Source: a virus (Duplodnaviria; Caudoviricetes). Taken from it: a stretch of DNA of 64,000 nucleotides. Positions within the stretch are counted from its first letter, which is position 1. Each line of letters opens with the position of its first letter. Both the position numbers and the translations under genes were made by a program. Of this stretch, positions 1 to 64,000 are shown in pieces. Under the pieces are notes generated by a model. It was not told where the DNA came from, made no database searches, and saw only the letters and a list, made by a program, of their open reading frames with translations. The stretch is from positions 8,535-72,534 of the IMG/VR virus record IMGVR_UViG_2595698399_000001. The stretch is one strand, 5' to 3'.

Positions 1-843
1 ACCTGCGTTATTAAGTGCTTTAAAGTTTGCGAACGAATCGTCTACGAACACTTCAATACCTTCTCTCTTGGCAATATCTACTTTAGAAACCCCCGGACGA
101 ACTGTGTATACAGGTCTAGCAGGGAATCCATGCATGTCTAACCATCTCTCTGTAATCTTAGAGTCGATCGGCCTAGAGGTTATGTAACAATGTACATCAA
201 AGCTTATATCCTTAGGGTCTACTAAAGGTTTAATATCCATGAAGAAAGAGTTCAATACTCCGTCTGACTCCATTTTACTAAAGATATCCATTAACTCCCT
301 ATCGAAGTACCAATCTTTTGGGTGTGCATCTGAACCCCTTAATTCAGTCCAAGCTCCTAGCCAATCGGCTAGTACTTCATCTATATCCAATCCTATCTTA
401 ACGTTCTCCAAGTATCCATGGGCCCTGTCATCCCCTTGTGGATAAATCTTGTAGTATGCCGATAAGAAGTGGGCGTTGCATTGTAAGTGATTTATGTGAA
501 GCTCTCCCGTTTCTGGGTCGTAGTCCTCTCCATTCTTAAATGCTGCCCAATGTCGATCTAGAGACTGAATTACATCGCTCCATTTCATACCCCTTTCCCA
601 ATTCCTAGGGGCATACTTCTCTGCTCCCTTAGTTAGAACTTTTACTAACCCCTCGGTTGCAACTGGATGCTGTAGGTCGTACCTCAATTTTCCACTGTTG
701 TACCTGAGGCCTCCTCCCTTTCCCTCAGAAGCAGTTCTAGCTACTTTTTCTGCATCTTCTTGAGGCTTTACTATAGTTATTTCCAAACCTTCAAAAAGGT
801 CGTCTTCCATCATGTCTTCAAATTTCTTTACGCTATCTCCCAT
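1..843 (-). CDS. dATP/dGTP diphosphohydrolase-like (DUF5664-type) domain fused to HAD-family nucleotidase; runs off window start
   Basis: Manual translation from ATG at 843: GGGLRYNSGKLRYDL...GAEKYAPRNWERG...SLDRH...GEDYDPETGELHINHLQCN, then KIGLDIDEVLAD (HAD DxD), YITSRP and VFVDD. Open to position 1; absent from the ORF track. Confidence 0.75.
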   Translation of the reverse strand, partial: MGDSVKKFEDMMEDDLFEGLEITIVKPQEDAEKVARTASEGKGGGLRYNSGKLRYDLQHPVATEGLVKVLTKGAEKYAPRNWERGMKWSDVIQSLDRHWAAFKNGEDYDPETGELHINHLQCNAHFLSAYYKIYPQGDDRAHGYLENVKIGLDIDEVLADWLGAWTELRGSDAHPKDWYFDRELMDIFSKMESDGVLNSFFMDIKPLVDPKDISFDVHCYITSRPIDSKITERWLDMHGFPARPVYTVRPGVSKVDIAKREGIEVFVDDSFANFKALNNAG

Positions 844-849
844 ATTATC

Positions 850-999
850 TTATTTAATTTTATTCCTCTTTTTAATTTCGTTTATCCTAGATTTCATCTC
901 CTTATCTTCTCCTTTACTTCTTAAGTACATAGACGATACTTCAAAAGCTTCGTTGTATGATTCTAAGTAACCTATAAGCGTCTTAATGTCATCTTTCAT
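850..999 (-). CDS. small hypothetical protein (49 aa)
   Basis: MKDDIKTLIGYLESYNEAFEV...; fills the gap between co-oriented genes. Confidence 0.5.
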   Translation of the reverse strand: MKDDIKTLIGYLESYNEAFEVSSMYLRSKGEDKEMKSRINEIKKRNKIK

Positions 1000-1010
1000 A
1001 TTTAATATTT

Positions 1011-2903
1011 TTAAAATGGTCTTACTATTGGTTTAAAGTCATCTCCGAACGCATCCTCTGCAGTCTTCTTAGGTATAGTCTTCTCCTCAGTAACAATTCC
1101 TTGTTTCTTTAAAGACTCATACATGGGGTTTCTATTGGAGCTATCGAAGTAGCCTCTGAATCCATCTACAGTCTTGTAAGATAGAGCTGTAGACTCGCTA
1201 GCAGGTGTTATACTACCTCCTGTATCATAATCTTTTATCTTTGCAGACCTTATATCCATCATCCTCTTTAAGGCGTCTACTTTATGGTTTGTTATCCTAT
1301 GATACACTAAGAATCCGTCGCATCTGTTAGCAAACATATTTCCTCCGATTGCATCGTAGTGGTATGGAGCTTTTAGATATCCGTCTTGGTCTCTAGGTGC
1401 TCTAGCCGCCTCCGTGTTAGGGTGGACAGACATGAATACCGCCATAACTTTCTTACTGTAAATATTAAGCCTTGAAAGAAGGTCGTCGTTATAGTTGTAA
1501 GTGTTTGCAGCAGGTTTCTTAAAGTATGAGAAAGGGTCGATAAATAGTCCATCTAAATTGTGGAACTTATTTAAAACCTCTGCCCTCTTAAGAATATCCT
1601 CTACTGAGAAAAACTCTTCGTTTTTAAAGATAAAGAAGTGAGAGTACATGAAGTCTTTAAACACTTGCAATTCCTTGTCTCTACCTTTATAGTAAGAAAT
1701 TTGCTTACCGCAAAGGGCCTCTAAAAGGTACCTTTTTACTGTACCCACATCATTTTCTCCGCAACATATAGCAAACTTCTTACCGTAAAGGACAGATAGG
1801 CCTACTAATTTGTGAAGAACCATGAACGTCTTCCCTACACCTTCAAAGGCGAGTATAAAGTTTAGGGTCTTCTCTTTAAATACGTAGTACGGATCTAAGT
1901 CAGGCCAACCGAAAGATAATCCTAGTGGAATATCACCCGATATGTATTGGTCTAACTTTTCTTCGTCTTCGCCTGCCCAAGATATAAAGGATAAGTCGCT
2001 GTAATCAGTATCGTCGTCTTCCTCGTCTTCTTTAGGTAGGTCTACACCATACCCCATTTTACGTAGTTGTCTGTAACCTTTAGCAAAATCTCCGTCTGCA
2101 TTTATAATAGAATAGATTGCAGAATTACTGTAAGGTTTCTCTGTATCGAATCCGGTAGAGGTTGAGAATACGTAAAGGAAATTGCCATCTAAGTTGTAAG
2201 TGGCAGACACACCATATCTTTGTTTGTCCGGCCTCCTTAGGTAGACCCAGTTTGCATCCTCTCTTAATACTTCCCAACCTGCTTCTTCAAGTATGTCTAG
2301 CCCTATGTCAGGGTCTTCGTTGTACTTTGGGAAGGGGTCTTTAAATTCTCCATCACCGTAAAAGGTTTTCTTTTCTCTAATCCTTTCGTCGTATGTCTTA
2401 CAAGTAGTTATAAGTACATTTCTTTCGTAGTTCTCTATAAACTGTATGTCTAGAATATCTCCGTAGATAATCTCGTAACCCTCAGACGGATAGCATTTAA
2501 TATATCCTCCCTGTCCTCTAGTCTCCATTATGACATCTTTATTTGCCTTAGATGCCAATTTCTGATTGCCTTCTACTACGGAAGTTCTATACATTAAGTG
2601 GTAGCCGCCACTCTTAGTCTTAGCTACTACTAATTTTCTTAATATGTTATCAGGTATCTTAGACTTCCAATCTTCCCAAACCTCGTCTTGATTCTCTAAG
2701 ACATCTAAATCCATATCTAGCACCTCAAGTCCTCCTGATACTGAACCCGTACAAATCCCAATCTCTTGGAAGTCGAACTCTGATAAGTCTTCTCCTATTG
2801 GGAGGCCCCAACCTGATATGTTAGGTATTTTATCTCCTTTATTTAGCGGCACGGGGTTTAGGCCCGCTTTTAAGTAAGACTCTGCTGTTTCTCTGTACGC
2901 CAT
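1011..2903 (-). CDS. Prim-Pol primase fused to DnaB-like helicase
   Basis: N-terminal PVPLNKGDKIP, LEVLDMD, KTKSGGYH, ETRGQGGY; C-terminal Walker A AFEGVGKT, LFIDPF, SVHP, IGGNMFANRCD. Confidence 0.85.
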   Translation of the reverse strand: MAYRETAESYLKAGLNPVPLNKGDKIPNISGWGLPIGEDLSEFDFQEIGICTGSVSGGLEVLDMDLDVLENQDEVWEDWKSKIPDNILRKLVVAKTKSGGYHLMYRTSVVEGNQKLASKANKDVIMETRGQGGYIKCYPSEGYEIIYGDILDIQFIENYERNVLITTCKTYDERIREKKTFYGDGEFKDPFPKYNEDPDIGLDILEEAGWEVLREDANWVYLRRPDKQRYGVSATYNLDGNFLYVFSTSTGFDTEKPYSNSAIYSIINADGDFAKGYRQLRKMGYGVDLPKEDEEDDDTDYSDLSFISWAGEDEEKLDQYISGDIPLGLSFGWPDLDPYYVFKEKTLNFILAFEGVGKTFMVLHKLVGLSVLYGKKFAICCGENDVGTVKRYLLEALCGKQISYYKGRDKELQVFKDFMYSHFFIFKNEEFFSVEDILKRAEVLNKFHNLDGLFIDPFSYFKKPAANTYNYNDDLLSRLNIYSKKVMAVFMSVHPNTEAARAPRDQDGYLKAPYHYDAIGGNMFANRCDGFLVYHRITNHKVDALKRMMDIRSAKIKDYDTGGSITPASESTALSYKTVDGFRGYFDSSNRNPMYESLKKQGIVTEEKTIPKKTAEDAFGDDFKPIVRPF

Positions 2904-2929
2904 ATTTGTTTTTTTGATAGTTTTATTTA

Positions 2930-3418
2930 TTATAGAATAATTGATACATCCTCTCTCCCGATTAATTCAGACTCCGATACAACTGGACTTGAAGGGTCTA
3001 CTTTTAAGAACCTTCTAAGTTGGATAGAGTAGACAAACACCTCTGAACTAGCCTCAGAACATGGAATAGCCCAGTTATTCCTACTCCCGTAAAATTTAAC
3101 TTCCTCTAAATTATATTGGTGAGCTTCATTCGGGTCTAGTGTAGTTCCTTGATAAGGGCTTTTATAAAAAACTCCGTTTGGTGGGTTGTATATTAAAAAC
3201 TTTGTGTTTGATGCATATAATTTACTCTCTTTAACTAAGTCATGACCCTTAAGGTCAATATAATCAAGGGGCACTGGTACTACTCTCCCACTTAACTCAC
3301 TCATTGCATCTGCTACATCTTTAGCTTCATAAACTTTTGCTTGCATTTTAAATGGAACTAGTATACCATCGTCTCCTATAAACAAACTTTTATTGTATAT
3401 TTTTATATAGAACTTCAT
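2930..3418 (-). CDS. hypothetical protein, tandem paralog A
   Basis: 162 aa; similar to 3446..3934 (MKFYIK start; RFLKVD...SESELIGRED.S..L end). Confidence 0.75.
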   Translation of the reverse strand: MKFYIKIYNKSLFIGDDGILVPFKMQAKVYEAKDVADAMSELSGRVVPVPLDYIDLKGHDLVKESKLYASNTKFLIYNPPNGVFYKSPYQGTTLDPNEAHQYNLEEVKFYGSRNNWAIPCSEASSEVFVYSIQLRRFLKVDPSSPVVSESELIGREDVSIIL

Positions 3419-3445
3419 AATTACTTTTTTTGATAGTGTTAATTA

Positions 3446-3934
3446 TTATAGAATAACTGATATATCCTCTCTCCCGATTAATTCAGACTCCGATATATTT
3501 GGAATCGAAGTGTCTACTTTTAAGAACCTCTTAAGTCTTTCGGAGTATATAAATAAATCTGAAATAGGGTCAGAGCATGGAATAAACCACATACTTGACC
3601 CCGAGAAATAATCGACCCCTTTAAGATCGTACTTGTAGGCTAACTCAGGGTTTTGTGTAGTTCCCTCACAAGGCGCTCTATAAAAAAGCCCCGAATGGGG
3701 GTAGTATATCAAGCACTTTGAATCTTTTGGATACGGGATAGAAAGGTCACTTAAGCTTACATCGCCGGGTTCTAAGTAGTTAACAGGAGATGCTACCACG
3801 GGGTTATTTAATTCAGATATTACTTTATATACGTCCTCTGATTCGTAGATATTTGCCCCTTCCTTGGTTGGTAAAAACACTCCGTTCTCACCTAAGTACC
3901 TATCTCCGTAATTTTCTTTTATGTAAAACTTCAT
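3446..3934 (-). CDS. hypothetical protein, tandem paralog B
   Basis: 162 aa; paralog of 2930..3418. Confidence 0.75.
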   Translation of the reverse strand: MKFYIKENYGDRYLGENGVFLPTKEGANIYESEDVYKVISELNNPVVASPVNYLEPGDVSLSDLSIPYPKDSKCLIYYPHSGLFYRAPCEGTTQNPELAYKYDLKGVDYFSGSSMWFIPCSDPISDLFIYSERLKRFLKVDTSIPNISESELIGREDISVIL

Positions 3935-3936
3935 AG

Positions 3937-4668
3937 TTATTTTTTTGATTTTTCAAACTCTCTTCTAAGAAGCTCGGCCATAATATAATTACTATGCGTA
4001 GGTATTCCATCCCTCCAACCTTTTGGAGAAACTCTTGTACCATCGTCCGTGGTTATGAAGAAATATTCATACCCTTTAGGAGCTCCATCTACGGCCTCTA
4101 ACTTGTTTTCCTCTCGACACCATACTTTTTCTAGCGTGAGTTTCCAACTTCTTATTTTCTTATTATTTTTATTATACCAGTCATTACTGGCGTAGTAGTC
4201 AACGAAAGTCTTTCCGTTTACTATGTAGCCTTTTTCCAATGCGTATTGTGTAGCTTCCTCAGGTGTTGGAGGTGTAAACGCTAATGGTGGCTTGAAGTCA
4301 TCTTCTGTGTAGATCTCTAATAGTTCATCCCTATATCGAGAGGCCTTCCCCTCTTCTATAGCCTTACGGATGTTAAGTTTTGATTTAGATAGCGATAAGA
4401 AATGTTCTTTTATTATAAAAACGTTAAATAAACCATCTTTGAAATGAACTAAATACCCACTCTCTTTTAATTCTTCTATACTCTCTTCTATTTCAACTTT
4501 GCCAGTAATCCCTATGTTTAAGTCTGTATTTAAAGACTCGTCTCTCAAAACCAACACTCCTAGAGTGCTTATTTGAGGTTGGGTTACTAAGTAAACATAC
4601 AAGAGTTTAGAATGGGCAGACAACGTAGAAAAATACGCATCCGCCCATAATTTACCTATTGGTACCAT
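3937..4668 (-). CDS. putative replication initiator-like protein
   Basis: N-terminal LWAD..F..LS...KLLYVYL and C-terminal FTPPT.EE...FVDYYASNDW...SWK, typical of phage replication proteins; sits in the replication block. Confidence 0.55.
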   Translation of the reverse strand: MVPIGKLWADAYFSTLSAHSKLLYVYLVTQPQISTLGVLVLRDESLNTDLNIGITGKVEIEESIEELKESGYLVHFKDGLFNVFIIKEHFLSLSKSKLNIRKAIEEGKASRYRDELLEIYTEDDFKPPLAFTPPTPEEATQYALEKGYIVNGKTFVDYYASNDWYNKNNKKIRSWKLTLEKVWCREENKLEAVDGAPKGYEYFFITTDDGTRVSPKGWRDGIPTHSNYIMAELLRREFEKSKK

Positions 4669-4676
4669 CTATATCC

Positions 4677-5417
4677 TTAGAATGGTTTATTGCTCTTTGG
4701 TTTGTCCTCTTTAGCGTCAGTAGCCTTGGCCCTTTTCTTACGCTCAGGCTTAGCCTTTACTTCCTCTTTAGGAGTAGAGTCTTTATCTCCTGCATCCTCA
4801 GAAGGTGCGCCATCTTTAAAGTTTTCTTTGATGAAGTCAACTAAGTGGTCATAGATGAAAGTTTCTTGCTCTGAGTAATCCCACTCTGTAAGACGTCCTT
4901 TTTTCTTTTGGACTGGCTCAGGCATCTCGTCATAAGTAAGGAAGTAATCTACCTTCTCATCATCTTGATACATTTTTACACCGCTTCTAGAGGATTTTCC
5001 GGTCTCTTCTGCAGTCATGTTCCATAGACCAAAGTCCACTTCCTTGGTTAAATCTAAATTACCGATTCTTCTAATGAAATCTTTAGAAGTTCTACTGAAC
5101 ACATCCCCAAGTGAGATAACATATTTGTCATCTACGTCAGTCATGCTAACCTCTACCATATCGCCCCAATCAGCTTCGTTGATAGAAATTCCGGTAATCT
5201 TAGCCTCTAAGTTTCTTAAGATGTAGTAATATACTACCTGACCTTCGTTCTTACCTTTAGTCTTCTTTCTTTCAAGAATATCTTCCGGATTAAGGCCTAA
5301 AGACTCTAACTTTGAGGTTAACTTCGCCTCATCGGTGTTCTCTAATACTAATTCGCTTGCGTAAACTCCTACGTAAGTCGTGTTTGAAGCTCCCGCTCCC
5401 CTTGTGTTAATCGCCAT
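4677..5417 (-). CDS. putative single-stranded DNA-binding protein
   Basis: Charged flexible C-tail ending KPF; replication-gene context. Confidence 0.45.
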   Translation of the reverse strand: MAINTRGAGASNTTYVGVYASELVLENTDEAKLTSKLESLGLNPEDILERKKTKGKNEGQVVYYYILRNLEAKITGISINEADWGDMVEVSMTDVDDKYVISLGDVFSRTSKDFIRRIGNLDLTKEVDFGLWNMTAEETGKSSRSGVKMYQDDEKVDYFLTYDEMPEPVQKKKGRLTEWDYSEQETFIYDHLVDFIKENFKDGAPSEDAGDKDSTPKEEVKAKPERKKRAKATDAKEDKPKSNKPF

Positions 5418-5429
5418 ATTTAATTGAAT

Positions 5430-5942
5430 TTAATTGTTATATGATTTTATTCTGCTTTCGTAATACTCGAAGTCTGAACTTAAAGACTCTTTATTTTCTT
5501 TAAGCAGTCTCCTTTTCTTCTCATACAGTTTTTTAGACCTTTCGTATGATTTAATAAGCTTGTCTGTGTTAGACCCCTGCTTCTGGATCCCCTTTTTCAT
5601 ATTTGAATACGCTAAGGTGGCCTGAACTGTCCAATAATTAATCTCTGTATCAATAGTTATTATTTGCCTGTTTATACTGGTAAGCTTATCTTGGTCATTA
5701 TGAACCATAACCATTAGCAAAGTCTTTACAAAACCTAATCTTAGAATATTCTCTGTAATCTTAGGATCTACTTCGTCGTAGTAGTCGCTAAATCTGACAT
5801 CCTTCCAACCGTACTCCCCATTATGTCTCTTTGATATTTTGAAGCCCTTATAAATATAGGCTAAATGGTCACCAAAATCAAACGGCTTTTTTTGCAGCTC
5901 TGATTCTGCCATTTTGTAAATCCTTTTATAAGTATCTTGCAT
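5430..5942 (-). CDS. hypothetical protein
   Basis: 170 aa ORF downstream of a promoter. Confidence 0.7.
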   Translation of the reverse strand: MQDTYKRIYKMAESELQKKPFDFGDHLAYIYKGFKISKRHNGEYGWKDVRFSDYYDEVDPKITENILRLGFVKTLLMVMVHNDQDKLTSINRQIITIDTEINYWTVQATLAYSNMKKGIQKQGSNTDKLIKSYERSKKLYEKKRRLLKENKESLSSDFEYYESRIKSYNN

Positions 5943-5962
5943 ATTTGTAATTTATATATTAG

Positions 5963-5994
5963 CAAATATAGCGAAACTAAATGGAAATTCCAAA
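5963..5994 (-). promoter_or_regulatory. Bacteroidota sigma70-type promoter for the replication block
   Basis: Minus strand TTTG (5994-5991), 20-nt spacer, TATATTTG (5970-5963); matches the -33/-7 consensus. Confidence 0.65.
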
Positions 5995-5996
5995 TC

Positions 5997-6371
5997 TTAC
6001 GGTACTATTCTAGATAGCTCTACAGTCTCATCTTTTAAACCCTTTACTACTTTTACTCTAAGAGCGTCTACCTTATCTAGTAACTCCTTTACTTTAGATT
6101 CTATCCTATTTACGGTAACCTTAACCATTTTATCCGCTATAGCTTCGTTTACTGATAGTAGTATTATATTTCCGTTTTGTATCAACTCTACGACCCTGCC
6201 TCCGACTGTTATACAACAACCTTCGGACTCATTTAGGATTATGTACTTGTTTATACCTTTTTGGAAAATCTTACTACCATTTTTGTTTATTATCCTTAGA
6301 AACTTTTTGTATATCTCAAAGTCTGACTCTGTTTGGCCCGACCTGAAAATCTTTTCTATCTGCTCTTTCAT
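5997..6371 (-). CDS. hypothetical protein
   Basis: 124 aa ORF in operon. Confidence 0.65.
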   Translation of the reverse strand: MKEQIEKIFRSGQTESDFEIYKKFLRIINKNGSKIFQKGINKYIILNESEGCCITVGGRVVELIQNGNIILLSVNEAIADKMVKVTVNRIESKVKELLDKVDALRVKVVKGLKDETVELSRIVP

Positions 6372-6392
6372 ATCCTGTATTTTTGATAGTGT

Positions 6393-7124
6393 TTATCCCC
6401 TTCCTTTAGAATCCGGATAGAGGTCTTTACTTCTATCTGATAACCAAAACTCTCTGGTGTTCATATCCATTATACAAAGTTGTCCGTTCCAACCTGCTCC
6501 GGTGTCCATGTTACATAAATTACCCACCCAAAAAGGTTCTCCTTTGTCATGTGAAGTGTGGCCAATGTATACCTCCTTGAATTGCTTAAGTGGTTTGAAG
6601 CTATCTAACTCCCTTCTATTTCTAAGAGATAGTGCAGATCTGTATAATTCTCTATCCCAATGGCATTCTCTGGATATAGAGCCTGCGTCAACTCTCAGGC
6701 TTGCTTGCCTTTCAAAATCTCCGTGGTGAGTATAATCCCAACCTGCGTGTACAAAGAGCCTATTTTCATCGTCTATATACCAATCTACTTGGTCTTCCCA
6801 AAACTTTACGTGCCTTTCGTCTTGTATTAATTTCTTATCTACGTAAGAGCGTACTGTAGCCTCTCCTCCTTGTTTAAGCCAATTGTTTGGGGCATCTTTA
6901 TACTTAATCCAATCGTGGCACCACACATCGTGATTACCTCTGATAGCCACTAAATTCTTTATACTTAGTAGTATTTCTACACACTCGGGAGTATCATCCC
7001 AACCGTCTGCAACATCTCCTAGCTGTATTAACTTATCTACATCTTTATCAAACCCCGACCTTTCCAAACATTGCTTTAAGGCTCTTGCAGATCCGTGGAT
7101 GTCTCCCATTACAAATACTCTCAT
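6393..7124 (-). CDS. calcineurin-like metallophosphoesterase (Ser/Thr phosphatase family)
   Basis: GDIHG, GDVAD, GNHD, VHAG, GHT, DTGAG motifs. Confidence 0.9.
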   Translation of the reverse strand: MRVFVMGDIHGSARALKQCLERSGFDKDVDKLIQLGDVADGWDDTPECVEILLSIKNLVAIRGNHDVWCHDWIKYKDAPNNWLKQGGEATVRSYVDKKLIQDERHVKFWEDQVDWYIDDENRLFVHAGWDYTHHGDFERQASLRVDAGSISRECHWDRELYRSALSLRNRRELDSFKPLKQFKEVYIGHTSHDKGEPFWVGNLCNMDTGAGWNGQLCIMDMNTREFWLSDRSKDLYPDSKGRG

Positions 7125-7143
7125 AATTTTTGTTTTTAATTAT

Positions 7144-7216
7144 TAGTGGAGGTGCCGGAGTTGAACCGGTATAGGCGCTTGTGAGGCCCCTGTTTTCCAC
7201 ATATGCATCTACCTCC
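7144..7216 (-). ncRNA. degenerate tRNA-like element (anticodon loop CTCACAA, CAC)
   Basis: GGAGGT...ACCTCC-A acceptor, CCGG-TTCAACT-CCGG T-arm, GGGGC/GCGCC anticodon stem; poor D-arm. Confidence 0.5.
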
Positions 7217-7228
7217 TTACCAAATTGA

Positions 7229-7579
7229 TTACTGGTTGTCTAAAACATCTTTCAAGAAGCTTATCTTATCTAAATGGTCTTGTAGATTTTGCTCTGCATC
7301 CGTTAAGTCGTTCTTAGCTGTTAGTAATACTGTAATGTAATCCTTTCTGTCTGAGATAGGGTTTCCAAAGTTTACTTTAGAGCCTTCTAAACGCTCTTTA
7401 CTCTTTGTTACCATGTCTTCAAAGTCTATTGTATCACCTTCGTAAGAAGAGATATGAGATTTTAAAGAGCTTTGCGCTTGCCTGTAAGCTTTTTCCGCTA
7501 ATACTGAATCGTCGTCTCCTTTTAAAAACGCTTTAAAACTCGTTAAGAAAGACTCTGTTGTTGTTTTTGTTTTGCTCAT
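7229..7579 (-). CDS. coiled-coil hypothetical protein
   Basis: 116 aa helical ORF, loosely resembling 20202..20474 and 21139..21429. Confidence 0.7.
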   Translation of the reverse strand: MSKTKTTTESFLTSFKAFLKGDDDSVLAEKAYRQAQSSLKSHISSYEGDTIDFEDMVTKSKERLEGSKVNFGNPISDRKDYITVLLTAKNDLTDAEQNLQDHLDKISFLKDVLDNQ

Positions 7580-7598
7580 AGTTGTATAATTTACTTAG

Positions 7599-8549
7599 TT
7601 AATATTTTAATTTTGATTTTCTAATTTTTTTAAGTTTGACGTCAGACGTCTCTATGCCTTTGTGGACTACGGTGGTAGGAGTTGTTGTGCTAGGGGTTTT
7701 TATAAATGACTTATCCGAACCCTTATAAAGCCCTTCAAAAGGATTTCCCTGTACCGTCACGCCTTTATCGCCTAATAAAACACCCCATTTTCCATTGCTG
7801 TGTATGAACCCTTTCTGGTTATACGTCCAAATATCTCCCTTACTATTGGATCTTATATCTCCGTTAGACTCAACTGTAACTCCTTCCATACCACTGAAAC
7901 CTCTAACAGGTCTGTATAATACGCCTTTTCCGTATATTTTTCTGGCTTTATCTAGATTAATGTCTAAGATCAAGGCTTCTATATCTTTTTCTGGATTATC
8001 TACTATATCTGACCATACTCCATCTTTGTAGATGAACCCTTTTTGACCCCCCACCCAAATATCTCCTCTACCATTAGACTTTATAATACCGCTAGAGATA
8101 CTTGTAAACTTACTTTCAGGGCCTTTAAACGGCCTGTATACCACTCCTTTTTTGTATAATCTCTTGGCTTTTTCTAAAATTTCTTCTTTAGCGACTTTAA
8201 CTAAACCCTCAAGAGTGGTGGTAGGTTTTGATCCTTTTACTACACCTGCAATATCTTTTCCTGTCTTCTCTTTACTGATACTGTACTGACTTAGTATAGC
8301 ACTTATTACAGATAGTACGTCTGCTTTTGAATCCTTGGTGCTAGTGTATACCGAAGACCAACTTATACCGTGGTCTAAAGACTTCATCCAATTTATTTTA
8401 GAGAATATTACTGAGGACAATGGTCTATCTAGTAAATTAGACATATCTACACCTTTATTAGTGTCTTTTACACAGAACTCCAATACGCTATAAGCGATTA
8501 AACTGTTTTCTAATACATCTCTTACTTTTATATCTATCCCTTTTTTCAT
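7599..8549 (-). CDS. hypothetical protein with two internal repeats
   Basis: L[ED]KA[KR]..Y.KGV.YRP...S.G.I.SN..GDIW...QKGFI...G.W present twice. Confidence 0.7.
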   Translation of the reverse strand: MKKGIDIKVRDVLENSLIAYSVLEFCVKDTNKGVDMSNLLDRPLSSVIFSKINWMKSLDHGISWSSVYTSTKDSKADVLSVISAILSQYSISKEKTGKDIAGVVKGSKPTTTLEGLVKVAKEEILEKAKRLYKKGVVYRPFKGPESKFTSISSGIIKSNGRGDIWVGGQKGFIYKDGVWSDIVDNPEKDIEALILDINLDKARKIYGKGVLYRPVRGFSGMEGVTVESNGDIRSNSKGDIWTYNQKGFIHSNGKWGVLLGDKGVTVQGNPFEGLYKGSDKSFIKTPSTTTPTTVVHKGIETSDVKLKKIRKSKLKY

Positions 8550-8560
8550 ACCTCTTTGTT

Positions 8561-8968
8561 TTATTGGTTAATAAAGTACTCTATTAGATAGAGCCTTGGT
8601 GCAATTAGAACCTTTAAAAGGCTGTACACTCCGTCAATCAAGCTGTAAAATGATAAAGGTGCTGCAATTGCTGTAAAAATACAAAGGAGGGCAAACATAG
8701 GGCCTCCTTTTTCGTAATACCTTCCCATAATCAGGCTGTCGTAGCGATTAGACTTCTCCTTCCTTCCTAATAAAATAAATATCTTGTATATTAGGAAAAG
8801 GTATAAGGATGAAAAAACTATCCCTAAAACTTCCGAGGCTATATGCCACCTATAAAACTCTTTCAACAGGATTGGTGCCTGCTCTATTACAAAGTCACCT
8901 GTAGACTCCGCCACCTCTATACCTTTCTTTACTAATTTTGCTAATTCTGAATCTAGATTATCTTCCAT
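8561..8968 (-). CDS. membrane protein
   Basis: Two hydrophobic segments; EQAP and APRLYLIEY motifs. Confidence 0.7.
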   Translation of the reverse strand: MEDNLDSELAKLVKKGIEVAESTGDFVIEQAPILLKEFYRWHIASEVLGIVFSSLYLFLIYKIFILLGRKEKSNRYDSLIMGRYYEKGGPMFALLCIFTAIAAPLSFYSLIDGVYSLLKVLIAPRLYLIEYFINQ

Positions 8969-8990
8969 ATAACTGCCTTATTTTTTCTGT

Positions 8991-9770
8991 TTATAAGTTT
9001 TCTTTAACCCAATTTTCTAATCTTACACATCTATCTACATCTCTTCCTTGATACCAAGTGCATAGGTGTTGAATATCGGATTTTAATACTTGCAACTCTG
9101 ACCTACTATAAGTCTTTTCTTCTACAAATTTAATTGTGATAGTGTTGTATACTAGGTCTACTTTAAGTTTATAAATATTATTTTCAGAAAAACTTGGAGT
9201 CCAGTATCCTAGCCCCTTATTTTTAAAGTTTAATCTAGTATTATATTCATCAAATTCATACTCAATTAACACCTCATCAATACCACCGAGCTCACAATAC
9301 TTCTTGATGAACTCTTGTGGTGGCGATGGTAAATATGCAGTTTGAACTTTATCTCCTTGACATATATCACACACCCTTTGTGTAGTGTACGTTCCAGAAA
9401 ATGTTGTTTCTCCTGTACCATTACATTGAAAACACTGCTTAGTTTTTATTAATGATGTATCAGTTGTAGCTATTATTTTAACTAATGAAAATATATTAGT
9501 TTTAATTTCATATTCTCCATTTGTAAAATGATAAGATTCTGAAGTTACCATTTGTACTTGAAGTATTTCTTTCTGATTATAGAGTACCCAATTACCCGCT
9601 TCAATATCCTCATCTACAGTTAGGTATAGATGTTGATTTGTATATTGCTTCTTTTCATTTGCTTCCTTGACATTATCATAATAGTATAAATTCTTACTGT
9701 TCATGTGTGCTATAATGCAGGTCTTTCCTTTTGTTGGCAACATCGCTACTCTACTCTTTCTATACTCCAT
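8991..9770 (-). CDS. hypothetical protein with DnaJ-like CxxCxG zinc motifs
   Basis: CFQCNGTG...CDICQGDK. Confidence 0.7.
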   Translation of the reverse strand: MEYRKSRVAMLPTKGKTCIIAHMNSKNLYYYDNVKEANEKKQYTNQHLYLTVDEDIEAGNWVLYNQKEILQVQMVTSESYHFTNGEYEIKTNIFSLVKIIATTDTSLIKTKQCFQCNGTGETTFSGTYTTQRVCDICQGDKVQTAYLPSPPQEFIKKYCELGGIDEVLIEYEFDEYNTRLNFKNKGLGYWTPSFSENNIYKLKVDLVYNTITIKFVEEKTYSRSELQVLKSDIQHLCTWYQGRDVDRCVRLENWVKENL

Positions 9771-9788
9771 GTTAGCAAATTTAATTTT

Positions 9789-9953
9789 TTAAAAATCTAT
9801 GTACTTAATATCTGGCAAAAGGCCAAGATAGACTACAGGCCGTTCATCGACCTCTTTAGTAATCATCTTTAGCCAGTGCCACTTACCTTCAATGCACTTA
9901 ACTGGGTGCCATGCAAACCATCTATAGCTGCTTATATATTTACTTCCGTTCAT
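9789..9953 (-). CDS. small hypothetical protein (54 aa)
   Basis: MNGSKYISSYRWFAWHPVKC...WHWLK; fills an intergenic gap. Confidence 0.55.
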   Translation of the reverse strand: MNGSKYISSYRWFAWHPVKCIEGKWHWLKMITKEVDERPVVYLGLLPDIKYIDF

Positions 9954-9958
9954 TTAAT

Positions 9959-10696
9959 TTAAAGATTATAATAGCTATATGCTGCTTTGTACACTTCTTC
10001 TTTTACCGCTCTTCTGATATCTTTTAGAGAGTTTATAGTCTCTAGGTCTCCATCAAGGTATTTTTTGGCATAATAGCTAGAGATTAACCCCCTATCTAGT
10101 AAAATTGAAATATAAGGATCTCTACCCTCTTTGAACTCGGCAACATCGGCCATAATGCCTCCTTTAGTCATTAACTTAGCTCTTAAAACACCTCCATTTG
10201 ATTGAGCCCAATATCCTGACGAACCTTTTACTACGTTATCATCGTTTATGACAATAGGCGTAGAGTTAAGTAGGCAAATTACCTCTTTTGCATCTCCAAA
10301 CACCCTTTTTATATACGCATCTACTTCCGATCCACTAATCCTATTGTTTACTTTAGACATATTTAAAGGCATATAATCTACCCCTCTTAATAATCCGTCG
10401 TCTTCTGACCTTAAGATTGAACCTCTGTACATCATGCTCTCTAAAGAATTTTGAGACTCCTCTATTAAAACCATTATCCTATCGTCTAAATTTTTAGAGC
10501 ATGCCATGGTAATAGAGAACGCCATTAATTTACCTAAAGCCTCTGCCAATTTATCGGGGTCTTTGTCTAATGCATCTGAGTAATCTCTTAAAAGAGACTC
10601 CATAAACTTCTTACTGTCCTCCGATGCTAGTCCTCCCGCTCTACCTCTTGCTAAAAATGATGATAATCTGCTCGCTTTTTTTATTATTTCTTTCAT
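9959..10696 (-). CDS. hypothetical protein
   Basis: Start reassigned to ATG 10696 (MKEIIKK), just after the rtcB stop and the AACACTATCAAA motif. Confidence 0.65.
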   Translation of the reverse strand: MKEIIKKASRLSSFLARGRAGGLASEDSKKFMESLLRDYSDALDKDPDKLAEALGKLMAFSITMACSKNLDDRIMVLIEESQNSLESMMYRGSILRSEDDGLLRGVDYMPLNMSKVNNRISGSEVDAYIKRVFGDAKEVICLLNSTPIVINDDNVVKGSSGYWAQSNGGVLRAKLMTKGGIMADVAEFKEGRDPYISILLDRGLISSYYAKKYLDGDLETINSLKDIRRAVKEEVYKAAYSYYNL

Positions 10697-10712
10697 GTTT
10701 GATAGTGTTTTA

Positions 10713-12116
10713 TTATTTCTTTTTCCAAGGTTTAAATCTGTCGTAATCACCTGCCATTATGCTTCCATAAGGCATTATTTTATCTAATACGTCTCCAAGT
10801 CCAAAACTCTCCATTTGGTCTTGTACTGTATCTGCGTTCTTATAAGCGGATGGCAACTCAGAGATATCTATCTCTCCTGAGAAGAATCTTATATCTAACC
10901 CTGCAGTCTCGTCTTTGAATATCTGAGGGTTGCTCTTGGCTGACATACTTCTCTTATGTGCTGCTCTACTTACATTTCTACCTGCACCGTGTGGAGCAAA
11001 TCCTAAGTTTGTTCTTGTAGTTTTTCCTTTTACTATTAGTATAGGCTCTGCCATGTTTAAAGGTATTAGTCTTAGACCCTCTGTAGAATCCGGTACAAAC
11101 TTATCATCTAAAGGGGTTGCGCCTTTGGCATGGTAGAACTTATCTCCGTCCTTGAATACAAAATTGTGCTCATTCCAAAAAGATCTTATTGGAGTAGTCT
11201 TCAACTTGTTTGCTACCCTATTGTGTATAGAAGAGTGGTTTAATTTAGTCCATTCTCTTAGTATTTGCAAAGCCTCCCAATACAACTCTCCTTCTTTTTC
11301 TTCAAAAGGTATCCAAGCATTCATCGGGTCTGTTTTAGGGCTTAATTGCTTTCTAAATCTCTCTGCGGTATGCATCCCTTTTTTATAGACACTAGAACCA
11401 AACCCTCTAGACCCATGGTGCGTTACCATCATCGTTCTTCCGGTAGCTTCTGACACCCCTACGAATAAGAAGTGGTTACCGTCTCCCTGTGTTCCCATGT
11501 GCATCCTAGCCTTCTCTATGTAATCTTTAGTGAAGTAGTTCTCTTCTATTCTACTTGTAAGTAGAGACTCTCCATCTAATATAGATGACCAACCTCCTAA
11601 TCCTCTCCTACCCCCTGGGCCAAATTGAGTTGTCTCAAATGCAATATCCATAACATCTTTTGGTTTAACTCCTTCGGCAAACTCCGTGGCGTACACAGAG
11701 CAGCAAATATCTGCTGAATGAAAACCGGGATGTATTGCGTTTTTAGTTACTACTACAGAGCCTACTGGTATCTGACCTAGCTTCCCTGTGGGGCATGCAT
11801 CTGGCATTATAGTTCCGTCTACAATAGTAGGAGTCTTCATAAGACTGTCCATGGACATCTTTACTAGATCTACATTGTCTTGCTCCTTTTCGTTGGTTGG
11901 TAAAATGTTGATAGTGTAACTCACAGGATTTTTATGTAGTCCTATAGTTGGGGGAGGTAAGTACTTATTACACGAAAATACTATTTCGTCGTCCGTTAAC
12001 CTCCTACCTAATATTTTTAGAAATTGCTTCTCTTGGGCGTTAAGCTCGTCAATAGCTTCTCCAAACCATTTACTTGGCTTATACCCTAATTCAATCAGAG
12101 TTTTTCCTGTTACCAT
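10713..12116 (-). CDS. rtcB: RtcB family 3'-phosphate/5'-OH RNA ligase
   Basis: MPDAC, SADICC, GTQGDGNHF, THHGSRG, HNFV, HAKGAT, PHGAGR, SELPSAYKN. Confidence 0.92.
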   Translation of the reverse strand: MVTGKTLIELGYKPSKWFGEAIDELNAQEKQFLKILGRRLTDDEIVFSCNKYLPPPTIGLHKNPVSYTINILPTNEKEQDNVDLVKMSMDSLMKTPTIVDGTIMPDACPTGKLGQIPVGSVVVTKNAIHPGFHSADICCSVYATEFAEGVKPKDVMDIAFETTQFGPGGRRGLGGWSSILDGESLLTSRIEENYFTKDYIEKARMHMGTQGDGNHFLFVGVSEATGRTMMVTHHGSRGFGSSVYKKGMHTAERFRKQLSPKTDPMNAWIPFEEKEGELYWEALQILREWTKLNHSSIHNRVANKLKTTPIRSFWNEHNFVFKDGDKFYHAKGATPLDDKFVPDSTEGLRLIPLNMAEPILIVKGKTTRTNLGFAPHGAGRNVSRAAHKRSMSAKSNPQIFKDETAGLDIRFFSGEIDISELPSAYKNADTVQDQMESFGLGDVLDKIMPYGSIMAGDYDRFKPWKKK

Positions 12117-12140
12117 TCTTATTGATTTAATTGATTTATA

Positions 12141-12283
12141 TTGTTCCTTAGAGAGGATTCGAACCTCCGTGTAAAAGCCTGCCCATAACTATATATCTCG
12201 TTATAGGCAGACACAGTTTACATTTCTATAAAGCCTTGTACTTCGGCCTTAATCATAGACTATAACCACTTGTCTACTAAGGA
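12141..12283 (-). ncRNA. 143-nt tRNA-like RNA with expanded central region
   Basis: Acceptor TCCTTAG/CTAAGGA-A, D-arm GAC-AAGTGGTTATA-GTC, T-arm GGAGG-TTCGAAT-CCTCT; two extra hairpins between the D and T arms. Confidence 0.7.
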
Positions 12284-12294
12284 AGTCTTTTTAA

Positions 12295-12702
12295 TTAGTC
12301 ACAACCGCAGTCGTCACAATCTCCTTTATCACAACCTTTTTTTGAAGGCGATACGAAGCTTATCCCTCCATCGGGATCTATGTCTACAACTTCGTCTCCA
12401 ACTAACATTCCTAGAGACTTTCTAAGATCTTTCTCTCTAAAGGCGGCCATAAGACCTTGCTCTGTCATAGATGCTAAGAATTGGCACACGATTAAGTCTA
12501 CTTCTTTTTCCTCGAACTCTAAGTGGAAGTCGTTGAAGATATCTGTCGTATCTAAGTTGTTTGTATCTTGAAGCAAGATGTCTATCTTACCTGCTAAGAA
12601 CCCCTGAACTCTAGTTAATACCCCAGTTGCCTCCTCGTCCGTGTACCCTAAGTGCTCTAAGATAGTTGGTGTTTTCGTCTTGTCTACTTTAATTTTTGCC
12701 AT
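12295..12702 (-). CDS. hypothetical protein with Cys-rich C-terminus
   Basis: 135 aa; ends GCDKGDCDDCGCD. Confidence 0.7.
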   Translation of the reverse strand: MAKIKVDKTKTPTILEHLGYTDEEATGVLTRVQGFLAGKIDILLQDTNNLDTTDIFNDFHLEFEEKEVDLIVCQFLASMTEQGLMAAFREKDLRKSLGMLVGDEVVDIDPDGGISFVSPSKKGCDKGDCDDCGCD

Positions 12703-12716
12703 AATTTTAAATTTAA

Positions 12717-13148
12717 TTAATTGATTCTACTGTCTAATTTTTCTCTTACTTTTTTGTACTTCCTATAGTACCCCTTAGTGGCTTCTATCTTATATCCTTG
12801 GTATACACCCCCATTATGGTTTCTTACTATAACCTCTGCTGTAGGGCTTTTACCATACTTCTTTAGGTATCTCTCTATACCAATGGTGGCATATAACTTG
12901 AACACCTCTTCGGCACACTCTACGTTAAACATATCTTTGTGCCTGTATGATGTTCCGAACCTCCTGTTTACGTCTTTAACACAGGCCTTTTGTATTTGTA
13001 GTATCCCGAACGACCTCCCGTTGTCGCCTATTGCATCTGGGTTATTGTTGGATTCGATATACTTTAAAGCCTCTATTATCTTGTCTAAATCCGCTGCATG
13101 AGACTCAACGCTGAACAAAACTACGGATAATAATATGAATAATCGCAT
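12717..13148 (-). CDS. lysozyme-like/transglycosylase protein with signal peptide
   Basis: Hydrophobic N-terminus; IES.N.P.AIGD.G.SFGILQI and RNHNGG lysozyme-fold motifs. Confidence 0.7.
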   Translation of the reverse strand: MRLFILLSVVLFSVESHAADLDKIIEALKYIESNNNPDAIGDNGRSFGILQIQKACVKDVNRRFGTSYRHKDMFNVECAEEVFKLYATIGIERYLKKYGKSPTAEVIVRNHNGGVYQGYKIEATKGYYRKYKKVREKLDSRIN

Positions 13149-13160
13149 AATTTATTACTT

Positions 13161-13697
13161 TTATTTTTTAGGTAACATCCTAATGATCGGTTTAAGTCTG
13201 TCCTCTATAATACTTAATTGCTCTGAGTTCAACCCTTTTAACTGCATTAGAATATTGAATACTTTTTCGTTCCTAACCTGCCTTAATATGTAGTCTGTCT
13301 CTAATCTCACGGTGTCTTCTAACCCGTTAATCTCTTTGTCTAGCTTATCTCTAGCTTCGTATAAAGACCTCATAGACTCACTTAAAAAGGAGTTAGATTT
13401 ACTTATTTTCATAGAGAATGGATTGAAGGATTTTATAGCCCTATCGTACTTGTACAGCACCCTCTCTTCTCTTCTTTGTAGCATCTTTGAAACAGATACT
13501 CTATCCCTACCGTCCGCAATCATTCCCATCTCTGCGTGGGAAGCTTTGGTGTAGTTGCAAGATAATATGTAGTACATGGTCAGCGCCTCTAAAAAAACCA
13601 CTTTTCTAGTTCTACTCCTTGTTGATATATCTTGACCAGTCGCCTTTTTAACGTAGTCCTTTATAGAGTTTAACTCTGCCCTAAGTTCGTTATCCAT
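13161..13697 (-). CDS. DNA-binding protein with DnaA C-terminal-like HTH
   Basis: DISTRSRTRKVV...MYY...SHAEMG...GRDRVSV resembles DnaA domain IV. Confidence 0.5.
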   Translation of the reverse strand: MDNELRAELNSIKDYVKKATGQDISTRSRTRKVVFLEALTMYYILSCNYTKASHAEMGMIADGRDRVSVSKMLQRREERVLYKYDRAIKSFNPFSMKISKSNSFLSESMRSLYEARDKLDKEINGLEDTVRLETDYILRQVRNEKVFNILMQLKGLNSEQLSIIEDRLKPIIRMLPKK

Positions 13698-14076
13698 TAT
13701 ACTCTATTTCACTAGGTCTTACCACACTTTTAACATATTGACTACAGGAATGGCATGAGTAGTAAGCAGTTGGGTCTATAGCGCAATCTTTTATCCATTT
13801 AAAACTTTGAGACCCGTATCTAGACTCATCTACTGAAAACTCTTCCCAATTTCCGCACTCACACTTTATAGTCTGTCTCCAATCTAGGGAATCTATCCAA
13901 GATACAATATTAGAGCTAATAGAGGTGTGTTCTGTGCCCTTAGGAAAGTATTCACTACTTTTGAACAAGTCATACACCCTATGTATAATAGTATATTGAT
14001 ACTCCGGACTAAAATTCTTAAATTCTGTGTCGTATTTTGAGTATATTACCGAGAATATGTATAGCTCTAATTCCAT
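13690..14076 (-). CDS. hypothetical protein, possible zinc ribbon
   Basis: CECG...CHSC. Confidence 0.65.
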   Translation of the reverse strand: MELELYIFSVIYSKYDTEFKNFSPEYQYTIIHRVYDLFKSSEYFPKGTEHTSISSNIVSWIDSLDWRQTIKCECGNWEEFSVDESRYGSQSFKWIKDCAIDPTAYYSCHSCSQYVKSVVRPSEIEYNG

Positions 14077-14081
14077 ATCTT

Positions 14082-14252
14082 TTATTTAAGTATTATATTT
14101 TCCCTTATCCATTGATTAGCTATCCTATAGGCCCTCTCTAATAAGGGGGCCTCTTTAGGAAGAACTGGCGATATATTCACCTCTTTATCAGCTTTGTGGT
14201 GTATGTAAATCTGTACGATGGCTATTTTCTCCTCTACACTAGTCCTTAACAT
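14082..14252 (-). CDS. small hypothetical protein (56 aa)
   Basis: MLRTSVEEKIAIVQIYIHHK...; ATG follows the AACACTATCA motif. Confidence 0.5.
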   Translation of the reverse strand: MLRTSVEEKIAIVQIYIHHKADKEVNISPVLPKEAPLLERAYRIANQWIRENIILK

Positions 14253-14511
14253 TGATAGTGTTTTTTAGGTCTACGTATACCATCTCTCTGGCGTCGTGAT
14301 CGAAGTATTCAAACTTCGTTACCCTACCCGTAACCACCACCTCTTTTGAGATAGGGAAGGGTATTAATCCGGTATCGTCAAAGGTACTACCAATGTCTCC
14401 ACCTTTGTGGAATAAAGGGTTTACTAATTTGCCATTTACGAAATGGTTTCCTGTACTGTCTAACTTGTGTATGTCTTTTAAAATGACATCTTCGAATTTT
14501 TCTGTATACAT
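14239..14511 (-). CDS. hypothetical protein
   Basis: 90 aa ORF in operon. Confidence 0.6.
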   Translation of the reverse strand: MYTEKFEDVILKDIHKLDSTGNHFVNGKLVNPLFHKGGDIGSTFDDTGLIPFPISKEVVVTGRVTKFEYFDHDAREMVYVDLKNTINVKD

Positions 14512-14535
14512 ATATTTGTTTTAATTATTACTTTA

Positions 14536-15864
14536 TTATACCTCTTCTTCTACTTCTTCGTCTTCTTCTAACTCTTCTACCCAATCTCCGTCAGAGTTTT
14601 TAAACCACCCTCTATCTTCGTAAACTTCGTCTATGTAATCTGTATGTACACTAACGTCTAAGTCTTCTAGGTACTCTATTTCTTCGTTAGGTTGAAGTCT
14701 TTCACTCCACTCGCAAACAGAGTAGTCCTCTAGATGGACGTATTCTAACCTATATTCGCAGAAGGCTATCATTTCGTCCTCTTTATAATAATTTCTTGAG
14801 TAAATTTCTCCTACTCTAGTTATTGATACAACATCATCGTTTAAGTAATATTCTCCATCTACCTCTGAGCAATTATCATAGTGAGTGTATAGCTCTCTGT
14901 ATTCTATGTATACTGCATCTTCCTCGTTTATATTACACTCGTCGATTTCATCCCAAATTTGATTCATTTGTTGGTCTGGCTCTTCTTGTGCGAAAAATAC
15001 TGATCTTGAAACACAGTCAGAGAAGTTTCTAACTCCGTCTGTAGATACATAAGAGAACGTGTCCATGTAAGGGTAAACTGAGTATGATACTTCACTTAAT
15101 GGTATAGTAACCTCATCATTTGTAGTAGAGCCGTCAGGATTCACCCAAGAGTTATTTGTTCCGCAGTTTTGGTGGAGTTTGTGACTCCATCCTTTACTTT
15201 TAGCGTATATTTTAAAGGCCTCTGTTATATGGTCGTTTGCATAGATTCTATCTAACCAAGTACGACCCTCTGAACACTTCCAAACCAAGGCTCTACCCCT
15301 AACCATACCATCGTCGTTCAATAGGACTAATATACTACAATGATCTTCGTTGTCTACGTATATACTACAAGCATCTTGGCAGTTGTCATACCTCATACAA
15401 GAACTTCCTAAACTACCTATATTAAAGCCGGATTCGTCGTAGTTATCTTCTAAGTATGCCCATCTTATATCCTCTCCTGATAAGACTTTAAAAGAGCCTT
15501 CTAATTTATACTTAGCCTTAATTAAATTTACTAGAGCCTCTAGCTCGCTAAGTACTAAAAGTTCTTCCTTACCTCTCTCTTTCATTAGCTTAGATAAGAT
15601 TTTACCATATCTACCTTCTTGCCTATCCTCGTTTGAGTAAGCAAGCCCTCCTACGATTAACTTAACTTCTTTACCTTTAGGAAGGAATCTCATAACCCCC
15701 ATTGCATCTATATCTATACACTTTATTCCGTCAACGTCGTCCGGCGCTTCTTGGTGGTATATGTCAACCAAATGCTCTACTAACTTACCTACTTTAGGAT
15801 TTCCGTGGTGAGACATAAGCTCAATCATAAAATCTCTAGCTATGTATTTTTTATCTATACTCAT
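14536..15864 (-). CDS. conserved phage protein (SCMRY / GRALVW / DRIY / YPYMDTF motifs) with acidic Cys/His-rich C-terminus
   Basis: Motifs visible in translation; adjacent to M28 peptidase. Confidence 0.7.
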   Translation of the reverse strand: MSIDKKYIARDFMIELMSHHGNPKVGKLVEHLVDIYHQEAPDDVDGIKCIDIDAMGVMRFLPKGKEVKLIVGGLAYSNEDRQEGRYGKILSKLMKERGKEELLVLSELEALVNLIKAKYKLEGSFKVLSGEDIRWAYLEDNYDESGFNIGSLGSSCMRYDNCQDACSIYVDNEDHCSILVLLNDDGMVRGRALVWKCSEGRTWLDRIYANDHITEAFKIYAKSKGWSHKLHQNCGTNNSWVNPDGSTTNDEVTIPLSEVSYSVYPYMDTFSYVSTDGVRNFSDCVSRSVFFAQEEPDQQMNQIWDEIDECNINEEDAVYIEYRELYTHYDNCSEVDGEYYLNDDVVSITRVGEIYSRNYYKEDEMIAFCEYRLEYVHLEDYSVCEWSERLQPNEEIEYLEDLDVSVHTDYIDEVYEDRGWFKNSDGDWVEELEEDEEVEEEV

Positions 15865-15894
15865 TATACTTCTTTTTTTGATTTGATAGTGTTT

Positions 15895-16965
15895 TTATCT
15901 TTCTTGGTAATTGTTATACTTATTTGTATACTCTCCGCATGAGAAGCACCAATCGGCGTCTTCGTTTGCATCGTACATTAGGTCAATTCCGTCGCATTGT
16001 TCGCAAAGGCACATTAGCCCTAAAGGCTCTCCTTTTGAGTTAAATGGATTCTCTTCTTGGCTACTACTAGGATACTCTTTTTCAGAAGATTTACTACTGC
16101 TAAACTCTACCCAATTACCTTTCTTATTAAAGTACCCATTTTCAAACTTCCCCGGCAACTCTTCTTCTCTGTAAGATTTAGGGTATCTAGATTTACTCTT
16201 TAGAGAGTTTCTCCAAACTGTTCCAGAGATAGATTTTACTATTTCGTCTACTAAATCTCTAGTTCTAAATACATCTTCTATTATAATGATCTCATCATCA
16301 CAATGTGGTCTATAGTATCCACATGATATATTTGCAGAGCAAACCTCTAAGCCGTTCAGGCATAGTTGGTATACATCTGTCATACCCCCTTTTGTAGTCT
16401 CTACTTTTCCGTACTTTTCAAGTATTCCTGAGATTGCGTTAGAGAATGCCCTATCCGATAGAACCACTCCGTATATCTCTGTTACGAAGTCTTTATATCC
16501 TTGTCTATCACATTGTAGTACAAACTCTACATCTTTAAAGAACCTCATATCTGCATCCATTGAACCTAGGCACCCCATTTCCTCATCTCTAAAGAAGGCT
16601 ACCTTAATGTAATCATTGTTTCTTAAGGCTTCTAAGGCTATATAAATACCAACCTTGTCATCTCCTCCTATACCCATTTGCAAGCCCTTTCTCATGTTCA
16701 TTGCGAACATTGTTATACCGTCGTCGAATACCGTCATGTCAGACTGTATTTCGTGTACTGTATCCGTGTGGGCTACAACACATGGATAAGTGTCTGCATA
16801 ACCTTTAGTTATGTAGATGTTCTCGTCCTCAATTACAATGCAGTAATTGTCAGGATCGTCTGCTGAGATAGATTCAAACTCGTCTGAGATAAAGTCTATC
16901 ATGTCTTGTGTTTCGTAGGACTCTGACTGAATAGCCATCACCTTTTTTAATCTTTCTTTACTCAA
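15895..16965 (-). CDS. M20/M28 family zinc peptidase
   Basis: AHTDTVH, GGDDKVG, DEE.G, QCDR, GYYRPH; TTG start. Confidence 0.85.
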   Translation of the reverse strand: MSKERLKKVMAIQSESYETQDMIDFISDEFESISADDPDNYCIVIEDENIYITKGYADTYPCVVAHTDTVHEIQSDMTVFDDGITMFAMNMRKGLQMGIGGDDKVGIYIALEALRNNDYIKVAFFRDEEMGCLGSMDADMRFFKDVEFVLQCDRQGYKDFVTEIYGVVLSDRAFSNAISGILEKYGKVETTKGGMTDVYQLCLNGLEVCSANISCGYYRPHCDDEIIIIEDVFRTRDLVDEIVKSISGTVWRNSLKSKSRYPKSYREEELPGKFENGYFNKKGNWVEFSSSKSSEKEYPSSSQEENPFNSKGEPLGLMCLCEQCDGIDLMYDANEDADWCFSCGEYTNKYNNYQER

Positions 16966-17028
16966 TTTAATTGTGTTTATAGTTACGTGATTGCAATATT
17001 GCCTTACACGTTAATATTTTGATAGTGT

Positions 17029-17655
17029 TTATATGATCCCTTCTCTCTCTAGGGCATTTCTTATAGCATCCATACTGCTTTTGTCTATAAACACTCCGCT
17101 GCTCAATGTCATATGTTTGATGTACCTGTTTAAATGACCCTTAAAAAACTCTACACTTATCTTAGCGCACCCGTAGTCAACTGTCTTTTTATCAAGAGAG
17201 ATAGACCCCGTGTATCCGTTTACCTTGGGTAAAGAATTAATAGCCTCTATTTCCGCTATTGTTGCAAGCCTTACATTTTTGTCTATATCAACTCCACCTA
17301 ATTCGGTCTTGTACATATATCCACCTATGTAGACACTTATTGGGCCGGTTATTTTGAAAGTCCTATCCTCTGTATTGTTCATCCAGTAGTTCTTCTTATC
17401 CCCTCTCTCGTATCTAACTGTTATATAGTCGCCTTCCTTGTACTTATTGATAAAGTTAAGAGCTTCGTGTATTTCATTCAAACTGGCTAAATACTCTCTA
17501 TCCTTATTTCTAATTAAGTTTTGAGCCCTTTTATAGATAGATTTAGATAACGGATTGTATACTATTATACCTCCGTCAGAATTTCGTAAGCAGGTCATCC
17601 GAACCGTATTATCTTGATAATCTAAATCTGCTGTAAATATTTCTGATATCTCCAT
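17029..17655 (-). CDS. hypothetical protein
   Basis: 208 aa ORF. Confidence 0.7.
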   Translation of the reverse strand: MEISEIFTADLDYQDNTVRMTCLRNSDGGIIVYNPLSKSIYKRAQNLIRNKDREYLASLNEIHEALNFINKYKEGDYITVRYERGDKKNYWMNNTEDRTFKITGPISVYIGGYMYKTELGGVDIDKNVRLATIAEIEAINSLPKVNGYTGSISLDKKTVDYGCAKISVEFFKGHLNRYIKHMTLSSGVFIDKSSMDAIRNALEREGII

Positions 17656-17762
17656 GTCTTTGTTTTAAAGGTTTGATACTATGTAAAACATTACTGCTAA
17701 CACTAGTATATTAATTACTGTTATTACTGCCACTACCTTTCGGTCTTCTTTACTTGCCTTCA

Positions 17763-18248
17763 TTAATACTTGCTTATTACTTTACTAATTAATGGTTTAT
17801 CCCAATCTATCCAATCTGCAAAGTCCTGTGTAACATCTCCGCTAAAGATTACTAAATCTATCTTAGATACATTAGACCTTTTGATTGCATTCTTATAGAC
17901 TTTCCCTATAGTCTTTCCGGACTCTACAAAATCATCTACTATTATATTGAATGCATTGTTTTTACAGTCTACTCTACTACTGTGAGATTTTTCTCCATCT
18001 TTCTTTACGTGTATGATCCATATATCATTACTTTCGTTAGATATCTCATTCAATATTATGGCGGCTGTTATAGCCCCAGAGGATCCCATACAGAATATGT
18101 TCATCCTTTCTAACTTACTCTTACTAAACTCGATATTTACTATTTTAGCCATCGATTTAAGAGTGTTTAGGGATTCGTTAAGTACAGCCCCTAATGGATA
18201 CCCTAAATGGTGTAACCTTCCGTCTTTTTCGTAAATAGTTTTTGACAT
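17763..18248 (-). CDS. phosphoribosyltransferase-like protein
   Basis: PRPP-binding loop IIVDDFVESGKT; GSSG. Confidence 0.75.
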   Translation of the reverse strand: MSKTIYEKDGRLHHLGYPLGAVLNESLNTLKSMAKIVNIEFSKSKLERMNIFCMGSSGAITAAIILNEISNESNDIWIIHVKKDGEKSHSSRVDCKNNAFNIIVDDFVESGKTIGKVYKNAIKRSNVSKIDLVIFSGDVTQDFADWIDWDKPLISKVISKY

Positions 18249-18268
18249 CTTTATTGTTTTGTGATTAT

Positions 18269-18630
18269 TAGTGGAGGCGGAGGGAATCGAACCCTCGTCC
18301 AGAGCACTTAATCGTTAATGTTTTATACAGCTTTTGCGTAGTATCGTTACACACGGCATTTCTTTAGACTCTTTATGCTAGAGGGGCCAACCATAGTTAT
18401 GATTGAAGCTCCACCAAACTGTTTTGAGAAAACAGATAAAACGGTCAGCTTATACCCCTACTGCTACTTCAAGGTTAAGGATAGCGTTTACCGCTTCCAT
18501 ATTAGCTTCGATCTGTGCGTTTACCGCATTCGTGTTGTTTCCGTTTAAAGAATTTCACCTTAGTTTGTGCAGTTATCTCTCTGCGCTGAACATTAACGAC
18601 TGTTATACCCTGTCAAAACCAGTCGCCCCC
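18269..18630 (-). ncRNA. ssrA: tmRNA
   Basis: 5' GGGGGCGACTGGTTTTGAC; 3' GACGAGGGTTCGATTCCCTCCGCCTCCA with G3.U70 Ala determinant; about 360 nt; tag ORF after TAAAC at 18542-18450. Confidence 0.9.
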
Positions 18631-18923
18631 TTTTTTAACTCATTGAGATACCTAGCGTATCCAATTCCTTTTTTAAATATTTCGTAAAAGCTTGTACCTC
18701 TATCGCTGCCATCCATACTTCAAATGGCATTTTCTCACCTTTCTTTTTATCTTCGCTCATATAAGTCCTCCCTCTTTTCTATTAACCTGTTTACAGTTAT
18801 GTTTATTAACCCTATTAAAAATGCAGCTACAGAATACTCAAGGTTATCCGAGTCTGATAGGTACATTAATGCCGCTGAAACGAAGCATATTTTAGATATA
18901 ATTTTACGCATTTTGATAGTGTT

Positions 18924-19172
18924 TTAATCTCTCTCTTCAAATAATAGTCTATACAACCCTACTACAAGTGCGGTCAGTATTGAAGACCCAACAAATACGA
19001 GGAATACTGACGCTATAATAGAGGTTAACATCCCCAATCCCCCTATAACAGATAGTACAGGGCTACTATTTAAGTAGTCTTCATCTAGGAAGAGGTACAT
19101 AGCTAGGGGAGATGCTACAGAACATACTATTAAGAAGTCTACAACCCATTTAATAATCTTTCTATTTTTCAT
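18924..19172 (-). CDS. small membrane protein
   Basis: 82 aa, hydrophobic helices. Confidence 0.65.
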   Translation of the reverse strand: MKNRKIIKWVVDFLIVCSVASPLAMYLFLDEDYLNSSPVLSVIGGLGMLTSIIASVFLVFVGSSILTALVVGLYRLLFEERD

Positions 19173-19345
19173 AGCCTAATATTTTGATAGTATTGCATCA
19201 GCCATACTATTAATGTCGTCTGCTATTTGTTCCCTCTCTCCGTGTGGAATACTGTCTAACTTTTGCTCTAGTTTTTCTATAGCTTCCATTGCAAATACGT
19301 AATCTAAATCCATTGCCATAACTTTATTTGTGTTTATTATATTAA

Positions 19346-20050
19346 TTATTGTATGTAAGAGAAAATATCTTCTGTACCAATTATGTTGTGCTCTACATCC
19401 TCCGAAGCGAATGATATACTTTCTATCGCAGCCTTTTGACCGTGATTCATTATTATTGCCTTTGCAAGGTCTTTTACTAAGCCTCTTGTGTTTAATAAAT
19501 TTAAACCTATTTCAAAATGACTTTCCCCGTTATCGAACATCTCTAAAAACCATTCGTATGTAGAGTCTCCGTTAAGGTGAGCCGCAGTGAGTATATCCTC
19601 TTCGTAAATCGATCCAATAGTCTCTGCATCAAATGTCATTAAATCTTCGTATACTAAATCAGTGCATGAACCCCCTTTTAACATGAATAAGTCTCTACTT
19701 GAACTTCCATCGATCTCTACTTCTACATAATCCCGTCTTGTGCCCCTTCTTAAAAACTTTTCTATAGACTTCACCACACTACCTAAATTAAGCACCTTGT
19801 TTAAATCTAAGTGACTAGATATGATCGATAGGGCTTCGTGTCTAAGCGATCCTTCGGCTTCACTAACCTTTATTTTTTTGGATCCTAGTTTATTCCACTC
19901 CACTACTTCATTAAAGACTTCATTGAGCATCTCATCAGTAATGTCAATCCCTTTCTTAACGCCCTTTTTTATATCTACTACTGAACCAATCGGAACAGAA
20001 CTCCCTATTACTCTAGGGGTGTATAAAGTGTTTAGTCTTATTATTCCCAT
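19346..20050 (-). CDS. hypothetical protein
   Basis: 234 aa ORF. Confidence 0.7.
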   Translation of the reverse strand: MGIIRLNTLYTPRVIGSSVPIGSVVDIKKGVKKGIDITDEMLNEVFNEVVEWNKLGSKKIKVSEAEGSLRHEALSIISSHLDLNKVLNLGSVVKSIEKFLRRGTRRDYVEVEIDGSSSRDLFMLKGGSCTDLVYEDLMTFDAETIGSIYEEDILTAAHLNGDSTYEWFLEMFDNGESHFEIGLNLLNTRGLVKDLAKAIIMNHGQKAAIESISFASEDVEHNIIGTEDIFSYIQ

Positions 20051-20067
20051 GACTAGTTTGTATTAAT

Positions 20068-20142
20068 TAGTACTCTCTATAGGATTCGAACCTATGTTTT
20101 TCGGATGAAAACCGAATGTCCTTACCGCTAGACGAAAAGAGC
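20068..20142 (-). tRNA. tRNA-Glu(TTC), copy 1
   Basis: GCTCTTT acceptor, TTCGG-TTTTCAT-CCGAA anticodon arm, ATAGG-TTCGAAT-CCTAT. Confidence 0.85.
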
Positions 20143-20144
20143 AG

Positions 20145-20175
20145 AAAAAGCTAGTAAACATTGCTACTAGCTTTT
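20145..20175 (-). terminator. intrinsic terminator-like hairpin
   Basis: AAAAGCTAGTA...TACTAGCTTTTT. Confidence 0.55.
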
Positions 20176-20201
20176 ATTATATATGTATTTGATAGTGTTT
20201 C

Positions 20202-20474
20202 TTAAGAGTCTCCGAATAATTCCTTAACTTCTTTTTCGGCTATTTCATACCCTTTTTGATAATCGGATACTACCATAGTTTGCTCTACGATTTTAGATAG
20301 AGATAAGCTCTTGCTTGACCTTAAATTCTCCAACTTTTGCTTTTCTTTGCTTAACTGCAATTTTGTTGCCAATAAGTCTGCCTTGGCTTGCAACTCTGCC
20401 TGTTCCACGTCGTGCGCTAATTGCTCTGCCCCCGTCTGTCCTTCCGTCTTCTGTAATCTGCTCTTGTAATTCAT
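20202..20474 (-). CDS. small coiled-coil protein overlapping the upstream gene
   Basis: Similar to 21139..21429 (EQL...ELQA.ADLL.TK vs EQL...SLQADSSILETK); stop followed by junction motif. Confidence 0.7.
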   Translation of the reverse strand: MNYKSRLQKTEGQTGAEQLAHDVEQAELQAKADLLATKLQLSKEKQKLENLRSSKSLSLSKIVEQTMVVSDYQKGYEIAEKEVKELFGDS

Positions 20475-21108
20475 CTTTTTTATCTGATTTAATTTGCCCT
20501 TCGTTGGGTCTTGTTTTACTAACCTTGTTTAACCTTGTTTGTATTTCTTGGATAACTCTAGAGGCTGCTAACATATCGTCTTCCTTATAACATGGAAACG
20601 ACCCTTTATCTGGGTAATAACCGTAAGCCTCTTTACAAAGCTCCATCTTACCCTCTGGTAAAAGTCCTTTATCTCTTAATACACAGAATATCAATTCGTT
20701 TGAACCCCCTGTAGATGATAAATGGTCGTATGAAACCCTGTACTTAAAAACTTCTTCGCCTAATTCAAACTTTACAATATCTCCCTTTGAATACCTTTTT
20801 GTAGATACATCTTCTTTAGGTCTTAAGATTTCCTTACTCTCTAAGTCCTTTAGACTCTCCACCAATCTTGTCAATGCTTCGTAGTCGCCTGTCCTACACT
20901 CCGGACACATTCCGAATTTTGCTCTATAGCCGTAGGCCTTTGTACAAAAGGCTTCCCTTTCCTCGTCATCGTACATACCAAACATTTTGAATATCTGTTC
21001 ATTGCCATTCTTTACACTAGAGAGGTGATTATCAAAAACAATTACTTCCAACTCATCCCCTTGATAATTTTTGAGGGTTACTCTTTGTCCATGTTTTAAT
21101 GTCTCCAT
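20293..21108 (-). CDS. hypothetical protein with two repeated domains
   Basis: C..AYGY....G..P....D..A..R twice; C-terminus overlaps the next gene. Confidence 0.7.
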   Translation of the reverse strand: METLKHGQRVTLKNYQGDELEVIVFDNHLSSVKNGNEQIFKMFGMYDDEEREAFCTKAYGYRAKFGMCPECRTGDYEALTRLVESLKDLESKEILRPKEDVSTKRYSKGDIVKFELGEEVFKYRVSYDHLSSTGGSNELIFCVLRDKGLLPEGKMELCKEAYGYYPDKGSFPCYKEDDMLAASRVIQEIQTRLNKVSKTRPNEGQIKSDKKDELQEQITEDGRTDGGRAISARRGTGRVASQGRLIGNKIAVKQRKAKVGEFKVKQELISI

Positions 21109-21138
21109 AAGTAAAGTTTTTAAGATTTTTGATAGTGT

Positions 21139-21429
21139 TTACGCCCCGAATCTGCTCTTTTGAATACTCTCGGCTATACTAAGACCTTCTTCAAGGTTCT
21201 TTACCTCTATTGTCTTAGAGATTTCTTTGTCGAAGCTGTAAGGGATTGCTCTTTTTAATTCAGTAAGCTCTCTCTTTGCCGTTGCGATTGCTTTCTTAGT
21301 CTCTAAGATTGAAGAGTCTGCTTGAAGAGATGCCTCTTGCGCTCTAAATTGTAATTGCTCTGTCTCTACATCTTTAGAAGATTGAGAGATTAAATCGATG
21401 TACTTTTCTGATTGTGCCTTGTTTGCCAT
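21139..21429 (-). CDS. small coiled-coil protein
   Basis: 96 aa; paralog of 20202..20474. Confidence 0.7.
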   Translation of the reverse strand: MANKAQSEKYIDLISQSSKDVETEQLQFRAQEASLQADSSILETKKAIATAKRELTELKRAIPYSFDKEISKTIEVKNLEEGLSIAESIQKSRFGA

Positions 21430-21573
21430 AATTAATTTTAGTACGATGCTCTACAGCTTTGATTATTAATTGATTTTTGTTTGTATGTAAAATATTAAAG
21501 GTGTTCTGTTTGGTCATATGGTTCTTTGAACTATTATCTACCCGTGTCTCCCCTAATACCCCCATTGTATTGT

Positions 21574-22020
21574 TTAATATACTTTGCTTATCCTTTCAAT
21601 AGCTTCTTTACACTCTATCTCTAATGCTAATTTAGAGGCCTCTGTACCCTTCCAATTCGCTGAATCGTCGTGTATTATTTGAAGGAACTCCCAAACAATT
21701 ACTGGATAACCTTTATACTCGTCTTTAAGGTATATATCTAATTCGGGTAAAGGCTTGGACTTATCTACCGTTGATATCTTTACACCTGCCAATGAGTAAA
21801 GACCCCCTCTATTGTTTAACTCCCCATAGTCCAACCCATCTAACATACATCTACCTACAGCGCACATTCCTCCGCCTTCTGCACGGTATTTGCAAAAATT
21901 AGATCCCTTGCTCTCTACACCCCTTCTACTCAAATCCTCGGAGTAGTATTGTACAGTCTCGTTTAACAATCTTACCATGTCTTCTTTAGACCTTGCGGTT
22001 TCTACTTTTACTTCTGACAT
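21574..22020 (-). CDS. hypothetical protein (paralog of 22846..23265)
   Basis: ETVQYYSEDLSRR...CKY...MCAVGRCM...LKDEYKG...LQ..HD. Confidence 0.75.
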   Translation of the reverse strand: MSEVKVETARSKEDMVRLLNETVQYYSEDLSRRGVESKGSNFCKYRAEGGGMCAVGRCMLDGLDYGELNNRGGLYSLAGVKISTVDKSKPLPELDIYLKDEYKGYPVIVWEFLQIIHDDSANWKGTEASKLALEIECKEAIERISKVY

Positions 22021-22037
22021 CTCTTAAATTTTAATAT

Positions 22038-22112
22038 TAGTACTCTCTATAGGATTCGAACCTATGTTTTTCGGATGAAAACCGAATGTCCTTACCGCTA
22101 GACGAAAAGAGC
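22038..22112 (-). tRNA. tRNA-Glu(TTC), copy 2 (identical to copy 1)
   Basis: Exact repeat of 20068..20142. Confidence 0.85.
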
Positions 22113-22119
22113 TTTGTAC

Positions 22120-22518
22120 TTATTGTTTTACCCAATCACCTTTACCTTTATCTTTGAAGATGTATAGCCTGCCCATAATATCATATGCACTCCCACCGCA
22201 GTAGTTCTCTTGCTCCCACTCTGTCCAATAATGGTAACCGCTGTCGTAGCTATCTTGAAGAGACTCGTACCCATTCTCTTTAGCCATTTTCTCGGCGTCA
22301 GATCGGTACTTTATGTACATTGTGTCATGGAATAGGTAACCCTTATCCATACCCTCTCCTGTTACGTCGCAACGTCTTGGATACAGCCTAGGTTCATTGG
22401 TTCCTTCTGTAATATTACGACGCTTCCAGTCTTCCAATTTTGATTCCAACTCTTCTATAGCAAAGGCTACGGAAGATATGGAGTATATTATCATTTCTAT
22501 CAACTGTCTTTTAATCAT
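22120..22518 (-). CDS. hypothetical protein
   Basis: RRCDVTGEGMDKGY...YWTEWE. Confidence 0.7.
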   Translation of the reverse strand: MIKRQLIEMIIYSISSVAFAIEELESKLEDWKRRNITEGTNEPRLYPRRCDVTGEGMDKGYLFHDTMYIKYRSDAEKMAKENGYESLQDSYDSGYHYWTEWEQENYCGGSAYDIMGRLYIFKDKGKGDWVKQ

Positions 22519-22555
22519 AATTTCCCTAGGTTTTGGATAGTGAATAGGTCTCCTT

Positions 22556-22849
22556 TTATAGACCAGTTATTTTTATATATTGCTTATACTCTTTTCCGGA
22601 CTTCTTACTAGTCCTAAGAATGTAGTAACTACCCCTAGTACTTTTATACACGGGGTACTCAACACCTTTCACGTCCATGGTGTATTTGGTCTTTGTAGCT
22701 TCGGATGCAGATTTACCACCTCCTACTTTTACTATTTTGTCACCTTGTACCACATAGGTAGGCTCTGTACTTTCTTGTGCAGACGCAACTATTGTTACAA
22801 ATACTAATGTCAGTACTAATATTAACGATAACCTTTTAACTCTTCTCAT
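22556..22849 (-). CDS. secreted/membrane-anchored hypothetical protein
   Basis: Signal peptide (ASA cleavage-like); YPVYKS.RG.YYI.RTSKKSG.EYKQY. Confidence 0.7.
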   Translation of the reverse strand: MRRVKRLSLILVLTLVFVTIVASAQESTEPTYVVQGDKIVKVGGGKSASEATKTKYTMDVKGVEYPVYKSTRGSYYILRTSKKSGKEYKQYIKITGL

Positions 22850-23265
22850 AACTCTCCTTTTTCTATATCTGATTTAATTTGATTTAACTTTGCCGACCCC
22901 ATTCTCGAAAGTCCTCTCCCTTCCCAATTAAGACTTTGGTCATGTAAACTTTGCAGAGACATCCAAAAGGTCATGTTTACACCTCTGTACTCATCCTTTA
23001 AGAGGGTGTCTAATTTCTCATCTTGCTCTTCAACTTCTACATTACGGAATATCTCTAAAGAAGTTAATTCGCCCTGTGTGTTAAGGTCTTCAAATGGTGC
23101 GTCATCTCGCATACATCTACCCACAGCACACATATTCCCATGAGGAGTCTTGTATAGACACATGAAGTTTTCGTCGAGCGCCCTTCTACTTAAGTCCTCG
23201 GAGTAATACTTTACAGTTTCGTCTAGTATCTGTAGCTTTTTATCCCTTAATGCTTGGTTGTTCAT
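22846..23265 (-). CDS. hypothetical protein (paralog of 21574..22020)
   Basis: ETVKYYSEDLSRR...CLY...MCAVGRCM. Confidence 0.75.
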   Translation of the reverse strand: MNNQALRDKKLQILDETVKYYSEDLSRRALDENFMCLYKTPHGNMCAVGRCMRDDAPFEDLNTQGELTSLEIFRNVEVEEQDEKLDTLLKDEYRGVNMTFWMSLQSLHDQSLNWEGRGLSRMGSAKLNQIKSDIEKGEL

Positions 23266-23299
23266 TTCGTCCTGTTTTTGATAGTGGATACTTGTTCTT

Positions 23300-23554
23300 T
23301 TATACTATTTCCCATGCCTCGTGCAACTCACCGAATGCATAAACTAAACAGTAGTCCTCACCTTCTAAGTCGTCAGTATCCCAAAAGTTGGTGTTTACGG
23401 CTATTTTTTCAGGGTGATAAGCTGCTATAATAGTATGGTCTCCACCATAAAGAGGGTGTTCATACAAAGATATAGTTTGCCCCTCTCTATTTATAACTTC
23501 TGATAATAGTGTAGGATTTAGAGACATTAATTTCTCGTAGCTAATTCTTTTCAT
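23300..23554 (-). CDS. hypothetical protein
   Basis: 84 aa; YEHPLYG. Confidence 0.65.
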   Translation of the reverse strand: MKRISYEKLMSLNPTLLSEVINREGQTISLYEHPLYGGDHTIIAAYHPEKIAVNTNFWDTDDLEGEDYCLVYAFGELHEAWEIV

Positions 23555-23859
23555 AACTTGTTTATTTTTGGGGTTTTATTAAAGATTTGATGTGTTCACT
23601 GCTCCCGATAAGATAGCGACCAATAAACTTAATGCAGTTACTACTATAATAACTACCAATACATTTACGAATACTTTTTTTGCAAGTTCCATATCTTACT
23701 ATTTTAAAATTAGGGGCAATTAGTGGGATCGAGCCACCTACCAAGAGTAAATTCAAGGTGTTACCAAACATTACCATATAAAAAACCCGTGATAACTGTC
23801 AAGGATTACCACGGGCAAAATGAAAAAAATACTGTTTAATCGTAAACAGCATACCTTAA

Positions 23860-24345
23860 TTATGCCATTACAGGCTCTAATACTTCTTTTTTAGCTTCTG
23901 CTTTTTTAGCCGCTTCTTTTTTAGCCTTATTAGCTGCCCTTGTTTCAGCCGCTTTTTTAGCTCTATCTTTAGCCGCCTTTATTTGTTCAGGAGTTCTCAC
24001 TTCTGTTGTAGGCTTCGCCACCTCTTTTTTAGCTTCAACTGGCTCTGTGGTCATATCCTTTGCCACCTTCAAAGTTCTGTGTAGTGTTTGCAATACGTAG
24101 TAAGCCGAGTAAGTTCCTAGGTCTTTACCTTTGTACTTTGAAGTACGAACTGTTTTCTTAAATTTCTTGAATGCATCGGAATCGTCTCTTATGAAAGTCA
24201 ATAATTCGATTGCAGGCTCACTTAAGTTTATTTCCTTCTTAAATATTAGTAACATTTTTACACACCCTCCCAAAGTTTTACCTTCTGCTTTAAGTGCCTT
24301 GTTTACATCATTTACATTTTTTTGGTAACTAGATACATTTGCCAT
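23860..24345 (-). CDS. first left-arm gene; Lys/Ala-rich C-terminal tail
   Basis: AKKAAETRAANKAKKEAAKKAEAKKE; followed by hairpin at 23786-23815. Confidence 0.75.
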   Translation of the reverse strand: MANVSSYQKNVNDVNKALKAEGKTLGGCVKMLLIFKKEINLSEPAIELLTFIRDDSDAFKKFKKTVRTSKYKGKDLGTYSAYYVLQTLHRTLKVAKDMTTEPVEAKKEVAKPTTEVRTPEQIKAAKDRAKKAAETRAANKAKKEAAKKAEAKKEVLEPVMA

Positions 24346-25007
24346 AACTTTTAATTTTAAGATTATTATTTTATTTTATTATTTGATTATTTTGCGTTTC
24401 TACGCTTAGGTACTACACAGAATATTCTCTACGTCTGTGTAGCAAGTTGTAATTTCAATTTATTGTTTATACTTCTATTTTGTCAAATTTTACTCGGTTT
24501 GGCTCGTTTTAATATTGCAAAATACTGTTTACATTATTGCCTTTGCTATTGGCTAGTAAAACAGTACATAAAACTTATTAAGGTTTTATCGTAGTGCAAC
24601 ACGAAATTGCTAAAATTATCAATTTCAAAGTGTTTTATTACTTTATAAGCACTCAAGTCGTGCCGGTATAGGAGTGCCAAATATTTTACGGTGGCTTCCA
24701 CTGGTAACATTCTAAGTTACCCTCCTGACAGTTTCTTATATACCGAAGAACTGCCTTTTCGGTTTTATAATTAAAATAGTGTTTATTGTTTGAAATTTAA
24801 GGCTGTGCCTACTTTATACAAATTACCCTTGCGTCCTGTTTTAAACGTACACGGTATTTCACCGTTATTAAAAAATCAAGTATCTCGATTCTTTCTAACT
24901 AATTCGTTAGATTTTAGCAGTTTTAAGGCTGCCACACTTCCGAGGGATTATAAACTACACTAAATTAAAGAACTTATGTTATAATTAGTTACTTACTAAC
25001 TACGCTA

Positions 25008-25074
25008 CAAATGTATTAAAACAATATTGATTAAAAGCTATTTATTCGACGAACTACCTAAAAATCGGTTAAAC
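25008..25074 (-). promoter_or_regulatory. left-arm promoter module 1 with upstream conserved box
   Basis: TACATTTG -7 (25015-25008); box CGACGAACTACCTAAAAATCGGTTAAAC at 25047-25074. Confidence 0.6.
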
Positions 25075-25245
25075 TGTATTTTGTAGACCCTGAGCCAAGT
25101 TTTTAGTAGATTTATACATTAAGATACTACTTACTTACTTTTATTGGCAGCTATACACATATACACCCTATGATAGGTATTTTCGTCACTTGCTTATCAA
25201 TATGCTAAAAGAACGTTTGCAGCTTGTTACTCGTTAACTGCCCTA

Positions 25246-25312
25246 CAAATGTACGGCGGACTTAGAGATATTAAACTAAAAATCCGACGAACTACCTAAA
25301 AAATCGTTAAAC
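25246..25312 (-). promoter_or_regulatory. left-arm promoter module 2 with upstream conserved box
   Basis: TACATTTG -7 (25253-25246); box CGACGAACTACCTAAAAAATCGTTAAAC at 25285-25312; same spacing as module 1. Confidence 0.6.
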
Positions 25313-25490
25313 GGTAAAATTGAGGTTTTTGTGGGCTACTATAGGTATTTGCGCACGTGTGCGGGATACGTTGTAAAAAAGAAAGGTGGTTTTGTGGGTG
25401 GTTTGCGGGGCGGGTTGGTAAGGTCTACCATGTGAATGGCTGCTATTATGATAGTGATATTTTAACAGAGTTAGTTATCTGGTAAGCATG

Positions 25491-25597
25491 TGACAGTATG
25501 GCAGGTTATGGTGTCAGTTTGTCAGGTGTTGTTATGTGGAAGGTAGAGTCTGACAGGGTGGCAGTATGTGGAAGGTATTATATGACAGGGTGGCAGT
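25491..25597. repeat. cluster of TG[AT]CA-N3-TG[GT]CA boxes including a 32-bp tandem repeat
   Basis: Boxes at 25491, 25512, 25551, 25583; TATGTGGAAGGTA-N5-TGACAGGGTGGCAG twice. Confidence 0.7.
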
Positions 25598-26028
25598 AAA
25601 ACAATAATTATTTATAGAATAGCAAGCAGCAAATAAATATCCTAATCAAATAAACTATGTTAAACAGGTATTAAACAGACTTTATTTATAGCAGATTGAC
25701 CCGTATAAAATGATGCGGAGAAAGTTAAGGAGTTTAATGTAAGTGACTGCAAACCAAGTAATTAACAGCCTAGAAAAGCTAAAAACTATACGCAAATTTG
25801 AAAAAATGCGAACCCCACCCCGTTAAAAAAATCGGGTTTGCCATAGCAGCGTGAGGCCCGTGGGTATAGTATGTCTTAAAACAGAAAATGCAAGAGAACT
25901 TCGAAAGTTGGTGCAAAAACATGCATAAAATGGCCCCTAAAGTACGTGACAAACTTTTTACCGAATTATTTACTTGCACCCCTCGAAAGATTTTACTACC
26001 TTTATATCTCATTTAAACAAGGATTATT

Positions 26029-26322
26029 ATGTCAGATAAATTACTAGGAGCGATCGAATTAAAAACTATTAGAATAGATACAGTATTCTACGATTATGAG
26101 GGTCAAGATTTAGGAGACGAAGAAGTAAGGGAAAGTATCCTCGGAGGAGACTATGGAGCAGTTAGTGTTTATGTAAACGACGTCTTAGCATCTTCTTACG
26201 GTGACTACTACCACGAGAAGGGTGATGTAGCAGCAGATGCTTTTGCAAGTGGCCTGTTATTTGCATTAAACGCCCCAGAAGACTTCGAGATACTCTATAC
26301 AAATTCAATAGAGGTGTATTAA
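26029..26322 (+). CDS. acidic hypothetical protein
   Basis: 97 aa, first right-arm ORF. Confidence 0.65.
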   Translation: MSDKLLGAIELKTIRIDTVFYDYEGQDLGDEEVRESILGGDYGAVSVYVNDVLASSYGDYYHEKGDVAADAFASGLLFALNAPEDFEILYTNSIEVY

Positions 26323-26527
26323 TAGTGGTAATTTTATAAAATATGGCACGTACATGGGAATCATTCGGGGAGTTTTGGTCTGAACTATCAAAAGATCAGA
26401 GGACGTACTTAAAAGAGTACATAAATAAGAAAACACGACAGGCCGTCGAACAATATAAAGAAAGTCTCGAATAACAGCTCGAATACTTTTACTATATTTG
26501 CACCTAACACTATAAACATTATAAACT

Positions 26528-26674
26528 ATGATTACATTTTTAGTAGGAGTATTGGCCGGAGCGGCAGGCTTCGCATTAATCTTGAAGAACAACCCTAAAT
26601 TACAAGCATATTTCAATAGTGCTGCAGACGAGTTGGAGCGAAAGATTGAAGAAAAAACCGGAAAAGACATCTAA
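26528..26674 (+). CDS. small membrane-anchored protein (48 aa)
   Basis: MITFLVGVLAGAAGFALILKNNPK...; TATATTTG promoter element upstream. Confidence 0.65.
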   Translation: MITFLVGVLAGAAGFALILKNNPKLQAYFNSAADELERKIEEKTGKDI

Positions 26675-26693
26675 AACAAAAATTATTTACAAG

Positions 26694-26729
26694 TAAGTTT
26701 TTTTATATCAAAAAAAAGTTGTATATTTG
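26694..26729 (+). promoter_or_regulatory. tRNA operon 1 promoter (repeat copy 1 of 3)
   Basis: TAAGTTTTTTTATATCAAAAAAAAGTTGTATATTTG; -7 TATATTTG. Confidence 0.75.
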
Positions 26730-26748
26730 TATCAAAGCAATAAGATCG

Positions 26749-26826
26749 ATGAAAACAATTATGAACATAGCGACAGATATTAGAACCAAGGGAGTGAAAC
26801 TCTTGGGGAGGAGCCGTGTACTATAA
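26749..26826 (+). CDS. putative attenuator leader peptide 1 (MKTIMNIATDIRTKGVKLLGRSRVL)
   Basis: 16 of the first 17 codons specify operon-1 tRNA amino acids; 3' end carries antiterminator strand. Confidence 0.8.
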   Translation: MKTIMNIATDIRTKGVKLLGRSRVL

Positions 26827-26853
26827 TTTCTTTAGATATAAGATGTTTATTAC

Positions 26854-26881
26854 AGCCCTCCCCTAAAAAGGAGGGTTTTTT
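26854..26881 (+). terminator. attenuator terminator 1
   Basis: GCCCTCC-loop-GGAGGGT-TTTTT directly before tRNA-Ala. Confidence 0.8.
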
Positions 26882-26884
26882 ATT

Positions 26885-26962
26885 GGGGCTGCATGAACCA
26901 AGGCAAGGCGACTTTGATTTGCAATCAGAGTGAGATGGGTTCGATACCCATGAGTTCCACAA
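26885..26962 (+). tRNA. tRNA-Ala(TGC)
   Basis: Loop TTTGCAA, G3.U70, ATGGG-TTCGATA-CCCAT. Confidence 0.8.
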
Positions 26963-26987
26963 TAAGATCCCTTACTGACACCAAATT

Positions 26988-27063
26988 GCCCTTGTAGCAA
27001 ACAGGTTGTAGGCAACCGTCTTTTAAACGGTGGGGCTAGGTTCGATTCCTAGCAGGGGCACAT
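26988..27063 (+). tRNA. tRNA-Lys(TTT)
   Basis: ACCGT-CTTTTAA-ACGGT. Confidence 0.85.
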
Positions 27064-27109
27064 AAGTAAATTAGCTTATATAATGGATTATAAGCGAATA
27101 AGGTAATAT

Positions 27110-27185
27110 TGGAGTATAGCTCAGCGGTTAGAGCACTCCCCTGATACGGGAGATGTCGTAGGTTCGAAACCTTCTACTCCAACGA
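27110..27185 (+). tRNA. tRNA-Ile(GAT)
   Basis: CTCCC-CTGATAC-GGGAG. Confidence 0.85.
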
Positions 27186-27270
27186 GGCGGAAGACTACCG
27201 AAAGAAGGAAAAAGGAAAAAAGTTGGACTAAGAGATTGTTTTTACCTCAACTCTATAAAAAGAGGAATTT

Positions 27271-27346
27271 GCGTAAGAGGCCATAGTGGAATGGCGCCTG
27301 CCTTCCAAGTAGGAGATAGCGAGTTCGAACCTCGTCTTACGCTCTT
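27271..27346 (+). tRNA. tRNA-Gly(TCC)
   Basis: CCTGC-CTTCCAA-GTAGG. Confidence 0.85.
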
Positions 27347-27353
27347 TTAAAAT

Positions 27354-27425
27354 TGTGGGTGGTCGTGGTGACCAGAGGGCCTCATAAGTCCTTATAGATG
27401 GGTTCGACTCCCATACCCGCCACAA
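27354..27425 (+). tRNA. tRNA-Met(CAT), short D-arm, unpaired 1:72
   Basis: AGGGC-CTCATAA-GTCCT; ATGGG-TTCGACT-CCCAT. Confidence 0.7.
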
Positions 27426-27497
27426 AAGTCGTTTCTACACTCTTCGGGATAAAGGGTGTTCGTACGACACTCGGCAGTTAATCGACATCTGCCAACT

Positions 27498-27577
27498 GGT
27501 CTAATAAGCGTGTTTGGTAACACGAATTGCACTGTCACTGCTCTAAAACGAGGGTTCGAATCCCTCTTAGACCGCTT
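27498..27577 (+). tRNA. tRNA-Asp(GTC)
   Basis: Loop CTGTCAC; GGTCTAA/TTAGACC-G; anticodon stem partly mismatched. Confidence 0.7.
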
Positions 27578-27584
27578 TAATTAT

Positions 27585-27661
27585 GCACTAATGACTGAAT
27601 AGGAAATGGTACTTCATTTGTAACGAAGATAATTCGGGTTCGACTCCTGATTAGTGCTCAA
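27585..27661 (+). tRNA. tRNA-Thr(TGT)
   Basis: CTTCA-TTTGTAA-CGAAG; GCACTAA/TTAGTGC. Confidence 0.75.
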
Positions 27662-27867
27662 CATACTTAATCCGCCTATCGAGAAGTTTTGAAGCGCATT
27701 AGATTAAGTGTTTTCTGAAAAAGGGGCTTAGCGAATACTAGATATCGTTAACAAAGGCCCCTTTTTATTTATCAGGATAAAAGTATTGTAATGGAGTTTT
27801 GAGTTATGGAAATAAGCTTCTCCACGTTAAAAACAAAAAAGTAGGTGTAGTAATATGCTTACCATAT

Positions 27868-27944
27868 ACCAGATTAGCTCAGCGGTTTAGAGCAGCTCTT
27901 TTACAAGGAGAAGGTCGATAGTTCGAATCTATCATTTGGTACGA
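27868..27944 (+). tRNA. tRNA-Val(TAC)
   Basis: GCTCT-TTTACAA-GGAGA. Confidence 0.8.
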
Positions 27945-28002
27945 CAGTACCTACCACACTTCTAGGAGAACGTCTCAAAGTGTCCAAGGGTAGGTCTTTT
28001 TT

Positions 28003-28076
28003 ACCTCTATAGTTTAAAGGAAGAATACGGCGCTTCTAACGCTATGGTCGGGGTTCGAATCCCTGTAGAGGTTCTT
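28003..28076 (+). tRNA. tRNA-Arg(TCT)
   Basis: CGGCG-CTTCTAA-CGCTA. Confidence 0.8.
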
Positions 28077-28078
28077 AT

Positions 28079-28151
28079 TGGAGTAAGCCTAGGTAGGTTA
28101 GCACGTCTTATATGCGTGTGGAGATGGGTTCGATTCCCTCTATTCCAACTA
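28079..28151 (+). tRNA. tRNA-Ile(TAT), short D-arm
   Basis: CACGT-CTTATAT-GCGTG; acceptor TGGAGTA as in tRNA-Ile(GAT). Confidence 0.7.
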
Positions 28152-28170
28152 TTTATAAAATAAAAAGATA

Positions 28171-28205
28171 TAAGTTTTTTTATATCAAAAAAAGTTGTAT
28201 ATTTA
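28171..28205 (+). promoter_or_regulatory. tRNA operon 2 promoter (repeat copy 2 of 3)
   Basis: TAAGTTTTTTTATATCAAAAAAAGTTGTATATTTA. Confidence 0.75.
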
Positions 28206-28209
28206 CAAT

Positions 28210-28299
28210 ATGAAAACAAACATGACATACAATAATTTCTCTTGGTATTCGAATTGTAGCTTTAGTAGCTATAATGTCGAGAGGTTGTACTTGTCTTAA
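28210..28299 (+). CDS. putative attenuator leader peptide 2 (MKTNMTYNNFSWYSNCSFSSYNVERLYLS)
   Basis: Codons 7-22 use only Y/N/F/S/W/C, the operon-2 amino acids. Confidence 0.8.
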   Translation: MKTNMTYNNFSWYSNCSFSSYNVERLYLS

Positions 28300-28348
28300 A
28301 AATATATTCATTTCTTTTATTAATTTTTGATTATTAATTTTGATTTTT

Positions 28349-28390
28349 ACCCTCTTGGTCTTTCATAGCTAGGAGGGTTTTTTGTTTTTT
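28349..28390 (+). terminator. attenuator terminator 2
   Basis: ACCCTCTTGGT-loop-GCTAGGAGGGT-TTTTTGTTTTTT before tRNA-Tyr. Confidence 0.8.
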
Positions 28391-28396
28391 ATAACT

Positions 28397-28481
28397 TGCA
28401 ACGTAAAGCTAGTGGTTCTAGCAGGCTGTCTGTAAAACAGTTCTTGAGAGGGGAGTGGTTCGATTCCGCACGGTGCAACAA
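28397..28481 (+). tRNA. tRNA-Tyr(GTA)
   Basis: GCTGT-CTGTAAA-ACAGT; long variable arm. Confidence 0.8.
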
Positions 28482-28485
28482 TAAT

Positions 28486-28578
28486 GGAAGAGTAAGCCAA
28501 GTAGGTCTACTGGTCGCTGTCTTGAAAACAGTTGGGGTTTAAAAGCCCGTGTGGGTTCGAGCCCCACTTCTTCCGCAT
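28486..28578 (+). tRNA. tRNA-Ser(TGA)
   Basis: GCTGT-CTTGAAA-ACAGT; long variable arm; G73. Confidence 0.85.
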
Positions 28579-28580
28579 TT

Positions 28581-28668
28581 AGAGAGGTGTCTGAGTGGCT
28601 TAAGGTACTACTTTGCTAAAGTAGTGGGGTTAACGCCTCCGAGGGTTCGAATCCCTTCTTCTCTACAA
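28581..28668 (+). tRNA. tRNA-Ser(GCT)
   Basis: CTACT-TTGCTAA-AGTAG; long variable arm. Confidence 0.85.
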
Positions 28669-28674
28669 ACACAC

Positions 28675-28749
28675 GGCTAGGTAGCTCAGAGGAAGAGCAG
28701 GCGCCTGTTAAGCGTCAGGTCGAGATATCGTAATTCTCCCTAGCCTCTT
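28675..28749 (+). tRNA. tRNA-Asn(GTT)
   Basis: GGCGC-CTGTTAA-GCGTC; atypical T-loop. Confidence 0.8.
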
Positions 28750-28753
28750 TAAT

Positions 28754-28828
28754 ATGTCTCAGCATAAGGTATGCAGTCGGTCTCCAAAACCGTACATGGA
28801 CAAGGTTCGATTCCTTGGGGGCGTGCAA
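28754..28828 (+). tRNA. tRNA-Trp(CCA), short D-arm
   Basis: CGGT-CTCCAAA-ACCG; CAAGG-TTCGATT-CCTTG; G73. Confidence 0.75.
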
Positions 28829-28905
28829 TAAAACAACAGAGCATCCTATAATGTAAAGGAGCCGCCATAAAATCCGAGAGAAGGTCTTGGCTGTTGTTTT
28901 TTAAT

Positions 28906-28981
28906 GCGTTAGAAGCTAACTTGGTAGAAGCACTGGCTTGAAATCCCAGAGGAGTAGGTTCGATTCCTACCTATCGCACTT
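28906..28981 (+). tRNA. tRNA-Phe(GAA)
   Basis: CTGGC-TTGAAAT-CCCAG. Confidence 0.8.
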
Positions 28982-28984
28982 ATA

Positions 28985-29057
28985 TCGGAGATCCTGACGG
29001 AGAAGGGGCCTGTCTGCAAAACTGCGCTATACCGGTTCAATTCCGGTCTCCGATTCT
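28985..29057 (+). tRNA. tRNA-Cys(GCA), divergent anticodon stem
   Basis: Loop CTGCAAA; TCGGAGA/TCTCCGA acceptor with U73. Confidence 0.65.
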
Positions 29058-29106
29058 TATGTTTGTATTTTTCGTACCTTTACTACTTAACGTTAAACAA
29101 ACAACA

Positions 29107-29400
29107 ATGAGAAGAACTACAAGAAAAACTGTGCCAACTAATAAAACTGCGCCTAAGAAAAACGTAACAATCAAATCTGATAAGAGTAGTGTTGCAAGTA
29201 CCAAGGCTAAAAAATACACTGTTAAGACAAGTGGCAAGCTTAAGAAAGAAGAAGAAGCTAGAGGAACTAGGGGTCGTAATGACGCCAATAGATCTGCAGC
29301 CTTTAAGAAAGATGTAGAGAAGGCCGGAGGTATGAGTGCATATACTAAGAAATTAACTGATGCAAAGAAGAGGGTCAAGAAGAATCCAACAAGAATCTAA
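29107..29400 (+). CDS. highly basic small protein
   Basis: MRRTTRKTVPTNK...; K/R-rich; preceded by TACCTTTA -7-like element. Confidence 0.7.
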   Translation: MRRTTRKTVPTNKTAPKKNVTIKSDKSSVASTKAKKYTVKTSGKLKKEEEARGTRGRNDANRSAAFKKDVEKAGGMSAYTKKLTDAKKRVKKNPTRI

Positions 29401-29412
29401 TATAAAACAGTA

Positions 29413-29448
29413 TAAGTTTTTTTATATCAAAAAAAAGTTGTATATTTA
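29413..29448 (+). promoter_or_regulatory. tRNA operon 3 promoter (repeat copy 3 of 3)
   Basis: TAAGTTTTTTTATATCAAAAAAAAGTTGTATATTTA. Confidence 0.75.
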
Positions 29449-29452
29449 CAAT

Positions 29453-29542
29453 ATGAACGTAACGCTATTACATCAAGAGCCCTTAGAACAACTTCGATTA
29501 CCATCGAGGGTGCCTTATTATGGGATTGATGAACTATCATAG
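29453..29542 (+). CDS. putative attenuator leader peptide 3 (MNVTLLHQEPLEQLRLPSRVPYYGIDELS)
   Basis: Codons 5-17 use only L/H/Q/E/P/R(CGA), the operon-3 amino acids. Confidence 0.8.
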   Translation: MNVTLLHQEPLEQLRLPSRVPYYGIDELS

Positions 29543-29565
29543 TTTACAACGCACAATATCCTATT

Positions 29566-29602
29566 AAGAGCCCCTTTGGTATAAACCATTGGGGCTTTTT
29601 TT
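29566..29602 (+). terminator. attenuator terminator 3
   Basis: AAGAGCCCC-TTTGGTATAAACCATT-GGGGCTTTTTTT before tRNA-Pro. Confidence 0.8.
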
Positions 29603-29606
29603 ATTT

Positions 29607-29681
29607 CGAGTAGTGACAAAATTGGCACGTGCCGACCTTGGACGTCGGAGAATGCAGGTTCGATCCCTGCCTACTCGACTT
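29607..29681 (+). tRNA. tRNA-Pro(TGG)
   Basis: CCGAC-CTTGGAC-GTCGG. Confidence 0.85.
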
Positions 29682-29687
29682 TGATTT

Positions 29688-29765
29688 GCTATCGTCTTCT
29701 AAATGGAATAGGAATCCACCCTTTCAAGGTGTGCAATGCGAGTTCAAGTCTCGTCGATAGTACGA
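29688..29765 (+). tRNA. tRNA-Glu(TTC)
   Basis: CACC-CTTTCAA-GGTG. Confidence 0.8.
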
Positions 29766-29808
29766 AGGTTGTTTGCTAGTATCTCCCAACAAAGTAGAAA
29801 CTAGACAT

Positions 29809-29883
29809 TGGAGTATGATGTAACGGTTAGCATGACTGGTTTTGAGCCAGTTCGTCGGGGTTCGAATCCCTGTACTCCATCTT
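29809..29883 (+). tRNA. tRNA-Gln(TTG)
   Basis: ACTGG-TTTTGAG-CCAGT. Confidence 0.85.
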
Positions 29884-29891
29884 ATAAGAGT

Positions 29892-29968
29892 CCTCCGTTG
29901 CGCCAAATTGGAAAGGCGGTCAAGCTGTGAACTTGATTACATGGGTTCGATTCCCATACGGTTGTCCA
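29892..29968 (+). tRNA. tRNA-His(GTG), mismatched acceptor stem
   Basis: TCAAG-CTGTGAA-CTTGA; good D and T arms; acceptor CCTCCGT/ACGGTTG has two mismatches. Confidence 0.65.
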
Positions 29969-30004
29969 ACACGGGGTAGTGTCATAATGTCATACCCCTT
30001 TTAT

Positions 30005-30090
30005 GCCGGAGTGAGTAAAAAAGAGAATGGCAGATCATTGGGTCTTAGAAACCCAGACTTTTGGGGGTTCGAATCCCTCCTCCGGTACTT
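30005..30090 (+). tRNA. tRNA-Leu(TAG)
   Basis: TGGGT-CTTAGAA-ACCCA. Confidence 0.75.
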
Positions 30091-30096
30091 ATTAAT

Positions 30097-30182
30097 GCAT
30101 CCATGGTGGAAAGGGCTATACACTACAGGCTTAAAACCTGTCGCCGAAAGGATTGGGGGTTCGAATCCCTCTGGATGCACTT
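30097..30182 (+). tRNA. tRNA-Leu(TAA)
   Basis: ACAGG-CTTAAAA-CCTGT; long variable arm. Confidence 0.85.
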
Positions 30183-30186
30183 TCAC

Positions 30187-30261
30187 ACTTCTATAGCTTA
30201 ACGGAAAAGCGTTCCGCTACGAACGGATAGATTGGGGGTTCGAATCCCTCTAGAAGTTCTT
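30187..30261 (+). tRNA. tRNA-Arg(ACG)
   Basis: TCCG-CTACGAA-CGGA. Confidence 0.85.
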
Positions 30262-30265
30262 AAAC

Positions 30266-30298
30266 AAAAAAAGCCATCTAATTAAAGGTGGCTTTCTT
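30266..30298. terminator. terminator closing the tRNA array (possibly bidirectional)
   Basis: AAAAAAAGCCATCT-AATTAA-AGGTGGCTTTCTT. Confidence 0.7.
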
Positions 30299-31049
30299 AT
30301 TTTCAACTGGTGGTTGGTGCTAGGCTAATTTGGATTTGCCCCTAATTTTAAAAGATAGGGCATCCTTCACCTTGCTATTTTTTCGTTTATAAACTCGAGC
30401 AGTCGAATCTTCTTTCTTAGAATCCAACTTACTATTCTTCTTACTTTCTATTTTATGGTCTTTATATCTCATATCTTATCTCGGGGCTAGGTTATCTATA
30501 TTCTATTATATCTATATTTATTATCTAATAATATACTTTAGGTAATCCTCTCTGGATATAGCTTCGCTAAAGAGTAAAACCCGTTAGAGTGATACAATTT
30601 AGACGAAAACATATAACTTAATTTGGTTTAGAAGCTTGCGCTCTTTAGTATAAACCTCCTGTTATAATGGGAGCCATAAATGGCGGAGGAATTGCCTCTC
30701 TTACTCCAAACACTCCTCAGTGTTCCTTCGCTCGAATAACTATCTTAGCACGCCTATCCTTGGCCAGAACGATATGTAGCCCGACTAACTACTTCCCTAT
30801 TCGCTAGGTTCTTTATCTTCGGTACTTAGTTTGAGTAAGTCAAACCCTTAGAAACTCTTCGTATGTAATATGTTGTAAATATAGTAAAAATAAAGCGTGT
30901 ATGCAAATATACAAATAATTATTTTATACTTTTTTACCCCCCCCAAATAATTTAATTATGTAAAACGCTAATAGTCAACAACTTATAAAATAAATTAAAA
31001 ATAATTGAAAATAAATTAGGTTTAACAGACTTTATGTACTATCTTTGTA

Positions 31050-31280
31050 ATGAGCAAAACAAAAACAATTTGTATTATGAAAGATTTTATAGGCGTAGGA
31101 TTAAAGATTGGAGATAAGGTAGGATTTGTTGTACCGAGGTACAGAACCCTTAAAGAGGGTACTATATTAAAACTAGGTAATAAGATGGCCACCATAGGAT
31201 ATCCTGATAGCAAAGGAAAAGAAGTTAAGGTTACTAGATACTACTCACAAGTAGTTTTCGTAGGGAGTGCCACTAAGTAA
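31050..31280 (+). CDS. small hypothetical protein
   Basis: MKDFIGVGLKIGDKVGF...; SH3-like composition. Confidence 0.65.
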   Translation: MSKTKTICIMKDFIGVGLKIGDKVGFVVPRYRTLKEGTILKLGNKMATIGYPDSKGKEVKVTRYYSQVVFVGSATK

Positions 31281-31309
31281 TCAAATAAAATAATCAAAAA
31301 TTAATAAAG

Positions 31310-32023
31310 ATGGATAATAAGAAATACGTAGCATACTACAGGGCGTCGACAGAAAGCCAAAGAGATGGAATAGGTCTAGAAGTTCAAAAGAGTTCGGTAG
31401 AGGCGTTTGTTAAGTCTTACGGCGGAACTATAGTAGAAGAGGTTAGCGAGATAATCTCGGGTGGGGCCCAAGTTCGAGAAGGATTTGATAAGGCATTAGA
31501 ACTTTGTAAGAAACACTCTGCGGTATTACTGGTTCACCGCATAGATAGATTATCTAGAGCAGGGTTTATGACCATAGCAAAGCTAGAGGAGAAGGGTGTT
31601 CCTTTTATAGAAGCTGATTCACCTCACGATAGCGAGTTCTCTAAAAACATCAAGTTCTTAATTGCTAAAGAAGAAAAAGATAAAACTCAGAGAAGGGTAA
31701 AAGACGCCTTAGGCCAGATAAAGGCCAATATAGAATCTGACGGATACCATATTACTAAAGCCGGTGATCGAATCACTTCTTTAGGCAACCCTCAGAATCT
31801 CTCTGATATGGCCAGAGAGCGCTCTAAAGTAATTAGAAAGGCAAAGGCCATTGCTAACGAGAACAACCGTAGAGCGTACGCTATGGCATCTAGAATGAAG
31901 TCTAACAAGAGTACTTTAAAGCAGATAGCAGATTACCTTAATAAAAACGGATTTGAAACATCTAAAGGAAATAAATTTTACCCAATACAAGTAAGCAACT
32001 TAATCAAATTATATGAAAACTAA
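31310..32023 (+). CDS. serine recombinase/resolvase
   Basis: YVAYYRASTESQ (catalytic Ser), LLVHRIDRLSR, C-terminal LKQIADYLNKNGF.T.KG. Confidence 0.9.
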   Translation: MDNKKYVAYYRASTESQRDGIGLEVQKSSVEAFVKSYGGTIVEEVSEIISGGAQVREGFDKALELCKKHSAVLLVHRIDRLSRAGFMTIAKLEEKGVPFIEADSPHDSEFSKNIKFLIAKEEKDKTQRRVKDALGQIKANIESDGYHITKAGDRITSLGNPQNLSDMARERSKVIRKAKAIANENNRRAYAMASRMKSNKSTLKQIADYLNKNGFETSKGNKFYPIQVSNLIKLYEN

Positions 32024-32195
32024 TATGAAAGTTAATATAGAGAATTTAATCGATAAGAGTCCTAGGGAGTTGAACATCCTTAAGAAAGAGTATTTAGATA
32101 ACATGGATTTCGTAAGCGCTTGCGAGGTAAAGAGCTTCGCTAGGCATTGTACAAAAATAAAAATGTTGGTGAAAAGGGGGGGTCAAGAACAATAA
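32013..32195 (+). CDS. small hypothetical protein
   Basis: 60 aa, overlaps the recombinase stop. Confidence 0.45.
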   Translation: MKTNMKVNIENLIDKSPRELNILKKEYLDNMDFVSACEVKSFARHCTKIKMLVKRGGQEQ

Positions 32196-32244
32196 AATAA
32201 AAGGGTTATCTTTGTAGTGTAACAAATTATAAACAACACAAACA

Positions 32245-32787
32245 ATGGGAAAAGGAATAGCAGCATTATCGTACTTACCTAAAGTAGATATTTTATTCCC
32301 TGCAGAAAACGCAGCTTGTTCAACTGACGCTCTTAAAGGGGCAGCATTCTTAGTTTCAAAACTACAAGCAAACGGTACCGCAGACGGAACATACTCTAAC
32401 TTAATATCAAAAGGTAACTCTCCTTACAGCACATCTAAGTGGACTGTAGTGGTAGCAGACTCAGGAACTACATTTACATGTACTTTCGTAGAAGAAGAAA
32501 CAGTTCAATCAGGGGCTAGCGGTAGATCTGCATTGACTACAAGACGTCCTGTAAGTTTAGTTAGAGCTACCGGAGGTACTTTCGACTTTAACACAAGGTC
32601 AGTATTGGCACTTATAAACTTCATTGAGAAGATGGAGGATAAGGTAGCACAGACAGCCGACGATAACGCAGGAGATGGCACTTTAACAGAGCTGACTCTA
32701 AGAGGGTTCACACCTTTCGACGCATTTGTTTGGACTATCACTAAGCTAGACGATGTATATACAGTAGTGTCTACAGAAGGATCATAA
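32245..32787 (+). CDS. hypothetical protein, possibly structural (own promoter and terminator)
   Basis: 180 aa; TATCTTTG upstream; hairpin at 32809-32842. Confidence 0.7.
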   Translation: MGKGIAALSYLPKVDILFPAENAACSTDALKGAAFLVSKLQANGTADGTYSNLISKGNSPYSTSKWTVVVADSGTTFTCTFVEEETVQSGASGRSALTTRRPVSLVRATGGTFDFNTRSVLALINFIEKMEDKVAQTADDNAGDGTLTELTLRGFTPFDAFVWTITKLDDVYTVVSTEGS

Positions 32788-32881
32788 TAACATAAACACC
32801 AACCAACCAAAGAGTTAAGGCCAAAAGCTTTAGCTCTTTTTTCATTTGTATATGTCAGGTAAATTACTTACCTTTACTACA

Positions 32882-33427
32882 ATGGATGACAAATTAATTA
32901 AAAGGAGAGAGCACGAAGGCTTCGTCCATGAGAGGATAACAGAAGATATCTTATTTAAAAGGATGGCATTAAAGAAGCAGAAAGATTATAAGAAGAAGGT
33001 AAGGGTTGCTAATTTAGATTACAACTTCTTGCAGTACTCTTATATGGTAAGGGAGTGGGCTAAGAGAAACCACAACCTGACAGATAGGCAGATAGGGATA
33101 CTCTTCTACATATATCCACTACAAATATTTACAGTCCAACAATTTAAAGACGCTATTAAAGAGATGGGAATAAGTGATTATACTCAGTTCGGAAAATTAC
33201 GTAAAGAGGGTTGGATAATAGAGTGGGCCAAATCTGAGAGAATAAAGTACTTCGTATTAAGCCACAAAGGAAACGAGCTAATGAAGAGGTGCCACAAGAT
33301 GTTCATGTTGGAGGAGGAGATACCAATGAGCGCTAGGAGAAATGTAATAGTGAGGAGTAACAAAAAAGCAGACGAAGGGTTAATAGGGCTTTTCAAATTA
33401 TTTAACGACAAAGTAAAAAACAAGTAG
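32882..33427 (+). CDS. putative winged-HTH DNA-binding protein
   Basis: LTDRQIGILFYI...KLRKEGWIIEW...YFVLSHKG resembles MarR-type wHTH. Confidence 0.55.
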   Translation: MDDKLIKRREHEGFVHERITEDILFKRMALKKQKDYKKKVRVANLDYNFLQYSYMVREWAKRNHNLTDRQIGILFYIYPLQIFTVQQFKDAIKEMGISDYTQFGKLRKEGWIIEWAKSERIKYFVLSHKGNELMKRCHKMFMLEEEIPMSARRNVIVRSNKKADEGLIGLFKLFNDKVKNK

Positions 33428-33428
33428 T

Positions 33429-33890
33429 ATGGCAACAGCAAAAAACAGTAAAGCAAAGACAACAGCAGCGACAAAGGCAGAAGATAAGGTAGAGGCTAGC
33501 CACAAAGCTAAGCTAAAGGAGGTAGACAACACTCCGGAGAAGTTAGAAAGTGACAGATTAAGCAACATCGCAAAAACGTGTCACGAGGTGAACCGAGCGT
33601 ATTGCGAGGGTCATAATGATATGTCACAAGCCCCTTGGGAAGAGGTTCCAGATAATATTAAAAACTCTGCTATAGACGGTGTTAAGTTCGCACTAGCTAA
33701 TCCAAAAGCAACATCAAAATCTATGCACGACAACTGGCTTGCGTTTAAGATAGAAGACGGTTGGGTGTACGGAGAGACTAAAGATATTGAGAAAAAAGAA
33801 CACAATTGTTTAGTTGCATATGAGGAACTTCCTCTAGCTCAGAGGGTTAAAGACAGTTTGTTCCTAACAGTAGTTAGAAGTTTTGAGTAA
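33429..33890 (+). CDS. RyR-domain protein
   Basis: CHEVNRAYC...WEE.P...HDNW...K...GWVYGE.KD..KKEHNCLVAYEELP. Confidence 0.8.
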   Translation: MATAKNSKAKTTAATKAEDKVEASHKAKLKEVDNTPEKLESDRLSNIAKTCHEVNRAYCEGHNDMSQAPWEEVPDNIKNSAIDGVKFALANPKATSKSMHDNWLAFKIEDGWVYGETKDIEKKEHNCLVAYEELPLAQRVKDSLFLTVVRSFE

Positions 33891-33987
33891 TATAAACCTA
33901 TTTTAGAAAGGAGGTTAACTAGAGGCAAGGGGGGTTCATTTATGTTCCTCCCTTTTTTTGTACCTTTACATTAAAATTTATATAAAT

Positions 33988-34263
33988 ATGGCACCACCAA
34001 AAAAGAAGGGCGCTTTAAGTAAATCAGCTAAATTTTATAGGGATAATCCTACAGCTAGAAAGAAAAAAGCAGCCGACGATAAAAAAATAAACGCAAGACC
34101 AGAACAGAAAAAGAAAAGATCTGAATCAGGGTCGAAGAGATACGCTGCTAAAAAGTCCGGCAAGAATATTTCTGGAAAAGACTACGATCATGCGGTAGGG
34201 AAGTTTGTTTCTTCTTCTACTAACAGAGGTAGAAAAGGAGAAGGCGGACGGAAGAAAAAATAA
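33988..34263 (+). CDS. basic protein, degenerate HNH-like
   Basis: GKDYDH...SSTNRGR; K/R-rich. Confidence 0.55.
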   Translation: MAPPKKKGALSKSAKFYRDNPTARKKKAADDKKINARPEQKKKRSESGSKRYAAKKSGKNISGKDYDHAVGKFVSSSTNRGRKGEGGRKKK

Positions 34264-34266
34264 CTA

Positions 34267-34632
34267 ATGAATACATTGATAGCTAAACTTAAACAAAAAG
34301 AAGATAGTTTAATTACATACGATGTAGCTAGTACCCATACAACCGGAAAGAGGATAGAATTGGTAAGCGGACTTTTTACAGAAAGGTTGCCAAGCATGGA
34401 TGACACATTATTCTTTAGGGGTGAGTTAAAGGCAGGTAAAATAGTCGAGTCTCACCACCATGATTGCATAGAGGAGTTAGTAGTTTACAGCGGAGTGTTA
34501 AGAGAATTGGTCACAGGATTAGAATTAAAGAATTTTGGAAGGCTGATAATACCTATAGGACAATGTCACATACTGTACGCCGAAAAAGATTGCGTTTTTT
34601 ACGCCCACCTACATAAACCCCAAACAAAGTAA
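34267..34632 (+). CDS. cupin-like protein
   Basis: HHHDCIEELVVYSG...IIPIGQCH. Confidence 0.6.
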   Translation: MNTLIAKLKQKEDSLITYDVASTHTTGKRIELVSGLFTERLPSMDDTLFFRGELKAGKIVESHHHDCIEELVVYSGVLRELVTGLELKNFGRLIIPIGQCHILYAEKDCVFYAHLHKPQTK

Positions 34633-35027
34633 TGGAATTTGAAGTAATAGAAAAAATAGGTATTGGAGTACTTGGATTAGTCTCTACGATAATAGCCCTT
34701 AACAAAGATATGATACAAAGCTCTTTCAGTAGGAAGAGTAATACCGTATCCATAGATGTTAGTAAAGAGGATTTAGAAAGCATGCAACTAAAAAATGTAG
34801 AGCACGAGATCAACATTTATAGGGGGCTACTAGATGATATGGTTACCCGTCACAAGGCGACCATAATAGATTTACAAGACAGCTTCGCAGAGTCTCTTTC
34901 TAGATTAGAAGGTAAGATAGAAGAGCTTAATAACTTGGTACTAGAGCAAAAAGGGTTTATAGAAAAGCAAAGTAAGAGGTTGCACTTCTATGAAAAGAAA
35001 TTCGGAAAGATAAACGACCATATATAA
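34632..35027 (+). CDS. putative holin-like membrane/coiled-coil protein
   Basis: N-terminal hydrophobic helix plus coiled coil, directly before the endolysin. Confidence 0.5.
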   Translation: MEFEVIEKIGIGVLGLVSTIIALNKDMIQSSFSRKSNTVSIDVSKEDLESMQLKNVEHEINIYRGLLDDMVTRHKATIIDLQDSFAESLSRLEGKIEELNNLVLEQKGFIEKQSKRLHFYEKKFGKINDHI

Positions 35028-35036
35028 AAAAGAAAG

Positions 35037-35663
35037 ATGATAAAGAACGTAGTATTAGACCCCGGACATGGAGGGATAGACAGGAACGGTAAATACACAA
35101 CAGCTCCGGCTAAGATGTACAAATTCCCTAACGGAGAAGTGGCCTATGAAGGGGTTCTTAACAGGGCTATAGCTAAAGAGGTCGCTAGATGTCTAGAGGG
35201 TGAAAGTGGTATAAATGTAATATTTACAGTATCGCCAGAGGATCCTAAAGACGTATCATTAAGCGAGAGGGTTAGAATTACGAATAAGTACAACTCTAAG
35301 GAGACGGTATTCATATCCATTCATTGTAACGCATCTGCATCACACAAAGGTGAAGGATTTGAGATATACACGACCAAGGGAACTACTAAAAGTGATAGAC
35401 TAGCAGAATTGATAGCAGACTCGGCAGAGGTGTCTATTAAAGATGTGAGCATGAAACTTAGGTACGACTTATCAGACAAAGATAAAGACAAGGAGTCCAA
35501 CTTCAAAGTAATAAGAGAAACCAACTGCCCTGCGGTTTTAATAGAGTGTGGGTTCTTTGATAACGAGAAAGACTTCAAGAACTTGAAAGATCCAAAATTC
35601 CAATCGGATTTAGGGTCTAGGATTTACACAGGAATTTTAAACTATATAAATGAAAATAGGTAA
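35037..35663 (+). CDS. N-acetylmuramoyl-L-alanine amidase (Amidase_3) endolysin
   Basis: VVLDPGHGG, E..LN, L.ER, FISIHCNA, PAVLIECGF. Confidence 0.92.
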   Translation: MIKNVVLDPGHGGIDRNGKYTTAPAKMYKFPNGEVAYEGVLNRAIAKEVARCLEGESGINVIFTVSPEDPKDVSLSERVRITNKYNSKETVFISIHCNASASHKGEGFEIYTTKGTTKSDRLAELIADSAEVSIKDVSMKLRYDLSDKDKDKESNFKVIRETNCPAVLIECGFFDNEKDFKNLKDPKFQSDLGSRIYTGILNYINENR

Positions 35664-36249
35664 CACGGAAATAACCGTAAATTTAATACCATGGGTGATT
35701 GCTATAATAAGCTCTATGATGCTATTTACGGAGTGCAATAGAAAAAGTGGTATAGAATATATAGAAAAAGAAGTAAAGGTCTTAGTGCCGTCCGTAGAGG
35801 GCTCCTTCGAGGAGGTGAAGCCCGTTAAAATAAACACTACGGTAGTTGAGATAGATTCTACCTACTACGAGAGGTATGTATCTTTAAAAGATAGCGTAAG
35901 TAAGTTAGAGTTGTTCAAGGAGGCTATAGAGATAAATGAATACTCAGAAAAGTTCACAGACTCATTACAAACTATTGAAGTGTACACTAAGACGAGGGGA
36001 GAGATACTAGGGCAGTCTGTAAAATATAAGACTAACCCATATTACATAGAAACCGAAGTAAAGATACCTATAGAAGCTAAGAGGTACTTTTCAATAGGTA
36101 CAGAAGTAGGAGTATCTACAATAGAGCCATTGACAACTACTCCGGTAGTAAAAGGTAATCTACTTTACACAAATAAGAAAGGAAACACAATCTCAATATC
36201 TTACGATACAGAAGGAAGAGCTTGGATTGGAAAAACATGGAAATTATAG
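35650..36249 (+). CDS. putative spanin-like lysis protein
   Basis: N-terminal TM with Cys; C-terminal beta-strands ending WKL; follows the endolysin. Confidence 0.5.
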   Translation: MKIGNTEITVNLIPWVIAIISSMMLFTECNRKSGIEYIEKEVKVLVPSVEGSFEEVKPVKINTTVVEIDSTYYERYVSLKDSVSKLELFKEAIEINEYSEKFTDSLQTIEVYTKTRGEILGQSVKYKTNPYYIETEVKIPIEAKRYFSIGTEVGVSTIEPLTTTPVVKGNLLYTNKKGNTISISYDTEGRAWIGKTWKL

Positions 36250-39180
36250 ATGGCTAGAATAAAGAATACCGACGTATATGTATTTGACAACGTACCTGAA
36301 TCATCGTCGTTTTTAGTTGGGTCAGACCAAGGAGACGGTAGGATAACTAAGTCATACAGAATAGATACCATATTTGGGATACTTCCCTCATATGGATATT
36401 TCACAGACGCACCTAGAGATGGTCAGCCTTACCTAAGACAAAACGGGTCTTGGGCATTAGTGCCTGCATCTGGTGTAGGTAGTGTGTTCTCGGTGTTTGG
36501 TCAAACAGGTGCTATAGAGGCAAAAGAAGACGATTACAAGGACTTCTACTCTTTGCTAGGACATACGCACACAGAGAGCGAGATAATCGATCTAGGAGAC
36601 TATTTAGAGTCTGTAAACATATCTGATATAAATGCCACAGGGAGCGCAAACTCAAACACGTTCCTTAGGGGAGACGGAGTGTGGGCAGACGCCTCTAATA
36701 TAAATAGCGTATTTGGAAGAGGTGGAGAAGTTACAGCAGAAGAAGGAGACTACTCAGGATTCTACTCTTTGCTAGGGCATACTCATAACTCTTCTGAAAT
36801 AGACGACTTTAACTCAGAGCTATCCGGAAAAAATAACACTACAGCTTATACTCCAACAGGGGATTACAACGTATCAACTAAAAAGTACGTAGATGACTCT
36901 ATATCTTCATACAATCGAGTTACCGGAGTATTCGGTAGAGATGGAGAAGTTACAGCAGAAGAAGGAGATTACTCAGGATTCTACTCTTTATTAGGACACA
37001 CTCACTTAGAATCAGACATCACAGATTTAGGGAACTACCTAGAGTCTGTAAATATTGGAGATATAAACGCACTAGGTACACCTACCTCAGATAATTTTCT
37101 TAGGGGAGATGGTAATTGGGCAAGCATAGCTACCTCATTATCAGGACTTTCTGACGTAACCCTAGGATCTGTATTGTCAGGAGAAGTTTTAAGACATAAT
37201 GGAACAGTTTGGGAGAATAAAAAAATAACTATAGCAGACATAGATAATTTCCCGTCTTACGAGTTATTATCAAATAAGGGGGCATCTAACGGATACGCAC
37301 CCCTTAACGCATCTGGACTTATAGATTCAGGATACTTACCATCTTTCGTAGATGATGTTTTAGAGTTCAATGACTACGCCAGTTTCCCATTAACAGGAGA
37401 GACTGGTAAAATATACATTGACCTTTATGAGAATAATCTTTATAGATGGGGAGGGTCTAACTACATACCAGTAGGCGGAACAGAGGCTATTAACTGGGGA
37501 GCAATCACAGGTACCTTATCTAATCAAACAGATTTACAATCGGCATTAGATGGTAAACTAGGAACTCTTGGAACAGCCTACAACTCAAATTTACTAGGTG
37601 GGTTTAACTCAGGTCAGTTTTTAAGAAGTGATACTAGTGATACTATGAATGGTACGTTAGGTGTGCTTCAAAACATAAATGTCGGAGGTAGTTTAGATGT
37701 AGACGGTAATTCTAATACTTCTGGTATATTGGCAACTCAGGAGTATTTAATAACTAAAGGATCATCAAATGGACTAAGATTGCAGAATCCGATAAGTGTA
37801 GGAGATGCAGCAGATATCTATATGTCTTACTATGATTCAGTAAACACTAGGATGGGTTATGTTGGATTTGGATCTCAAAGTAGTTCAGACTTTATTATCA
37901 GGAATGACATGGCCGATAGTACCCTAACACTCTCTTCCACAGGAACAAAAGACCTAAAATACTCAAGTAACGGAATTACTGGCACTGTATGGCATTCTGC
38001 TAATGATGGGATTGGTTCTGGATTAGATGCCGATAGATTTAGAGGACTTACTAAATCTAGTTCAGGAGATCGATTTAACATAGTACCAGTAGTAAGTCCA
38101 ACAGGCGTAATGGAAATTGGAAGGTATGTTGATTTTCACGATTCAGATGAAGATACATCCGATTATAGTAATAGATTGTCATCGAATGGAGCAAGTGGGT
38201 TGACTGCATCAGGTAACTTTACTTCTTCTAAAGAGCTTCGTAGTGAAAACTCTGGGGAAAATGCAAGGTTATTGTACCTTGCTACAGAACGTCCTTGGTA
38301 TTTTAAACAAGGATTAACAGGGGGTACAACTAGATTATCATTAATATCAACATCTGCTTCTAAGGTTTTTACAATAGGAGACGAGACAAATGATGACAAC
38401 TTTATTGTAAATGCATCAAGCGGTTCAATTACAACACAAGGAGAAATTACCGCAAATGGTAATAATATATATACAGAAAACTGTAGAATTAGAGATAATG
38501 GAATAGGTGCGCTTATTGTTAGTGCATCAGGAGATGGTGTATACCTGAGACCAAATGGAGACGGCTCGGTTGCAGGTCAGTTTGAAATTTCCTCAAGTAA
38601 AGTGGTGACATCAAATCACATTGAAGTAACAGCAGCCGAGAGAAGAGTTGCTTACTCAGTTTGGTCAGGTAGTACATATGGTATTGGAATGGGGTCTGGC
38701 TATACTTATGGTGCATTGAGTGGATATGCAATGACTTTTCAAATGAACTCTGACGCAGGCAGAGGTTGGTGGTGGGGGAAATCAACCCACAGTAACGCAC
38801 AAGGAGCTATGTCCTTAGCTAATGATGGAAGATTAACAGTAGGTAGCACGGTAACTGCTACTAACTTTATATTATCATCTGATAAAAGGTTAAAAGAAAA
38901 TATAAAAGAGTATAAACCTCTTGACCTAAGCTTCAAGGCAGTAACATTCGATTGGATAGACAAGGAGCACGGGGGTACTCAAACTGGATATATAGCACAG
39001 GATGTAGAGATGAGTAATCCTCAATTTGTAAACACAGATAATAATGGATTTAAGTCTGTAAAGTACATAGATGTACTAGTTGCTAAAATGGCAGAGAAGG
39101 ATATTCAAATAGAATCTTTGGAAGAGAGGGTTGAAATATTAGAAGAAAAACTAAACTTAATAGTAGATAATTTATTATAA
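36250..39180 (+). CDS. tail fibre/spike with C-terminal intramolecular chaperone (S74-like)
   Basis: VFG..G....E.DY..FYSLLGHTH repeats, FLRGDG, FLRSD; SSDKRLKENIK...GYIAQDVE plus coiled coil. Confidence 0.85.
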   Translation: MARIKNTDVYVFDNVPESSSFLVGSDQGDGRITKSYRIDTIFGILPSYGYFTDAPRDGQPYLRQNGSWALVPASGVGSVFSVFGQTGAIEAKEDDYKDFYSLLGHTHTESEIIDLGDYLESVNISDINATGSANSNTFLRGDGVWADASNINSVFGRGGEVTAEEGDYSGFYSLLGHTHNSSEIDDFNSELSGKNNTTAYTPTGDYNVSTKKYVDDSISSYNRVTGVFGRDGEVTAEEGDYSGFYSLLGHTHLESDITDLGNYLESVNIGDINALGTPTSDNFLRGDGNWASIATSLSGLSDVTLGSVLSGEVLRHNGTVWENKKITIADIDNFPSYELLSNKGASNGYAPLNASGLIDSGYLPSFVDDVLEFNDYASFPLTGETGKIYIDLYENNLYRWGGSNYIPVGGTEAINWGAITGTLSNQTDLQSALDGKLGTLGTAYNSNLLGGFNSGQFLRSDTSDTMNGTLGVLQNINVGGSLDVDGNSNTSGILATQEYLITKGSSNGLRLQNPISVGDAADIYMSYYDSVNTRMGYVGFGSQSSSDFIIRNDMADSTLTLSSTGTKDLKYSSNGITGTVWHSANDGIGSGLDADRFRGLTKSSSGDRFNIVPVVSPTGVMEIGRYVDFHDSDEDTSDYSNRLSSNGASGLTASGNFTSSKELRSENSGENARLLYLATERPWYFKQGLTGGTTRLSLISTSASKVFTIGDETNDDNFIVNASSGSITTQGEITANGNNIYTENCRIRDNGIGALIVSASGDGVYLRPNGDGSVAGQFEISSSKVVTSNHIEVTAAERRVAYSVWSGSTYGIGMGSGYTYGALSGYAMTFQMNSDAGRGWWWGKSTHSNAQGAMSLANDGRLTVGSTVTATNFILSSDKRLKENIKEYKPLDLSFKAVTFDWIDKEHGGTQTGYIAQDVEMSNPQFVNTDNNGFKSVKYIDVLVAKMAEKDIQIESLEERVEILEEKLNLIVDNLL

Positions 39181-39632
39181 TGTCAGTACCAAACACAACA
39201 ACATTTAACCTGATAAATGTAACAACAGAGTTAGGCTTATCGTCTAACTCTAGTTTACAGGAGTGCTTTTCGGTGTCGTCTGCAAATGGATTTGACTCTA
39301 GCTATGCAGGCAGCAAGAACGGACTATTGAACTTTAGAAACTATAGCAATGTAGCAACGGAAGTCACAACTAGAATTGTAATGTCAAATACAGGAACATC
39401 CGCATTACCTAACGCATGTAGCACCTTAACAACAAGTGTTTTCAGGTATTTCAGAAGCACTGTAAGTTACCCTAGGATTGGAGATATAATATACGGAGAT
39501 TCAAACCTAAACTTCCCAATGAACGGACTTAATAATTATTTTAAGTTTGAGTACACAACAGGAACAGGTTCATATTTAATAAGAGTAAGCTCACAAGGGC
39601 AAGTGGTTAGTAGTGTAGCACTATGTTCATAA
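39180..39632 (+). CDS. tail fibre-associated small protein
   Basis: MSVPNTTTFNL...LLNFRNY; coupled to the fibre gene. Confidence 0.6.
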   Translation: MSVPNTTTFNLINVTTELGLSSNSSLQECFSVSSANGFDSSYAGSKNGLLNFRNYSNVATEVTTRIVMSNTGTSALPNACSTLTTSVFRYFRSTVSYPRIGDIIYGDSNLNFPMNGLNNYFKFEYTTGTGSYLIRVSSQGQVVSSVALCS

Positions 39633-39657
39633 TTAACAGAAAACAACAATAAAAGTA

Positions 39658-40989
39658 ATGGCAAGAATAAAAAATACACAGATATACGACTATGATGCAT
39701 CTCCTTCACCGGAAGACTATTTAATAGGAACGGATAGCCAAGATAATCTAAGAACTAGAAGCTACCTGATTGGAGATATAATAGCCTTAAGAAATAGTTT
39801 TCTAGGTTTGCCAGATACACCCAATAGTTTTGAAGGACAATCTGGAAAAACTTTAATAGTAAATGACGACGAAGATGGACTAATATTCGGGGAATCAGCA
39901 TCCTCATTTTTAAGTTTATTAGACACTCCCGACACTTTTACAGGTCAATCAGGTAAGTCTATAATAGTAAACAACGACGAGGATGGGGTAGTGTTTGGAG
40001 AGGCAATATCTAAGTTTTTAAGTTTATCAGATACACCGTCCTCTTACGTAGCACAGGCCGGAAAGTCGGTATTAGTAAATGCCCAAGGAACTGGATTGAC
40101 ATTCGGAGAGTCTACCTCTACGTTTTTAAGTTTATCAGATACACCTGACGATTACGAGTTCAGAAAAGGTTGGATATTGAAGGTAAATGATGACGAGGAT
40201 GGAATAAAGTTCCAACAAGATAATTACGTAACATTAGATACAGTTCAAACAATAAACGCTGCAAAAACTTTCAATGGAGTAGTTAGGACAAATAATATAA
40301 TAGCAGACGACCTTATAACCGCAAATAGCTCTGTGTACATCACAGGTGGTCTTAGAGTAGGTAAGTCGGGATCAACGGGCAGTATTACTATTTTTCCATC
40401 GACATCTTTGTTAGCACAAAACACTACTACCTCACATAGTTACTTTTCAGCAGTAGGTACTGGTTCTGGAATAGAGGGGTTTACCTTCAAGCCAGGCGGG
40501 ATCAAGTTTGCCGGAACACTTAATTTTGATGGATTTACGTCAAATAGAGTTCACTCGTTCCAAGATAGAGACGGAACGGTGGCTTATCTTGATGATGTAA
40601 TTTCTCAGGAGTCTGGCAGTTTTACTGCAACATTAGGGGATAGTAATGGTAGGTATAGTTATTCTCAAGGTTCTTCTGTAGGAAGTTATGTGAAGACGGG
40701 TAAGGTTATAAATTTCTCAATTAATATAAGAACAAGCGGAACTACTGATAATGGCGGAACTGCAGGATTACTGTCAATAAGTGGTTTTGATTTCTTGGAT
40801 GACGAGCTTTTTGAGTATAATCAGGTTTTCGCTTGCTTATTCAATAACAAACAGTATCACGGTACAATACACGGAGATAATACTATTATCTTTAGGGAAA
40901 TTGGAGGAAGTATATCAACAGCGGTTATAGCAACTAGTTTACCCAACAGCACTCAGGTGTATATGACAGGGTCTATAGTATTAAATTAA
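39658..40989 (+). CDS. second tail fibre protein
   Basis: Same MARIKNT N-terminus; four FL.L.DTP.....G....VN.....G..F repeats. Confidence 0.75.
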   Translation: MARIKNTQIYDYDASPSPEDYLIGTDSQDNLRTRSYLIGDIIALRNSFLGLPDTPNSFEGQSGKTLIVNDDEDGLIFGESASSFLSLLDTPDTFTGQSGKSIIVNNDEDGVVFGEAISKFLSLSDTPSSYVAQAGKSVLVNAQGTGLTFGESTSTFLSLSDTPDDYEFRKGWILKVNDDEDGIKFQQDNYVTLDTVQTINAAKTFNGVVRTNNIIADDLITANSSVYITGGLRVGKSGSTGSITIFPSTSLLAQNTTTSHSYFSAVGTGSGIEGFTFKPGGIKFAGTLNFDGFTSNRVHSFQDRDGTVAYLDDVISQESGSFTATLGDSNGRYSYSQGSSVGSYVKTGKVINFSINIRTSGTTDNGGTAGLLSISGFDFLDDELFEYNQVFACLFNNKQYHGTIHGDNTIIFREIGGSISTAVIATSLPNSTQVYMTGSIVLN

Positions 40990-41068
40990 CGAGTCGCCGA
41001 GCACATAATATTAGTGTAAGGCGATTTTCTTTATATTTGTATAAGTATTAATTTAATAAAATCTAACA

Positions 41069-41311
41069 ATGGCAACGAAACAATTTAGAAAAATAACAGT
41101 AGGAGATAATTTCTCTAACTGCATAGCTTACGTAAAAACTATAAAATACTTAGGACGTTCGGTAGAAATTACTGACATTATAGAAGAAGAAGAAAATAAA
41201 GGTTACATAGATATTTACGTCACTGCAGACGATGGTAGAACCACAGTTATATGGAAGACTATACCGTACAGTAAAGTGATAGAATTTGAATACGATGTAA
41301 ACTTCAAGTAA
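41069..41311 (+). CDS. small conserved hypothetical protein
   Basis: RKITVGD...VIWK...IEFEY; TATATTTG upstream. Confidence 0.7.
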   Translation: MATKQFRKITVGDNFSNCIAYVKTIKYLGRSVEITDIIEEEENKGYIDIYVTADDGRTTVIWKTIPYSKVIEFEYDVNFK

Positions 41312-41312
41312 T

Positions 41313-41897
41313 ATGAAAGCAACTATATATTTTATAGTACACGTGGAAAATTCTTATAATAACCACGTGGAACTAAACGACTCTCAAACAATGGCCGTAA
41401 ACAACTCAATAGAGAGTGTAGAGCACATTAACAGAGTAGGAAAAGTGATAAGCTCCCCTAAAGGCGCTCTAGTCAAAGAGGGAGATTTAGTCTTATTTCA
41501 CCACAACATCTGCAGAAAATCTTGGGGCCTCAAAGGAAAAAAGAAGCCTAGCGAGTACTCGATCACCGAGAATGAATACTACGTTCCGACAGAAGAGATA
41601 TTTATGTACATGAGTGAGGGCGATAGTGATTGGAAAGCTATAGACCCTTTCGTATTTGTAAGGCCTATAGAATCCGAGCCTAAGGTTCTAGATAACGGAC
41701 TAAGGGTGATAGAAGAAGAGTACAAAGGGATGGTTCCTCTAGTGGGAATAATGGCCTATCCAAACAGAGAGCTCCTAGATAAGGGAGTCAAGGCAGGGGA
41801 TAAAGTAGCTTTTCAACAAGATTCAGAACACGAGTACATGATTAAGGGTGTACTACATTATAAAATGAGAACTAACGACATTTTAGCAGTTATATGA
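41313..41897 (+). CDS. GroES-like co-chaperonin (two-lobed)
   Basis: VKEGDLVLFHHN and VKAGDKVAF...EYMIKG..HY.M...DILAV. Confidence 0.65.
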   Translation: MKATIYFIVHVENSYNNHVELNDSQTMAVNNSIESVEHINRVGKVISSPKGALVKEGDLVLFHHNICRKSWGLKGKKKPSEYSITENEYYVPTEEIFMYMSEGDSDWKAIDPFVFVRPIESEPKVLDNGLRVIEEEYKGMVPLVGIMAYPNRELLDKGVKAGDKVAFQQDSEHEYMIKGVLHYKMRTNDILAVI

Positions 41898-44533
41898 TAG
41901 GATTAAGCCATGACATAGAATTAGCACTAGACATAGTTATAGAAGGTCTAGATTATCAGATGGTAGTAGATGCCATAGAACCTGATAAGGTTAAGGCTGC
42001 CATGGAGTCAAAATTAACGTCATTCAAAACAGCTAAGGAATTACTTTCTAAGTGGGTAAATAGCCCAAATTCTCCATCGGATAAAAAGTTTACAAACTAC
42101 GTAGAGAAATTAATAAATTCAGGAGAGTCTTCACTTAAGACTTTAAGGAAAGCATTAGTAGCAAAGATCGATTACGACTTATTAGATGCACACAAGCATA
42201 AGCTAGCTGCCCAGACTAAACTACTTGTACTTAACTCTATAACCGAGTTAGATTCTTCATTAATAGAGCTTAGGCACCAGTTTGAAACAGGTAAAGTAAT
42301 CTTAAAAGAAGCAGAATTTACCAGAGGGTTTGCAGAAAAGTTTGCATACGGAGAGTTTTTCCCTTTAGATAACTACTATAAAAAGTGGTACAATGAAGAG
42401 GAAGACGCAGTAGTTATTGACCCAAAGGGTTCTAGAGGTGAGATTATAGAGTTAGACGGGCTAAGGGTTCAGCTACCAATACCACCTAGAGACAGAAAGA
42501 AGATAAGATTCCACGATAAAAAGAAAGAGGATCAGTATTGGAGAAGGGAAGAGTTACCTAAAGGCCTTACCCCTGACAATGCCGAGCCTTTTACAGAATA
42601 CATATTAGAGCAGTTTAGAATAAGAAGAGAAGGACTTTGGTTCTACAACAACGGAAAACCTACTTGGTTGTCTCCTAGACATTGGATGCAATTACAATGG
42701 GGAAAGATGTTTGATGACCAGATATACCCTACTTATAGACACGCTCAACTTTTACTTTACTACCATAAGGAGGCCTGCTACGTAGATTCTAGGTCTATGG
42801 GTCAAATATTCCTTAAGTCTCGTCAAACGGGGTATACTTATGGGATGATGTCAGACTCTTTAGAATTAGTAACTAGGGTTATAGGAGCCAGAACAGGATT
42901 GACTTCGATGACGGATGATGATGCCAGAGTAGCTTTTGGTAAGATGTCTTATACGTTTCAAGAATGGCCGTTCTTCTTCCAACCTATTTATAAAGGTAAA
43001 GTCGATTCTCCTACTAACTTAGCTTTTGGTAAGCCATCAAACTCTAGTAAGGATGAGAAAAAGAAAAAGGATACAACTACAGATGGTTATGTGAACAGTA
43101 TGACTGACTTCGAGGCTACCAAGGTTAAGGCCTATGATGGTAGACACATGAAGTTGTATATTGGGGATGAATCAGCTAAATGGGATAGAGCAAGTTACAT
43201 AGAACACTTAGGTACGCTATTACCTACAACCTTCCGTGGTGGTAGAGTAGTGGGTAAAGTATTCTTAGGATCTACCATGGGTAAATTAAATGCCGGTGGT
43301 GAGGATTTTAAAATACTTTATAGAAACTCTAAGGTTTCAGAGAGACAAGAGTCAGGGTTTACCTCAACTAAATTGTACTCTTACTTTATGGGAGCGCATA
43401 CCAACTACGAAAACTGTATTGATAAATATGGTAAGTGTTGGGAAGAGACCCCTCCAAAAGGAACCCTTAACGTGTTCGGAGAGCCAATACTTAAAGGATC
43501 TATACAGGCTATTAAAGAGATGTACAATGATGCAAAGAATACAGATGATGTAGCTCTTAACGCAGCATATAGAGCATTCCCTATGACCGAGTCTCACGCT
43601 ATGAGGGATGAGGCCGACGAGTGTGTATTCAACCTTACTAAACTTACTGACCAATGGGATAACAATGAAGAAGTGTCTATTTTTAAGAGTCAATATGTTA
43701 GAGGTAATTTCAAGTGGGAAAATGACATAAGATTCTCTAAGGTAGAATTTATACCAGATGATAGAGGTAGGTTCAAGATAGCTTGGATGCCGAACAAGGG
43801 AGATAACACAGACCACCTTAGAAATAATGTAAAGTCCGTAAGAAACTTATACACTCCGATGAACGACTACGGTTGTATAGGAGTCGATTGTTTTGGTTCA
43901 TACGTACAAGGTAAAAATAAAGCGTCTAAAGGAGCTGCCCACGGGTACTCTAAACCTAACGCACATGGAGTTCCGACAAACTTCTTCTTCTTTGAATACT
44001 TAGATAGGCCTGCAACACAGGACATATTTAACGAAGATATATTTATGGCGGCATGGTTCTACGGACTACCTATATTAGCAGAGAACAACAGGAGGGATTT
44101 TGTTAGATACATTTACTCTAACAGATCTAGACCATTCTCAATGAATAGAGTAGACAAGAAGAAACTAGACGGAGATGATTTAGTATTAGGAGGACAGCCA
44201 ATGCAGAGTAAGGATATTTTAGATACTCACGAAAACTGTATTAGAACTTTTATACAATGTCACGTAGGGGTTAGTACAGCGCCAGAGGGTATAAAATACA
44301 GACCGGAAGGAGACATGGGTAATATGGTCTTCAACGACACTATTTCCGACTGGATGATATTCAATCCAAGTGCTAGAACTGCCCATGATGCAACTATCTC
44401 TAGTGGATTAGCCATAATGGGATGTCAAAGAGAGAGATACAACCCTATCGAGAAAAAGAATGATAAGGAAAAAAACGTATCTTTGATAAGAAAATATAAA
44501 AATACGGGTTACACCAGTACACTTATAAAATAG
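41894..44533 (+). CDS. terminase large subunit with N-terminal extension
   Basis: Walker A KSRQTGYT, Walker B LYIGDE, GST coupling motif, nuclease GCIGVD, AENN, HDATISSG. Confidence 0.88.
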   Translation: MIGLSHDIELALDIVIEGLDYQMVVDAIEPDKVKAAMESKLTSFKTAKELLSKWVNSPNSPSDKKFTNYVEKLINSGESSLKTLRKALVAKIDYDLLDAHKHKLAAQTKLLVLNSITELDSSLIELRHQFETGKVILKEAEFTRGFAEKFAYGEFFPLDNYYKKWYNEEEDAVVIDPKGSRGEIIELDGLRVQLPIPPRDRKKIRFHDKKKEDQYWRREELPKGLTPDNAEPFTEYILEQFRIRREGLWFYNNGKPTWLSPRHWMQLQWGKMFDDQIYPTYRHAQLLLYYHKEACYVDSRSMGQIFLKSRQTGYTYGMMSDSLELVTRVIGARTGLTSMTDDDARVAFGKMSYTFQEWPFFFQPIYKGKVDSPTNLAFGKPSNSSKDEKKKKDTTTDGYVNSMTDFEATKVKAYDGRHMKLYIGDESAKWDRASYIEHLGTLLPTTFRGGRVVGKVFLGSTMGKLNAGGEDFKILYRNSKVSERQESGFTSTKLYSYFMGAHTNYENCIDKYGKCWEETPPKGTLNVFGEPILKGSIQAIKEMYNDAKNTDDVALNAAYRAFPMTESHAMRDEADECVFNLTKLTDQWDNNEEVSIFKSQYVRGNFKWENDIRFSKVEFIPDDRGRFKIAWMPNKGDNTDHLRNNVKSVRNLYTPMNDYGCIGVDCFGSYVQGKNKASKGAAHGYSKPNAHGVPTNFFFFEYLDRPATQDIFNEDIFMAAWFYGLPILAENNRRDFVRYIYSNRSRPFSMNRVDKKKLDGDDLVLGGQPMQSKDILDTHENCIRTFIQCHVGVSTAPEGIKYRPEGDMGNMVFNDTISDWMIFNPSARTAHDATISSGLAIMGCQRERYNPIEKKNDKEKNVSLIRKYKNTGYTSTLIK

Positions 44534-44537
44534 ATAG

Positions 44538-47024
44538 ATGAATAATAAAAGTAAAAACCTTAAAATGGCAGCTCACAGAACTCAGCCAGACCCTTTCGCA
44601 TCTTCCGAAGAAAAAGGAAGTGAAGAGTATGGTTTGAAGTTCGGTAAGTTAATAGAACACGAATGGTTCTTTATTAAATCAGGAGGCACAGATAGCCAGT
44701 TTTATGATAAGCAAGCTAAGTTCCACGAGCTTAGAAAGTACGCTAGAGGTGAACACGATACCGGATTAACTAAGAAACTTATTTCAGATGGAGTGGATGG
44801 AGAGTCTTATACCAACTACGATTGGAGACCTATTCAAATACTTCCTAAATTTATTAAGTTAGTAGTAAATCAAATGCTAGAGCGTCTATATGAAATAGAT
44901 GCCCAAGCTATTGACGGAATCTCGCAAGGCTTAAGAGACGAGTATAAAGACATACTTCAAAAGAACATGGTTGCAAAACCTATGTTAGAAGACGCTAAAA
45001 ATTTACTAGGTATAGACTTATCCCCAGATGGAATGGGAGAAATACCTGACAGTAATGAAGAGCTAGACCTTCACATGAATCTTAACTACAAGCCTGCCAT
45101 TGAGGTGGCTATAGAACAAGCTTTAAAGTATACCTTAGAGTTAAACGAGTACGATGAGACTCAAAAAATGATGTTGAAAGATTTGACAGAGATCGGTGTG
45201 GCCGCTCTACACCACAGGACTGACCCTACAAAAGGAATAGTAGCTGAGTATAGAGACCCTGCGGATATGGTCTGGTCTTACCCAACAAGGAGTAATTTTG
45301 AAAATGTATACTACTACGGATCAGCTAGAAGGTTGACACTTAACGAAGTACAAAGATTATCAGGTAAGAAGTTCTCTCAGGATGAGCTTGAAAAATATGC
45401 CAACGTTTCAAAAGAATGGGGTGCATATAATAAAATATCTAACGAGTTCTGGTACAGAGGTGAGGATTTAACAAACTACCAAGTAGACGTATTAGACTTC
45501 ACATTCAAGACGACTAAGTTAACTAAATACAAAAAGAAGTATAAGAAAAATGGAGGGTTTTCAATAATAGAAAAACCTTCTGATTATATCAAACCTCAAA
45601 GTATTTTAGACAAAGAAGAAAAGCAAGGGTTTAAAGAGTACGACATCCTAGAGAATGTGGATGAAGTATGGTACGAAGGTTCTTTAGTAATAGGTACAGA
45701 TTTATTATTCAACTACGGGGAGTGTACTAATATGCTTAGGCCAGAGGGATACATAAACAATAAAGTTATGTCTAACTATGTTGTATACGCACCGGAATTA
45801 TACCAAGGACGTATCCAATCTTTAGTTGGGAGGGTGACTCAATACATAGACCAATTACAACAAATTCAAGTTAAGATACAACAATTCATTGCCAAGGCTA
45901 AGCCTAACGGGATATGGATAGATGTTGACGGTCTACAAGAATTAGATATGGGTGAGGGTAACACCTTCGGGCCTTTGGAATTAATCAGGTACTACGATGA
46001 AACGGGTAACCTTTTAGGTACTTCTAAGTTAGCGGATGGCAATTACAATAACGGAGCTATGCCTATTAAAGAGCTTAATAACGGTGGTATGGCAGGTTTA
46101 GAGCAGTTAATGAACTCTTACAACTTCCATTTGAACTTATTCAGAGAAGCTATTGGTATAGGACAAGGTGCCGACGGTACTTTACCAGACCCTAGAACTT
46201 CTAACGGAGCTTTAGAAGCACAACAAAATAAATCCAACGTTGCGACTAGGTACATCCTAGATGCTCAACTTAAAATAACACAGTACTTAGCCAATGGACT
46301 TTCATTGAGACTAAAGGATATTTTCAAGTATTCTAATCTTAAGAAGGCTTACATAAATTCTATAGGTAAAGTTAATGTGGATGTATTGAAGTCTATACAA
46401 AACCTTCACTTACACGATTTTGGTATTACTATTAAGCTTAAACCAGACGCACAAGATAGAGCCATGTTAGAGAATAACATACAGGCCGAGATTGCTGCAG
46501 GCGGACTTTCTACAGTAGATGGTATTGACATTAGAAGAATAGGGAATATTACCCTAGCTAATGAAATGCTTAAAATAAGAAAGAAGAAGAACATAGAGGA
46601 AAATCACAAGAGGGAGCTTGAAAAAATCGAAGCTAACGGAGAGGCATCTGCTAGGGGTGCTCAAGCAGCAGCGGAAGCTAAGCAAAGTGAAATGTCCATG
46701 GAGTTCGACTTTAAGAAGCAAATACTATTATTAGAGAGAGAAAGTGCGGAGCTTAGAACTAACGGAGAGTTAGAAGCTAAGAGGTTACTTATGGCAGACG
46801 AATATTTCTACCAAACAGGTATTCAAGCAGAACTTGATAAGAACACTAAAAACTTGGAGAAATATAAGGAAGACAGAAAGGACGAAAGAACTAAGATACA
46901 AGCAACGCAGCAATCTAAGATTAAGTCAGAGCAAAGTAAAGAAGGTGGAGGAGAGGCCATAGATTTCAGATCTGGTAACACTAGTATCACAGGTGACTTA
47001 GGAATGGACGACTTTACAGCATAA
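44538..47024 (+). CDS. portal protein
   Basis: Follows terminase; LRKYARGE, DWRPIQILPKF, YYDETG; C-terminal coiled coil. Confidence 0.8.
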   Translation: MNNKSKNLKMAAHRTQPDPFASSEEKGSEEYGLKFGKLIEHEWFFIKSGGTDSQFYDKQAKFHELRKYARGEHDTGLTKKLISDGVDGESYTNYDWRPIQILPKFIKLVVNQMLERLYEIDAQAIDGISQGLRDEYKDILQKNMVAKPMLEDAKNLLGIDLSPDGMGEIPDSNEELDLHMNLNYKPAIEVAIEQALKYTLELNEYDETQKMMLKDLTEIGVAALHHRTDPTKGIVAEYRDPADMVWSYPTRSNFENVYYYGSARRLTLNEVQRLSGKKFSQDELEKYANVSKEWGAYNKISNEFWYRGEDLTNYQVDVLDFTFKTTKLTKYKKKYKKNGGFSIIEKPSDYIKPQSILDKEEKQGFKEYDILENVDEVWYEGSLVIGTDLLFNYGECTNMLRPEGYINNKVMSNYVVYAPELYQGRIQSLVGRVTQYIDQLQQIQVKIQQFIAKAKPNGIWIDVDGLQELDMGEGNTFGPLELIRYYDETGNLLGTSKLADGNYNNGAMPIKELNNGGMAGLEQLMNSYNFHLNLFREAIGIGQGADGTLPDPRTSNGALEAQQNKSNVATRYILDAQLKITQYLANGLSLRLKDIFKYSNLKKAYINSIGKVNVDVLKSIQNLHLHDFGITIKLKPDAQDRAMLENNIQAEIAAGGLSTVDGIDIRRIGNITLANEMLKIRKKKNIEENHKRELEKIEANGEASARGAQAAAEAKQSEMSMEFDFKKQILLLERESAELRTNGELEAKRLLMADEYFYQTGIQAELDKNTKNLEKYKEDRKDERTKIQATQQSKIKSEQSKEGGGEAIDFRSGNTSITGDLGMDDFTA

Positions 47025-47085
47025 AAAAAGCATATATAATAATTACTATCTTTGTAAGGTAGTTTCAAACTAAATTCAATTCAAT

Positions 47086-48288
47086 ATGGCATTTTTCAAA
47101 AAACAAGGGGATAACCTAAGTAGAGCAGCATCTATTATATCAGGCATTTCCAAAACTCCTTCTGGTGAACCAAAACCACCAGTAGAGCCAACAATAGAAC
47201 CAACAGTAGAGCCAACAGTAGAGCCAACAATAGAACCTACAGTAGAGCCAACAATAGAACCAACAGTAGAGCCTACAGTAGAGCCTACAGATAATATACC
47301 ACCAGTAGAAGAGGGAGTTGCAGACCCAATTCCTCCGGTGGAAGTAAAACCAGAAGTTCCTAAACCAGTAGAAACTCCTGAGGTTACGCCAGAAGTTACA
47401 GAAGAAGCACTATTATCATTATTGAGCGAGAGGCTAGGTAGAAGTATTAGTAGTGTAGACGATCTTAAACAGAAGGAAGTTGATCCGGAGGTAGAAGCAC
47501 TTTTAAAGTGGAAAGAAGACACAGGTTTAAGCTTATCAGATTGGTCTGAATACAATAAAGATTTTTCAAGTATGAAGGACTTGGACGTGGCTAGAGAGAT
47601 TCTATCCCAAGAGTTTCCAAACTTCACAGACGAAGAAATAGAGTATTCATTAAAAGACTATATTTACGATGAGGACTATGACGACGACGGAGATAAGATG
47701 CGTAAAAACATAAATCTTAAGAAGTTCGCCAAAGAGGGGCGGGAAAAGTTAGAGTCTAGTAAAGTTAATTTACCTAAAGGTAATAAACAACCTAGCCTGA
47801 CAAAAGAGCAACAAGAGGCTATTAATTTTGCTAATCAGTTTAAGGAAACCCAAGCAGCTAGTGCAAAAGCTACCGAGGATTATAACTTGAACATTTCAAA
47901 ACAATCTCAATCTCTTGAAGCTATAGAGCTGAATTTGAAAGAGGGGATGACGTTAAAGTACAGCATCCCCGAAGAGACTAGAAGAAATTTACCTAAAATG
48001 GTCGCAGAAATGCCTCATTGGTATAATGAAGATGGTTCTTACAATCACGCTAATGTAGTTAAAGATGTTGCAAAAGTAACAAACTTCGACGCTATGATAC
48101 AAGCTGCTTATAATCAAGGAGTTGAATCAGGAAAAGAAGGACAGATTAGAGTAGGGGCTAACATCACAATAGATGGATCACCTTCTCCGGCAAAGCCGAC
48201 AACAAAGAAAGGTAATATAGAAAGTGTTGTAAGCAACATAACAGGGGGTAGACAAGGCTCTAAATTACGTTTCAAACGAAAAAAGTAA
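47086..48288 (+). CDS. putative capsid scaffolding protein
   Basis: Acidic, between portal and capsid; Pro-rich repeats. Confidence 0.6.
   Translation: MAFFKKQGDNLSRAASIISGISKTPSGEPKPPVEPTIEPTVEPTVEPTIEPTVEPTIEPTVEPTVEPTDNIPPVEEGVADPIPPVEVKPEVPKPVETPEVTPEVTEEALLSLLSERLGRSISSVDDLKQKEVDPEVEALLKWKEDTGLSLSDWSEYNKDFSSMKDLDVAREILSQEFPNFTDEEIEYSLKDYIYDEDYDDDGDKMRKNINLKKFAKEGREKLESSKVNLPKGNKQPSLTKEQQEAINFANQFKETQAASAKATEDYNLNISKQSQSLEAIELNLKEGMTLKYSIPEETRRNLPKMVAEMPHWYNEDGSYNHANVVKDVAKVTNFDAMIQAAYNQGVESGKEGQIRVGANITIDGSPSPAKPTTKKGNIESVVSNITGGRQGSKLRFKRKK
47182..47289 (+). repeat. 9 x 12-bp coding tandem repeat ([VI]EPT)
   Basis: GTAGAGCCAACA / ATAGAACCAACA units. Confidence 0.9.
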
Positions 48289-48317
48289 GAAACACAACCA
48301 AATAACAAATAACAAAA

Positions 48318-49658
48318 ATGGCATTAACAACAGTACCAAGCTATCAAATTTCGCCTAGTTCAGTTAAGGCACCTAGCCAAACTAACTACATCGACGTATT
48401 TGATTACACTAATCAATTCGCCCCAGACGCATACGAGGAGTTGGTATCTATCTATGGAGACCAGTCTCTTACAGGTATGATTTTCAACCTTGGTAGCGAG
48501 GAAGCAATTTCTTCGGATCAATACATCTGGACGGAGAAAGGACGTTTACATACATCTTACGAGTCAGTAGCTCGTACAGGTAACGTCTTCACACAAGCAG
48601 GTCACGTATTCAGAGTAGGTGAAGTAGTAGCTTGTTCAGGTAACGGAGCTTTCCAACTTGGACGTATTTCAGCCGTAACACCTAATACATTTACAGCATT
48701 ACCGTACAAAGCGGCAGGATGGTCTGTAGGTGCGACTGGAATCAAAGCGTTTATCTCTCACACAGAGTTCTTAAAAGGATCTGGCCCTATGGACGGAAGC
48801 CTTGAGACTGACTTCACGGTTCTTAACAACAAGACTATTATCTCAAGAGATAACTACTTGGCGAATGGATCAGAGGTTACACAAGACTCTTGGATTGAGA
48901 CAGATAACGGAGGTTTCGTTTGGTATCTACAATCAGAGTTAGACGGCAGACGTAGATTCGAAGACAGGATCGAGATGGGTCTATTACAAGGTGAGTCTGC
49001 GGAAGCAGGTTCAGAGGCCGGAGCAGCCGGTTTCGATGGTTCAGAAGGACTATTCCAATCTGTAAGAACTAGAGGAAATATGTTCGAAGGATTAGCAACT
49101 ACAATTGCTGATTTTGATACTATCTTGAAGCGTTTCGATGCACAAGGTAAGATTAGAGAATACATGTTCTACGTAGATAGAGACCAGTCTTTAGCTATCG
49201 ATGACTTACTAGGTGAGTTAAACGCAGGTTACTCAGGAGGTATCTCTTACGGTATGTTCGATAACGATGAGCAAATGGCTATCAACCTTGGATTCAGAGG
49301 ATTCAAGAGAGGTTCTTATAACTTCTACAAGTCTGATTGGAAAATCTTAAATGACCCAACACTTTTAGGAGCAGTTGACCCTGCAAACGGAAAAGTACGT
49401 GGTTTACTTGTACCTCACGGGGATACAGAAGTATACGACGGTTCAAGCCCACAAGCAGACAGAGTTACTAAACCTTACTTGTCTATCAAGTACAGAGTTA
49501 AGGGTTCTGAGAACAGAAGACACAAAACATGGATCACTGGATCTGTTGGAACTAACGCTCCTACGGATGGTAACGATCACATGAGAGTTCACCACTTAGC
49601 GGACAGAGGTGTTAGTACCATCGGTGCAAACAACTACATGATCTTCGAAGGGGAGTAA
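48318..49658 (+). CDS. major capsid protein
   Basis: Position; WTEKGRLH, LGFRGFKRGSYNFYKSDWKILND; strongly biased codons; terminator follows. Confidence 0.85.
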   Translation: MALTTVPSYQISPSSVKAPSQTNYIDVFDYTNQFAPDAYEELVSIYGDQSLTGMIFNLGSEEAISSDQYIWTEKGRLHTSYESVARTGNVFTQAGHVFRVGEVVACSGNGAFQLGRISAVTPNTFTALPYKAAGWSVGATGIKAFISHTEFLKGSGPMDGSLETDFTVLNNKTIISRDNYLANGSEVTQDSWIETDNGGFVWYLQSELDGRRRFEDRIEMGLLQGESAEAGSEAGAAGFDGSEGLFQSVRTRGNMFEGLATTIADFDTILKRFDAQGKIREYMFYVDRDQSLAIDDLLGELNAGYSGGISYGMFDNDEQMAINLGFRGFKRGSYNFYKSDWKILNDPTLLGAVDPANGKVRGLLVPHGDTEVYDGSSPQADRVTKPYLSIKYRVKGSENRRHKTWITGSVGTNAPTDGNDHMRVHHLADRGVSTIGANNYMIFEGE

Positions 49659-49665
49659 TAAAACT

Positions 49666-49691
49666 AAGGGGGTCTAATCGCCCCCTTTTTT
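49666..49691 (+). terminator. intrinsic terminator after capsid gene
   Basis: AAGGGGGT-CTAATC-GCCCCCTTTTTT. Confidence 0.8.
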
Positions 49692-49727
49692 AATTTCAAT
49701 AATTTAACTTTAATTCAACAGAACAAA

Positions 49728-50528
49728 ATGGCAGCACCAAAAAAAGCAGCTACAAAAGCAGCAACATCAAAAACAGTATTACAAGAAAAAGAATACAGAC
49801 TACTAGATTTCCAACCACTTACTTACACTATTAAGACAGGTAGAGATAACAACTTACTTGTGTGGGATGAGGAATCACAATCTACAAGAGCTATCAAGCA
49901 TTGCCCTAACGAAAAATCAATCTTCGTAGACGAGCAATCTGACAAGGCGGTAGTTAGAGCAATTGTGTTCCTTAATGGACTCTTAAGCACAAAAGCATCA
50001 GAAAAAACAACACAAGACTTTTTAGAAAATCACCCAAAAAGAGGTATCTTATTTGAACTAATCGACGCAGCAGCAGACGCACAAGTGTTCTCTGACATCG
50101 AGGAAATTAAATTAGACGTTAAGCAAGCTATTAGATTAAAAGCTAAAGAAGAAACTGGAATGACTGAACTACGTTTAATCGTATCGGTATTGAACAATGA
50201 CTCTTTAAGCGCATCTAAAATGGAGCCTGCAGAAGTTAAGAACGAGCTTTACAGCTTGGTTGAAACTAACTTAAATAGGTTCGTAGACATGGAGACTGGC
50301 GAGGTTACTGTGTTTGACGACGTAGATATACAAAGAATGGCCCTTGCCCAACACTCATTTGACTCAGGAGTAATCCAAGTAAGTGCAGACGGAAACAAGG
50401 TAATGTGGTCAGATAACAAGAAAACAATTTGCATGATTCCTTCGGGTCAAAACCACTTAGATTTCTTCGCTAAGTACTTAGGTACAGAAGAAGGTATCCA
50501 AGTAGCAAAGGAAATTTCTAAACGATAA
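49728..50528 (+). CDS. conserved protein following the capsid gene
   Basis: 266 aa; NEKSIFVDEQ, IVFLNG, FLENHP. Confidence 0.75.
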   Translation: MAAPKKAATKAATSKTVLQEKEYRLLDFQPLTYTIKTGRDNNLLVWDEESQSTRAIKHCPNEKSIFVDEQSDKAVVRAIVFLNGLLSTKASEKTTQDFLENHPKRGILFELIDAAADAQVFSDIEEIKLDVKQAIRLKAKEETGMTELRLIVSVLNNDSLSASKMEPAEVKNELYSLVETNLNRFVDMETGEVTVFDDVDIQRMALAQHSFDSGVIQVSADGNKVMWSDNKKTICMIPSGQNHLDFFAKYLGTEEGIQVAKEISKR

Positions 50529-50611
50529 AAACAATCACTTACTATTTTAAGACGAGCCCCTTTGGGGCTTTTCTTTTTTCCGTATATTTGTAATACATAA
50601 AAATAGATAAG

Positions 50612-51310
50612 ATGATAAACAAAGTATTCGATCTTTTAAAGACGATCGTAAATAAAGAGGTCAGAGGGAACGTACCTTCTCCTGACGAACTTAACTTAAT
50701 AGCCAAGCAAGTACAATCAGAAATATTCAGAGCCTATTTTGAGGACGAGAATAGAGATAAGATTAAACAGAACAGGGGGGCCACTAGTAGCGGATACTCT
50801 AACTTGGCATTCAACCAAAGACAGAAGATAGACCAATTCTCAGATAAAGCTGCCTTAGTTGTATCAACTGGATCAGACTTCCTTTTACCAGACGACTTAT
50901 ACCAAATAAAGGATAATGGTCTAGACTACAACGGTAAAGTAATTTCTGAGATGGAGGGGCAGAGGTTTTCTTTCGCTAACACGTCTCTAATGAAGCCTAG
51001 CGAAACATTCCCAACATACGAGAGATACGGTAATAAAATATCAGTATCGCCAAACACAATAACATCCGGGGTTACTTGCAGGTATACAAGGATTCCTAAA
51101 GACCCTAAATGGACTTACTCAATAGCCTTTGACAGAGAGTTCTTCAACCCTTCTGCGGACGACTTCCAAGATTTTGAGCTACACGAGTCAGAGTTTTCTA
51201 ACATAGTAGTTAGAATGCTATCTTACTTAGGTATTCACATAAGAGAAGTAGAAGTTACTCAATATGCTGAGAAACTTAAAGAGAAAACAGAAATAAGAGA
51301 CGAACAATAA
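50612..51310 (+). CDS. tail/neck ring (adaptor) protein
   Basis: NKEVRG...P.ELN..AKQVQ...PKDPKW...DFELHESE. Confidence 0.65.
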   Translation: MINKVFDLLKTIVNKEVRGNVPSPDELNLIAKQVQSEIFRAYFEDENRDKIKQNRGATSSGYSNLAFNQRQKIDQFSDKAALVVSTGSDFLLPDDLYQIKDNGLDYNGKVISEMEGQRFSFANTSLMKPSETFPTYERYGNKISVSPNTITSGVTCRYTRIPKDPKWTYSIAFDREFFNPSADDFQDFELHESEFSNIVVRMLSYLGIHIREVEVTQYAEKLKEKTEIRDEQ

Positions 51311-51321
51311 AATAGAGTACA

Positions 51322-52173
51322 ATGGCATTACATAATTTTACAAATTTAGATGAATACTACAGCGACTCTAGCCAGTTCGGTGAGTATCAATATACGACAC
51401 TAGAAGAGATAATAAGTAACTACATGTTCGGAATGTCCGACGATGATTACACTATAAACTCAGATAGAAACAGAGTAGCACTATTCGGTAAGAAAGGGGT
51501 TAGGGAATTATACTTTGACGTAGTTAACGAGGTTATATCTATAGAACTAGATTTAAGTCCGACATTAACAATACCACTTCCACATGACTACATAGCATTT
51601 ACTAGGATTTCATGGGTAGACGACACAGGTAAATTGCACCCTCTTGCAGTAGACAAGAGTAATAACTTATCTCAAGCGTTCTTACAAGCAAACGACTACG
51701 AATTTTTATACGACGTAAACGGAGATATTTTAAAAGGTAGTCACATACAAAACTTACCGGAGAACAGTAAGAGAGTAGACTCGCAGTCTCCTAGCGGAAG
51801 CTCTCCAACTTTCAACTTGGATAGGTCTAAGATGTATAATAACGGTAGCTATAGGATAGACAAAACTAAAGGGGAGATACAATTTTCATCGGCAGTAGAC
51901 GGGAGAACGATAGTTTTAGACTACATAAGCGACGGACTGTTCCAAAGGGATGATAGTGATATAAAAATACATAAGTTCGCTGAGGACGCCTTAGACTCAT
52001 TTATTTACTACAATTTAGTAAAAAGAAATAGGAGCGTACCGGCCAATGAGAAATACAGAGCCGAAAAAGAGTGGTGGAATCTTAGAAGGATCGCCAAAAG
52101 AAGAATAAACCCTGTTAATTACGACAACATTAAGCAAGTTCTTAAAGGTGGGTCAAGATGGATTAAAGATTAA
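51322..52173 (+). CDS. tail/neck ring structural protein
   Basis: LPHDY, LDYISDG, IHKFAE; structural block. Confidence 0.65.
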   Translation: MALHNFTNLDEYYSDSSQFGEYQYTTLEEIISNYMFGMSDDDYTINSDRNRVALFGKKGVRELYFDVVNEVISIELDLSPTLTIPLPHDYIAFTRISWVDDTGKLHPLAVDKSNNLSQAFLQANDYEFLYDVNGDILKGSHIQNLPENSKRVDSQSPSGSSPTFNLDRSKMYNNGSYRIDKTKGEIQFSSAVDGRTIVLDYISDGLFQRDDSDIKIHKFAEDALDSFIYYNLVKRNRSVPANEKYRAEKEWWNLRRIAKRRINPVNYDNIKQVLKGGSRWIKD

Positions 52174-52178
52174 AAACA

Positions 52179-55100
52179 ATGATAGAAATTAAAAACTTAT
52201 TTACATCTGGAAAAATGAACAAGGGTGCTGACTCTAGACTTATGCCTGACGGAGAGTATAGAGATGCCTTGAATATAAAGCTAAGCACTTCACAAGGTTC
52301 AGATATAGGGGCTATAGAGAACTGCCTATCTACAAAGCAATTAACAACGCTTCCTCTTGGAAGTACAGTTAATACTTTGGGGGCCTTCTTTGATAGCTCG
52401 GCAGATATGATTTACTGGTTTGTTAATTCAAATACAGGGGATTATGTAATAGAGTACGACACTATTTCAGATTCGTCTACTATAATCTTGACAGACACTA
52501 CAGCAAACGTATTAAACTTTAACCCTGACTACCTTATTACTGGTGTCGGGGTTATCGTGGATACAGACAGTAATAAAAGAATACTTGTTTGGACTGACGG
52601 AATTAATCCTGTAAGGTCTATAAATATAAACACAGCAAAAGGGTATTCTGCGAATGGTTTCAACGACTCTCAAATATCTCTAGCAAAAGCTCCTCCATTG
52701 TATCCACCGACTATGGTATTAGGTACAACGGACACAGAGCAAGAAAATAACTTACTTAATAGATTCCTTAGGTTTTCTTACAGATACAAGTATGCCGATG
52801 GTGAGGTAAGCGCATTCTCTCCATTTACTGAGACTGCATTCTCTCCAAAAAACTTTAACTACGATTACTCTATATCTTCTAACGAGTCTATGGAGAATCA
52901 ATACAATACAGTAGACATCTCTTTCAACACAGGGGTGAGTGAAGTTGTAGGTATCGATATACTTATGAAGGAGTCTAGTAGCAGTAATGTATCATTGGTA
53001 CAAAGCTTTAATAAAGAAGAAGAAAACTGGGGGAATGGAGAAACAAAGACATTCACATTTTCAAATAATAAAATATCTACGGTTTTACCGTCAGACCAAC
53101 TTAGTAGACTTTACGACGCAGTACCACTTTCAGCCAAGGCTTTAGAGCTTATCGGTAATAGAATTGTATTAGGTAACTACGTAGAGGGCTACAACATAGA
53201 GGATGCATCTGGTAACAGAATCAAGATAGATTTTTCAGTAGAGGTGTTATCTACATCTGTACCTAGCGGACAACCTAGAGCCACTTTAAAAAGTAATAGG
53301 GGTTACGAAGTTGGTATAGTTTACTTAGATGATTACGGAAGGATGACGACCGTTCTTACTAGCCCTACAAACACTACTCACATTAGTAATGGTAATTGCG
53401 TAGACCAAAATAAGCTAAGGGTTACTATTGAGAATGAGGCACCTAGTTGGGCAACTAAATACAGATTCTTCTTAAAGCAAACTAGAACTGACTATGAAAC
53501 AATCGTACCATCTATCTTTTACCAAGATGGCGTATACGTGTGGATTAAAATTGAAGCCGACGAACAAAATAAATTTGATGTTGGTGATTTTATCTATGTT
53601 AAGTCAGACTCTACGCAAGTTTTAGATAAGGCGGTTCAGACTAGAGTATTAGAGCTAGTTAACCAAGAGGAGAATTTCTTAGAGGATCCTGAGGACGATT
53701 CTATAACTACGGTAAACCAGATTAGAGGTACTTACTTTAAAATTAAGCCAGTAGACTTTAGAATCAGAGAAGAGGATTTCCAAATCTACGAGAATGTTAC
53801 ATACGGTTTTAGGTCTACAAATAGTTCAAATAACTTCAATAACGACAGTCTTTACTATGTAGAGGAGCCAGTTTATTACGGTACTACTGGTATAGACGAT
53901 TTATCTTCTGCCGGAACATACACAGGGAGTACAGATATAAGATACATAGTAGATATAAACGCAGTAGGGGCTACAGATTCATTTAGATGGAGTAGTGACG
54001 GAGGACTTACCTATAGCGCTGACATTGCCATAACTGGCGGTAATCAGGTCATGGAAAAAGGAATAACTGTAAAATTCGATAACGTTTCAGGTCACTCTTT
54101 AGATGATAACTGGATTTTATCTGCAAAGTCAGGGCAAGTTACTATGAACGTTAGAAGTAGTGAAGCCTCTGGATCGGCAGGTACAACCAAGAGATCTGCT
54201 ATTATGCATTACGCAGGTAAGCAAAAAACAGCCGTTGGAGGGGAGACTATTAAAGGTGGGGCCAATATCACAATAGTGTACGACGATACAGCTAGTGACG
54301 GGGCCAATGACGATAACAGTATTAAATACACACAGTCGTTCAACGCCACTAGAGACTACGCAAACTTAGAAGAGTGGTTCTACGGTGATAATATTATAGA
54401 CACTTTACAATACCCAACTTCTGACCAAGCGGATAGAGTTATCTTTAGAAGAGGAGAAGAGGATTCGGGTAATTCCGAGGGGTCTCAAGTAGTTTCTATA
54501 TCTGCCACGGGGTCTAGGATGAATATGTGCTTTATGTCTAAGAAAGGATTTAGCGGTGGGGAAAGAGTTAGAGTTAACAAATTCTCAGAGCCGTCTTTGA
54601 CTATACTAGAGCTTAACAACAATATAATTTTCGAGACTATACCAGTTAACGACGATTCTCAATTGTTCTTTGAGGTAGGTAGGACTTATGAAATTTCTAA
54701 CGGACTGCATAGAAGTACTCACGCAGGGGATGTTAACCAAACATCAAACGCACCGGCCGAGTTGACTCTACCAGTATACAACGCATTCGCTTGGGGTAAC
54801 GCATTCGAGAGCTATAAGATAAAGGATTTATTCAATGAAAAGTCCATGAAGATAGATAGCAGGCCTTCGGGAGTTATCCAAGACTATAGACAAAATAATA
54901 GGATTGCAGACCTTACATATAGTAAGCCATTTGAAAAGTCTACTAATTACAACGGAATAAACGAGTTTAACTTGTCTACAGCCAACTTCATGCAAATGGA
55001 TGACAGATACGGAAGTATTCAAAAGTTATTCTCTGCGGAAACAAACTTAGAGGTATACCAAGAGGACAAGATACATAACGTACTTTACTCTAAAGATGTC

Positions 55101-56153
55101 TTATTAGATGCCGATGGAGAGGGTAATATTAAGGAAAGTACTAATGTCTTGGGTGGCACTCCTGTACCATGGTCGGGAGAATATGGTATTTCAAAAAATC
55201 CTGAGAGTCATGCGTCATACGGAAACTCTAGATTCTTTACGGATGCTAGGAGAGGTGTTTTACTTAGAAGAGGTCTAGAAGGAATCACGGAAATAACTTC
55301 TGGTATGGAAGATTTCTTAAGCGATAGTTTTAGACTTAGGCCGGACAACAAGAGGTTCGGGGCGTTTGACCTTAGAGACAAGGAGTATGTAATGCACGAG
55401 AAAGGTGTGTTTACAACAGCCTACAGTAATTTAGTTACGGGATATCCTTCATTCTATTCTTTTAGTCCTGAATGGATGGGTTCTTTGAATAATAAATTTT
55501 ATAGTTTCAAAGGAGGGCAGCTACATAGGCACTATGACGAGAGTAACCCTATTAGAAATAACTTCTACGGTACTCAATACGAGTCTACTATTAAGTTGAT
55601 AATGAATGAAGCTCCTTCGGATATAAAGGTACTAAAGGCTATAAACATTGAGGGCAATAAACCTTGGAGTTCAGTTATTAAATCTTACCTGAATGACGAG
55701 AATACGTCTATTACACAAACTAGCCTATCTGTAGAAGAGTTTTTGAATAAAGAAGGGAAGTTCTATGCGTATCTTAGGAGAAACGAGTTAGAGGGAGATT
55801 ACACCGCCAAGGATGTTTACGGAATTGGAGAGGTTCAATCATCCTCAGGTTCGACTATAACTATAAAAGGAAGTATAGCAGGCACAGCGCTTAGGGTAGG
55901 AGACGACCTTTACAACTCCTCTGGGGTTCGTTTAGGAGAGATTCAAACTTACAGCACTTTGGCCAATACGGTTACACTTACGTCTTCGGTATCAGTACCG
56001 GCCTCGACATTTTTGTTCGGTAAAAAGGACGGTAGAGTAGAGGGTAGTGAAATAAGAGGTTACAATTTTGAGATAGATTTGACAGATTCTACTAACACTA
56101 GAACTGAGTTATTTGCACTTAATGGTGTAGTCTTCAAAAGTTGGCCGTCTTAA
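52179..56153 (+). CDS. tail stabilisation/nozzle protein
   Basis: GKMNK..D.RL.P.GEYRDALN N-terminus, FSYRYKY.DGE.S, GEYGISKNPES; 1324 aa beta-rich. Confidence 0.75.
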   Translation: MIEIKNLFTSGKMNKGADSRLMPDGEYRDALNIKLSTSQGSDIGAIENCLSTKQLTTLPLGSTVNTLGAFFDSSADMIYWFVNSNTGDYVIEYDTISDSSTIILTDTTANVLNFNPDYLITGVGVIVDTDSNKRILVWTDGINPVRSININTAKGYSANGFNDSQISLAKAPPLYPPTMVLGTTDTEQENNLLNRFLRFSYRYKYADGEVSAFSPFTETAFSPKNFNYDYSISSNESMENQYNTVDISFNTGVSEVVGIDILMKESSSSNVSLVQSFNKEEENWGNGETKTFTFSNNKISTVLPSDQLSRLYDAVPLSAKALELIGNRIVLGNYVEGYNIEDASGNRIKIDFSVEVLSTSVPSGQPRATLKSNRGYEVGIVYLDDYGRMTTVLTSPTNTTHISNGNCVDQNKLRVTIENEAPSWATKYRFFLKQTRTDYETIVPSIFYQDGVYVWIKIEADEQNKFDVGDFIYVKSDSTQVLDKAVQTRVLELVNQEENFLEDPEDDSITTVNQIRGTYFKIKPVDFRIREEDFQIYENVTYGFRSTNSSNNFNNDSLYYVEEPVYYGTTGIDDLSSAGTYTGSTDIRYIVDINAVGATDSFRWSSDGGLTYSADIAITGGNQVMEKGITVKFDNVSGHSLDDNWILSAKSGQVTMNVRSSEASGSAGTTKRSAIMHYAGKQKTAVGGETIKGGANITIVYDDTASDGANDDNSIKYTQSFNATRDYANLEEWFYGDNIIDTLQYPTSDQADRVIFRRGEEDSGNSEGSQVVSISATGSRMNMCFMSKKGFSGGERVRVNKFSEPSLTILELNNNIIFETIPVNDDSQLFFEVGRTYEISNGLHRSTHAGDVNQTSNAPAELTLPVYNAFAWGNAFESYKIKDLFNEKSMKIDSRPSGVIQDYRQNNRIADLTYSKPFEKSTNYNGINEFNLSTANFMQMDDRYGSIQKLFSAETNLEVYQEDKIHNVLYSKDVLLDADGEGNIKESTNVLGGTPVPWSGEYGISKNPESHASYGNSRFFTDARRGVLLRRGLEGITEITSGMEDFLSDSFRLRPDNKRFGAFDLRDKEYVMHEKGVFTTAYSNLVTGYPSFYSFSPEWMGSLNNKFYSFKGGQLHRHYDESNPIRNNFYGTQYESTIKLIMNEAPSDIKVLKAINIEGNKPWSSVIKSYLNDENTSITQTSLSVEEFLNKEGKFYAYLRRNELEGDYTAKDVYGIGEVQSSSGSTITIKGSIAGTALRVGDDLYNSSGVRLGEIQTYSTLANTVTLTSSVSVPASTFLFGKKDGRVEGSEIRGYNFEIDLTDSTNTRTELFALNGVVFKSWPS

Positions 56154-56174
56154 ATATTTGTTGTATCTTGTAGT

Positions 56175-56573
56175 ATGGAATTTAAAGTAATACAACACGA
56201 TGCGAAAGATTTTTACGAAGTATACAAAAAATGGTGCAAGGGCCATAATTTCCCTGCAAGAAATGTTGAAGAGTTGGATATCGCCTTCGTGTCTTATCGT
56301 GGCGATACCCCTCTTTATAGCACTTTCATATGGAGGACGCCATCTACATTCTGCGTTCTGGGGTTTCCTGTTAGTAACCCTGATATACCTTACATACATA
56401 GAAAAGGAGCTCTCGGATTTTTGTTCTCCGAAGTATCTAGACAGCTTAAAGAAATGGGCTTTAAGATAATCTGGACTACCTCTGATACAGAGAGAGTTGT
56501 GGAGGGATTGATTGATAGTGGATTCCAAGTAGCGGACACTAAAGTAGACCAATATTACAAAGTACTCTTTTAG
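56175..56573 (+). CDS. GNAT-fold-like small protein
   Basis: Between nozzle and internal proteins; VSNP...RKGALG.L.......K.MGF. Confidence 0.5.
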   Translation: MEFKVIQHDAKDFYEVYKKWCKGHNFPARNVEELDIAFVSYRGDTPLYSTFIWRTPSTFCVLGFPVSNPDIPYIHRKGALGFLFSEVSRQLKEMGFKIIWTTSDTERVVEGLIDSGFQVADTKVDQYYKVLF

Positions 56574-56621
56574 TACATTTGTTTTTTCCGTACTTTTACA
56601 TTAAATAAAAACACATAAAAC

Positions 56622-57224
56622 ATGGGAGTAGGAGCAGCAGCAGCAGGCCTTTCAGCCGTAGGCGGTATAGTTAAGGGTATAAACGGGGCTAAGAGAGCGA
56701 GGAAAGCTCAGAAAGCTATAGATAATTACGAGAGACAAACGTTAGAAAATTCATATAAAGATATGGAAGTCAGTACTTTAGGTGCAGATCTTCAAAGGGA
56801 AGAACTTGCCAGAGCTACGGCAACTAGCGTAGGAGCATTAGCTTCGGGAGGAGTAAGAGGAATTATAGGAGGTGTTGGAGCGGTACAAGCTAACAACGTA
56901 GCCTCTTCTAGAGCAATCGGAGCAGATTTAGACTCGCAACAAAAGAACATAGACCAACTAAGAGCCTCAGATAATTCAGTTATTAGAAACATGACAGAGA
57001 CTAGAGAGCAGCAAGATTTAGCAGGTTTAGGGAATGCCTTAGAAGTTGGTCGTCAAGATGCAGCCTCAGGATTCGGAGACGCTATTCAATCAGTAGGCTC
57101 TATGGGAGGAATATTAGGAGGCGCTAAAGGAGCAACAGCAGCGGTAGGAGGAGGATCTTCTTTCAGTAATCCGTTTGCATCCACAAAAACATTTTTAGAT
57201 AATCACCAAAACCCTTTTAAATAA
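56622..57224 (+). CDS. internal virion (ejection) protein
   Basis: Gly/Ala-rich with amphipathic N-terminus. Confidence 0.6.
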   Translation: MGVGAAAAGLSAVGGIVKGINGAKRARKAQKAIDNYERQTLENSYKDMEVSTLGADLQREELARATATSVGALASGGVRGIIGGVGAVQANNVASSRAIGADLDSQQKNIDQLRASDNSVIRNMTETREQQDLAGLGNALEVGRQDAASGFGDAIQSVGSMGGILGGAKGATAAVGGGSSFSNPFASTKTFLDNHQNPFK

Positions 57225-58873
57225 TGGCAGGTAAAGGAACATATGCAGCTTACAAAGAGCTTACTCCTATAAAGGAAGACTTTGGAGAGTTAGCAAAAGC
57301 AGGTAACGCAAATAAAGCAGCTCAGATTACAGCAGATGCAGAGGCTAAAGCAGCTAGGCAGAAGAGAAAGGCAGAGCTAACGGACTCATTTAAAACCGAC
57401 TACGCTACATTAACCGACGTAATAACTAATACTAAATCTATTGACCAAGCTTTTGCCAGAGGTATTAACTCGGCAAGAGATGAGATGGGGAGTTTATACA
57501 AAGAGATGCAATCTAACCCCACTATGGCAAACAACGTAGATGTTCAACTGAAAGTTCAGAACTTGAAAAGGTTTTCTAAGAACTTAGCAGAGGCTTCTAA
57601 GATGTACACCGAGTATGGTGCCTCAGTCGCAGCAGGTGTTCAAGACGGTACTCTATCATCTTGGATGGAAGGAACTCTTAACCAATTAGATAGCGTATTC
57701 AGACAAACTAATTTAGATATAAAAGTAGATTCTAGAGGTAATGCAATAGCACTTACTTACAAAGTAGATTCTGAGGGTGAGCCAGTACTTGATGAAGACG
57801 GCGAAAAGATAGTAGAGGAGATAAACTTATCTGAGATTTTAGATGGTAGAGGTTTAGAAGAGCAAATCTCTGAATACAAAATTTCTGAGGAGGCCCAAAA
57901 GATCGGTAAGGATTTAGGTAAAAGAGAAGAGAAAAAGCCAGATGGTAGTTTCTCACACTATTCTAAACAAGCTTGGGAGGATATAGAAGGAGATGCCAGA
58001 GGGCTTGTTAGAGGTTACATAGGAACAGCTAAAAATCCTACGCCTATAGCTAAGTCAATTTGGTCAGATACTTTAGGTAAGGACAAGACTGAGTTAACAG
58101 AGGCAGACATGCAAGAGATAGAAGACACTTATCTTAACACTATTAAAACTTTCTACGACGTTAAGGACGAAAGAGAGGTAAACGTTTCTGCTAGAACTAG
58201 CGCAGCAAACAGTATTAGAACTGCCGATACAGCGGATAAAGACAGAGCCGCAAAAGGTAGCACAGGAGGATCCGGTGGTGTTGAAGTTAGGACTACAGAA
58301 GATGGAGAAATAATTAAAGACGGTATAACAGGAGTTAGCGGAGATTTAGGAGGAGCTTCTACATCATTTACTATGCCTAAACTAGACGAGACAGGTAAGA
58401 AGACCTCAGTTGTATTAGGTACTAAAGGAGACGAGACAGACGTAAAAGTACTACACCTTACAGACGCAGGTAAGATTGTTTATGAAGGAGCTAAGTACGT
58501 TGGTAAGACATCTGGTAAGAGTATAAGCGCCTTTGACGTAAGAGAAGGTAAGTTATCCGAAGAGGTTGTAACTAAAGAAGTAGGTGGGGGTGTAAATCCT
58601 AAAGATGCCAACGATATAGCTAGACAAATTTACTCAGAGGAGAAAGGTAGAAAGCTTAAGAATGCAGGTGAGCTTAAAGAGTACTTAGAGAACAAGGAGA
58701 AAGCTTATAAAGAAGGTAGAAATACTTCAAAAGGAAAAGATGAAAGTAAGGCAGCCAAGCCTGCTAGAAGTACCATCTCAATGTCAGAAATTGAGGATAG
58801 AGTTAAAGGCTCAGGTTATACAGTAAAAGAGTATATAAAATTACTCAAAGAAAAAGGAGTAGACGTAAAATAA
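57224..58873 (+). CDS. internal virion protein
   Basis: 549 aa, helical; podovirus core-protein position. Confidence 0.55.
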   Translation: MAGKGTYAAYKELTPIKEDFGELAKAGNANKAAQITADAEAKAARQKRKAELTDSFKTDYATLTDVITNTKSIDQAFARGINSARDEMGSLYKEMQSNPTMANNVDVQLKVQNLKRFSKNLAEASKMYTEYGASVAAGVQDGTLSSWMEGTLNQLDSVFRQTNLDIKVDSRGNAIALTYKVDSEGEPVLDEDGEKIVEEINLSEILDGRGLEEQISEYKISEEAQKIGKDLGKREEKKPDGSFSHYSKQAWEDIEGDARGLVRGYIGTAKNPTPIAKSIWSDTLGKDKTELTEADMQEIEDTYLNTIKTFYDVKDEREVNVSARTSAANSIRTADTADKDRAAKGSTGGSGGVEVRTTEDGEIIKDGITGVSGDLGGASTSFTMPKLDETGKKTSVVLGTKGDETDVKVLHLTDAGKIVYEGAKYVGKTSGKSISAFDVREGKLSEEVVTKEVGGGVNPKDANDIARQIYSEEKGRKLKNAGELKEYLENKEKAYKEGRNTSKGKDESKAAKPARSTISMSEIEDRVKGSGYTVKEYIKLLKEKGVDVK

Positions 58874-58887
58874 TTTAATATATAGTA

Positions 58888-61800
58888 ATGGAAGAGGAAT
58901 TAGACGAGTTCGGAATACCAGTTAAAAAAGCACAAACATCTAGTGGGCCAACAGACCCAGAGTTAGATGAGTTTGGAATACCATTAAAAAAAAAAGAAAA
59001 AGGAGAGCCTTCGGGATCGAGTTCTATCTATGGTCAGGCTCTTTTAAGTTCGGATGGTTCAGGCTATGATGGTACAGAGGTTCCTCAAACCGAGGCTCCT
59101 GACGATATAGTAGATGAGCCAATCGCTCAATTATATAGCGCCTATAAAGAGGCCGGTAAGATAAAATCCTCTGAACTTAAGCAGATAGAGCAGGTTATAC
59201 AAGACCAGAAAGATGGTAAGAGAAGTAATTGGGAAGTTGCTACTGCTTATGCAGAGGGATTTTTATTTAAGGCCGACATGGCGCCCGTGTTTAAATTTGA
59301 TACTAAAGATGACCTTATTAAGGCCAAGAAGGAGAAGAATAAAATCAACTTCTTACAGGACTTAACTGAGGATCAACTAGCGGACTTGCGTTCTTACTCA
59401 GGAGAAAAAATATCTGAGTTAGAAAACAGCAACCTAAACATTTTATTTGAAAATAAGATGATGGAGGAAAGAAGTAAGGAGTTAGTAAATAAAATCAAGT
59501 ACCTTAAATCCGGTGTTGAAAAAATTGAGGAAGTTGACCCAAGCCAACAACAAGTTTTGATAGACCAATATAAGGAGGCATACTCTGAATTAGAGGGCAT
59601 CAAGCTAAGCTACAATAAGAACGTAGACCTTATCGAAGAGGGTACGGAAGATATTGGAGATTTCTATGAAGAGATAAACCTATTGAAAAGAAACTACGGT
59701 GGATTAGATTACTACAAAGATATTACTAGATTACAATTCGCAGCACTTGGAGAAGGAGCAGCCACTTTCGCATTGGCTACAGACGAGATATTAGATAAGA
59801 GTATCGGATTCAGGCCAGTTACTTCGGGGTCTTCAAACCCACAAGAGTATAGGGATGAGGCTAAAGAAACTCTTACTAAATTCAGACAAGAGGTGGGTAA
59901 CCAAAGAGAGGGTCTTAGACCTCAATTATCTGTATCTGAAATAAATGACTTAAATACATTCTCCTCTTGGCTAGGTGAACAAGTTGCTAGTCAATTACCA
60001 GTACTTGCTACACTTGCCATTAGTGGAGGTTCTGCAGGACTTGGAGTTCTAGGAGCTGCATCTGGTGGTCAAAAGATTGGTGAATTAGAGGATGAAAGAA
60101 CAGCGGCCAAAGAGGAAATTTCTTCTCTAGCGGACTTAGTGGAAACAGGTACTTTAAGTGACGAGGAGTTCAAAGACATCTCTGATAAAATTGCCAAGTT
60201 GGATAGGTCTAGTAAAGTATCAGACCAAGAGATGTATTTCGCAGGGGTAGGTTTTGGAGCATTTGAAATACTTACTGAAAGAGTTTCTTTAGGTATTTTA
60301 TCTAAGGGTAAGAGAGCTTACACAGCAGCTAGAAGGTCTGGTAAAATTGCTAACTTAGGTTCGTCTTTATTGAGGGGAACGGCAGCAGCAGGTAAGGAAG
60401 GTTCGGCAGAGTTCGTAAATGCGTTCGCAGGTAACACTCTAGATATCATGTACTTAGACGATCCAGATACTCACGTATTCGACAATACTATTGACGCACT
60501 TGCGTCTGGCGCAGCTATGGGCTTCGGAATGAGTGTCTCACCTACAGCAGTAGGGTTCGGGGCTAAAGCATTCATGCCTAAAGCTAAAAGAAAAGGTATT
60601 ATAGCTAATACAGAGAAACTATCTAACATATTAGGTGAGATTGAAAACAAGAAAGATGAGATTGCAGAGTTAGAAACCTCAGAGAACACTTCGGAAGTTG
60701 AAGGACAAAAAGAAGTATTAAAAACTTTAGAGACTAAAGCTAAGCAAGTAAACAAAGAAATAAGTAAAGACATAAAAGATACTTTCGATGATATTGAAGG
60801 TAGAAGTAAAACAGATATAGCGGAGTTAATCGAGCTTGATAAAAAATCAAACGGGATTACGGCTAGAGTTAAGGCTATAGAAAACTCTAACATCTTACCG
60901 GAGCTTAGACAAGAATTACTTACGGACTTAAAAGCCGAAGTAGAAGTTTTAGCAGCTAAGAAGCAAGAGATTTTAGACAAGCCAAAACCTAAGAAGGAAA
61001 AAGTTGTAGAAAAAGTTGTAGAGGAAGTTGTAGGGGAAGTGGTTGAAGAATCTAAAGAGAATACAACAGAGTTAGAAGATGTAGAGGTTAAGCCACTTAC
61101 AGAACAGGCCACTAAGAAATTAGAAGCTGTAAAAGCAAAGTTGGTGAGATTATCTAATACTAAAAGAGGCCTTACTAAGAATCAAGCCTTGGCGCTAAAA
61201 CTTATCGACTCAAAACTTGCAGGTACTAATCCAATAGAAAGTTTATCAGAAGTAGACCTTTCTAACACATTAGGCCTAGCTAAGGCAGAGGCTTATTTGA
61301 CAAAACTTAGTAAAGAGTTGAAGAATTTTGGAGGGGCTACAGCAGGTATGAACTTACCAGTAGTTATTGCCAAGAGTGCGGTCGACGCTATGAGAGTTGG
61401 GGTTGCTGCGGCTAAAACTACAGCGGACTTACTTTCTATAGGTTTAAACCACGTAAAAGAATCTGATTGGTTTAAAGGCCTGAACGACGTTGACCAACAA
61501 GCAGTTATCGACAACTTTGAATCTGAGATGGGTGACCTTGACATACTTACTAGGAAGGATAGAAAGTCTATCACTAGAAAGCTTTTCTCTGGGGTGCCAT
61601 TGGTATCTTTCATAGATGAAGCAGTTTTCAGTAAGATGGCAGATGTAGCAGATAGGTATGTGGCTCAAAAGATAGATGAAGGGGCTAAGAGTAGAAACGA
61701 CCTTATTAGAAGTGCGGCTAAGTTCGCTATAGGTTGGGCAAATGGTTTACCACGTACCAACGTAGAGTTGACACAAAGACGTATGGTTGCAGGTCGTCAA

Positions 61801-63963
61801 AAACTTGCTTATGCTAAGGCGGCTAAAATGGCCGAGGATCTTAAGGTACTTATTAACAACGACCCTGAATCGGCTAGAAGAGTTCACTCTGTTTTAGATC
61901 CGGAATTATACAGCGTACAAGATGGAGTTTTACTTGAAGAATTAACAGACAACGAGAGAGCTTTATACGATATACTTAGAGACATAAATAACCAGACTCA
62001 CGAAACTAACTTTGCATTAGGATTAATCTCTAAGGAGACTTATGATAAATTTAAGGGTAACTATATCGGTAGAGGTTATGAAGGTCACGAGACTGTGGGA
62101 GAACCTATAGAATCTACTATTAAGAATCAAATCTTAGACGATATATACAAGGAAAGAAAAGACATTACTGAATGGATGATTGACAACGCTATACAAGATC
62201 CTATTTATTTAACTATGAATAGAATGGTACAGACGGAAAGAAACGCAGCGGTATTGGCATACTCTTCTTTAATATCTAAAAAGAAAGGTAGTGTTTTAGA
62301 CAAAGCAGAACACGACAAGCTTAAAGATAAGAATGGCAAAGTTAAAGGGTACACGCTTCTTACTGGGAAGGCCTATGGTAAATTAGATGGCAAGTATGTA
62401 GTTGATTACGTTGCGGAAGATTTCAAAGGGTATTTCTTTAATAACAAGTATGCCGACCTTGCTTACAAATTAGCTAAGTACTACGATAGGAATGCAGTTA
62501 GACAGTTCTTGAAAAAATATCATACTGTTTACTCTCCTGTAGTTCAATTAGGTAACTTGGTATCTAACACAGCTTTTGCATTTGTTACAGGTATAAACAT
62601 TGGTCAAATGGCCTACGAGGCTGCCGGAGCTAGAAAAGATTTAAAATCTAAATCTGGTGACTACTTGACTTTATTAGAGTTCGGTATAATTGACTCAGAT
62701 ATTCTTTCAGGGGATTTAATTAATTCTAGAGCAGAGGCAGAGAATTTAGGTGTAGATAACAAAGCTACTACCGCAGCTAAAAAGGCGTGGGAGAAAGTTC
62801 TTAAGGTAGACGAGTTCGCTCAAAAGATGTACTCATCTTCGGATGATGTTATGAAATTGGCGGCGTTCAAAGCACTTAAGAGAGTTGGATACACAGAGGC
62901 CGAGGCTGTACAAAAAGTATTCGAAGGATTCCAAAACTATGCGACTGTAGGTAAGACTTGGGATTTAGCAGCAAAGACACCATTGGTGGGTAATGCCTAC
63001 ATAAAGTTCCAAGCGGATTTACAAAGGATTATGAAGAATGCAGTTACTAAGAGACCTCTTACAACCGCTTCATTCATGTTCATGTTAAAAGGTGTTGCAT
63101 TATTTACATCTACCATGCTTGCAGGTGAAGAAGAGGAAGAGAGATTGATAAGAGAGGCTAGACCTTTCATACCTAAAATAAACTTAGGTTTTGCTGACAT
63201 CCCCCTTACATTCAAAGTAAGTGAAGACAAGGAAGTAAACGTAGCGAGATTTATTTCTCCATTCTACGAATACGACATCCCTACAGGCTCTATGTTAGAG
63301 AAAGCAGGTAAGTTCATGCCATTCCAGTACAAAAATACAGGTATGGAAGAGAAGGGGCAAGAGTCTGGTAGTTTAGACACTCCGGATTTATTATTAGGCC
63401 CTTGGTACGCAGCCTTTTTCAGTAATAAAGATTTCCGAGGGAAGGCCATTACAGATCCTTACGCCACTAGGTACAAGGAGTCTGGGTTAGATGACGGAGA
63501 GAAGTTGGTTAACCGATTAGAGTATATCTCTAGGTCTCAGTTCCCATTGTTCTCACCTATACAAGATGCGTATTTGGCCAATGAGTACGGCGAAGATTAT
63601 TTCGGAAGGGATAAGACGTTATTCGATATTATAGTTTCTAGAGTAGTTAAAGTACAAACCTACGATAACGAAAGTCTTAAGAAGACTATTGAAGGTGGTT
63701 ACAAGACAATAAACTACAAACAAAAGGAAATTAATGATAAGATGTCTAGTATCCAAAAGAAGAATAGTTTTGATATTTCTGAGATACTAAGGAGAGCCGA
63801 CGAAGGTAAAATCTCTGACGAGAAGGCCAAGAGATTAGTTGACTCTAAACTAAAGGAAGGAAGGAAAGCTTACAACAAACAAGTGAAGCTTCTAGTAGAG
63901 CAACAAGAAGAGTTGAACCTACTAATGGAAAGAACTAGAAAAGTATATAGTTCTGTAAAATAG
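58888..63963 (+). CDS. large internal virion/DNA ejection protein
   Basis: 1691 aa, helical with Gly/Ala segments; ELDEFGIP repeated at N-terminus. Confidence 0.6.
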   Translation: MEEELDEFGIPVKKAQTSSGPTDPELDEFGIPLKKKEKGEPSGSSSIYGQALLSSDGSGYDGTEVPQTEAPDDIVDEPIAQLYSAYKEAGKIKSSELKQIEQVIQDQKDGKRSNWEVATAYAEGFLFKADMAPVFKFDTKDDLIKAKKEKNKINFLQDLTEDQLADLRSYSGEKISELENSNLNILFENKMMEERSKELVNKIKYLKSGVEKIEEVDPSQQQVLIDQYKEAYSELEGIKLSYNKNVDLIEEGTEDIGDFYEEINLLKRNYGGLDYYKDITRLQFAALGEGAATFALATDEILDKSIGFRPVTSGSSNPQEYRDEAKETLTKFRQEVGNQREGLRPQLSVSEINDLNTFSSWLGEQVASQLPVLATLAISGGSAGLGVLGAASGGQKIGELEDERTAAKEEISSLADLVETGTLSDEEFKDISDKIAKLDRSSKVSDQEMYFAGVGFGAFEILTERVSLGILSKGKRAYTAARRSGKIANLGSSLLRGTAAAGKEGSAEFVNAFAGNTLDIMYLDDPDTHVFDNTIDALASGAAMGFGMSVSPTAVGFGAKAFMPKAKRKGIIANTEKLSNILGEIENKKDEIAELETSENTSEVEGQKEVLKTLETKAKQVNKEISKDIKDTFDDIEGRSKTDIAELIELDKKSNGITARVKAIENSNILPELRQELLTDLKAEVEVLAAKKQEILDKPKPKKEKVVEKVVEEVVGEVVEESKENTTELEDVEVKPLTEQATKKLEAVKAKLVRLSNTKRGLTKNQALALKLIDSKLAGTNPIESLSEVDLSNTLGLAKAEAYLTKLSKELKNFGGATAGMNLPVVIAKSAVDAMRVGVAAAKTTADLLSIGLNHVKESDWFKGLNDVDQQAVIDNFESEMGDLDILTRKDRKSITRKLFSGVPLVSFIDEAVFSKMADVADRYVAQKIDEGAKSRNDLIRSAAKFAIGWANGLPRTNVELTQRRMVAGRQKLAYAKAAKMAEDLKVLINNDPESARRVHSVLDPELYSVQDGVLLEELTDNERALYDILRDINNQTHETNFALGLISKETYDKFKGNYIGRGYEGHETVGEPIESTIKNQILDDIYKERKDITEWMIDNAIQDPIYLTMNRMVQTERNAAVLAYSSLISKKKGSVLDKAEHDKLKDKNGKVKGYTLLTGKAYGKLDGKYVVDYVAEDFKGYFFNNKYADLAYKLAKYYDRNAVRQFLKKYHTVYSPVVQLGNLVSNTAFAFVTGINIGQMAYEAAGARKDLKSKSGDYLTLLEFGIIDSDILSGDLINSRAEAENLGVDNKATTAAKKAWEKVLKVDEFAQKMYSSSDDVMKLAAFKALKRVGYTEAEAVQKVFEGFQNYATVGKTWDLAAKTPLVGNAYIKFQADLQRIMKNAVTKRPLTTASFMFMLKGVALFTSTMLAGEEEEERLIREARPFIPKINLGFADIPLTFKVSEDKEVNVARFISPFYEYDIPTGSMLEKAGKFMPFQYKNTGMEEKGQESGSLDTPDLLLGPWYAAFFSNKDFRGKAITDPYATRYKESGLDDGEKLVNRLEYISRSQFPLFSPIQDAYLANEYGEDYFGRDKTLFDIIVSRVVKVQTYDNESLKKTIEGGYKTINYKQKEINDKMSSIQKKNSFDISEILRRADEGKISDEKAKRLVDSKLKEGRKAYNKQVKLLVEQQEELNLLMERTRKVYSSVK

Positions 63964-63964
63964 A

Positions 63965-64000
63965 AAAATCCCCCTCAAGATTAATTTCCTGAGGGGGATT
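63965..64000. terminator. terminator hairpin at end of late operon
   Basis: AATCCCCCTCA...TGAGGGGGATT. Confidence 0.75.

What the first reader, a model, noticed from the sequence alone, without database searches (positions are those of the whole stretch)
26694..30298. Codon-sensing attenuators controlling three phage tRNA operons (demand-driven tRNA replacement system)
Seen: the 24-tRNA array is divided into three blocks. Each begins with the same ~35-bp promoter, then a 25-29 codon ORF, a GC-rich strand at the ORF's 3' end complementary to the 5' arm of a U-tailed terminator, and the first tRNA 3-6 nt after the terminator. The leader's early codons mirror its own block: leader 1 uses M,K,T,I(ATT),I(ATA),A,D,R(AGA),G,V against Met,Lys,Thr,Ile-GAT,Ile-TAT,Ala,Asp,Arg-TCT,Gly,Val; leader 2 uses Y,N,F,W,C,S(TCN),S(AGY); leader 3 uses L(CTA),L(TTA),H,Q,E,P,R(CGA). 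All 24 tRNAs have a cognate codon in their own leader, split-box isoacceptors included. In each case the matching run ends within about 5 nt of the antiterminator strand. Established: this is the layout of trp/his-type attenuation, and host anticodon nucleases deplete tRNAs during infection. Inference: stalling on a missing tRNA frees the antiterminator and turns on the operon that supplies it. I know of no description of this for phage tRNA arrays.
Basis: partly seen in the sequence, partly recalled or inferred. Interest (0 to 1): 0.97.

Follow-up and report, generated by a model that had tools for sequence, protein, structure and literature searches.

The report
Codon-matched leader attenuators on phage tRNA operons
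A marine Flavobacteria phage splits its full tRNA set into three operons, each preceded by a tiny gene spelled in the codons those tRNAs read plus a switchable terminator, which looks like a supply-on-demand control of tRNA genes that I could not find described.

Summary
The window is a Cellulophaga phage close to Calle_1. It has three copies of one promoter-like repeat. Each copy is followed by a 25-29 codon ORF, an intrinsic terminator and a tRNA block of 10, 7 and 7 genes. In codons 2-18, 15, 13 and 13 of 17 codons are read by the ORF's own block, against background fractions of 0.53, 0.24 and 0.23. All 24 tRNAs have a cognate codon in their own leader.

I collected 22 non-redundant leaders from at least four unrelated cultured flavobacterial phage groups and from uncultured contigs, and all share this layout. 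When a tRNA moved, appeared or vanished, the leader codons mostly changed with it (Glu, Asn, Trp, Tyr, Ser, Leu). Permuting blocks among leaders of the same type never reached the observed match (0 of 5000).

In 22 of 22 leaders, a strand in the distal ORF is complementary to that leader's own terminator 5' arm. For type 3, the covariation exceeded 500 of 500 shuffles.

The best reading is trp/his-type ribosome-mediated attenuation applied to tRNA genes. Translation of the leaders, stalling and regulated read-through are inferred, not shown. Nine literature searches found no description. Some tRNA losses are not tracked by the leader, and four contigs carry an ORF-less leader.

The parts
26694..26729 (+). 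Promoter-like repeat 1, ending in TATATTTG. That motif fits the Bacteroidota -7 box TAnnTTTG; the consensus is recalled, not from a call. The leader ATG lies 19 nt downstream.
26749..26826 (+). Leader ORF 1 (25 codons). The sensor run is codons 2-17 (26752-26799). It uses K, T, I(ATT), M, I(ATA), A, D, R(AGA), G and V, with one foreign codon, AAC.
26805..26814 (+). Antiterminator strand 1 (GGGGAGGAGC, codons 19-22). It pairs with terminator 5' arm 26855-26863.
26855..26884 (+). Intrinsic terminator 1: hairpin 26855-26876 followed by a T-run.
26886..28149 (+). tRNA block 1: Ala-TGC, Lys-TTT, Ile-GAT, Gly-TCC, Met-CAT, Asp-GTC, Thr-TGT, Val-TAC, Arg-TCT, Ile-TAT.
   Evidence: Ala is assigned by my reading plus homology
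28171..28205 (+). Promoter-like repeat 2. The box TATATTTA ends 4 nt before the ATG, so the mRNA may be leaderless (inferred).
28210..28299 (+). Leader ORF 2 (29 codons). The sensor run is codons 7-22 (28228-28275): YNNFSWYSNCSFSSYN.
28277..28288 (+). Antiterminator strand 2 (codons 23-26). It pairs with terminator arm 28349-28359. Its competing partner, segment 1, lies at about 28234-28243.
28349..28391 (+). Intrinsic terminator 2: hairpin 28349-28378 followed by T-runs.
28397..29056 (+). tRNA block 2: Tyr-GTA, Ser-TGA, Ser-GCT, Asn-GTT, Trp-CCA, Phe-GAA, Cys-GCA.
29107..29400 (+). Basic 97-aa ORF between block 2 and promoter 3. It has no Pfam family, and Calle_1 annotates its counterpart as a structural protein. 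It lies on the same RNA contigs as block 2.
29413..29448 (+). Promoter-like repeat 3. The box ends 4 nt before the ATG.
29453..29542 (+). Leader ORF 3 (29 codons). The sensor run is codons 5-17 (29465-29503): LLHQEPLEQLRLP.
29499..29514 (+). Antiterminator strand 3 (codons 16-21). It pairs with terminator arm 29568-29580. A local 1:2 hairpin lies at 29492-29509.
29568..29604 (+). Intrinsic terminator 3: hairpin 29568-29597 with an internal loop, followed by a T-run.
29607..30259 (+). tRNA block 3: Pro-TGG, Glu-TTC, Gln-TTG, His-GTG, Leu-TAG, Leu-TAA, Arg-ACG.
   Evidence: Leu-TAG is assigned by my reading plus homology
30270..30295 (+). Terminator at the end of the array.

Best explanation
Each of the three phage tRNA operons is controlled by a trp/his-type, ribosome-mediated transcription attenuator.

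The proposed mechanism runs as follows.
- A dedicated promoter starts a transcript that begins with, or just before, a 25-29 codon leader ORF.
- The proximal part of the ORF is a list of the codons read by the tRNAs encoded downstream.
- The distal part of the ORF contains a strand (segment 2) complementary to the 5' arm (segment 3) of an intrinsic terminator (3:4). That terminator lies just before the first tRNA.
- If all listed tRNAs are available and charged, the ribosome runs over segment 2 to the stop codon. The terminator forms and the operon stays off.
- If any listed tRNA is short, the ribosome stalls inside the list. This covers segment 1 and leaves segment 2 free to pair with segment 3. 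The terminator cannot form, and RNA polymerase reads into the tRNA genes.
- Because the products are the very tRNAs being sensed, the loop is self-limiting: it is supply on demand.

Shown here, all computationally: the parts, their statistics, the alternative pairings, and their conservation and co-variation. Inferred: leader translation, stalling, regulated read-through, and what depletes the tRNAs. Candidates for the last are host shut-off, codon demand late in infection, and tRNA-cleaving defences.
For: 1. Codon match in the window. Own-block codons in positions 2-18 number 15/17, 13/17 and 13/17, against block background fractions of 0.53, 0.24 and 0.23 taken from 15134 window codons. All 24 tRNAs are covered.

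2. Generality. I assembled 22 non-redundant leaders: the window, Maribacter phage Panino, Cellulophaga phages phi4:1 and phi10:1, and IMG/VR and metagenome contigs.
- Across 24 anticodon classes and 21 leaders, 137 of 143 tRNAs present in a block have a codon in positions 2-18 of their own leader (Fisher p 3e-51).
- 17 of the 22 leaders cover every tRNA of their block.

3. Co-variation of codons with tRNA content.
- Glu codons are present only where Glu-tRNA is in the block: 4 of 4 with it against 0 of 5 without it.
- In L124, Leu-TAA has moved into the Tyr block and its leader has two TTA codons.
- In L125, both Leu tRNAs are in the block and there is no Trp tRNA; the leader has CTA, CTT and TTA and no W.
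- L119 has gained Tyr and Ser in the Pro block, and its leader has Y and S.
- Blocks without an Asn tRNA have one N codon in positions 2-18, against 2-4 where the tRNA is present.
- 2x2 tables on the variable classes: type 2 (25, 0, 6, 11), p 2.9e-6; type 3 (18, 0, 9, 27), p 9.7e-8.
- Within-type permutation of blocks reached the observed 222 own codons in 0 of 5000 trials.

4. Terminators. All 22 leaders are followed by a hairpin (dG -8.2 to -17.3) plus a T-run that starts 4-22 nt before the first tRNA.

5. Alternative pairing in the window.
- Full-length minimum-energy folds show 1:2 plus 3:4 in all three leaders.
- With the transcript cut before the terminator 3' arm, the 5' arm pairs with the distal-ORF strand while a ribosome is parked at codons 1-16 (L1), 2-16 (L2) or 1-14 (L3). 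The pairing is lost when the ribosome sits further on.
- For L1 the switch shows even at equilibrium: P(terminator) is at most 0.28 for codons 1-15 and 0.99 for codons 16-26.

6. The antiterminator in all lineages.
- In 22 of 22 folds, the terminator 5' arm pairs with a 6-14 nt strand inside the distal ORF. The arms differ widely in sequence.
- In 18 of 22, at most 3 of 200 shuffles fold as well.
- Two ordinary terminators of the same window gave z -1.0 and +1.0.
- On the type-3 alignment, 81.3% of cells are paired against 65.4% in shuffles (0/500). The covariation score is 0.564 against 0.290 (0/500). Slid controls gave 41-56%.

7. Frame. The +1 frames of L1 and L3 are full of stops.

8. RNA libraries. 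Four runs hold the region, and contigs bridge the L1 and L2 terminators into the tRNAs.
Against: - There is no direct evidence of leader translation, of 3' ends at the terminators, or of regulated read-through. The RNA runs are served only as contigs, which cannot show ends or levels.
- At equilibrium the full-length L2 and L3 leaders keep the terminator wherever the ribosome is parked (P 0.86-0.99). The switch therefore rests on the usual kinetic assumption that 2:3 forms before segment 4 is made.
- In L3 the antiterminator re-forms in the model when the ribosome sits at the stop codon (P 0.86-0.90 at codons 28-30).
- Leaders 2 and 3 begin with block-1 codons (M, K, T, V), so stalls there could cross-talk between operons.
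- Some tRNA changes are not tracked:
  - the L120 block lacks Lys, Asp, Thr and Val tRNAs but the leader keeps their codons;
  - the L119 leader has six Leu codons without a Leu tRNA in the block;
  - the L125_3 leader keeps CTN codons;
  - the L125_2 leader keeps one F codon;
  - the phi10:1 leader keeps one AGT codon;
  - the L134 leader lacks an Arg codon.
- Type-1 leaders show no significant co-variation: (17, 1, 7, 0), p 1.0.
- Four related contigs (L135, L139, L143, L145) have the promoter and a hairpin plus T-run but no leader ORF.
- Seven of the 24 tRNAs are non-canonical and below Rfam's threshold.
- The leaders are related by descent, so the permutation and Fisher values overstate independence.
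Confidence: 0.75

Rival explanations
1. The leaders are translated and codon-matched, but the read-out is not intrinsic-terminator attenuation. For example, translation of the leader could govern Rho access, RNA processing or stability of the tRNA precursor. Alternatively the sign could be reversed, so that smooth translation promotes read-through.
For: - At equilibrium the terminators of L2 and L3 form wherever the ribosome is parked.
- Contigs in RNA libraries bridge the L1 and L2 terminators.
- The ORF-less variants keep the terminator.
Against: - All 22 leaders carry a strand complementary to their own terminator arm, placed directly after the sensor codons. This strand co-varies with the arm.
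- The stop codons lie 18-50 nt before the terminator arm. A terminating ribosome therefore cannot melt the terminator directly, as it does in pyrBI-type control (a comparison recalled, not from a call).
Confidence: 0.1
2. The codon lists act at the RNA level without ribosomes. tRNA anticodons would pair directly with the leader, in a T-box-like specifier array, to stabilise the antiterminator.
For: The listed triplets are by definition complementary to the anticodons of the tRNAs encoded downstream.
Against: - No T-box or other leader family matched at E <= 1 in the region or at gathering score in the window.
- The triplets are in one frame, opened by ATG or GTG and closed by a stop at a conserved distance from the terminator.
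- The other frames are closed by stops.
- Up to 16 adjacent triplets leave no room for tRNA-sized ligands.
Confidence: 0.03
3. The match is chance, or a by-product of composition or shared ancestry. The hairpins would then be plain operon insulators or processing signals.
For: - The leaders of one type are homologous, so the counts are not independent.
- Type-1 leaders show no co-variation.
- Some tRNA losses are not tracked by the leader.
Against: - Own-block runs of 16 and 13 codons occur at background fractions of 0.24 and 0.23.
- Permutations reached the observed match in 0 of 5000 trials, both within type and across all leaders.
- Several independent rearrangements are tracked by the leader.
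- The antiterminator co-varies with the terminator arm.
Confidence: 0.02

Closest known systems
Leader-peptide transcription attenuators of amino-acid operons (trp, his, leu, pheA; the multivalent thr and ilvGMEDA leaders). Named from established knowledge, not from a call.
   Same: - A short leader ORF with regulatory codons.
- Segments 1-4 with mutually exclusive 1:2, 2:3 and 3:4 pairings.
- An intrinsic terminator before the first gene.
- A ribosome stalled at the regulatory codons frees the antiterminator.
- The ilv and thr leaders also sense more than one amino acid.
   Different: - The regulated genes are tRNA genes, not biosynthetic enzymes.
- The leader lists 4-10 different codon classes, usually 1-4 codons each, matching the operon's tRNA set down to split boxes (Ser TCN/AGY, Leu CTN/TTR, Arg AGR/CGN, Ile ATY/ATA). 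It is not a run of one amino acid.
- It is carried by phages.
- Several leaders probably start at the 5' end of the transcript.
- There was no Rfam leader-family match.
pheST attenuation by the pheM leader in E. coli (recalled).
   Same: Leader-peptide attenuation applied to a gene of the translation apparatus that serves the sensed tRNA.
   Different: It controls a synthetase and senses one amino acid. It is not a tRNA operon and is not in a phage.
T-box riboswitches.
   Same: They sense the state of a specific tRNA and switch between a terminator and an antiterminator in genes of the aminoacylation pathway.
   Different: T-box RNA binds the tRNA directly and needs no ribosome. It has one specifier codon and a conserved T-box sequence. 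No T-box match was found here.
Cysteine-rich leaderless short ORFs of mycobacteria as Cys-responsive attenuators (bioRxiv 10.1101/834739). Related: ribosome stalling at Cys codons after VapC4 cleaves tRNA-Cys (PMC13096801). For both I saw only the search listing and the start of the abstract.
   Same: Short, often leaderless ORFs whose codons report the availability of one tRNA or amino acid. In that system a toxin that cleaves the tRNA causes the ribosome stalling at those codons.
   Different: One amino acid is sensed. The target genes are cellular operons, not the tRNA itself. It is not a phage system and has no multi-tRNA list.
Phage tRNA arrays read as a counter to tRNA-targeting host defences (eLife 2023, PMC10264068; I saw the abstract listing and searched passages).
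   Same: The same kind of cargo, and a rationale for why tRNA supply matters during infection.
   Different: In its held main text, the words attenuat*, promoter, terminator and leader do not occur.

Membership tests
Ribosome-mediated (leader-peptide) transcription attenuators | A short ORF in the 5' leader, upstream of the regulated genes and in a conserved frame. | tested here: met
   There are three ORFs of 25-29 codons. Each of the 22 units has one ORF with its stop 51-97 nt before the first tRNA.
Ribosome-mediated (leader-peptide) transcription attenuators | Regulatory codons that correspond to what the operon supplies. | tested here: met
   137 of 143 in-block tRNAs have a codon in positions 2-18 of their own leader. 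Within-type permutation reached the observed match in 0 of 5000 trials.
Ribosome-mediated (leader-peptide) transcription attenuators | An intrinsic terminator between the leader ORF and the first regulated gene. | tested here: met
   22 of 22 have a hairpin plus T-run. In the window, two of the three were also flagged by the simple scan.
Ribosome-mediated (leader-peptide) transcription attenuators | An antiterminator pairing that excludes the terminator. It must be free when the ribosome stalls at the regulatory codons and masked when the ribosome moves on. | tested here: met
   Shown for the window, and for 22 of 22 leaders. Co-variation is shown. All of this is from thermodynamic models only.
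Ribosome-mediated (leader-peptide) transcription attenuators | An anti-antiterminator (1:2) or pause hairpin that gives termination when the leader is not being translated. | tested here: inconclusive
   1:2 hairpins are present in the full-length minimum-energy folds of all three leaders. In the truncated folds without a ribosome, 2:3 wins in L1 and L3 and 1:2 wins only in L2.
Ribosome-mediated (leader-peptide) transcription attenuators | Read-through that depends on leader translation and on the charged-tRNA level. | not testable with these tools
   This needs reporters, Term-seq or Ribo-seq. The RNA runs are available only as contigs.
Ribosome-mediated (leader-peptide) transcription attenuators | The regulated genes are amino-acid biosynthesis or synthetase genes (the classical scope). 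| tested here: not met
   The regulated genes are tRNAs. This is what makes it a new variant rather than a new member.
T-box riboswitch (Rfam RF00230; accession recalled) | Match to the family's covariance model (Stem I specifier loop, conserved T-box sequence). | tested here: not met
   No such hit at E <= 1 in 26000-31000 or at gathering score in the whole window.
Rfam amino-acid leader families (His, Thr, Trp, Leu and Phe leaders) | Match to a family covariance model. | tested here: not met
   No such hit at E <= 1.

The most novel reading that the evidence does not exclude
Flavobacterial phages carry a portable, self-metering tRNA supply. A complete tRNA set is divided into operons, and each operon is gated by a leader peptide that serves as a codon list of exactly the tRNAs behind it. 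Loss of any one tRNA species, for instance through a host tRNA-cleaving defence, then switches on the operon that replaces it.

The cassette moves between unrelated phage families, and the list is rewritten when tRNAs are shuffled between operons. The list can therefore also be used to read the decoding identity of odd, unrecognisable phage tRNAs.
Probability: 0.3. Interest if true: 0.95.

Novelty: new variant of a known kind. Interest (0 to 1): 0.9.

Why it matters
- **tRNA gene control.** tRNA genes are thought to be controlled mainly at promoters. I found no report of leader-peptide attenuation of tRNA operons in cells or phages (nine searches). If confirmed, this is a closed feedback loop in which the ribosome measures the supply of up to ten tRNA species at once and orders more.
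- **Phage tRNA arrays.** It would change how these arrays are read: as inducible, metered supply rather than constitutive cargo. It would also give a direct handle on the contest between phages and tRNA-cleaving defences.
- **Annotation.** The leader predicts which non-canonical tRNAs are meant to function and what they decode.
- **Applications.** The system offers natural, compact, multiplexed sensors of tRNA availability for synthetic biology.
- **Testability.** The prediction can be tested with existing culturable phage-host pairs (Cellulophaga, Maribacter).

Tried and rejected
- **Promoter-core scan.** Scanning IMG/VR for the 15-nt promoter core was unspecific. Of the 115 loci fetched, only L037 had two or more tRNAs, and it has no leader ORF.
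- **TM-protein search.** The search for related loci with the 48-aa membrane protein next to leader 1 found no relative.
- **Equilibrium folds.** Full-length folding with a parked ribosome shows no switch for L2 and L3. I therefore used transcripts cut before the terminator 3' arm.
- **RNA runs.** Only assembled contigs are served.
  - Short high-depth contigs cover leader 3 (29428-29526 and 29428-29531, depth about 2400) against about 280 for block 3.
  - No listed contig bridges 29532-29593.
  - Several contigs break near 27736-27794.
I draw nothing from these three points.
- **Alignments.**
  - The type-2 antiterminator alignment was too poor for a consensus.
  - The type-1 alignment shows a conserved helix but no compensatory change, and phi4:1 is out of register in it.
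- **Wider scans.** The phage tRNA-Pro pattern gave 0 hits in 185,579 bacterial and archaeal genomes. No GenBank relative of L119 was found.
- **L119 element.** I read L119 3446-3565 as a Ser-GCT tRNA, but neither ARAGORN nor Rfam supports this. It was counted as in-block and affects one codon.
- **Neighbouring genes.** Pfam on nine ORFs near the window array found nothing tRNA-related; one is a serine recombinase and one is weakly PRTase-like.
- **Control terminators.** Only two ordinary terminators were available as fold controls.
- **Test not obtained.** The planned comparison of each leader against its own and foreign terminator arms, with shuffles, was lost with the script machine.

Full report
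**What the window is.** The region 26600-30400 matches Cellulophaga phage Calle_1 (Pervagoviridae, Callevirus) at 95.5% over blocks 2 and 3. Records of the window's own genome are withheld by the tools. The array sits between a conserved 48-aa membrane-protein ORF (26528-26674) and a terminator at 30270-30295. A serine recombinase gene follows at 31310-32023.

A 35-nt repeat occurs at 26694, 28171 and 29413. Its 15-nt core is found nowhere else in the 64 kb (3 matches at up to 2 mismatches, 0.75 expected). Each copy is followed by one short ORF:
- L1 26749-26826, 25 codons
- L2 28210-28299, 29 codons
- L3 29453-29542, 29 codons

A hairpin plus T-run then follows (dG -11.2, -14.6 and -15.9), and after it the first tRNA.

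**tRNA content.**
- ARAGORN at default settings tRNAs in the array.
- A relaxed run adds Ile-TAT, Tyr, Trp and Cys.
- Ala-TGC (26886-26960) and Leu-TAG (30005-30088) I read from the anticodon loops. They sit where Panino, L127 and L130 have called tRNAs.
- Only 17 reach Rfam's threshold, so seven are non-canonical.
- The 24 tRNAs cover all 20 amino acids, as a count of the calls above shows.

**Codon match in the window.** I partitioned the 61 sense codons into 24 anticodon classes. The leaders' codons 2-18 are then 15/17, 13/17 and 13/17 own-block. The background fractions are 0.53, 0.24 and 0.23, from 15134 codons of window ORFs of at least 150 aa. The binomial P values are 2.6e-3, 8.1e-6 and 4.0e-6. 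The longest own-block runs are 11, 16 and 13 codons, and coverage is 10/10, 7/7 and 7/7 tRNAs. By my arithmetic from those fractions, a 16-codon run at 0.24 has a probability of about 1e-10. By my reading of the codon lists, each of the 24 tRNAs has at least one codon it can read by standard wobble. The +1 frames of L1 and L3 are closed by several stops (an accidental control).

**The same design in other phages.** Relatives came from several sources:
- GenBank phages;
- two IMG/VR pattern scans;
- one metagenome scan with a phage tRNA-Pro pattern;
- a further IMG/VR scan.

After dropping near-duplicates I kept 22 leaders. The duplicates were Calle = window; phi17:2 = phi4:1; L118 and L126 = L119; L123 and L131 = L130; L132 = L124; L144 = L134 by size. 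L138, L140, L141, L142, L146 and L147 are close to L129 and were not added to the counts.

The cultured hosts and taxa differ:
- Calle (Pervagoviridae)
- phi4:1 (Lightbulbvirus, 146 kb)
- phi10:1 (Assiduviridae, 54 kb)
- Maribacter phage Panino (unclassified, 77 kb)

Each of the 22 units has one plausible ORF, with its stop 51-97 nt before the first tRNA. Each also has a hairpin plus T-run that starts 4-22 nt before that tRNA. Own-block codons in positions 2-18 range from 5/17 to 15/17, against block backgrounds of 0.07-0.53. In 17 of 22 leaders every tRNA of the block is represented. Over 21 leaders, 137 of 143 in-block tRNA classes have a codon in their leader, and 95 of 361 out-of-block classes do (odds ratio 64, p 3e-51). 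L127_3 was dropped from this count because its block is cut by the contig end.

**Co-variation of leader and block.** Where the tRNA content differs, the leader mostly differs in the same way.
- Pro-first blocks with Glu-tRNA (window, Panino, phi4:1, L130) have 1-2 Glu codons in positions 2-18. Those without it (L119, L124, L125, L129, L134) have none.
- The L119 block has Tyr and Ser-TGA, and only its leader has Y and TCN codons in the run.
- In L124, Leu-TAA sits in the Tyr-first block and Asn has moved out. The leader reads FSFCLSYWLSF, with two TTA codons and no N in the run.
- The L125 Tyr-first block has Leu-TAG, Leu-TAA and no Trp. The leader reads LYSFYCLLSS, with no W.
- phi10:1 has Tyr, Trp, Phe, Ser-TGA and Cys only. 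Its run is WSYSCFSYSF.

On the classes that vary within a type, the 2x2 tables are (25, 0, 6, 11) for type 2 (p 2.9e-6), (18, 0, 9, 27) for type 3 (p 9.7e-8), and (17, 1, 7, 0) for type 1 (not significant). Permuting blocks among leaders of the same type gave at most 221 own codons against 222 observed (0 of 5000). Permuting across all leaders gave a mean of 99 (0 of 5000). These tests do not correct for descent.

**Exceptions.**
- The L120 block lacks Lys, Asp, Thr and Val tRNAs, but its leader keeps those codons.
- The L119 leader carries six Leu codons in positions 2-18 without a Leu tRNA in the block.
- The L125_3 leader keeps two CTN codons.
- The L125_2 leader keeps one F codon.
- The phi10:1 leader keeps one AGT codon.
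- The L134 leader lacks an Arg codon.
- All but the last are cases of a tRNA gone while its codon remains.
- Four contigs (L135, L139, L143, L145) have the promoter and a hairpin plus T-run but a different, ORF-less leader.

**The RNA switch in the window.** Full-length minimum-energy folds show a hairpin between a segment inside the sensor run and the start of the distal strand (1:2), together with the terminator (3:4), in all three leaders. I then cut the transcript before the terminator 3' arm and kept 29 nt around the A site unpaired. In those folds the terminator 5' arm pairs with the distal-ORF strand as follows:
- L1, strand 26807-26814: probability 1.00 for stalls at codons 1-15.
- L2, strand 28277-28288: probability 0.79-0.91 for stalls at codons 2-16.
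- L3, strand 29500-29514: probability about 0.90 for stalls at codons 1-12, falling to 0.33 by codon 16.

With the ribosome further on, the probability drops to about 0.1-0.6 (L1, L3) and 0.22-0.35 (L2). The switch points coincide with the ends of the own-block runs (codons 17, 22 and 17).

For L1 the switch is visible even at equilibrium on the full leader: P(terminator) is at most 0.28 for codons 1-15 and 0.99 for codons 16-26. For L2 and L3 the terminator always wins at equilibrium. As in the classical cases, regulation there would have to be kinetic. A weak point is L3, where the antiterminator re-forms in the model when the ribosome is at the stop codon.

**The switch in all lineages.** I folded, for all 22 leaders, the stretch from 41 nt after the start codon (the 3' edge of a ribosome parked at codon 10) to the terminator loop. 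In 22 of 22 minimum-energy structures, the terminator 5' arm is paired with a 6-14 nt strand inside the distal part of the ORF, 0-5 codons after the sensor run (read by eye). The arms differ widely between lineages, and the ORF strand differs with them. For example, the arm reads CCCUCCCC in the window's leader 1, GAUCCUGU in phi4:1, CCUAUUCC in L124, GCCUUAG in L119 and CCAUCC in L129.

The z-scores range from -1.1 to -5.7. In 18 of 22 leaders, at most 3 of 200 shuffles fold as well; the other four gave 9, 10, 13 and 28. Two ordinary gene-end terminators of the same window gave z -1.0 (27/200) and +1.0 (178/200).

On the alignment of the ten type-3 leaders, RNAalifold finds this helix: 8 pairs, 5 with compensatory changes. 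The pair count gives 81.3% paired cells against 65.4% in shuffles (0/500), a covariation score of 0.564 against 0.290 (0/500), and 41-56% in slid controls. Type 1 shows a conserved helix without compensatory change. Type 2 could not be aligned.

**Expression.** Four SOLiD RNA-seq runs from two studies hold the region. Contigs run from leader 1 into block 1 and from leader 2 through block 2 and the 97-aa ORF. The region is therefore present in RNA libraries, and read-through forms exist or DNA was carried over. Contigs cannot show ends or levels, so termination is untested.

**Mechanism and its status.** The best explanation is ribosome-mediated attenuation of each tRNA operon, with the leader acting as a list of the operon's own codons.
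- Shown here, computationally: the parts, their non-random match, the alternative pairings, and conservation with co-variation.
- Inferred: translation of the leaders. This rests on the conserved frame, start and stop. In many leaders the start lies 4 nt after the TAnnTTTG-like box, which suggests leaderless mRNAs; the consensus and its distance to the transcription start are recalled, not from a call.
- Also inferred: stalling and regulated read-through.
- The trigger is open. An RtcB tRNA ligase sits inside the L119 array (E 1.2e-59), and the window encodes a tmRNA. Both fit a setting of tRNA damage and stalled ribosomes but prove nothing.

**Comparison with known systems.** In working principle this is a trp/his/ilv-type attenuator. 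It meets the structural features of that class, but its targets are tRNA genes and its leader is a multi-codon list. It matches no Rfam leader family and no T-box.

Nine full-text searches found no description of leader-peptide attenuation of tRNA genes. I also searched passages of three papers:
- the phi38:1 transcriptome paper (PMC5335546);
- the Calle paper (PMC8776804), which only counts 20 tRNAs and one tmRNA;
- the eLife paper on phage tRNAs (PMC10264068).

None of them mentions such a mechanism. The library lacks most subscription journals, and supplements were closed.

**Verdict.** The finding is real, strongly non-random and conserved. I could not find it described in print. It is a new variant of a known regulatory kind, with high interest, and it awaits direct tests of translation and termination.

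Noticed in passing
window 18269-18630 (-): A phage-encoded tmRNA (Rfam 87.6 bits). ARAGORN gives the tag peptide AQIEANMEAVNAILNLEVAVGV. Panino has an annotated tmRNA inside its tRNA array (L002 6640-6972). This could matter for ribosomes stalled on hungry codons.
   Followed up: partly
window 20071-20142 and 22041-22112 (-): Two tRNA-Glu(TTC) genes with equal Rfam scores (63.7 bits each) lie 1970 nt apart on the opposite strand, outside the array. They are in addition to the less canonical Glu-TTC of block 3 (43 bits).
   Followed up: no
window 27720-27775, 27950-28002, 28833-28900: Further hairpins followed by T-runs lie inside blocks 1 and 2, between Thr and Val, Val and Arg, and Trp and Phe. 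They may be internal terminators, processing sites or remnants. The Thr-Val gap is 208 nt here but 108 nt in L127.
   Followed up: no
window 26886-30259: The three blocks are nearly sorted by the first base of the codons they read. Block 2 is mostly T-first (5 of 7), block 3 mostly C-first (5 of 7), and block 1 all A- or G-first (10 of 10). The same block order and grouping recur in phi4:1, Panino and L127.
   Followed up: partly
L135 112-201; also L139, L143, L145: This variant of the Pro-Gln-His-Arg(-Leu) unit keeps the promoter but replaces the leader ORF with a shorter, ORF-less sequence. That sequence has its own hairpins and ends in a hairpin plus T-run. It may be a different kind of leader.
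   Followed up: partly
L119 1372-2601: An RtcB tRNA-splicing/repair ligase gene (Pfam E 1.2e-59) sits between two parts of a phage tRNA array. An IS200/605-like fragment lies at the start of the locus.
   Followed up: partly
L002 5269-5499 and L120 2730-2950: In Panino and L120, the type-1 leader has no promoter of its own. It starts 5-6 nt after the stop of the conserved small membrane-protein ORF. In the window a promoter repeat lies between the two.
   Followed up: no
L002 7146-7227 and L120 about 4230-4310: An odd tRNA-like gene has a TCT (Arg) anticodon loop and a long extra arm. Neither ARAGORN nor the GenBank annotation calls it Arg-TCT. The leaders upstream carry two AGA codons.
   Followed up: no
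L122 6649-6750 and 4521-4640: GenBank annotation of phi4:1 calls a CDS (Phi4113_076) over what ARAGORN reads as tRNA-Ser(TGA). It also starts CDS Phi4113_075 inside the promoter, so the leader ORFs are mis-annotated or missed. Calle_1 annotates none of its three leaders.
   Followed up: partly

Follow-up and report, generated by a model that had tools for sequence, protein, structure and literature searches.

The leader peptides of the enterobacterial amino-acid operons comprise the classic trpL, hisL, leuL and pheL as well as thrL, which calls for Thr and Ile, and the ilv leader, which calls for Ile, Val and Leu. In the trp and his leaders, attenuation reads charged tRNA and does not separate a lack of tRNA from a lack of the amino acid. 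Leader-peptide attenuation by the pheM leader also acts on pheST of E. coli, which encodes phenylalanyl-tRNA synthetase. T-boxes, by comparison, bind one uncharged tRNA directly and without a ribosome, and are characterized by a Stem I specifier and a T-box bulge. To our knowledge, the genes regulated by leader-peptide attenuators are in all described cases those of amino-acid biosynthesis enzymes or of an aminoacyl-tRNA synthetase. The general principle of leader-peptide attenuation is described in two earlier publications (PMC1183508, PMC3082878).

The organization of the phage locus described here is most similar to that of the amino-acid operon leaders, above all thr and ilv: a short ORF with regulatory codons lies close to the promoter, an intrinsic terminator is situated before the genes, and an antiterminator is predicted whose formation would depend on the ribosome. 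The locus is contained in a stretch of 64,000 bases (hereafter the window) of a virus record of 72,534 bp. Between positions 26694 and 30295 of the window, three units of like build are found on the plus strand, to which all features given below belong; each of them consists of a 35-nt promoter block, a short ORF beginning with ATG, a G+C-rich hairpin with a T-run, and a cluster of tRNA genes. We interpret the region 26694-26882 as a ribosome-mediated (leader-peptide) transcription attenuator controlling tRNA genes, a reading to which we assign a probability of about 0.8. A first-pass annotation of the sequence had read this region in the same way, and that reading is supported here, inasmuch as a promoter, a tRNA-matched ORF, a terminator, and a competing antiterminator with its 5' arm in the tail of the ORF are all present and mutually fitting. 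It is strengthened most by the two sister units and by 27 units in 18 other phage loci, the leaders of which co-vary with the tRNAs of their own operons. The ORF, its codon match, the two competing predicted helices, their geometry, and the conservation and covariation across phages can be read from the sequence itself.

Despite the general similarity to the amino-acid operon leaders, there are some differences. The structural characteristics of leader-peptide attenuators are found in the phage unit, but it departs from them in the regulated genes, which are tRNAs and not enzymes. The phage leaders sample seven to ten tRNA species, mostly one to three times each (the most repeated are Asn and Ser, which occur up to five or six times in leader 2), whereas the leaders of amino-acid operons repeat one to three amino acids. 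Furthermore, the phage leaders sample isoacceptors separately, are borne by a phage, and are situated in a promoter context of the Bacteroidota type, with an ATG that mostly lies 4-5 nt past the -7 box. A likeness to the 1:2 helix of the trp leader is seen in the folds of units 2 and 3, where the regulatory codons are predicted to pair with the antiterminator arm.

Equally to pheM-pheST, the phage unit would represent leader-peptide attenuation of the translation machinery with feedback by charged tRNA; in pheM-pheST, however, a single amino acid is concerned and the product is a protein, whereas in the phage unit the product is the sensed RNA species, and many of them at once. With T-box riboswitches it would share that the status of tRNA decides between terminator and antiterminator upstream of genes related to translation; unlike these, it possesses neither a Stem I specifier nor a T-box bulge. 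A search of 26000-31000 against Rfam (cmscan, E<=1) returned tRNAs and chance matches only, and neither a leader family (Trp_leader, His_leader, Thr_leader, Leu_leader etc.) nor a T-box or other cis-regulatory family.

Concerning the promoters, the block of unit 1 (26694-26728) is a 35-nt repeat common to units 2 and 3, of which a repeat search found three copies, beginning at 26694, 28171 and 29413. The TAnnTTTG box within these blocks, situated in unit 1 at 26722-26729 and thus running 1 nt past the repeat, is presumably the -7 element of Bacteroidota-type promoters. A 14-nt core motif of the promoter has four matches in the window, compared to 0.27 expected, and none of 100 shuffles reaches this number; on the plus strand of the 72,534-bp record it occurs only three times, at each of the three units. 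In unit 1, the ATG is situated 19 nt past the -7 box and is not preceded by a Shine-Dalgarno sequence; the ATG follows four bases past the box in units 2 and 3, and 4-5 nt past it in most other units. Sister attenuator 2 (28171-28384) begins with the promoter block at 28171-28205 and continues with a leader ORF (28210-28299) and a terminator (28349-28378) followed by a T-run to 28384. The corresponding parts of sister attenuator 3 (29413-29603) are the promoter block at 29413-29447, the leader ORF at 29453-29542, and the terminator at 29569-29596 with a T-run to 29603.

The leader ORF of attenuator 1 (26749-26826) consists of 25 codons and a TAA stop codon, and its codons 1-17 (26749-26799) constitute the regulatory run. 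A recount at these positions reproduced what had been reported in the first-pass annotation: 16 of the 17 codons are read by tRNAs of operon 1, with AAC (Asn) as the sole exception, and the leader holds ATA for the tRNA with the TAT anticodon as well as AGA for the one with the TCT anticodon. Its further claim that all ten tRNAs of operon 1 are sampled stands as far as coverage is concerned (10/10), but two of these ten tRNAs are weaker calls. Over the entire leader, 19 of 25 codons are read by operon-1 tRNAs, versus just 2 and 4 of 25 by the tRNAs of operons 2 and 3, respectively.

The same relation is found in all three units. For leaders 1, 2 and 3, the codons that match the own operon number 19/25, 19/29 and 16/29, the longest unbroken stretches comprise 11, 16 and 13 codons, and 10/10, 7/7 and 7/7 of the own tRNAs are sampled; compared with the operons of the other units, only 2-8 codons match, in runs of 1-3. 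The run in leader 2 comprises 16 consecutive codons that are all taken from Tyr, Asn, Phe, Ser (UCN and AGY), Trp and Cys, and that in leader 3 comprises 13 consecutive codons all taken from Leu (CUN and UUR), His, Gln, Glu, Pro and Arg (CGN). The match extends to the level of isoacceptors: AGA and ATA are used in leader 1 for Arg(tct) and Ile(tat), both UCN and AGY in leader 2 for its two Ser tRNAs, and CGA for Arg(acg) together with CUN and UUR for the two Leu tRNAs in leader 3. Codons from outside the respective group are Lys and Thr at the start of leader 2 and Asn in leader 1. All stop-free windows of equal length in the six frames of the 64-kb window (49,315, 51,527 and 59,206 for leaders 1, 2 and 3) served as a null distribution. 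For leader 1, the 17-codon core of which was delimited post hoc, after inspection of the sequence, 25 of the 49,315 windows of 17 codons reach 16/17 matches, and full coverage of the ten tRNAs in addition is found only in the leader itself. Leaders 2 and 3 are each the sole window, among 51,527 and 59,206, respectively, that attains their own match together with full coverage.

The genes downstream of leader 1 are tRNAs only, up to position 28149. Operon 1 (26886-28149) contains, in this order, an Ala(tgc) candidate, Lys(ttt), Ile(gat), Gly(tcc), Met(cat), Asp(gtc), Thr(tgt), Val(tac), Arg(tct) and Ile(tat), eight of which (Lys, Ile(gat), Gly, Met, Asp, Thr, Val and Arg(tct)) are called by ARAGORN with default settings. 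Ile(tat) (28079-28149) is called by ARAGORN only at a relaxed threshold, and its Rfam score of 23 bits is under the cut-off of 29 bits. The Ala(tgc) candidate (26886-26960) went undetected by ARAGORN at both the default and the relaxed threshold, and a search of 106 bases gave no Rfam tRNA match at E<=10. It is located at the same position as in relatives, aligns to the tRNA-Ala(tgc) of four of them, and exhibits a readable G3:U70 acceptor pair, an anticodon loop with TGC, and a T arm; its D arm is aberrant. Operons 2 (28397-29056) and 3 (29607-30259) contain seven tRNAs each, all of them sampled by leaders 2 and 3, respectively; in operon 3, a Leu(tag) candidate (30006-30085) reaches 20.8 bits with Rfam. 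Two tRNA candidates that ARAGORN does not call were included manually in operons 1 and 3, and the sampling amounts to 9/9 and 6/6 without them.

The predicted intrinsic terminator of unit 1 (26855-26882) consists of a G+C-rich stem of 7 bp (26855-26861 paired with 26870-26876), a loop of 8 nt, and a T-run (26877-26882). Folded alone, its hairpin has an energy of -12.6 kcal/mol; the entry for this unit in the terminator scan gives 8 pairs, 5 of them G-C, and the same scan found 13 sites in 24000-32000, versus 6.3 +/- 3.1 in shuffles. The 5' arm of the putative antiterminator (26805-26820) is G-rich and situated in the last third of the leader ORF, and pairs in the folds with a 3' arm (26851-26863) that overlaps the 5' arm of the terminator (26855-26861). 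This pairing had been proposed in the first-pass annotation, and it is indeed present, with both arms at the positions proposed, in the fold of lowest free energy computed for 26800-26883 (-24.4 kcal/mol, z = -2.07; an equally stable fold is reached by 7 of 200 shuffles). Likewise borne out are the terminator stem with its T-run and the predicted sequestration of the terminator 5' arm by the antiterminator. The G-rich motif of the 5' arm is also found in the type-1 leaders of the phage Panino and of the loci L058 and L007.

Units of this kind are not confined to the window. The Cellulophaga phage Calle_1 is 95.5% identical to it over units 2-3, and its unit-1 leader is identical as far as it was aligned (26690-26842), such that no covariation can be obtained from it. 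In the 146-kb Cellulophaga phage phi4:1, all three tRNA groups have a leader and terminator, and in the 77-kb Maribacter phage Panino two groups do. Phages that differ in genus and in genome size have kept the ORF and its composition. The tRNA arrays of Calle_1, Panino and phi4:1 are the same tRNA clusters, and the respective records annotate the tRNAs; the leaders are annotated there at most as 'hypothetical protein' (PANI_CDS0063 in Panino, Phi4113_075 in phi4:1).

The curated set contains 30 units from 19 phage loci, i.e., the three units of the window and 27 units in 18 others (phi4:1, Panino and IMG/VR contigs), many of which came from pattern scans of IMG/VR and from regions of five further virus records. 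Left out of the counts were L001 (near-identical to the window), L011 (a single tRNA in the fetched flank), L006, L237, L246 and L248 (duplicates), L151 and L171 (close to L147 and L152), L257 (match unclear) and L150 (without ORF), as well as L026, L245, L149/L162, L263 and L268, which belong to the same records as L304, L303, L305, L302 and L301, respectively. When compared with their own operons, the 30 leaders have a mean matched fraction of 0.47, a mean longest run of 7.6 codons, and a mean tRNA coverage of 0.96; permuted pairings of leaders and operons give 0.27, 3.1 and 0.63, and in 20,000 permutations none of the three observed values is attained even once; given the relatedness of the units, this figure is to be read as a count and not as a probability. 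Shifting the frame abolishes most of the match (0.47, 7.6 and 0.96 in frame 0, versus 0.19, 1.8 and 0.49 in frame +1 and 0.19, 1.5 and 0.46 in frame +2), and the longest matched run is situated in frame 0 in 25 of the 30 units. This confinement of the codon match to the frame of the ORF argues for reading by a ribosome.

Where the composition of an operon differs, the leader differs with it. The operon of L302 adds His, Asn, Trp and Arg(acg) to the type-1 tRNAs, and its leader contains the corresponding codons (run of 12, coverage 1.0). In L304, an operon with Pro-Thr-Cys-Phe-Trp-Gln-His-Arg is preceded by a leader with a run of 15 codons for exactly those amino acids, and an operon with Lys-Val-Arg-Asn-Met-Gly-Glu-Asp-Ile-Ala by a leader with a run of 13, while the Leu-Leu-Ser-Ser-Tyr operons of L303 and L304 are preceded by Leu/Ser/Tyr leaders. 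Codons for Glu are found two to three times in each of the five leaders of Pro-Glu-Gln-His-Leu-Leu-Arg operons, and are absent from the five leaders of Pro-Gln-His-Arg-Leu(tag) operons, which are without a tRNA-Glu.

The architecture is similarly constant. The start codon is ATG, with GTG in 2 of the 30 units, and a stop codon closes the frame in all 30. Among 21 units examined for this purpose, the ORF is accompanied by a hairpin with T-run in all cases, and the first tRNA begins 6-24 nt past the hairpin in 20, the exception being unit 1 of the window, where the gap is filled by the uncalled Ala candidate. The tail of the ORF pairs with the 5' arm of its own terminator better than shuffled tails do (p<=0.05) in 14 of the 21 units; the antiterminator duplexes of the remaining 7, among them the close type-1 relatives Panino and L058, are not above shuffles at this threshold. 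The arms co-vary with terminators that are unlike each other: the tails of phi4:1 unit 2, L018, L026 and L149 each rank first among the 21 tails for their own terminator arm.

Concerning the effect of a ribosome on these structures, folding was carried out with a mask that extended from 15 nt upstream to 12 nt downstream of the codon in the A site. In unit 1, the modelled probability of the terminator is at most 0.18 with the A site on codons 1-15 and at least 0.98 from codon 16 to the stop codon. In units 2 and 3, equilibrium folding with the mask yields a terminator probability of 0.93-0.99 at nearly every ribosome position, with lows of 0.55 at codon 13 of unit 2 and of 0.79-0.90 at codons 1-4 of unit 3. 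As the terminator is dominant there at equilibrium, a switch in these units would require kinetic, co-transcriptional control, and given this behaviour the equilibrium masks were superseded by folds of the nascent RNA ending in the terminator loop. In these folds, all 30 units sequester the terminator 5' arm (>=0.5) while the ribosome occupies matched codons, and 28 of the 30 release it (<=0.3) when the ribosome is placed further along; of 29 units, 20 have their switch point -1 to +3 codons from the last matched codon. In 12 of the 30 units, sequestration of the arm persists (>0.4) when the ribosome has reached the stop codon. Altogether, the modelled folds agree, in unit 1 and in 28 of the 30 units, with a selection of the structure by the position of the ribosome.

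From this computational evidence we infer a transcription start, translation of the ORF, termination, and a response to tRNA shortage, which may be combined as follows. Transcription would begin at the repeated promoter block, and a ribosome would translate the 25-codon leader while RNA polymerase advances, with codons 1-17 demanding in turn the ten tRNA species encoded downstream. Should any of these charged tRNAs be scarce, the ribosome would stall within codons 1-15 and leave 26805-26820 free to pair with 26851-26863; the antiterminator thus formed would block the terminator stem, such that polymerase enters the tRNA cluster. With fast decoding, the ribosome would be situated between codon 16 and the stop codon and cover the G-rich stretch, the terminator would form, and transcription would end at about 26882, yielding a short leader RNA. 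As the tRNA put out would be the molecule sensed, the loop would constitute a negative (homeostatic) feedback on tRNA supply for one codon group, and the two sister units would serve the other two codon groups likewise.

It might be argued that a translated leader does sense decoding speed here, but that the signal is amino-acid starvation or general translation capacity, such that the tRNA genes are driven by a sensor of growth state or stress. Attenuators read charged tRNA, so that a lack of tRNA and a lack of amino acid would have the same effect, and the few codons of other groups in the leaders (Lys and Thr in leader 2, Asn in leader 1) would be compatible with this. We consider such a sensor unlikely, since it would require neither that the codons track the isoacceptors of the own operon (AGA versus CGN, CUN versus UUR, UCN along with AGY) nor that they follow the regrouping of tRNAs, and since extra tRNA gives no relief from amino-acid starvation. 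A second possibility likewise starts from a translated ORF with tRNA-matched codons, and assumes that the position of the ribosome sets RNA stability, the processing of the pre-tRNA leader or Rho-type polarity, with the hairpin and T-run acting as a constitutive partial stop or as a stabiliser. The dominance of the terminator at equilibrium in units 2 and 3 at nearly every ribosome position would be in line with it, as would the 7 of 21 antiterminator duplexes that are no better than shuffles and the locus L150, which has a terminator without an ORF and the tRNAs of which must nevertheless be made. It does not account, however, for the complementarity of the ORF tail to the 5' arm of terminators that are unlike each other, nor for the matched codons ending where a stalled ribosome starts to cover the antiterminator arm, and with the first tRNA just 6-24 nt past the hairpin in 20 of 21 units we regard it as quite improbable.

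That the ORF is translated at all would be denied if it were a chance frame within an ordinary promoter-proximal small RNA or terminator region, its match being due to coincidence or base composition. The region is A+T-rich with many short ORFs, and the core was delimited after looking at it; this explanation is nevertheless already contradicted by the counts, i.e., by the uniqueness of the leaders among about 50,000-59,000 windows each, the 0 of 20,000 permutations, and the confinement to frame 0, and also by the persistence of ORF and composition across phage genera and genome sizes, so that we attribute hardly any probability to it. The same low probability applies to a leader RNA that binds tRNAs by codon-anticodon contacts without a ribosome, in the manner of a T-box with many specifiers. 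T-box leaders likewise choose between terminator and antiterminator by tRNA, but neither a T-box nor another cis-regulatory Rfam family was found in the region searched, the triplets are contiguous, in a single frame and bounded by a start and a stop codon in 30 of 30 units, and a segment of about 130 nt is too short to accommodate a Stem I or a T-box bulge.

Several loci deviate from the general pattern. In L150, promoter, terminator and operon are kept, but the ORF is lacking; the leaders of L301 call for amino acids without matching tRNAs in its reduced operons; and the leader in L305 contains six Leu codons, no Leu tRNA being found in its operon. Furthermore, some tRNA clusters of L303, L304 and L305 are without a leader.

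The region is also present in contigs from RNA libraries (SOLiD runs, for which contigs only were used). Terminators 1 and 2 are bridged there by contigs spanning 26776-27201, 26500-27547 and 28187-29412, which fits read-through and, equally, carry-over of DNA. Among the contigs listed, none bridges 29531-29594, and the short contigs of leader 3 are deeper than those downstream, observations that permit no firm reading of termination or of levels because the contigs break at the promoter repeats and have one depth figure each.

On balance, we favour the view that Bacteroidota phages carry closed-loop sensors of tRNA supply, in which each block of tRNAs would be gated by a leader that polls all of its species by isoacceptor. 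The phage might in this way detect the depletion of particular host tRNAs, be it by host shut-off, codon mismatch or anticodon-nuclease defences, and resupply only the block concerned. Such a system would probably be the first attenuator in which the output is the sensed molecule, and a widespread, evolvable module, the leaders being rewritten when tRNAs change block. If such a demand-driven switch exists, which would bear on how phages control their tRNA genes and why they carry them, the phage would gauge the decoding capacity of its host by codon group and answer shortages directly. Leader-peptide attenuation would then reach beyond enzymes to genes of non-coding RNA, with seven to ten tRNA species sampled where one to three amino acids are otherwise called for. 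The leaders would also provide a sequence signature for functional tRNA operons in uncultured phages and a compact part for the synthetic control of tRNA supply, and the switch could be tested directly in a culturable marine phage-host pair.

A full-text search of the openly accessible literature yielded no published account of leader-peptide control of tRNA genes. In the accessible text of the paper on the Calle phages, tRNA is mentioned three times, in the form of counts only, and neither 'attenuat' nor 'leader' occurs (PMC8776804).

Within operon 1, a second hairpin with a T-run is situated between tRNA-Thr and tRNA-Val (about 27721-27770), such that Val, Arg(tct) and Ile(tat) may not be simply co-transcribed with the preceding tRNAs.

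When the 48-aa membrane protein preceding the type-1 leader was used as a probe for the locus, 591 stretches matched, one of which was confirmed (L143) and is without a tRNA. An IMG/VR pattern consisting of the G-rich and the C-rich arm proved too unspecific, with at least 116 loci, 3 of them with tRNAs within 400 nt and one true unit (L058). Most matches to patterns combining promoter and ATG are ordinary genes: among 115 matches in one such scan, 33 have an ORF of at most 45 aa, 10 of these with a tRNA within 330 nt, including one (L257) without a clear match. In another such scan of 24 loci, units of leader and tRNAs were found in L004/L006, L007, L011, L018, L026 and the Calle record itself.

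A promoter and a terminator accompany the Pro-Gln-His-Arg-Leu tRNA operon on one IMG/VR contig (L150, 1240-1500), where the leader ORF is absent. Its place is taken by an unrelated segment of about 60 nt that lacks an ATG, and the promoter is the same as in the leader-bearing units; this locus is a natural loss-of-leader variant.

Directly 5' of the type-1 leader, i.e., the leader ORF preceding a tRNA set like that of operon 1, a gene for a single-pass membrane protein of 40-49 aa across phages is syntenic in four phages (including loci L007 and L058); it is situated at 26528-26674 (plus strand) in the window and at 5269-5418 in locus L002. In the Maribacter phage Panino, L007 and L058, the type-1 leader begins a few bases past the stop codon of this gene and lacks a separate promoter; the gene and the leader of the window are separated by a copy of the promoter block.

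In operon 1, tRNA-Thr and tRNA-Val are separated by a stretch that contains a long hairpin and, after it, a T-run (around 27721-27770). The hairpin had no match in Rfam; together with its T-run, it could serve to terminate transcription inside the operon, mark a processing site or represent some other kind of RNA element. A short stretch preceding it is also present in the Thr-Val spacer of phi4:1 (L144, 5856-6001).

Between operons 2 and 3, the window contains a lysine-rich ORF of 113 aa (29059-29400, plus strand), annotated as a structural protein in Cellulophaga phage Calle_1 (Calle1_30). An RNA-library contig covers 28187-29412, across the region of this ORF, which may share a transcript with operon 2.

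Two stand-alone tRNA-Glu(ttc) genes of identical sequence (20070-20142 and 22040-22112, both minus strand) immediately follow protein-coding genes without a leader ORF, and a phage tmRNA gene is located near them (18271-18630, minus strand). The Glu tRNA of operon 3 is separate from, and additional to, these two.

In large uncultured phages, single tRNA arrays carry inserted ORFs, HNH-endonuclease-like ones among them, between their tRNA genes (L303, 1-485 and 2030-3546; L304, 2250-3430). One tRNA cluster of L303 is preceded by an ORF of the inserted type, where its L304 counterpart possesses a leader. In the L304 array, which belongs to a 107-kb uncultured phage, ARAGORN also predicts a tRNA with a CTA anticodon (4336-4408), labelled Pyl and of the amber-suppressor type.

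What the first reader, a model, noticed from the sequence alone, without database searches (positions are those of the whole stretch)
28210..28390. Attenuator 2: 16 consecutive Y/N/F/S/W/C codons upstream of the Tyr-Ser-Ser-Asn-Trp-Phe-Cys block
Codons 7-22 (YNNFSWYSNCSFSSYN) use only this block's amino acids, with both TCN and AGY serines. Directly after them, GTCGAGAGG (28276-28284) can pair, with G-U pairs, to CCTCTTGGT (28351-28359), the 5' arm of the 11-bp terminator. An AT-rich spacer separates the two strands.
Basis: seen in the sequence. Interest (0 to 1): 0.85.

Follow-up and report, generated by a model that had tools for sequence, protein, structure and literature searches.

The report
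Leader-peptide attenuator for phage tRNA genes
A short upstream reading frame made almost entirely of Tyr, Ser, Asn, Trp, Phe and Cys codons, followed by a switchable terminator, most likely lets this marine phage transcribe its Tyr-Ser-Ser-Asn-Trp-Phe-Cys tRNA genes only when those tRNAs run short, a form of tRNA gene control I could not find described.

Summary
The 29-codon ORF 28210-28299 has 16 consecutive codons (7-22) that are all readable by the seven tRNAs encoded directly downstream. This is the longest such run in any frame of the 64-kb window; 7e-5 runs of that length are expected by chance. It is followed by an 11-bp intrinsic terminator whose 5' arm can pair with GTCGAGAGG right after the run.

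It is one of three units in this Cellulophaga podophage, each built as promoter, leader ORF, terminator, tRNA block. Each leader spells the amino acids of its own block, and the three blocks together cover all 20.

I found 26 non-redundant units in phages, viral contigs and metagenome contigs. Another 11 precede small tRNA clusters, 8 of them in genome assemblies (6 titled Mucilaginibacter) and 3 on metagenome contigs. Leader composition follows block composition when tRNAs are lost or moved. Arg codons match the block's Arg isoacceptor. The antiterminator strand matches its own terminator better than other units' terminators (0 of 20,000 permutations).

Five tRNA-rich phages of other host phyla show nothing similar. 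Rfam has no matching family, and ten literature searches found no description.

Best reading: ribosome-mediated, multivalent attenuation that gives feedback control of tRNA supply. There is no experimental proof.

The parts
28176..28205 (+). Promoter-like box repeated before all three leaders. It ends in a Bacteroidota -7 element (TATATTTA, 28198-28205), 4 nt before the ATG, so a leaderless transcript is predicted.
   Evidence: The position rule for the -7 element (-12 to -5, TSS 4-5 nt downstream) comes from passages of PMC6847099.
28210..28299 (+). Leader ORF 2: 29 codons plus stop, MKTNMTYNNFSWYSNCSFSSYNVERLYLS.
   Evidence: It is 100% identical in Calle_1.
28228..28275 (+). Regulatory run, codons 7-22. 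All 16 are readable by the seven tRNAs of block 2.
   Evidence: longest run in the window, expectation 7e-5.
28232..28241 (+). Region 1. It pairs with region 2 in the minimum-energy fold when no ribosome is present.
28276..28288 (+). Region 2, the 5' strand of the antiterminator (GTCGAGAGG plus 4 nt). It pairs either with region 1 or with the terminator's 5' arm.
28349..28390 (+). Intrinsic terminator: 5' arm 28349-28359 (region 3), loop 28360-28367, 3' arm 28368-28378 (region 4), T-run 28379-28390.
   Evidence: In Calle_1 a G-U pair of the stem is an A-U pair.
28397..29056 (+). tRNA block 2: Tyr(GUA), Ser(UGA), Ser(GCU), Asn(GUU), Trp(CCA), Phe(GAA), Cys(GCA).
26749..26877 (+). Sister unit 1: leader MKTIMNIATDIRTKGVKLLGRSRVL (26749-26826) and terminator 26854-26877. 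It precedes block 1 (26884-28149): Ala, Lys, Ile, Gly, Met, Asp, Thr, Val, Arg(UCU), Ile(UAU).
29453..29603 (+). Sister unit 3: leader MNVTLLHQEPLEQLRLPSRVPYYGIDELS (29453-29542) and terminator 29569-29596 with T-run. It precedes block 3 (29607-30259): Pro, Glu, Gln, His, Leu(UAG), Leu(UAA), Arg(ACG).

Best explanation
This is a ribosome-mediated (leader-peptide) transcription attenuator that controls a phage tRNA operon.

How it starts (inferred): host RNA polymerase starts at a Bacteroidota-type promoter so that the transcript begins at or next to the AUG. A ribosome translates the 29-codon leader while the polymerase moves on.

Off state (inferred from structure models): if charged Tyr, Ser (both families), Asn, Trp, Phe and Cys tRNAs are plentiful, the ribosome runs over region 2 (28276-28288) toward the stop codon. 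Region 3 then stays free, the terminator 28349-28378 forms, and transcription ends before the tRNA genes.

On state (inferred): if any of these tRNAs is scarce, the ribosome stalls within codons 7-16. Region 1 is covered and region 2 is free to pair with region 3. The terminator cannot form, and the seven tRNA genes are transcribed.

Consequence: because the products are the very tRNAs that the leader tests, the circuit is negative feedback on tRNA supply. Units 1 and 3 do the same for the other two tRNA groups. The most likely use is to make phage tRNAs on demand when the host pool falls, through host shut-off, heavy late translation, or tRNA-cleaving defences.

Shown here: the sequence elements, their statistics and their covariation. 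Inferred: translation of the leader, the switch itself and the physiological signal.
For: 1. Codon match. All 16 codons of the run are readable by block 2. This is the longest such run in the window, with 7e-5 expected by chance. Core codons of the three leaders sort by block as 15/1/0, 0/16/0 and 0/0/13.

2. Recurrence. I found 26 non-redundant units with the same order of parts. They come from this phage, Maribacter phage Panino, Cellulophaga phage phi4:1, IMG/VR contigs and metagenome contigs. Their tRNA sequences are strongly diverged.

3. Completeness. In 20 curated units, 136 of 139 block tRNAs have at least one cognate codon in their own leader before region 2.

4. Isoacceptor specificity.
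- The Arg codon inside the run is CGH in 13 of 13 Pro-type leaders, whose blocks carry Arg(ACG).
- Arg codons are AGA in 4 of 4 cases in the 3 Ala-type leaders, whose blocks carry Arg(UCU) in two of the three.
- Two Pro-type leaders (L289, L475) also have an AGA just after the run.

5. Covariation of leader content with block content.
- 11 of 11 Pro-type blocks with tRNA-Glu have Glu codons in the run; 3 of 3 without it (L119, L120, L476) have none.
- In the L116 minus-strand block, Asn has moved out and Leu(UAA) has moved in. Its leader MKKFSFCLSYWLSFY... has no Asn codon and two TTA codons.
- The L090 block is Leu-Leu-Ser-Ser-Tyr, and its leader is MKITSTYSSLSLLYS.

6. Antiterminator.
- In 18 of 18 units a 5-12 bp complement of the terminator's 5' arm lies just after the run.
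- 13 of 18 beat 300 shuffles at p<=0.05.
- The sequences differ between units, yet each fits its own arm: mean rank 3.3 of 19 (10 expected), 8 of 19 rank first, and 0 of 20,000 permutations reach the observed sum.

7. Ribosome-mask folds of the nascent transcript. In 18 of 18 units the 5' arm is paired upstream when the ribosome is stalled early or mid-leader, and is released when the ribosome covers region 2. For this unit the arm bases paired are 0 with no ribosome, 10 or more with the A site at codons 4-16, and 0 with it at codons 17 to stop, apart from 4 bases at one late position.

8. Frame and start. The run is in frame with an ATG 4 nt after a -7 box in 15 of 19 units, including L121_Tyr, which was not found by the search pattern. 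Host Flavobacteria show signs of leader-peptide attenuation upstream of amino-acid operons (PMC9723704, passages).

9. Specificity. Across five tRNA-rich phages of Bacillus, Pseudomonas (2), Klebsiella and Aeromonas, 0 of 27 gaps before tRNA runs score E<0.01 in the same scan. In the family loci, 10 of 32 do.
Against: - There is no experimental evidence. The RNA data are assembled contigs only. One contig (28187-29412 in two runs, 28176-29437 in a third) spans the terminator, which could be read-through RNA or DNA. Contigs cannot show 3' ends or levels.
- At equilibrium the terminator (-15.8 kcal/mol) always beats the antiterminator (-11.1), so the switch has to be kinetic.
- 5 of 18 antiterminator pairings are no better than shuffles at p = 0.05.
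- In several units, unit 3 of this phage among them, the simple model leaves region 2 free again once the ribosome reaches the stop codon. It also pairs the arm upstream in 12 of 18 units when no ribosome is present.
- Leaderless mRNAs are only 5.5% of mRNAs in F. psychrophilum. The -7 box here ends in A, not the nearly invariant G.
- Trp and Cys have only one codon each.
- Exceptions to the codon match:
  - Leader 1 has an Asn codon.
  - Panino's Ala-type leader has two AGA codons, but I found no Arg(UCU) gene.
  - Met (twice) and Val are not represented in the run of their own leader.
  - L559 keeps Tyr and Ser codons although its block lacks those tRNAs.
- Terminator-like hairpins also occur inside blocks 1 and 2.
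Confidence: 0.85

Rival explanations
1. The attenuator mechanism is the same, but the selected signal is amino-acid starvation of the host, as in classical biosynthetic operons, not shortage of tRNA molecules.
For: Clues to leader-peptide attenuation were reported upstream of amino-acid biosynthesis operons in a Flavobacterium (PMC9723704).
Against: Making more tRNA does not relieve amino-acid starvation. The leaders match isoacceptors, not just amino acids: CGH versus AGA for Arg, TTA versus CTN for Leu, and ATA with tRNA-Ile(UAU). They also lose codons when a tRNA gene leaves the block, which ties them to the genes rather than to amino-acid pools.
Confidence: 0.08
2. The leader is translated, but control does not work through the hairpin switch. 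For example, a stalled ribosome might alter RNA decay or processing, or Rho access, and the hairpin might simply end a short leader transcript.
For: In two RNA runs from two studies, a short contig over leader 3 (29428-29526/31) has a depth near 2400, against about 280 downstream (weak, contigs only). Equilibrium folds always keep the terminator.
Against: Region 2 is specifically complementary to its own terminator arm across 19 units with different sequences (0 of 20,000 permutations). It sits at the same place relative to the run in 18 of 18 units. That is hard to explain unless the pairing is functional.
Confidence: 0.04
3. The ORF is not regulatory. It is a chance ORF or encodes a micro-peptide, and the hairpin is an ordinary terminator or processing signal.
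For: The ORF is short and unannotated in Calle_1. Similar small ORFs are annotated only as hypothetical proteins in Panino and phi4:1.
Against: The chance expectation is 7e-5. What is conserved is composition, not peptide sequence, and it follows block content. The terminator lies downstream of the promoter and upstream of the genes. Control phages show no such ORFs (0 of 27 gaps).
Confidence: 0.02
4. The leader RNA senses tRNAs directly by codon-anticodon pairing without a ribosome, like a T-box with many specifiers.
For: The codons are cognate to the downstream tRNAs.
Against: There is no T-box or other Rfam match at E<=1 in 26000-31000. The codons form one reading frame that starts at an ATG placed 4 nt after the -7 box and ends at a stop near region 2. 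An N-terminal MK(T) is present in most units.
Confidence: 0.01

Closest known systems
Multivalent leader-peptide attenuators of enterobacterial ilvGMEDA and thr operons (recalled from textbooks, not from a call)
   Same: A short leader ORF holds regulatory codons for several amino acids, followed by mutually exclusive antiterminator and terminator hairpins. Ribosome stalling gives read-through.
   Different: Those control amino-acid biosynthesis enzymes and use two or three amino acids with many repeats. Here the controlled genes are tRNAs, 6 to 9 amino acids are written once to five times each, and the codon list matches the isoacceptors of the block.
E. coli trp attenuator (trpL), the 1:2 / 2:3 / 3:4 model (recalled)
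   Same: Unit 2 has all four regions: region 1 at 28232-28241, region 2 at 28276-28288, region 3 at 28349-28359 and region 4 at 28368-28378. The antiterminator is weaker than the terminator, and termination is predicted when no ribosome is present.
   Different: There is no Shine-Dalgarno sequence and a leaderless start is predicted. The spacer between regions 2 and 3 is 60 nt and AT-rich. The target is a tRNA operon in a phage.
pheST attenuator with the pheM leader in E. coli (recalled)
   Same: A leader peptide senses charged tRNA and feeds back on a component of the translation apparatus.
   Different: It controls a tRNA synthetase for a single amino acid, not the tRNA genes.
T-box riboswitches (recalled)
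   Same: Transcription attenuation responds to tRNA status.
   Different: T-boxes bind one uncharged tRNA directly without a ribosome. No T-box match was found here.
Phage tRNAs as a counter to tRNA-cleaving defences (PMC11555353, PMC12409363, PMC13056530; search listing and abstracts only)
   Same: Phage-encoded tRNAs replace host tRNAs that have been depleted.
   Different: None of those abstracts mentions a sensor that switches the phage tRNA genes on. This element would provide one.

Membership tests
Ribosome-mediated (leader-peptide) transcription attenuators | A short ORF upstream of the regulated genes with a cluster of codons for the relevant amino acids | tested here: met
   29-codon ORF; 16 of 16 run codons are cognate to block 2. 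Longest such run in the window, expectation 7e-5.
Ribosome-mediated (leader-peptide) transcription attenuators | An intrinsic terminator between the leader ORF and the regulated genes | tested here: met
   11-bp stem at 28349-28378 plus T-run, 6 nt before tRNA-Tyr. The same holds in all 18 units examined.
Ribosome-mediated (leader-peptide) transcription attenuators | An alternative antiterminator pairing that uses the terminator's 5' arm | tested here: met
   -11.1 kcal/mol, p = 0.03 against shuffles. Own-arm specificity across 19 units: 0 of 20,000 permutations.
Ribosome-mediated (leader-peptide) transcription attenuators | The position of the ribosome decides which hairpin forms | tested here: inconclusive
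   Masked folds behave as expected for unit 2 and broadly for all 18 units. In several units region 2 is free again at the stop codon, and 12 of 18 pair the arm without any ribosome. This is a model only.
Ribosome-mediated (leader-peptide) transcription attenuators | The leader is translated, and read-through rises when the cognate charged tRNA falls | not testable with these tools
   Only assembled RNA contigs were available.
Curated Rfam leader families (His, Thr, Leu, Trp leaders and the like) | A match to a family covariance model | tested here: not met
   cmscan at E<=1 over 26000-31000 gave tRNA-type hits and a few weak, sub-threshold hits to unrelated families, none a leader or T-box family. 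In four Mucilaginibacter loci (E<=0.1) likewise no leader family matched.
T-box riboswitch | A specifier loop and T-box motif recognisable by the Rfam model | tested here: not met
   No T-box hit at E<=1.

The most novel reading that the evidence does not exclude
tRNA genes can regulate themselves through a leader peptide written in their own codons. In this reading, the three units of this phage form a portable, complete 20-amino-acid tRNA supply. It stays silent while host tRNAs suffice and switches on, group by group, when a tRNA disappears, for example after cleavage by a host anticodon nuclease. The same principle operates at small tRNA clusters in Mucilaginibacter genome assemblies, so it would be a general and so far undescribed mode of tRNA gene control in Bacteroidota and their viruses.
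Probability: 0.55. Interest if true: 0.93.

Novelty: new variant of a known kind. Interest (0 to 1): 0.88.

Why it matters
Bacterial tRNA genes are generally thought to be controlled at the promoter (growth rate, stringent response; recalled). A leader peptide that reads out the availability of the exact tRNAs encoded behind it would be direct product feedback on tRNA supply. It would also explain why these tRNA genes keep the same three groupings across unrelated phages.

It bears on why phages carry tRNAs at all. An inducible, self-limiting set fits the idea that phage tRNAs replace host tRNAs lost during infection or cut by defence systems. It also gives that idea a testable sensor.

The leaders are short and modular, and their codon content defines what they sense. 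That makes them candidate parts for reporters of the in-vivo availability of chosen tRNAs.

Tried and rejected
- Equilibrium folding of the full leader always keeps the terminator, so it cannot show the switch. I replaced it with nascent-transcript folds.
- tRNA-based patterns for finding more loci were dropped. The tRNAs of different units share too few conserved bases.
- A leader-based pattern gave 1 unit among 117 matches.
- Promoter-plus-start patterns gave 8 of 90, 14 of 166 (cumulative), 6 of 120 and 11 of 119 matches with tRNAs downstream. All other matches were unrelated and were dropped.
- L028 scored E = 0.03 in the unbiased scan, but the run lies in a longer ORF. I rejected it as chance.
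- RNA evidence: five small SOLiD RNA runs from two studies hold 78-87% of the sampled words. Only contigs could be laid, and these show neither ends, strand nor levels. Breaks at 26694-26728, 28176-28187 and 29412-29437 coincide with the repeated promoter box. I draw no conclusion about termination from them.
- Pfam scans of ten neighbouring ORFs gave no tRNA-related enzyme.
- A DNA search of 201 genomes of the family of G001 gave only 3 genomes with matches longer than 100 nt over the leader. The other 36 matching genomes had short matches of 24-66 nt.
- Supplementary files of papers were closed and not consulted. The tables of structured 5' regions in PMC9723704 could bear on whether tRNA leaders were seen in a host.
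- Literature: searches found no paper describing a leader peptide or attenuator in front of tRNA genes. Searches served other questions. The library lacks most subscription journals, so absence from print is not proven.

Full report
**What is there**

The window lies in a virus record of 72,534 bases. Its tRNA region (26600-30400) is 96% identical to Cellulophaga phage Calle_1, family Pervagoviridae.

At 28210-28299 there is a 29-codon ORF, MKTNMTYNNFSWYSNCSFSSYNVERLYLS. Codons 7-22 use only Tyr, Asn, Phe, Ser, Trp and Cys, and serine is written in both codon families.

An 11-bp hairpin with a T-run follows at 28349-28390. Six bases later the tRNA genes begin: Tyr(GUA), Ser(UGA), Ser(GCU), Asn, Trp, Phe, Cys. 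ARAGORN at default settings finds four of the seven and finds all seven at a lower threshold. Relatives annotate Trp and Tyr at the homologous places.

**Chance**

Codons readable by block 2 make up 26.9% of all six-frame triplets of the window. The 16-codon run is the longest in the window, the next longest is 12, and 7e-5 runs of that length are expected.

The unit is one of three:
- Leader 1 (26749-26826) precedes Ala, Lys, Ile, Gly, Met, Asp, Thr, Val, Arg(UCU) and Ile(UAU).
- Leader 3 (29453-29542) precedes Pro, Glu, Gln, His, Leu(UAG), Leu(UAA) and Arg(ACG).

I read the Ala and Leu(UAG) genes of this window by eye. No tRNA finder called them confidently, but Panino and phi4:1 annotate tRNAs at the same places.

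Core codons sort cleanly by block: 15/1/0, 0/16/0 and 0/0/13. The three blocks together cover all 20 amino acids. A promoter-like box of about 35 nt is repeated before each leader.

**Relatives**

The same order of parts occurs in Maribacter phage Panino and in the 146-kb Cellulophaga phage phi4:1, which belongs to a different genus. Pattern scans of IMG/VR and of metagenome contigs added more. In all I count 26 non-redundant units. Their tRNAs are strongly diverged, so the design is old or mobile.

- **Completeness:** in 20 curated units, 136 of 139 block tRNAs have a cognate codon in their own leader before the antiterminator strand. The three misses are Met (twice) and Val.
- **Arg codons:** the Arg codon inside the run is CGH in 13 of 13 Pro-type leaders (blocks with Arg-ACG). 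Arg codons are AGA in 4 of 4 cases in the three Ala-type leaders. Two Pro-type leaders (L289, L475) also carry an AGA just after the run.
- **Glu:** all 11 Pro-type blocks with tRNA-Glu have Glu codons in the run. The three without an intact tRNA-Glu (L119, L120, L476; two of them keep a T-arm remnant there) have none.
- **L116, opposite strand:** the block is Tyr, Leu(UAA), Ser, Ser, Trp, Phe, Cys, and Asn lies elsewhere. Its leader MKKFSFCLSYWLSFY... has no Asn codon and two TTA codons. The Pro-type leader of the same contig, whose block has lost Leu(UAA), uses only CTN for Leu within the run.
- **L090:** a block of Leu, Leu, Ser, Ser, Tyr follows the leader MKITSTYSSLSLLYS.

**Structure**

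In 18 of 18 units a 5-12 bp complement of the terminator's 5' arm lies directly after the run, and 13 of 18 beat 300 shuffles at p<=0.05. The paired sequences differ widely between units. Each upstream strand nevertheless fits its own arm better than the arms of other units: mean rank 3.3 of 19, 8 of 19 ranked first, and 0 of 20,000 permutations as good.

For unit 2 the minimum-energy fold also pairs 28232-28241 with 28279-28288, giving the classical four regions.

Folding the nascent transcript without the 3' arm, with a 30-nt ribosome mask, gives this for unit 2:
- No ribosome: the arm is free.
- A site at codons 4-16: 10 or more arm bases are paired upstream.
- A site at codons 17 to stop: the arm is free (4 bases pair at one late position).

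All 18 units show pairing for early stalls and loss of pairing when the ribosome covers region 2. The no-ribosome and stop-codon states are less uniform.

At equilibrium the terminator always wins, so the choice must be kinetic, as in the trp attenuator (recalled).

**Start of the transcript**

Passages of PMC6847099 place the Bacteroidota -7 element at -12 to -5, with the start site 4-5 nt downstream. In 15 of 19 units the ATG lies exactly 4 nt after such a box, so a leaderless mRNA is predicted. Nine of those 15 were found with a pattern that required this spacing. Six were not: units 2 and 3 of this window, Panino Pro, phi4:1 Pro, phi4:1 Tyr and L121_Tyr.

Leaderless mRNAs are only 5.5% in F. 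psychrophilum. The same paper reports signs of leader-peptide attenuation upstream of amino-acid biosynthesis operons (PMC9723704, passages).

**Controls and breadth**

I wrote an unbiased scan that scores the longest run of block-readable codons in any frame upstream of any tRNA run.
- It recovers 10 of 32 gaps in the family loci at E<0.01.
- It finds 0 of 8 in other IMG/VR loci.
- It finds 0 of 27 in five tRNA-rich phages of Bacillus, Pseudomonas (two), Klebsiella and Aeromonas; the best score there is 0.21.

A scan of one genome per prokaryotic species hit mostly Bacteroidota. Six Mucilaginibacter assemblies carry the same design in front of small tRNA clusters:
- MKTTICIQCPSPILIYQRR before Pro, Ile(UAU), Cys.
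- MKTTTIQIQLPQPIYRR before Pro, Ile(UAU), Gln.
- MKTISIQSQFSQLIYQR before Pro, Ile(UAU), Phe, Gln.

In these leaders Ile is written ATA. Two more genomes and three metagenome contigs add variants, for example MKTITIPCQLPQPNYRR before Pro, Ile, Cys, Gln. So the principle is not confined to phages.

**RNA data**

Five small RNA runs from two studies contain most of the region, but only as assembled contigs. One contig crosses the unit 2 terminator. In two runs a short, deep contig covers leader 3, with shallower contigs downstream. Neither observation can show termination.

**Prior knowledge**

Rfam has no matching family. Eight full-text searches aimed at this question found no description of a leader peptide or attenuator in front of tRNA genes. 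The papers on Panino and on a related Cellulophaga phage discuss tRNAs but mention no leader (passages).

The closest known systems are the multivalent ilv and thr attenuators and the pheST attenuator (recalled). Recent work shows that phage tRNAs can counter tRNA-cleaving defences (abstracts), which suggests one use for an inducible set.

**Verdict**

This is a real element, almost certainly functional. It is best explained as multivalent leader-peptide attenuation that gives feedback control of a tRNA operon. The mechanism class is known. The target, the block-specific codon list, and the spread through Bacteroidota phages and some Bacteroidota genomes appear to be new. Confidence in the mechanism is 0.85. 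The physiological trigger remains open.

Noticed in passing
L335, L336, L371, L384, L393, L401 (genome contigs); L416, L417; L468, L509, L541: Genome assemblies titled Mucilaginibacter, two untitled genomes of the same family sample, and three metagenome contigs carry a short leaderless ORF and terminator in front of small tRNA clusters (Pro(UGG), Ile(UAU), plus Cys, Gln, Phe or Thr). Cys, Gln and Phe codons in the leader follow the cluster's content, and Ile is written ATA. I did not check whether these loci lie in mobile elements.
   Followed up: partly
window 20070-20142 and 22040-22112, minus strand: Two identical extra tRNA-Glu(UUC) genes lie between minus-strand ORFs, outside the three regulated blocks. 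They differ from the block 3 tRNA-Glu.
   Followed up: partly
window 18271-18630, minus strand: ARAGORN calls a tmRNA gene. Panino also has an annotated tmRNA inside its tRNA region. I did not verify it.
   Followed up: no
window 27725-27760, 27950-28002, 28872-28892: Hairpins followed by T-runs lie inside blocks 1 and 2, between tRNA genes. They could be partial terminators or processing signals. No leader ORF matching the tRNAs behind them was seen.
   Followed up: no
window 29059-29400, plus strand: A 113-aa lysine-rich ORF sits between block 2 and unit 3. Calle_1 annotates its homologue as a structural protein. It has no Pfam match and lies on the same RNA contig as block 2.
   Followed up: partly
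window 26528-26674, plus strand; L002 6187-6336: A 48-aa ORF ending in ...EEKTGKDI lies directly upstream of the Ala-type leader in both this phage and Panino. In Panino the leader has no promoter box of its own and may be co-transcribed with this ORF.
   Followed up: no
window 26884-26960 and 30006-30085: Two tRNA-like genes are not called by ARAGORN, even at low thresholds. One is Ala(UGC) with a G3:U70 pair and the other is Leu(UAG). Calle_1 annotates the second as tRNA of undetermined type. They may be unusual or decaying.
   Followed up: partly
L090 1140-1212: A tRNA with anticodon CUA (an amber-suppressor type) lies on a 107-kb viral contig that also has a Leu-Leu-Ser-Ser-Tyr unit.
   Followed up: no
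L559 (metagenome contig): A Tyr-type leader keeps its Tyr and Ser codons, but about 140 nt of non-tRNA sequence stands where Tyr and Ser tRNAs are expected. This may be a recent deletion.
   Followed up: partly
window 31310-32023, plus strand: A serine recombinase (Resolvase domain, E = 3e-18) lies just beyond the tRNA region, as in Calle_1.
   Followed up: no
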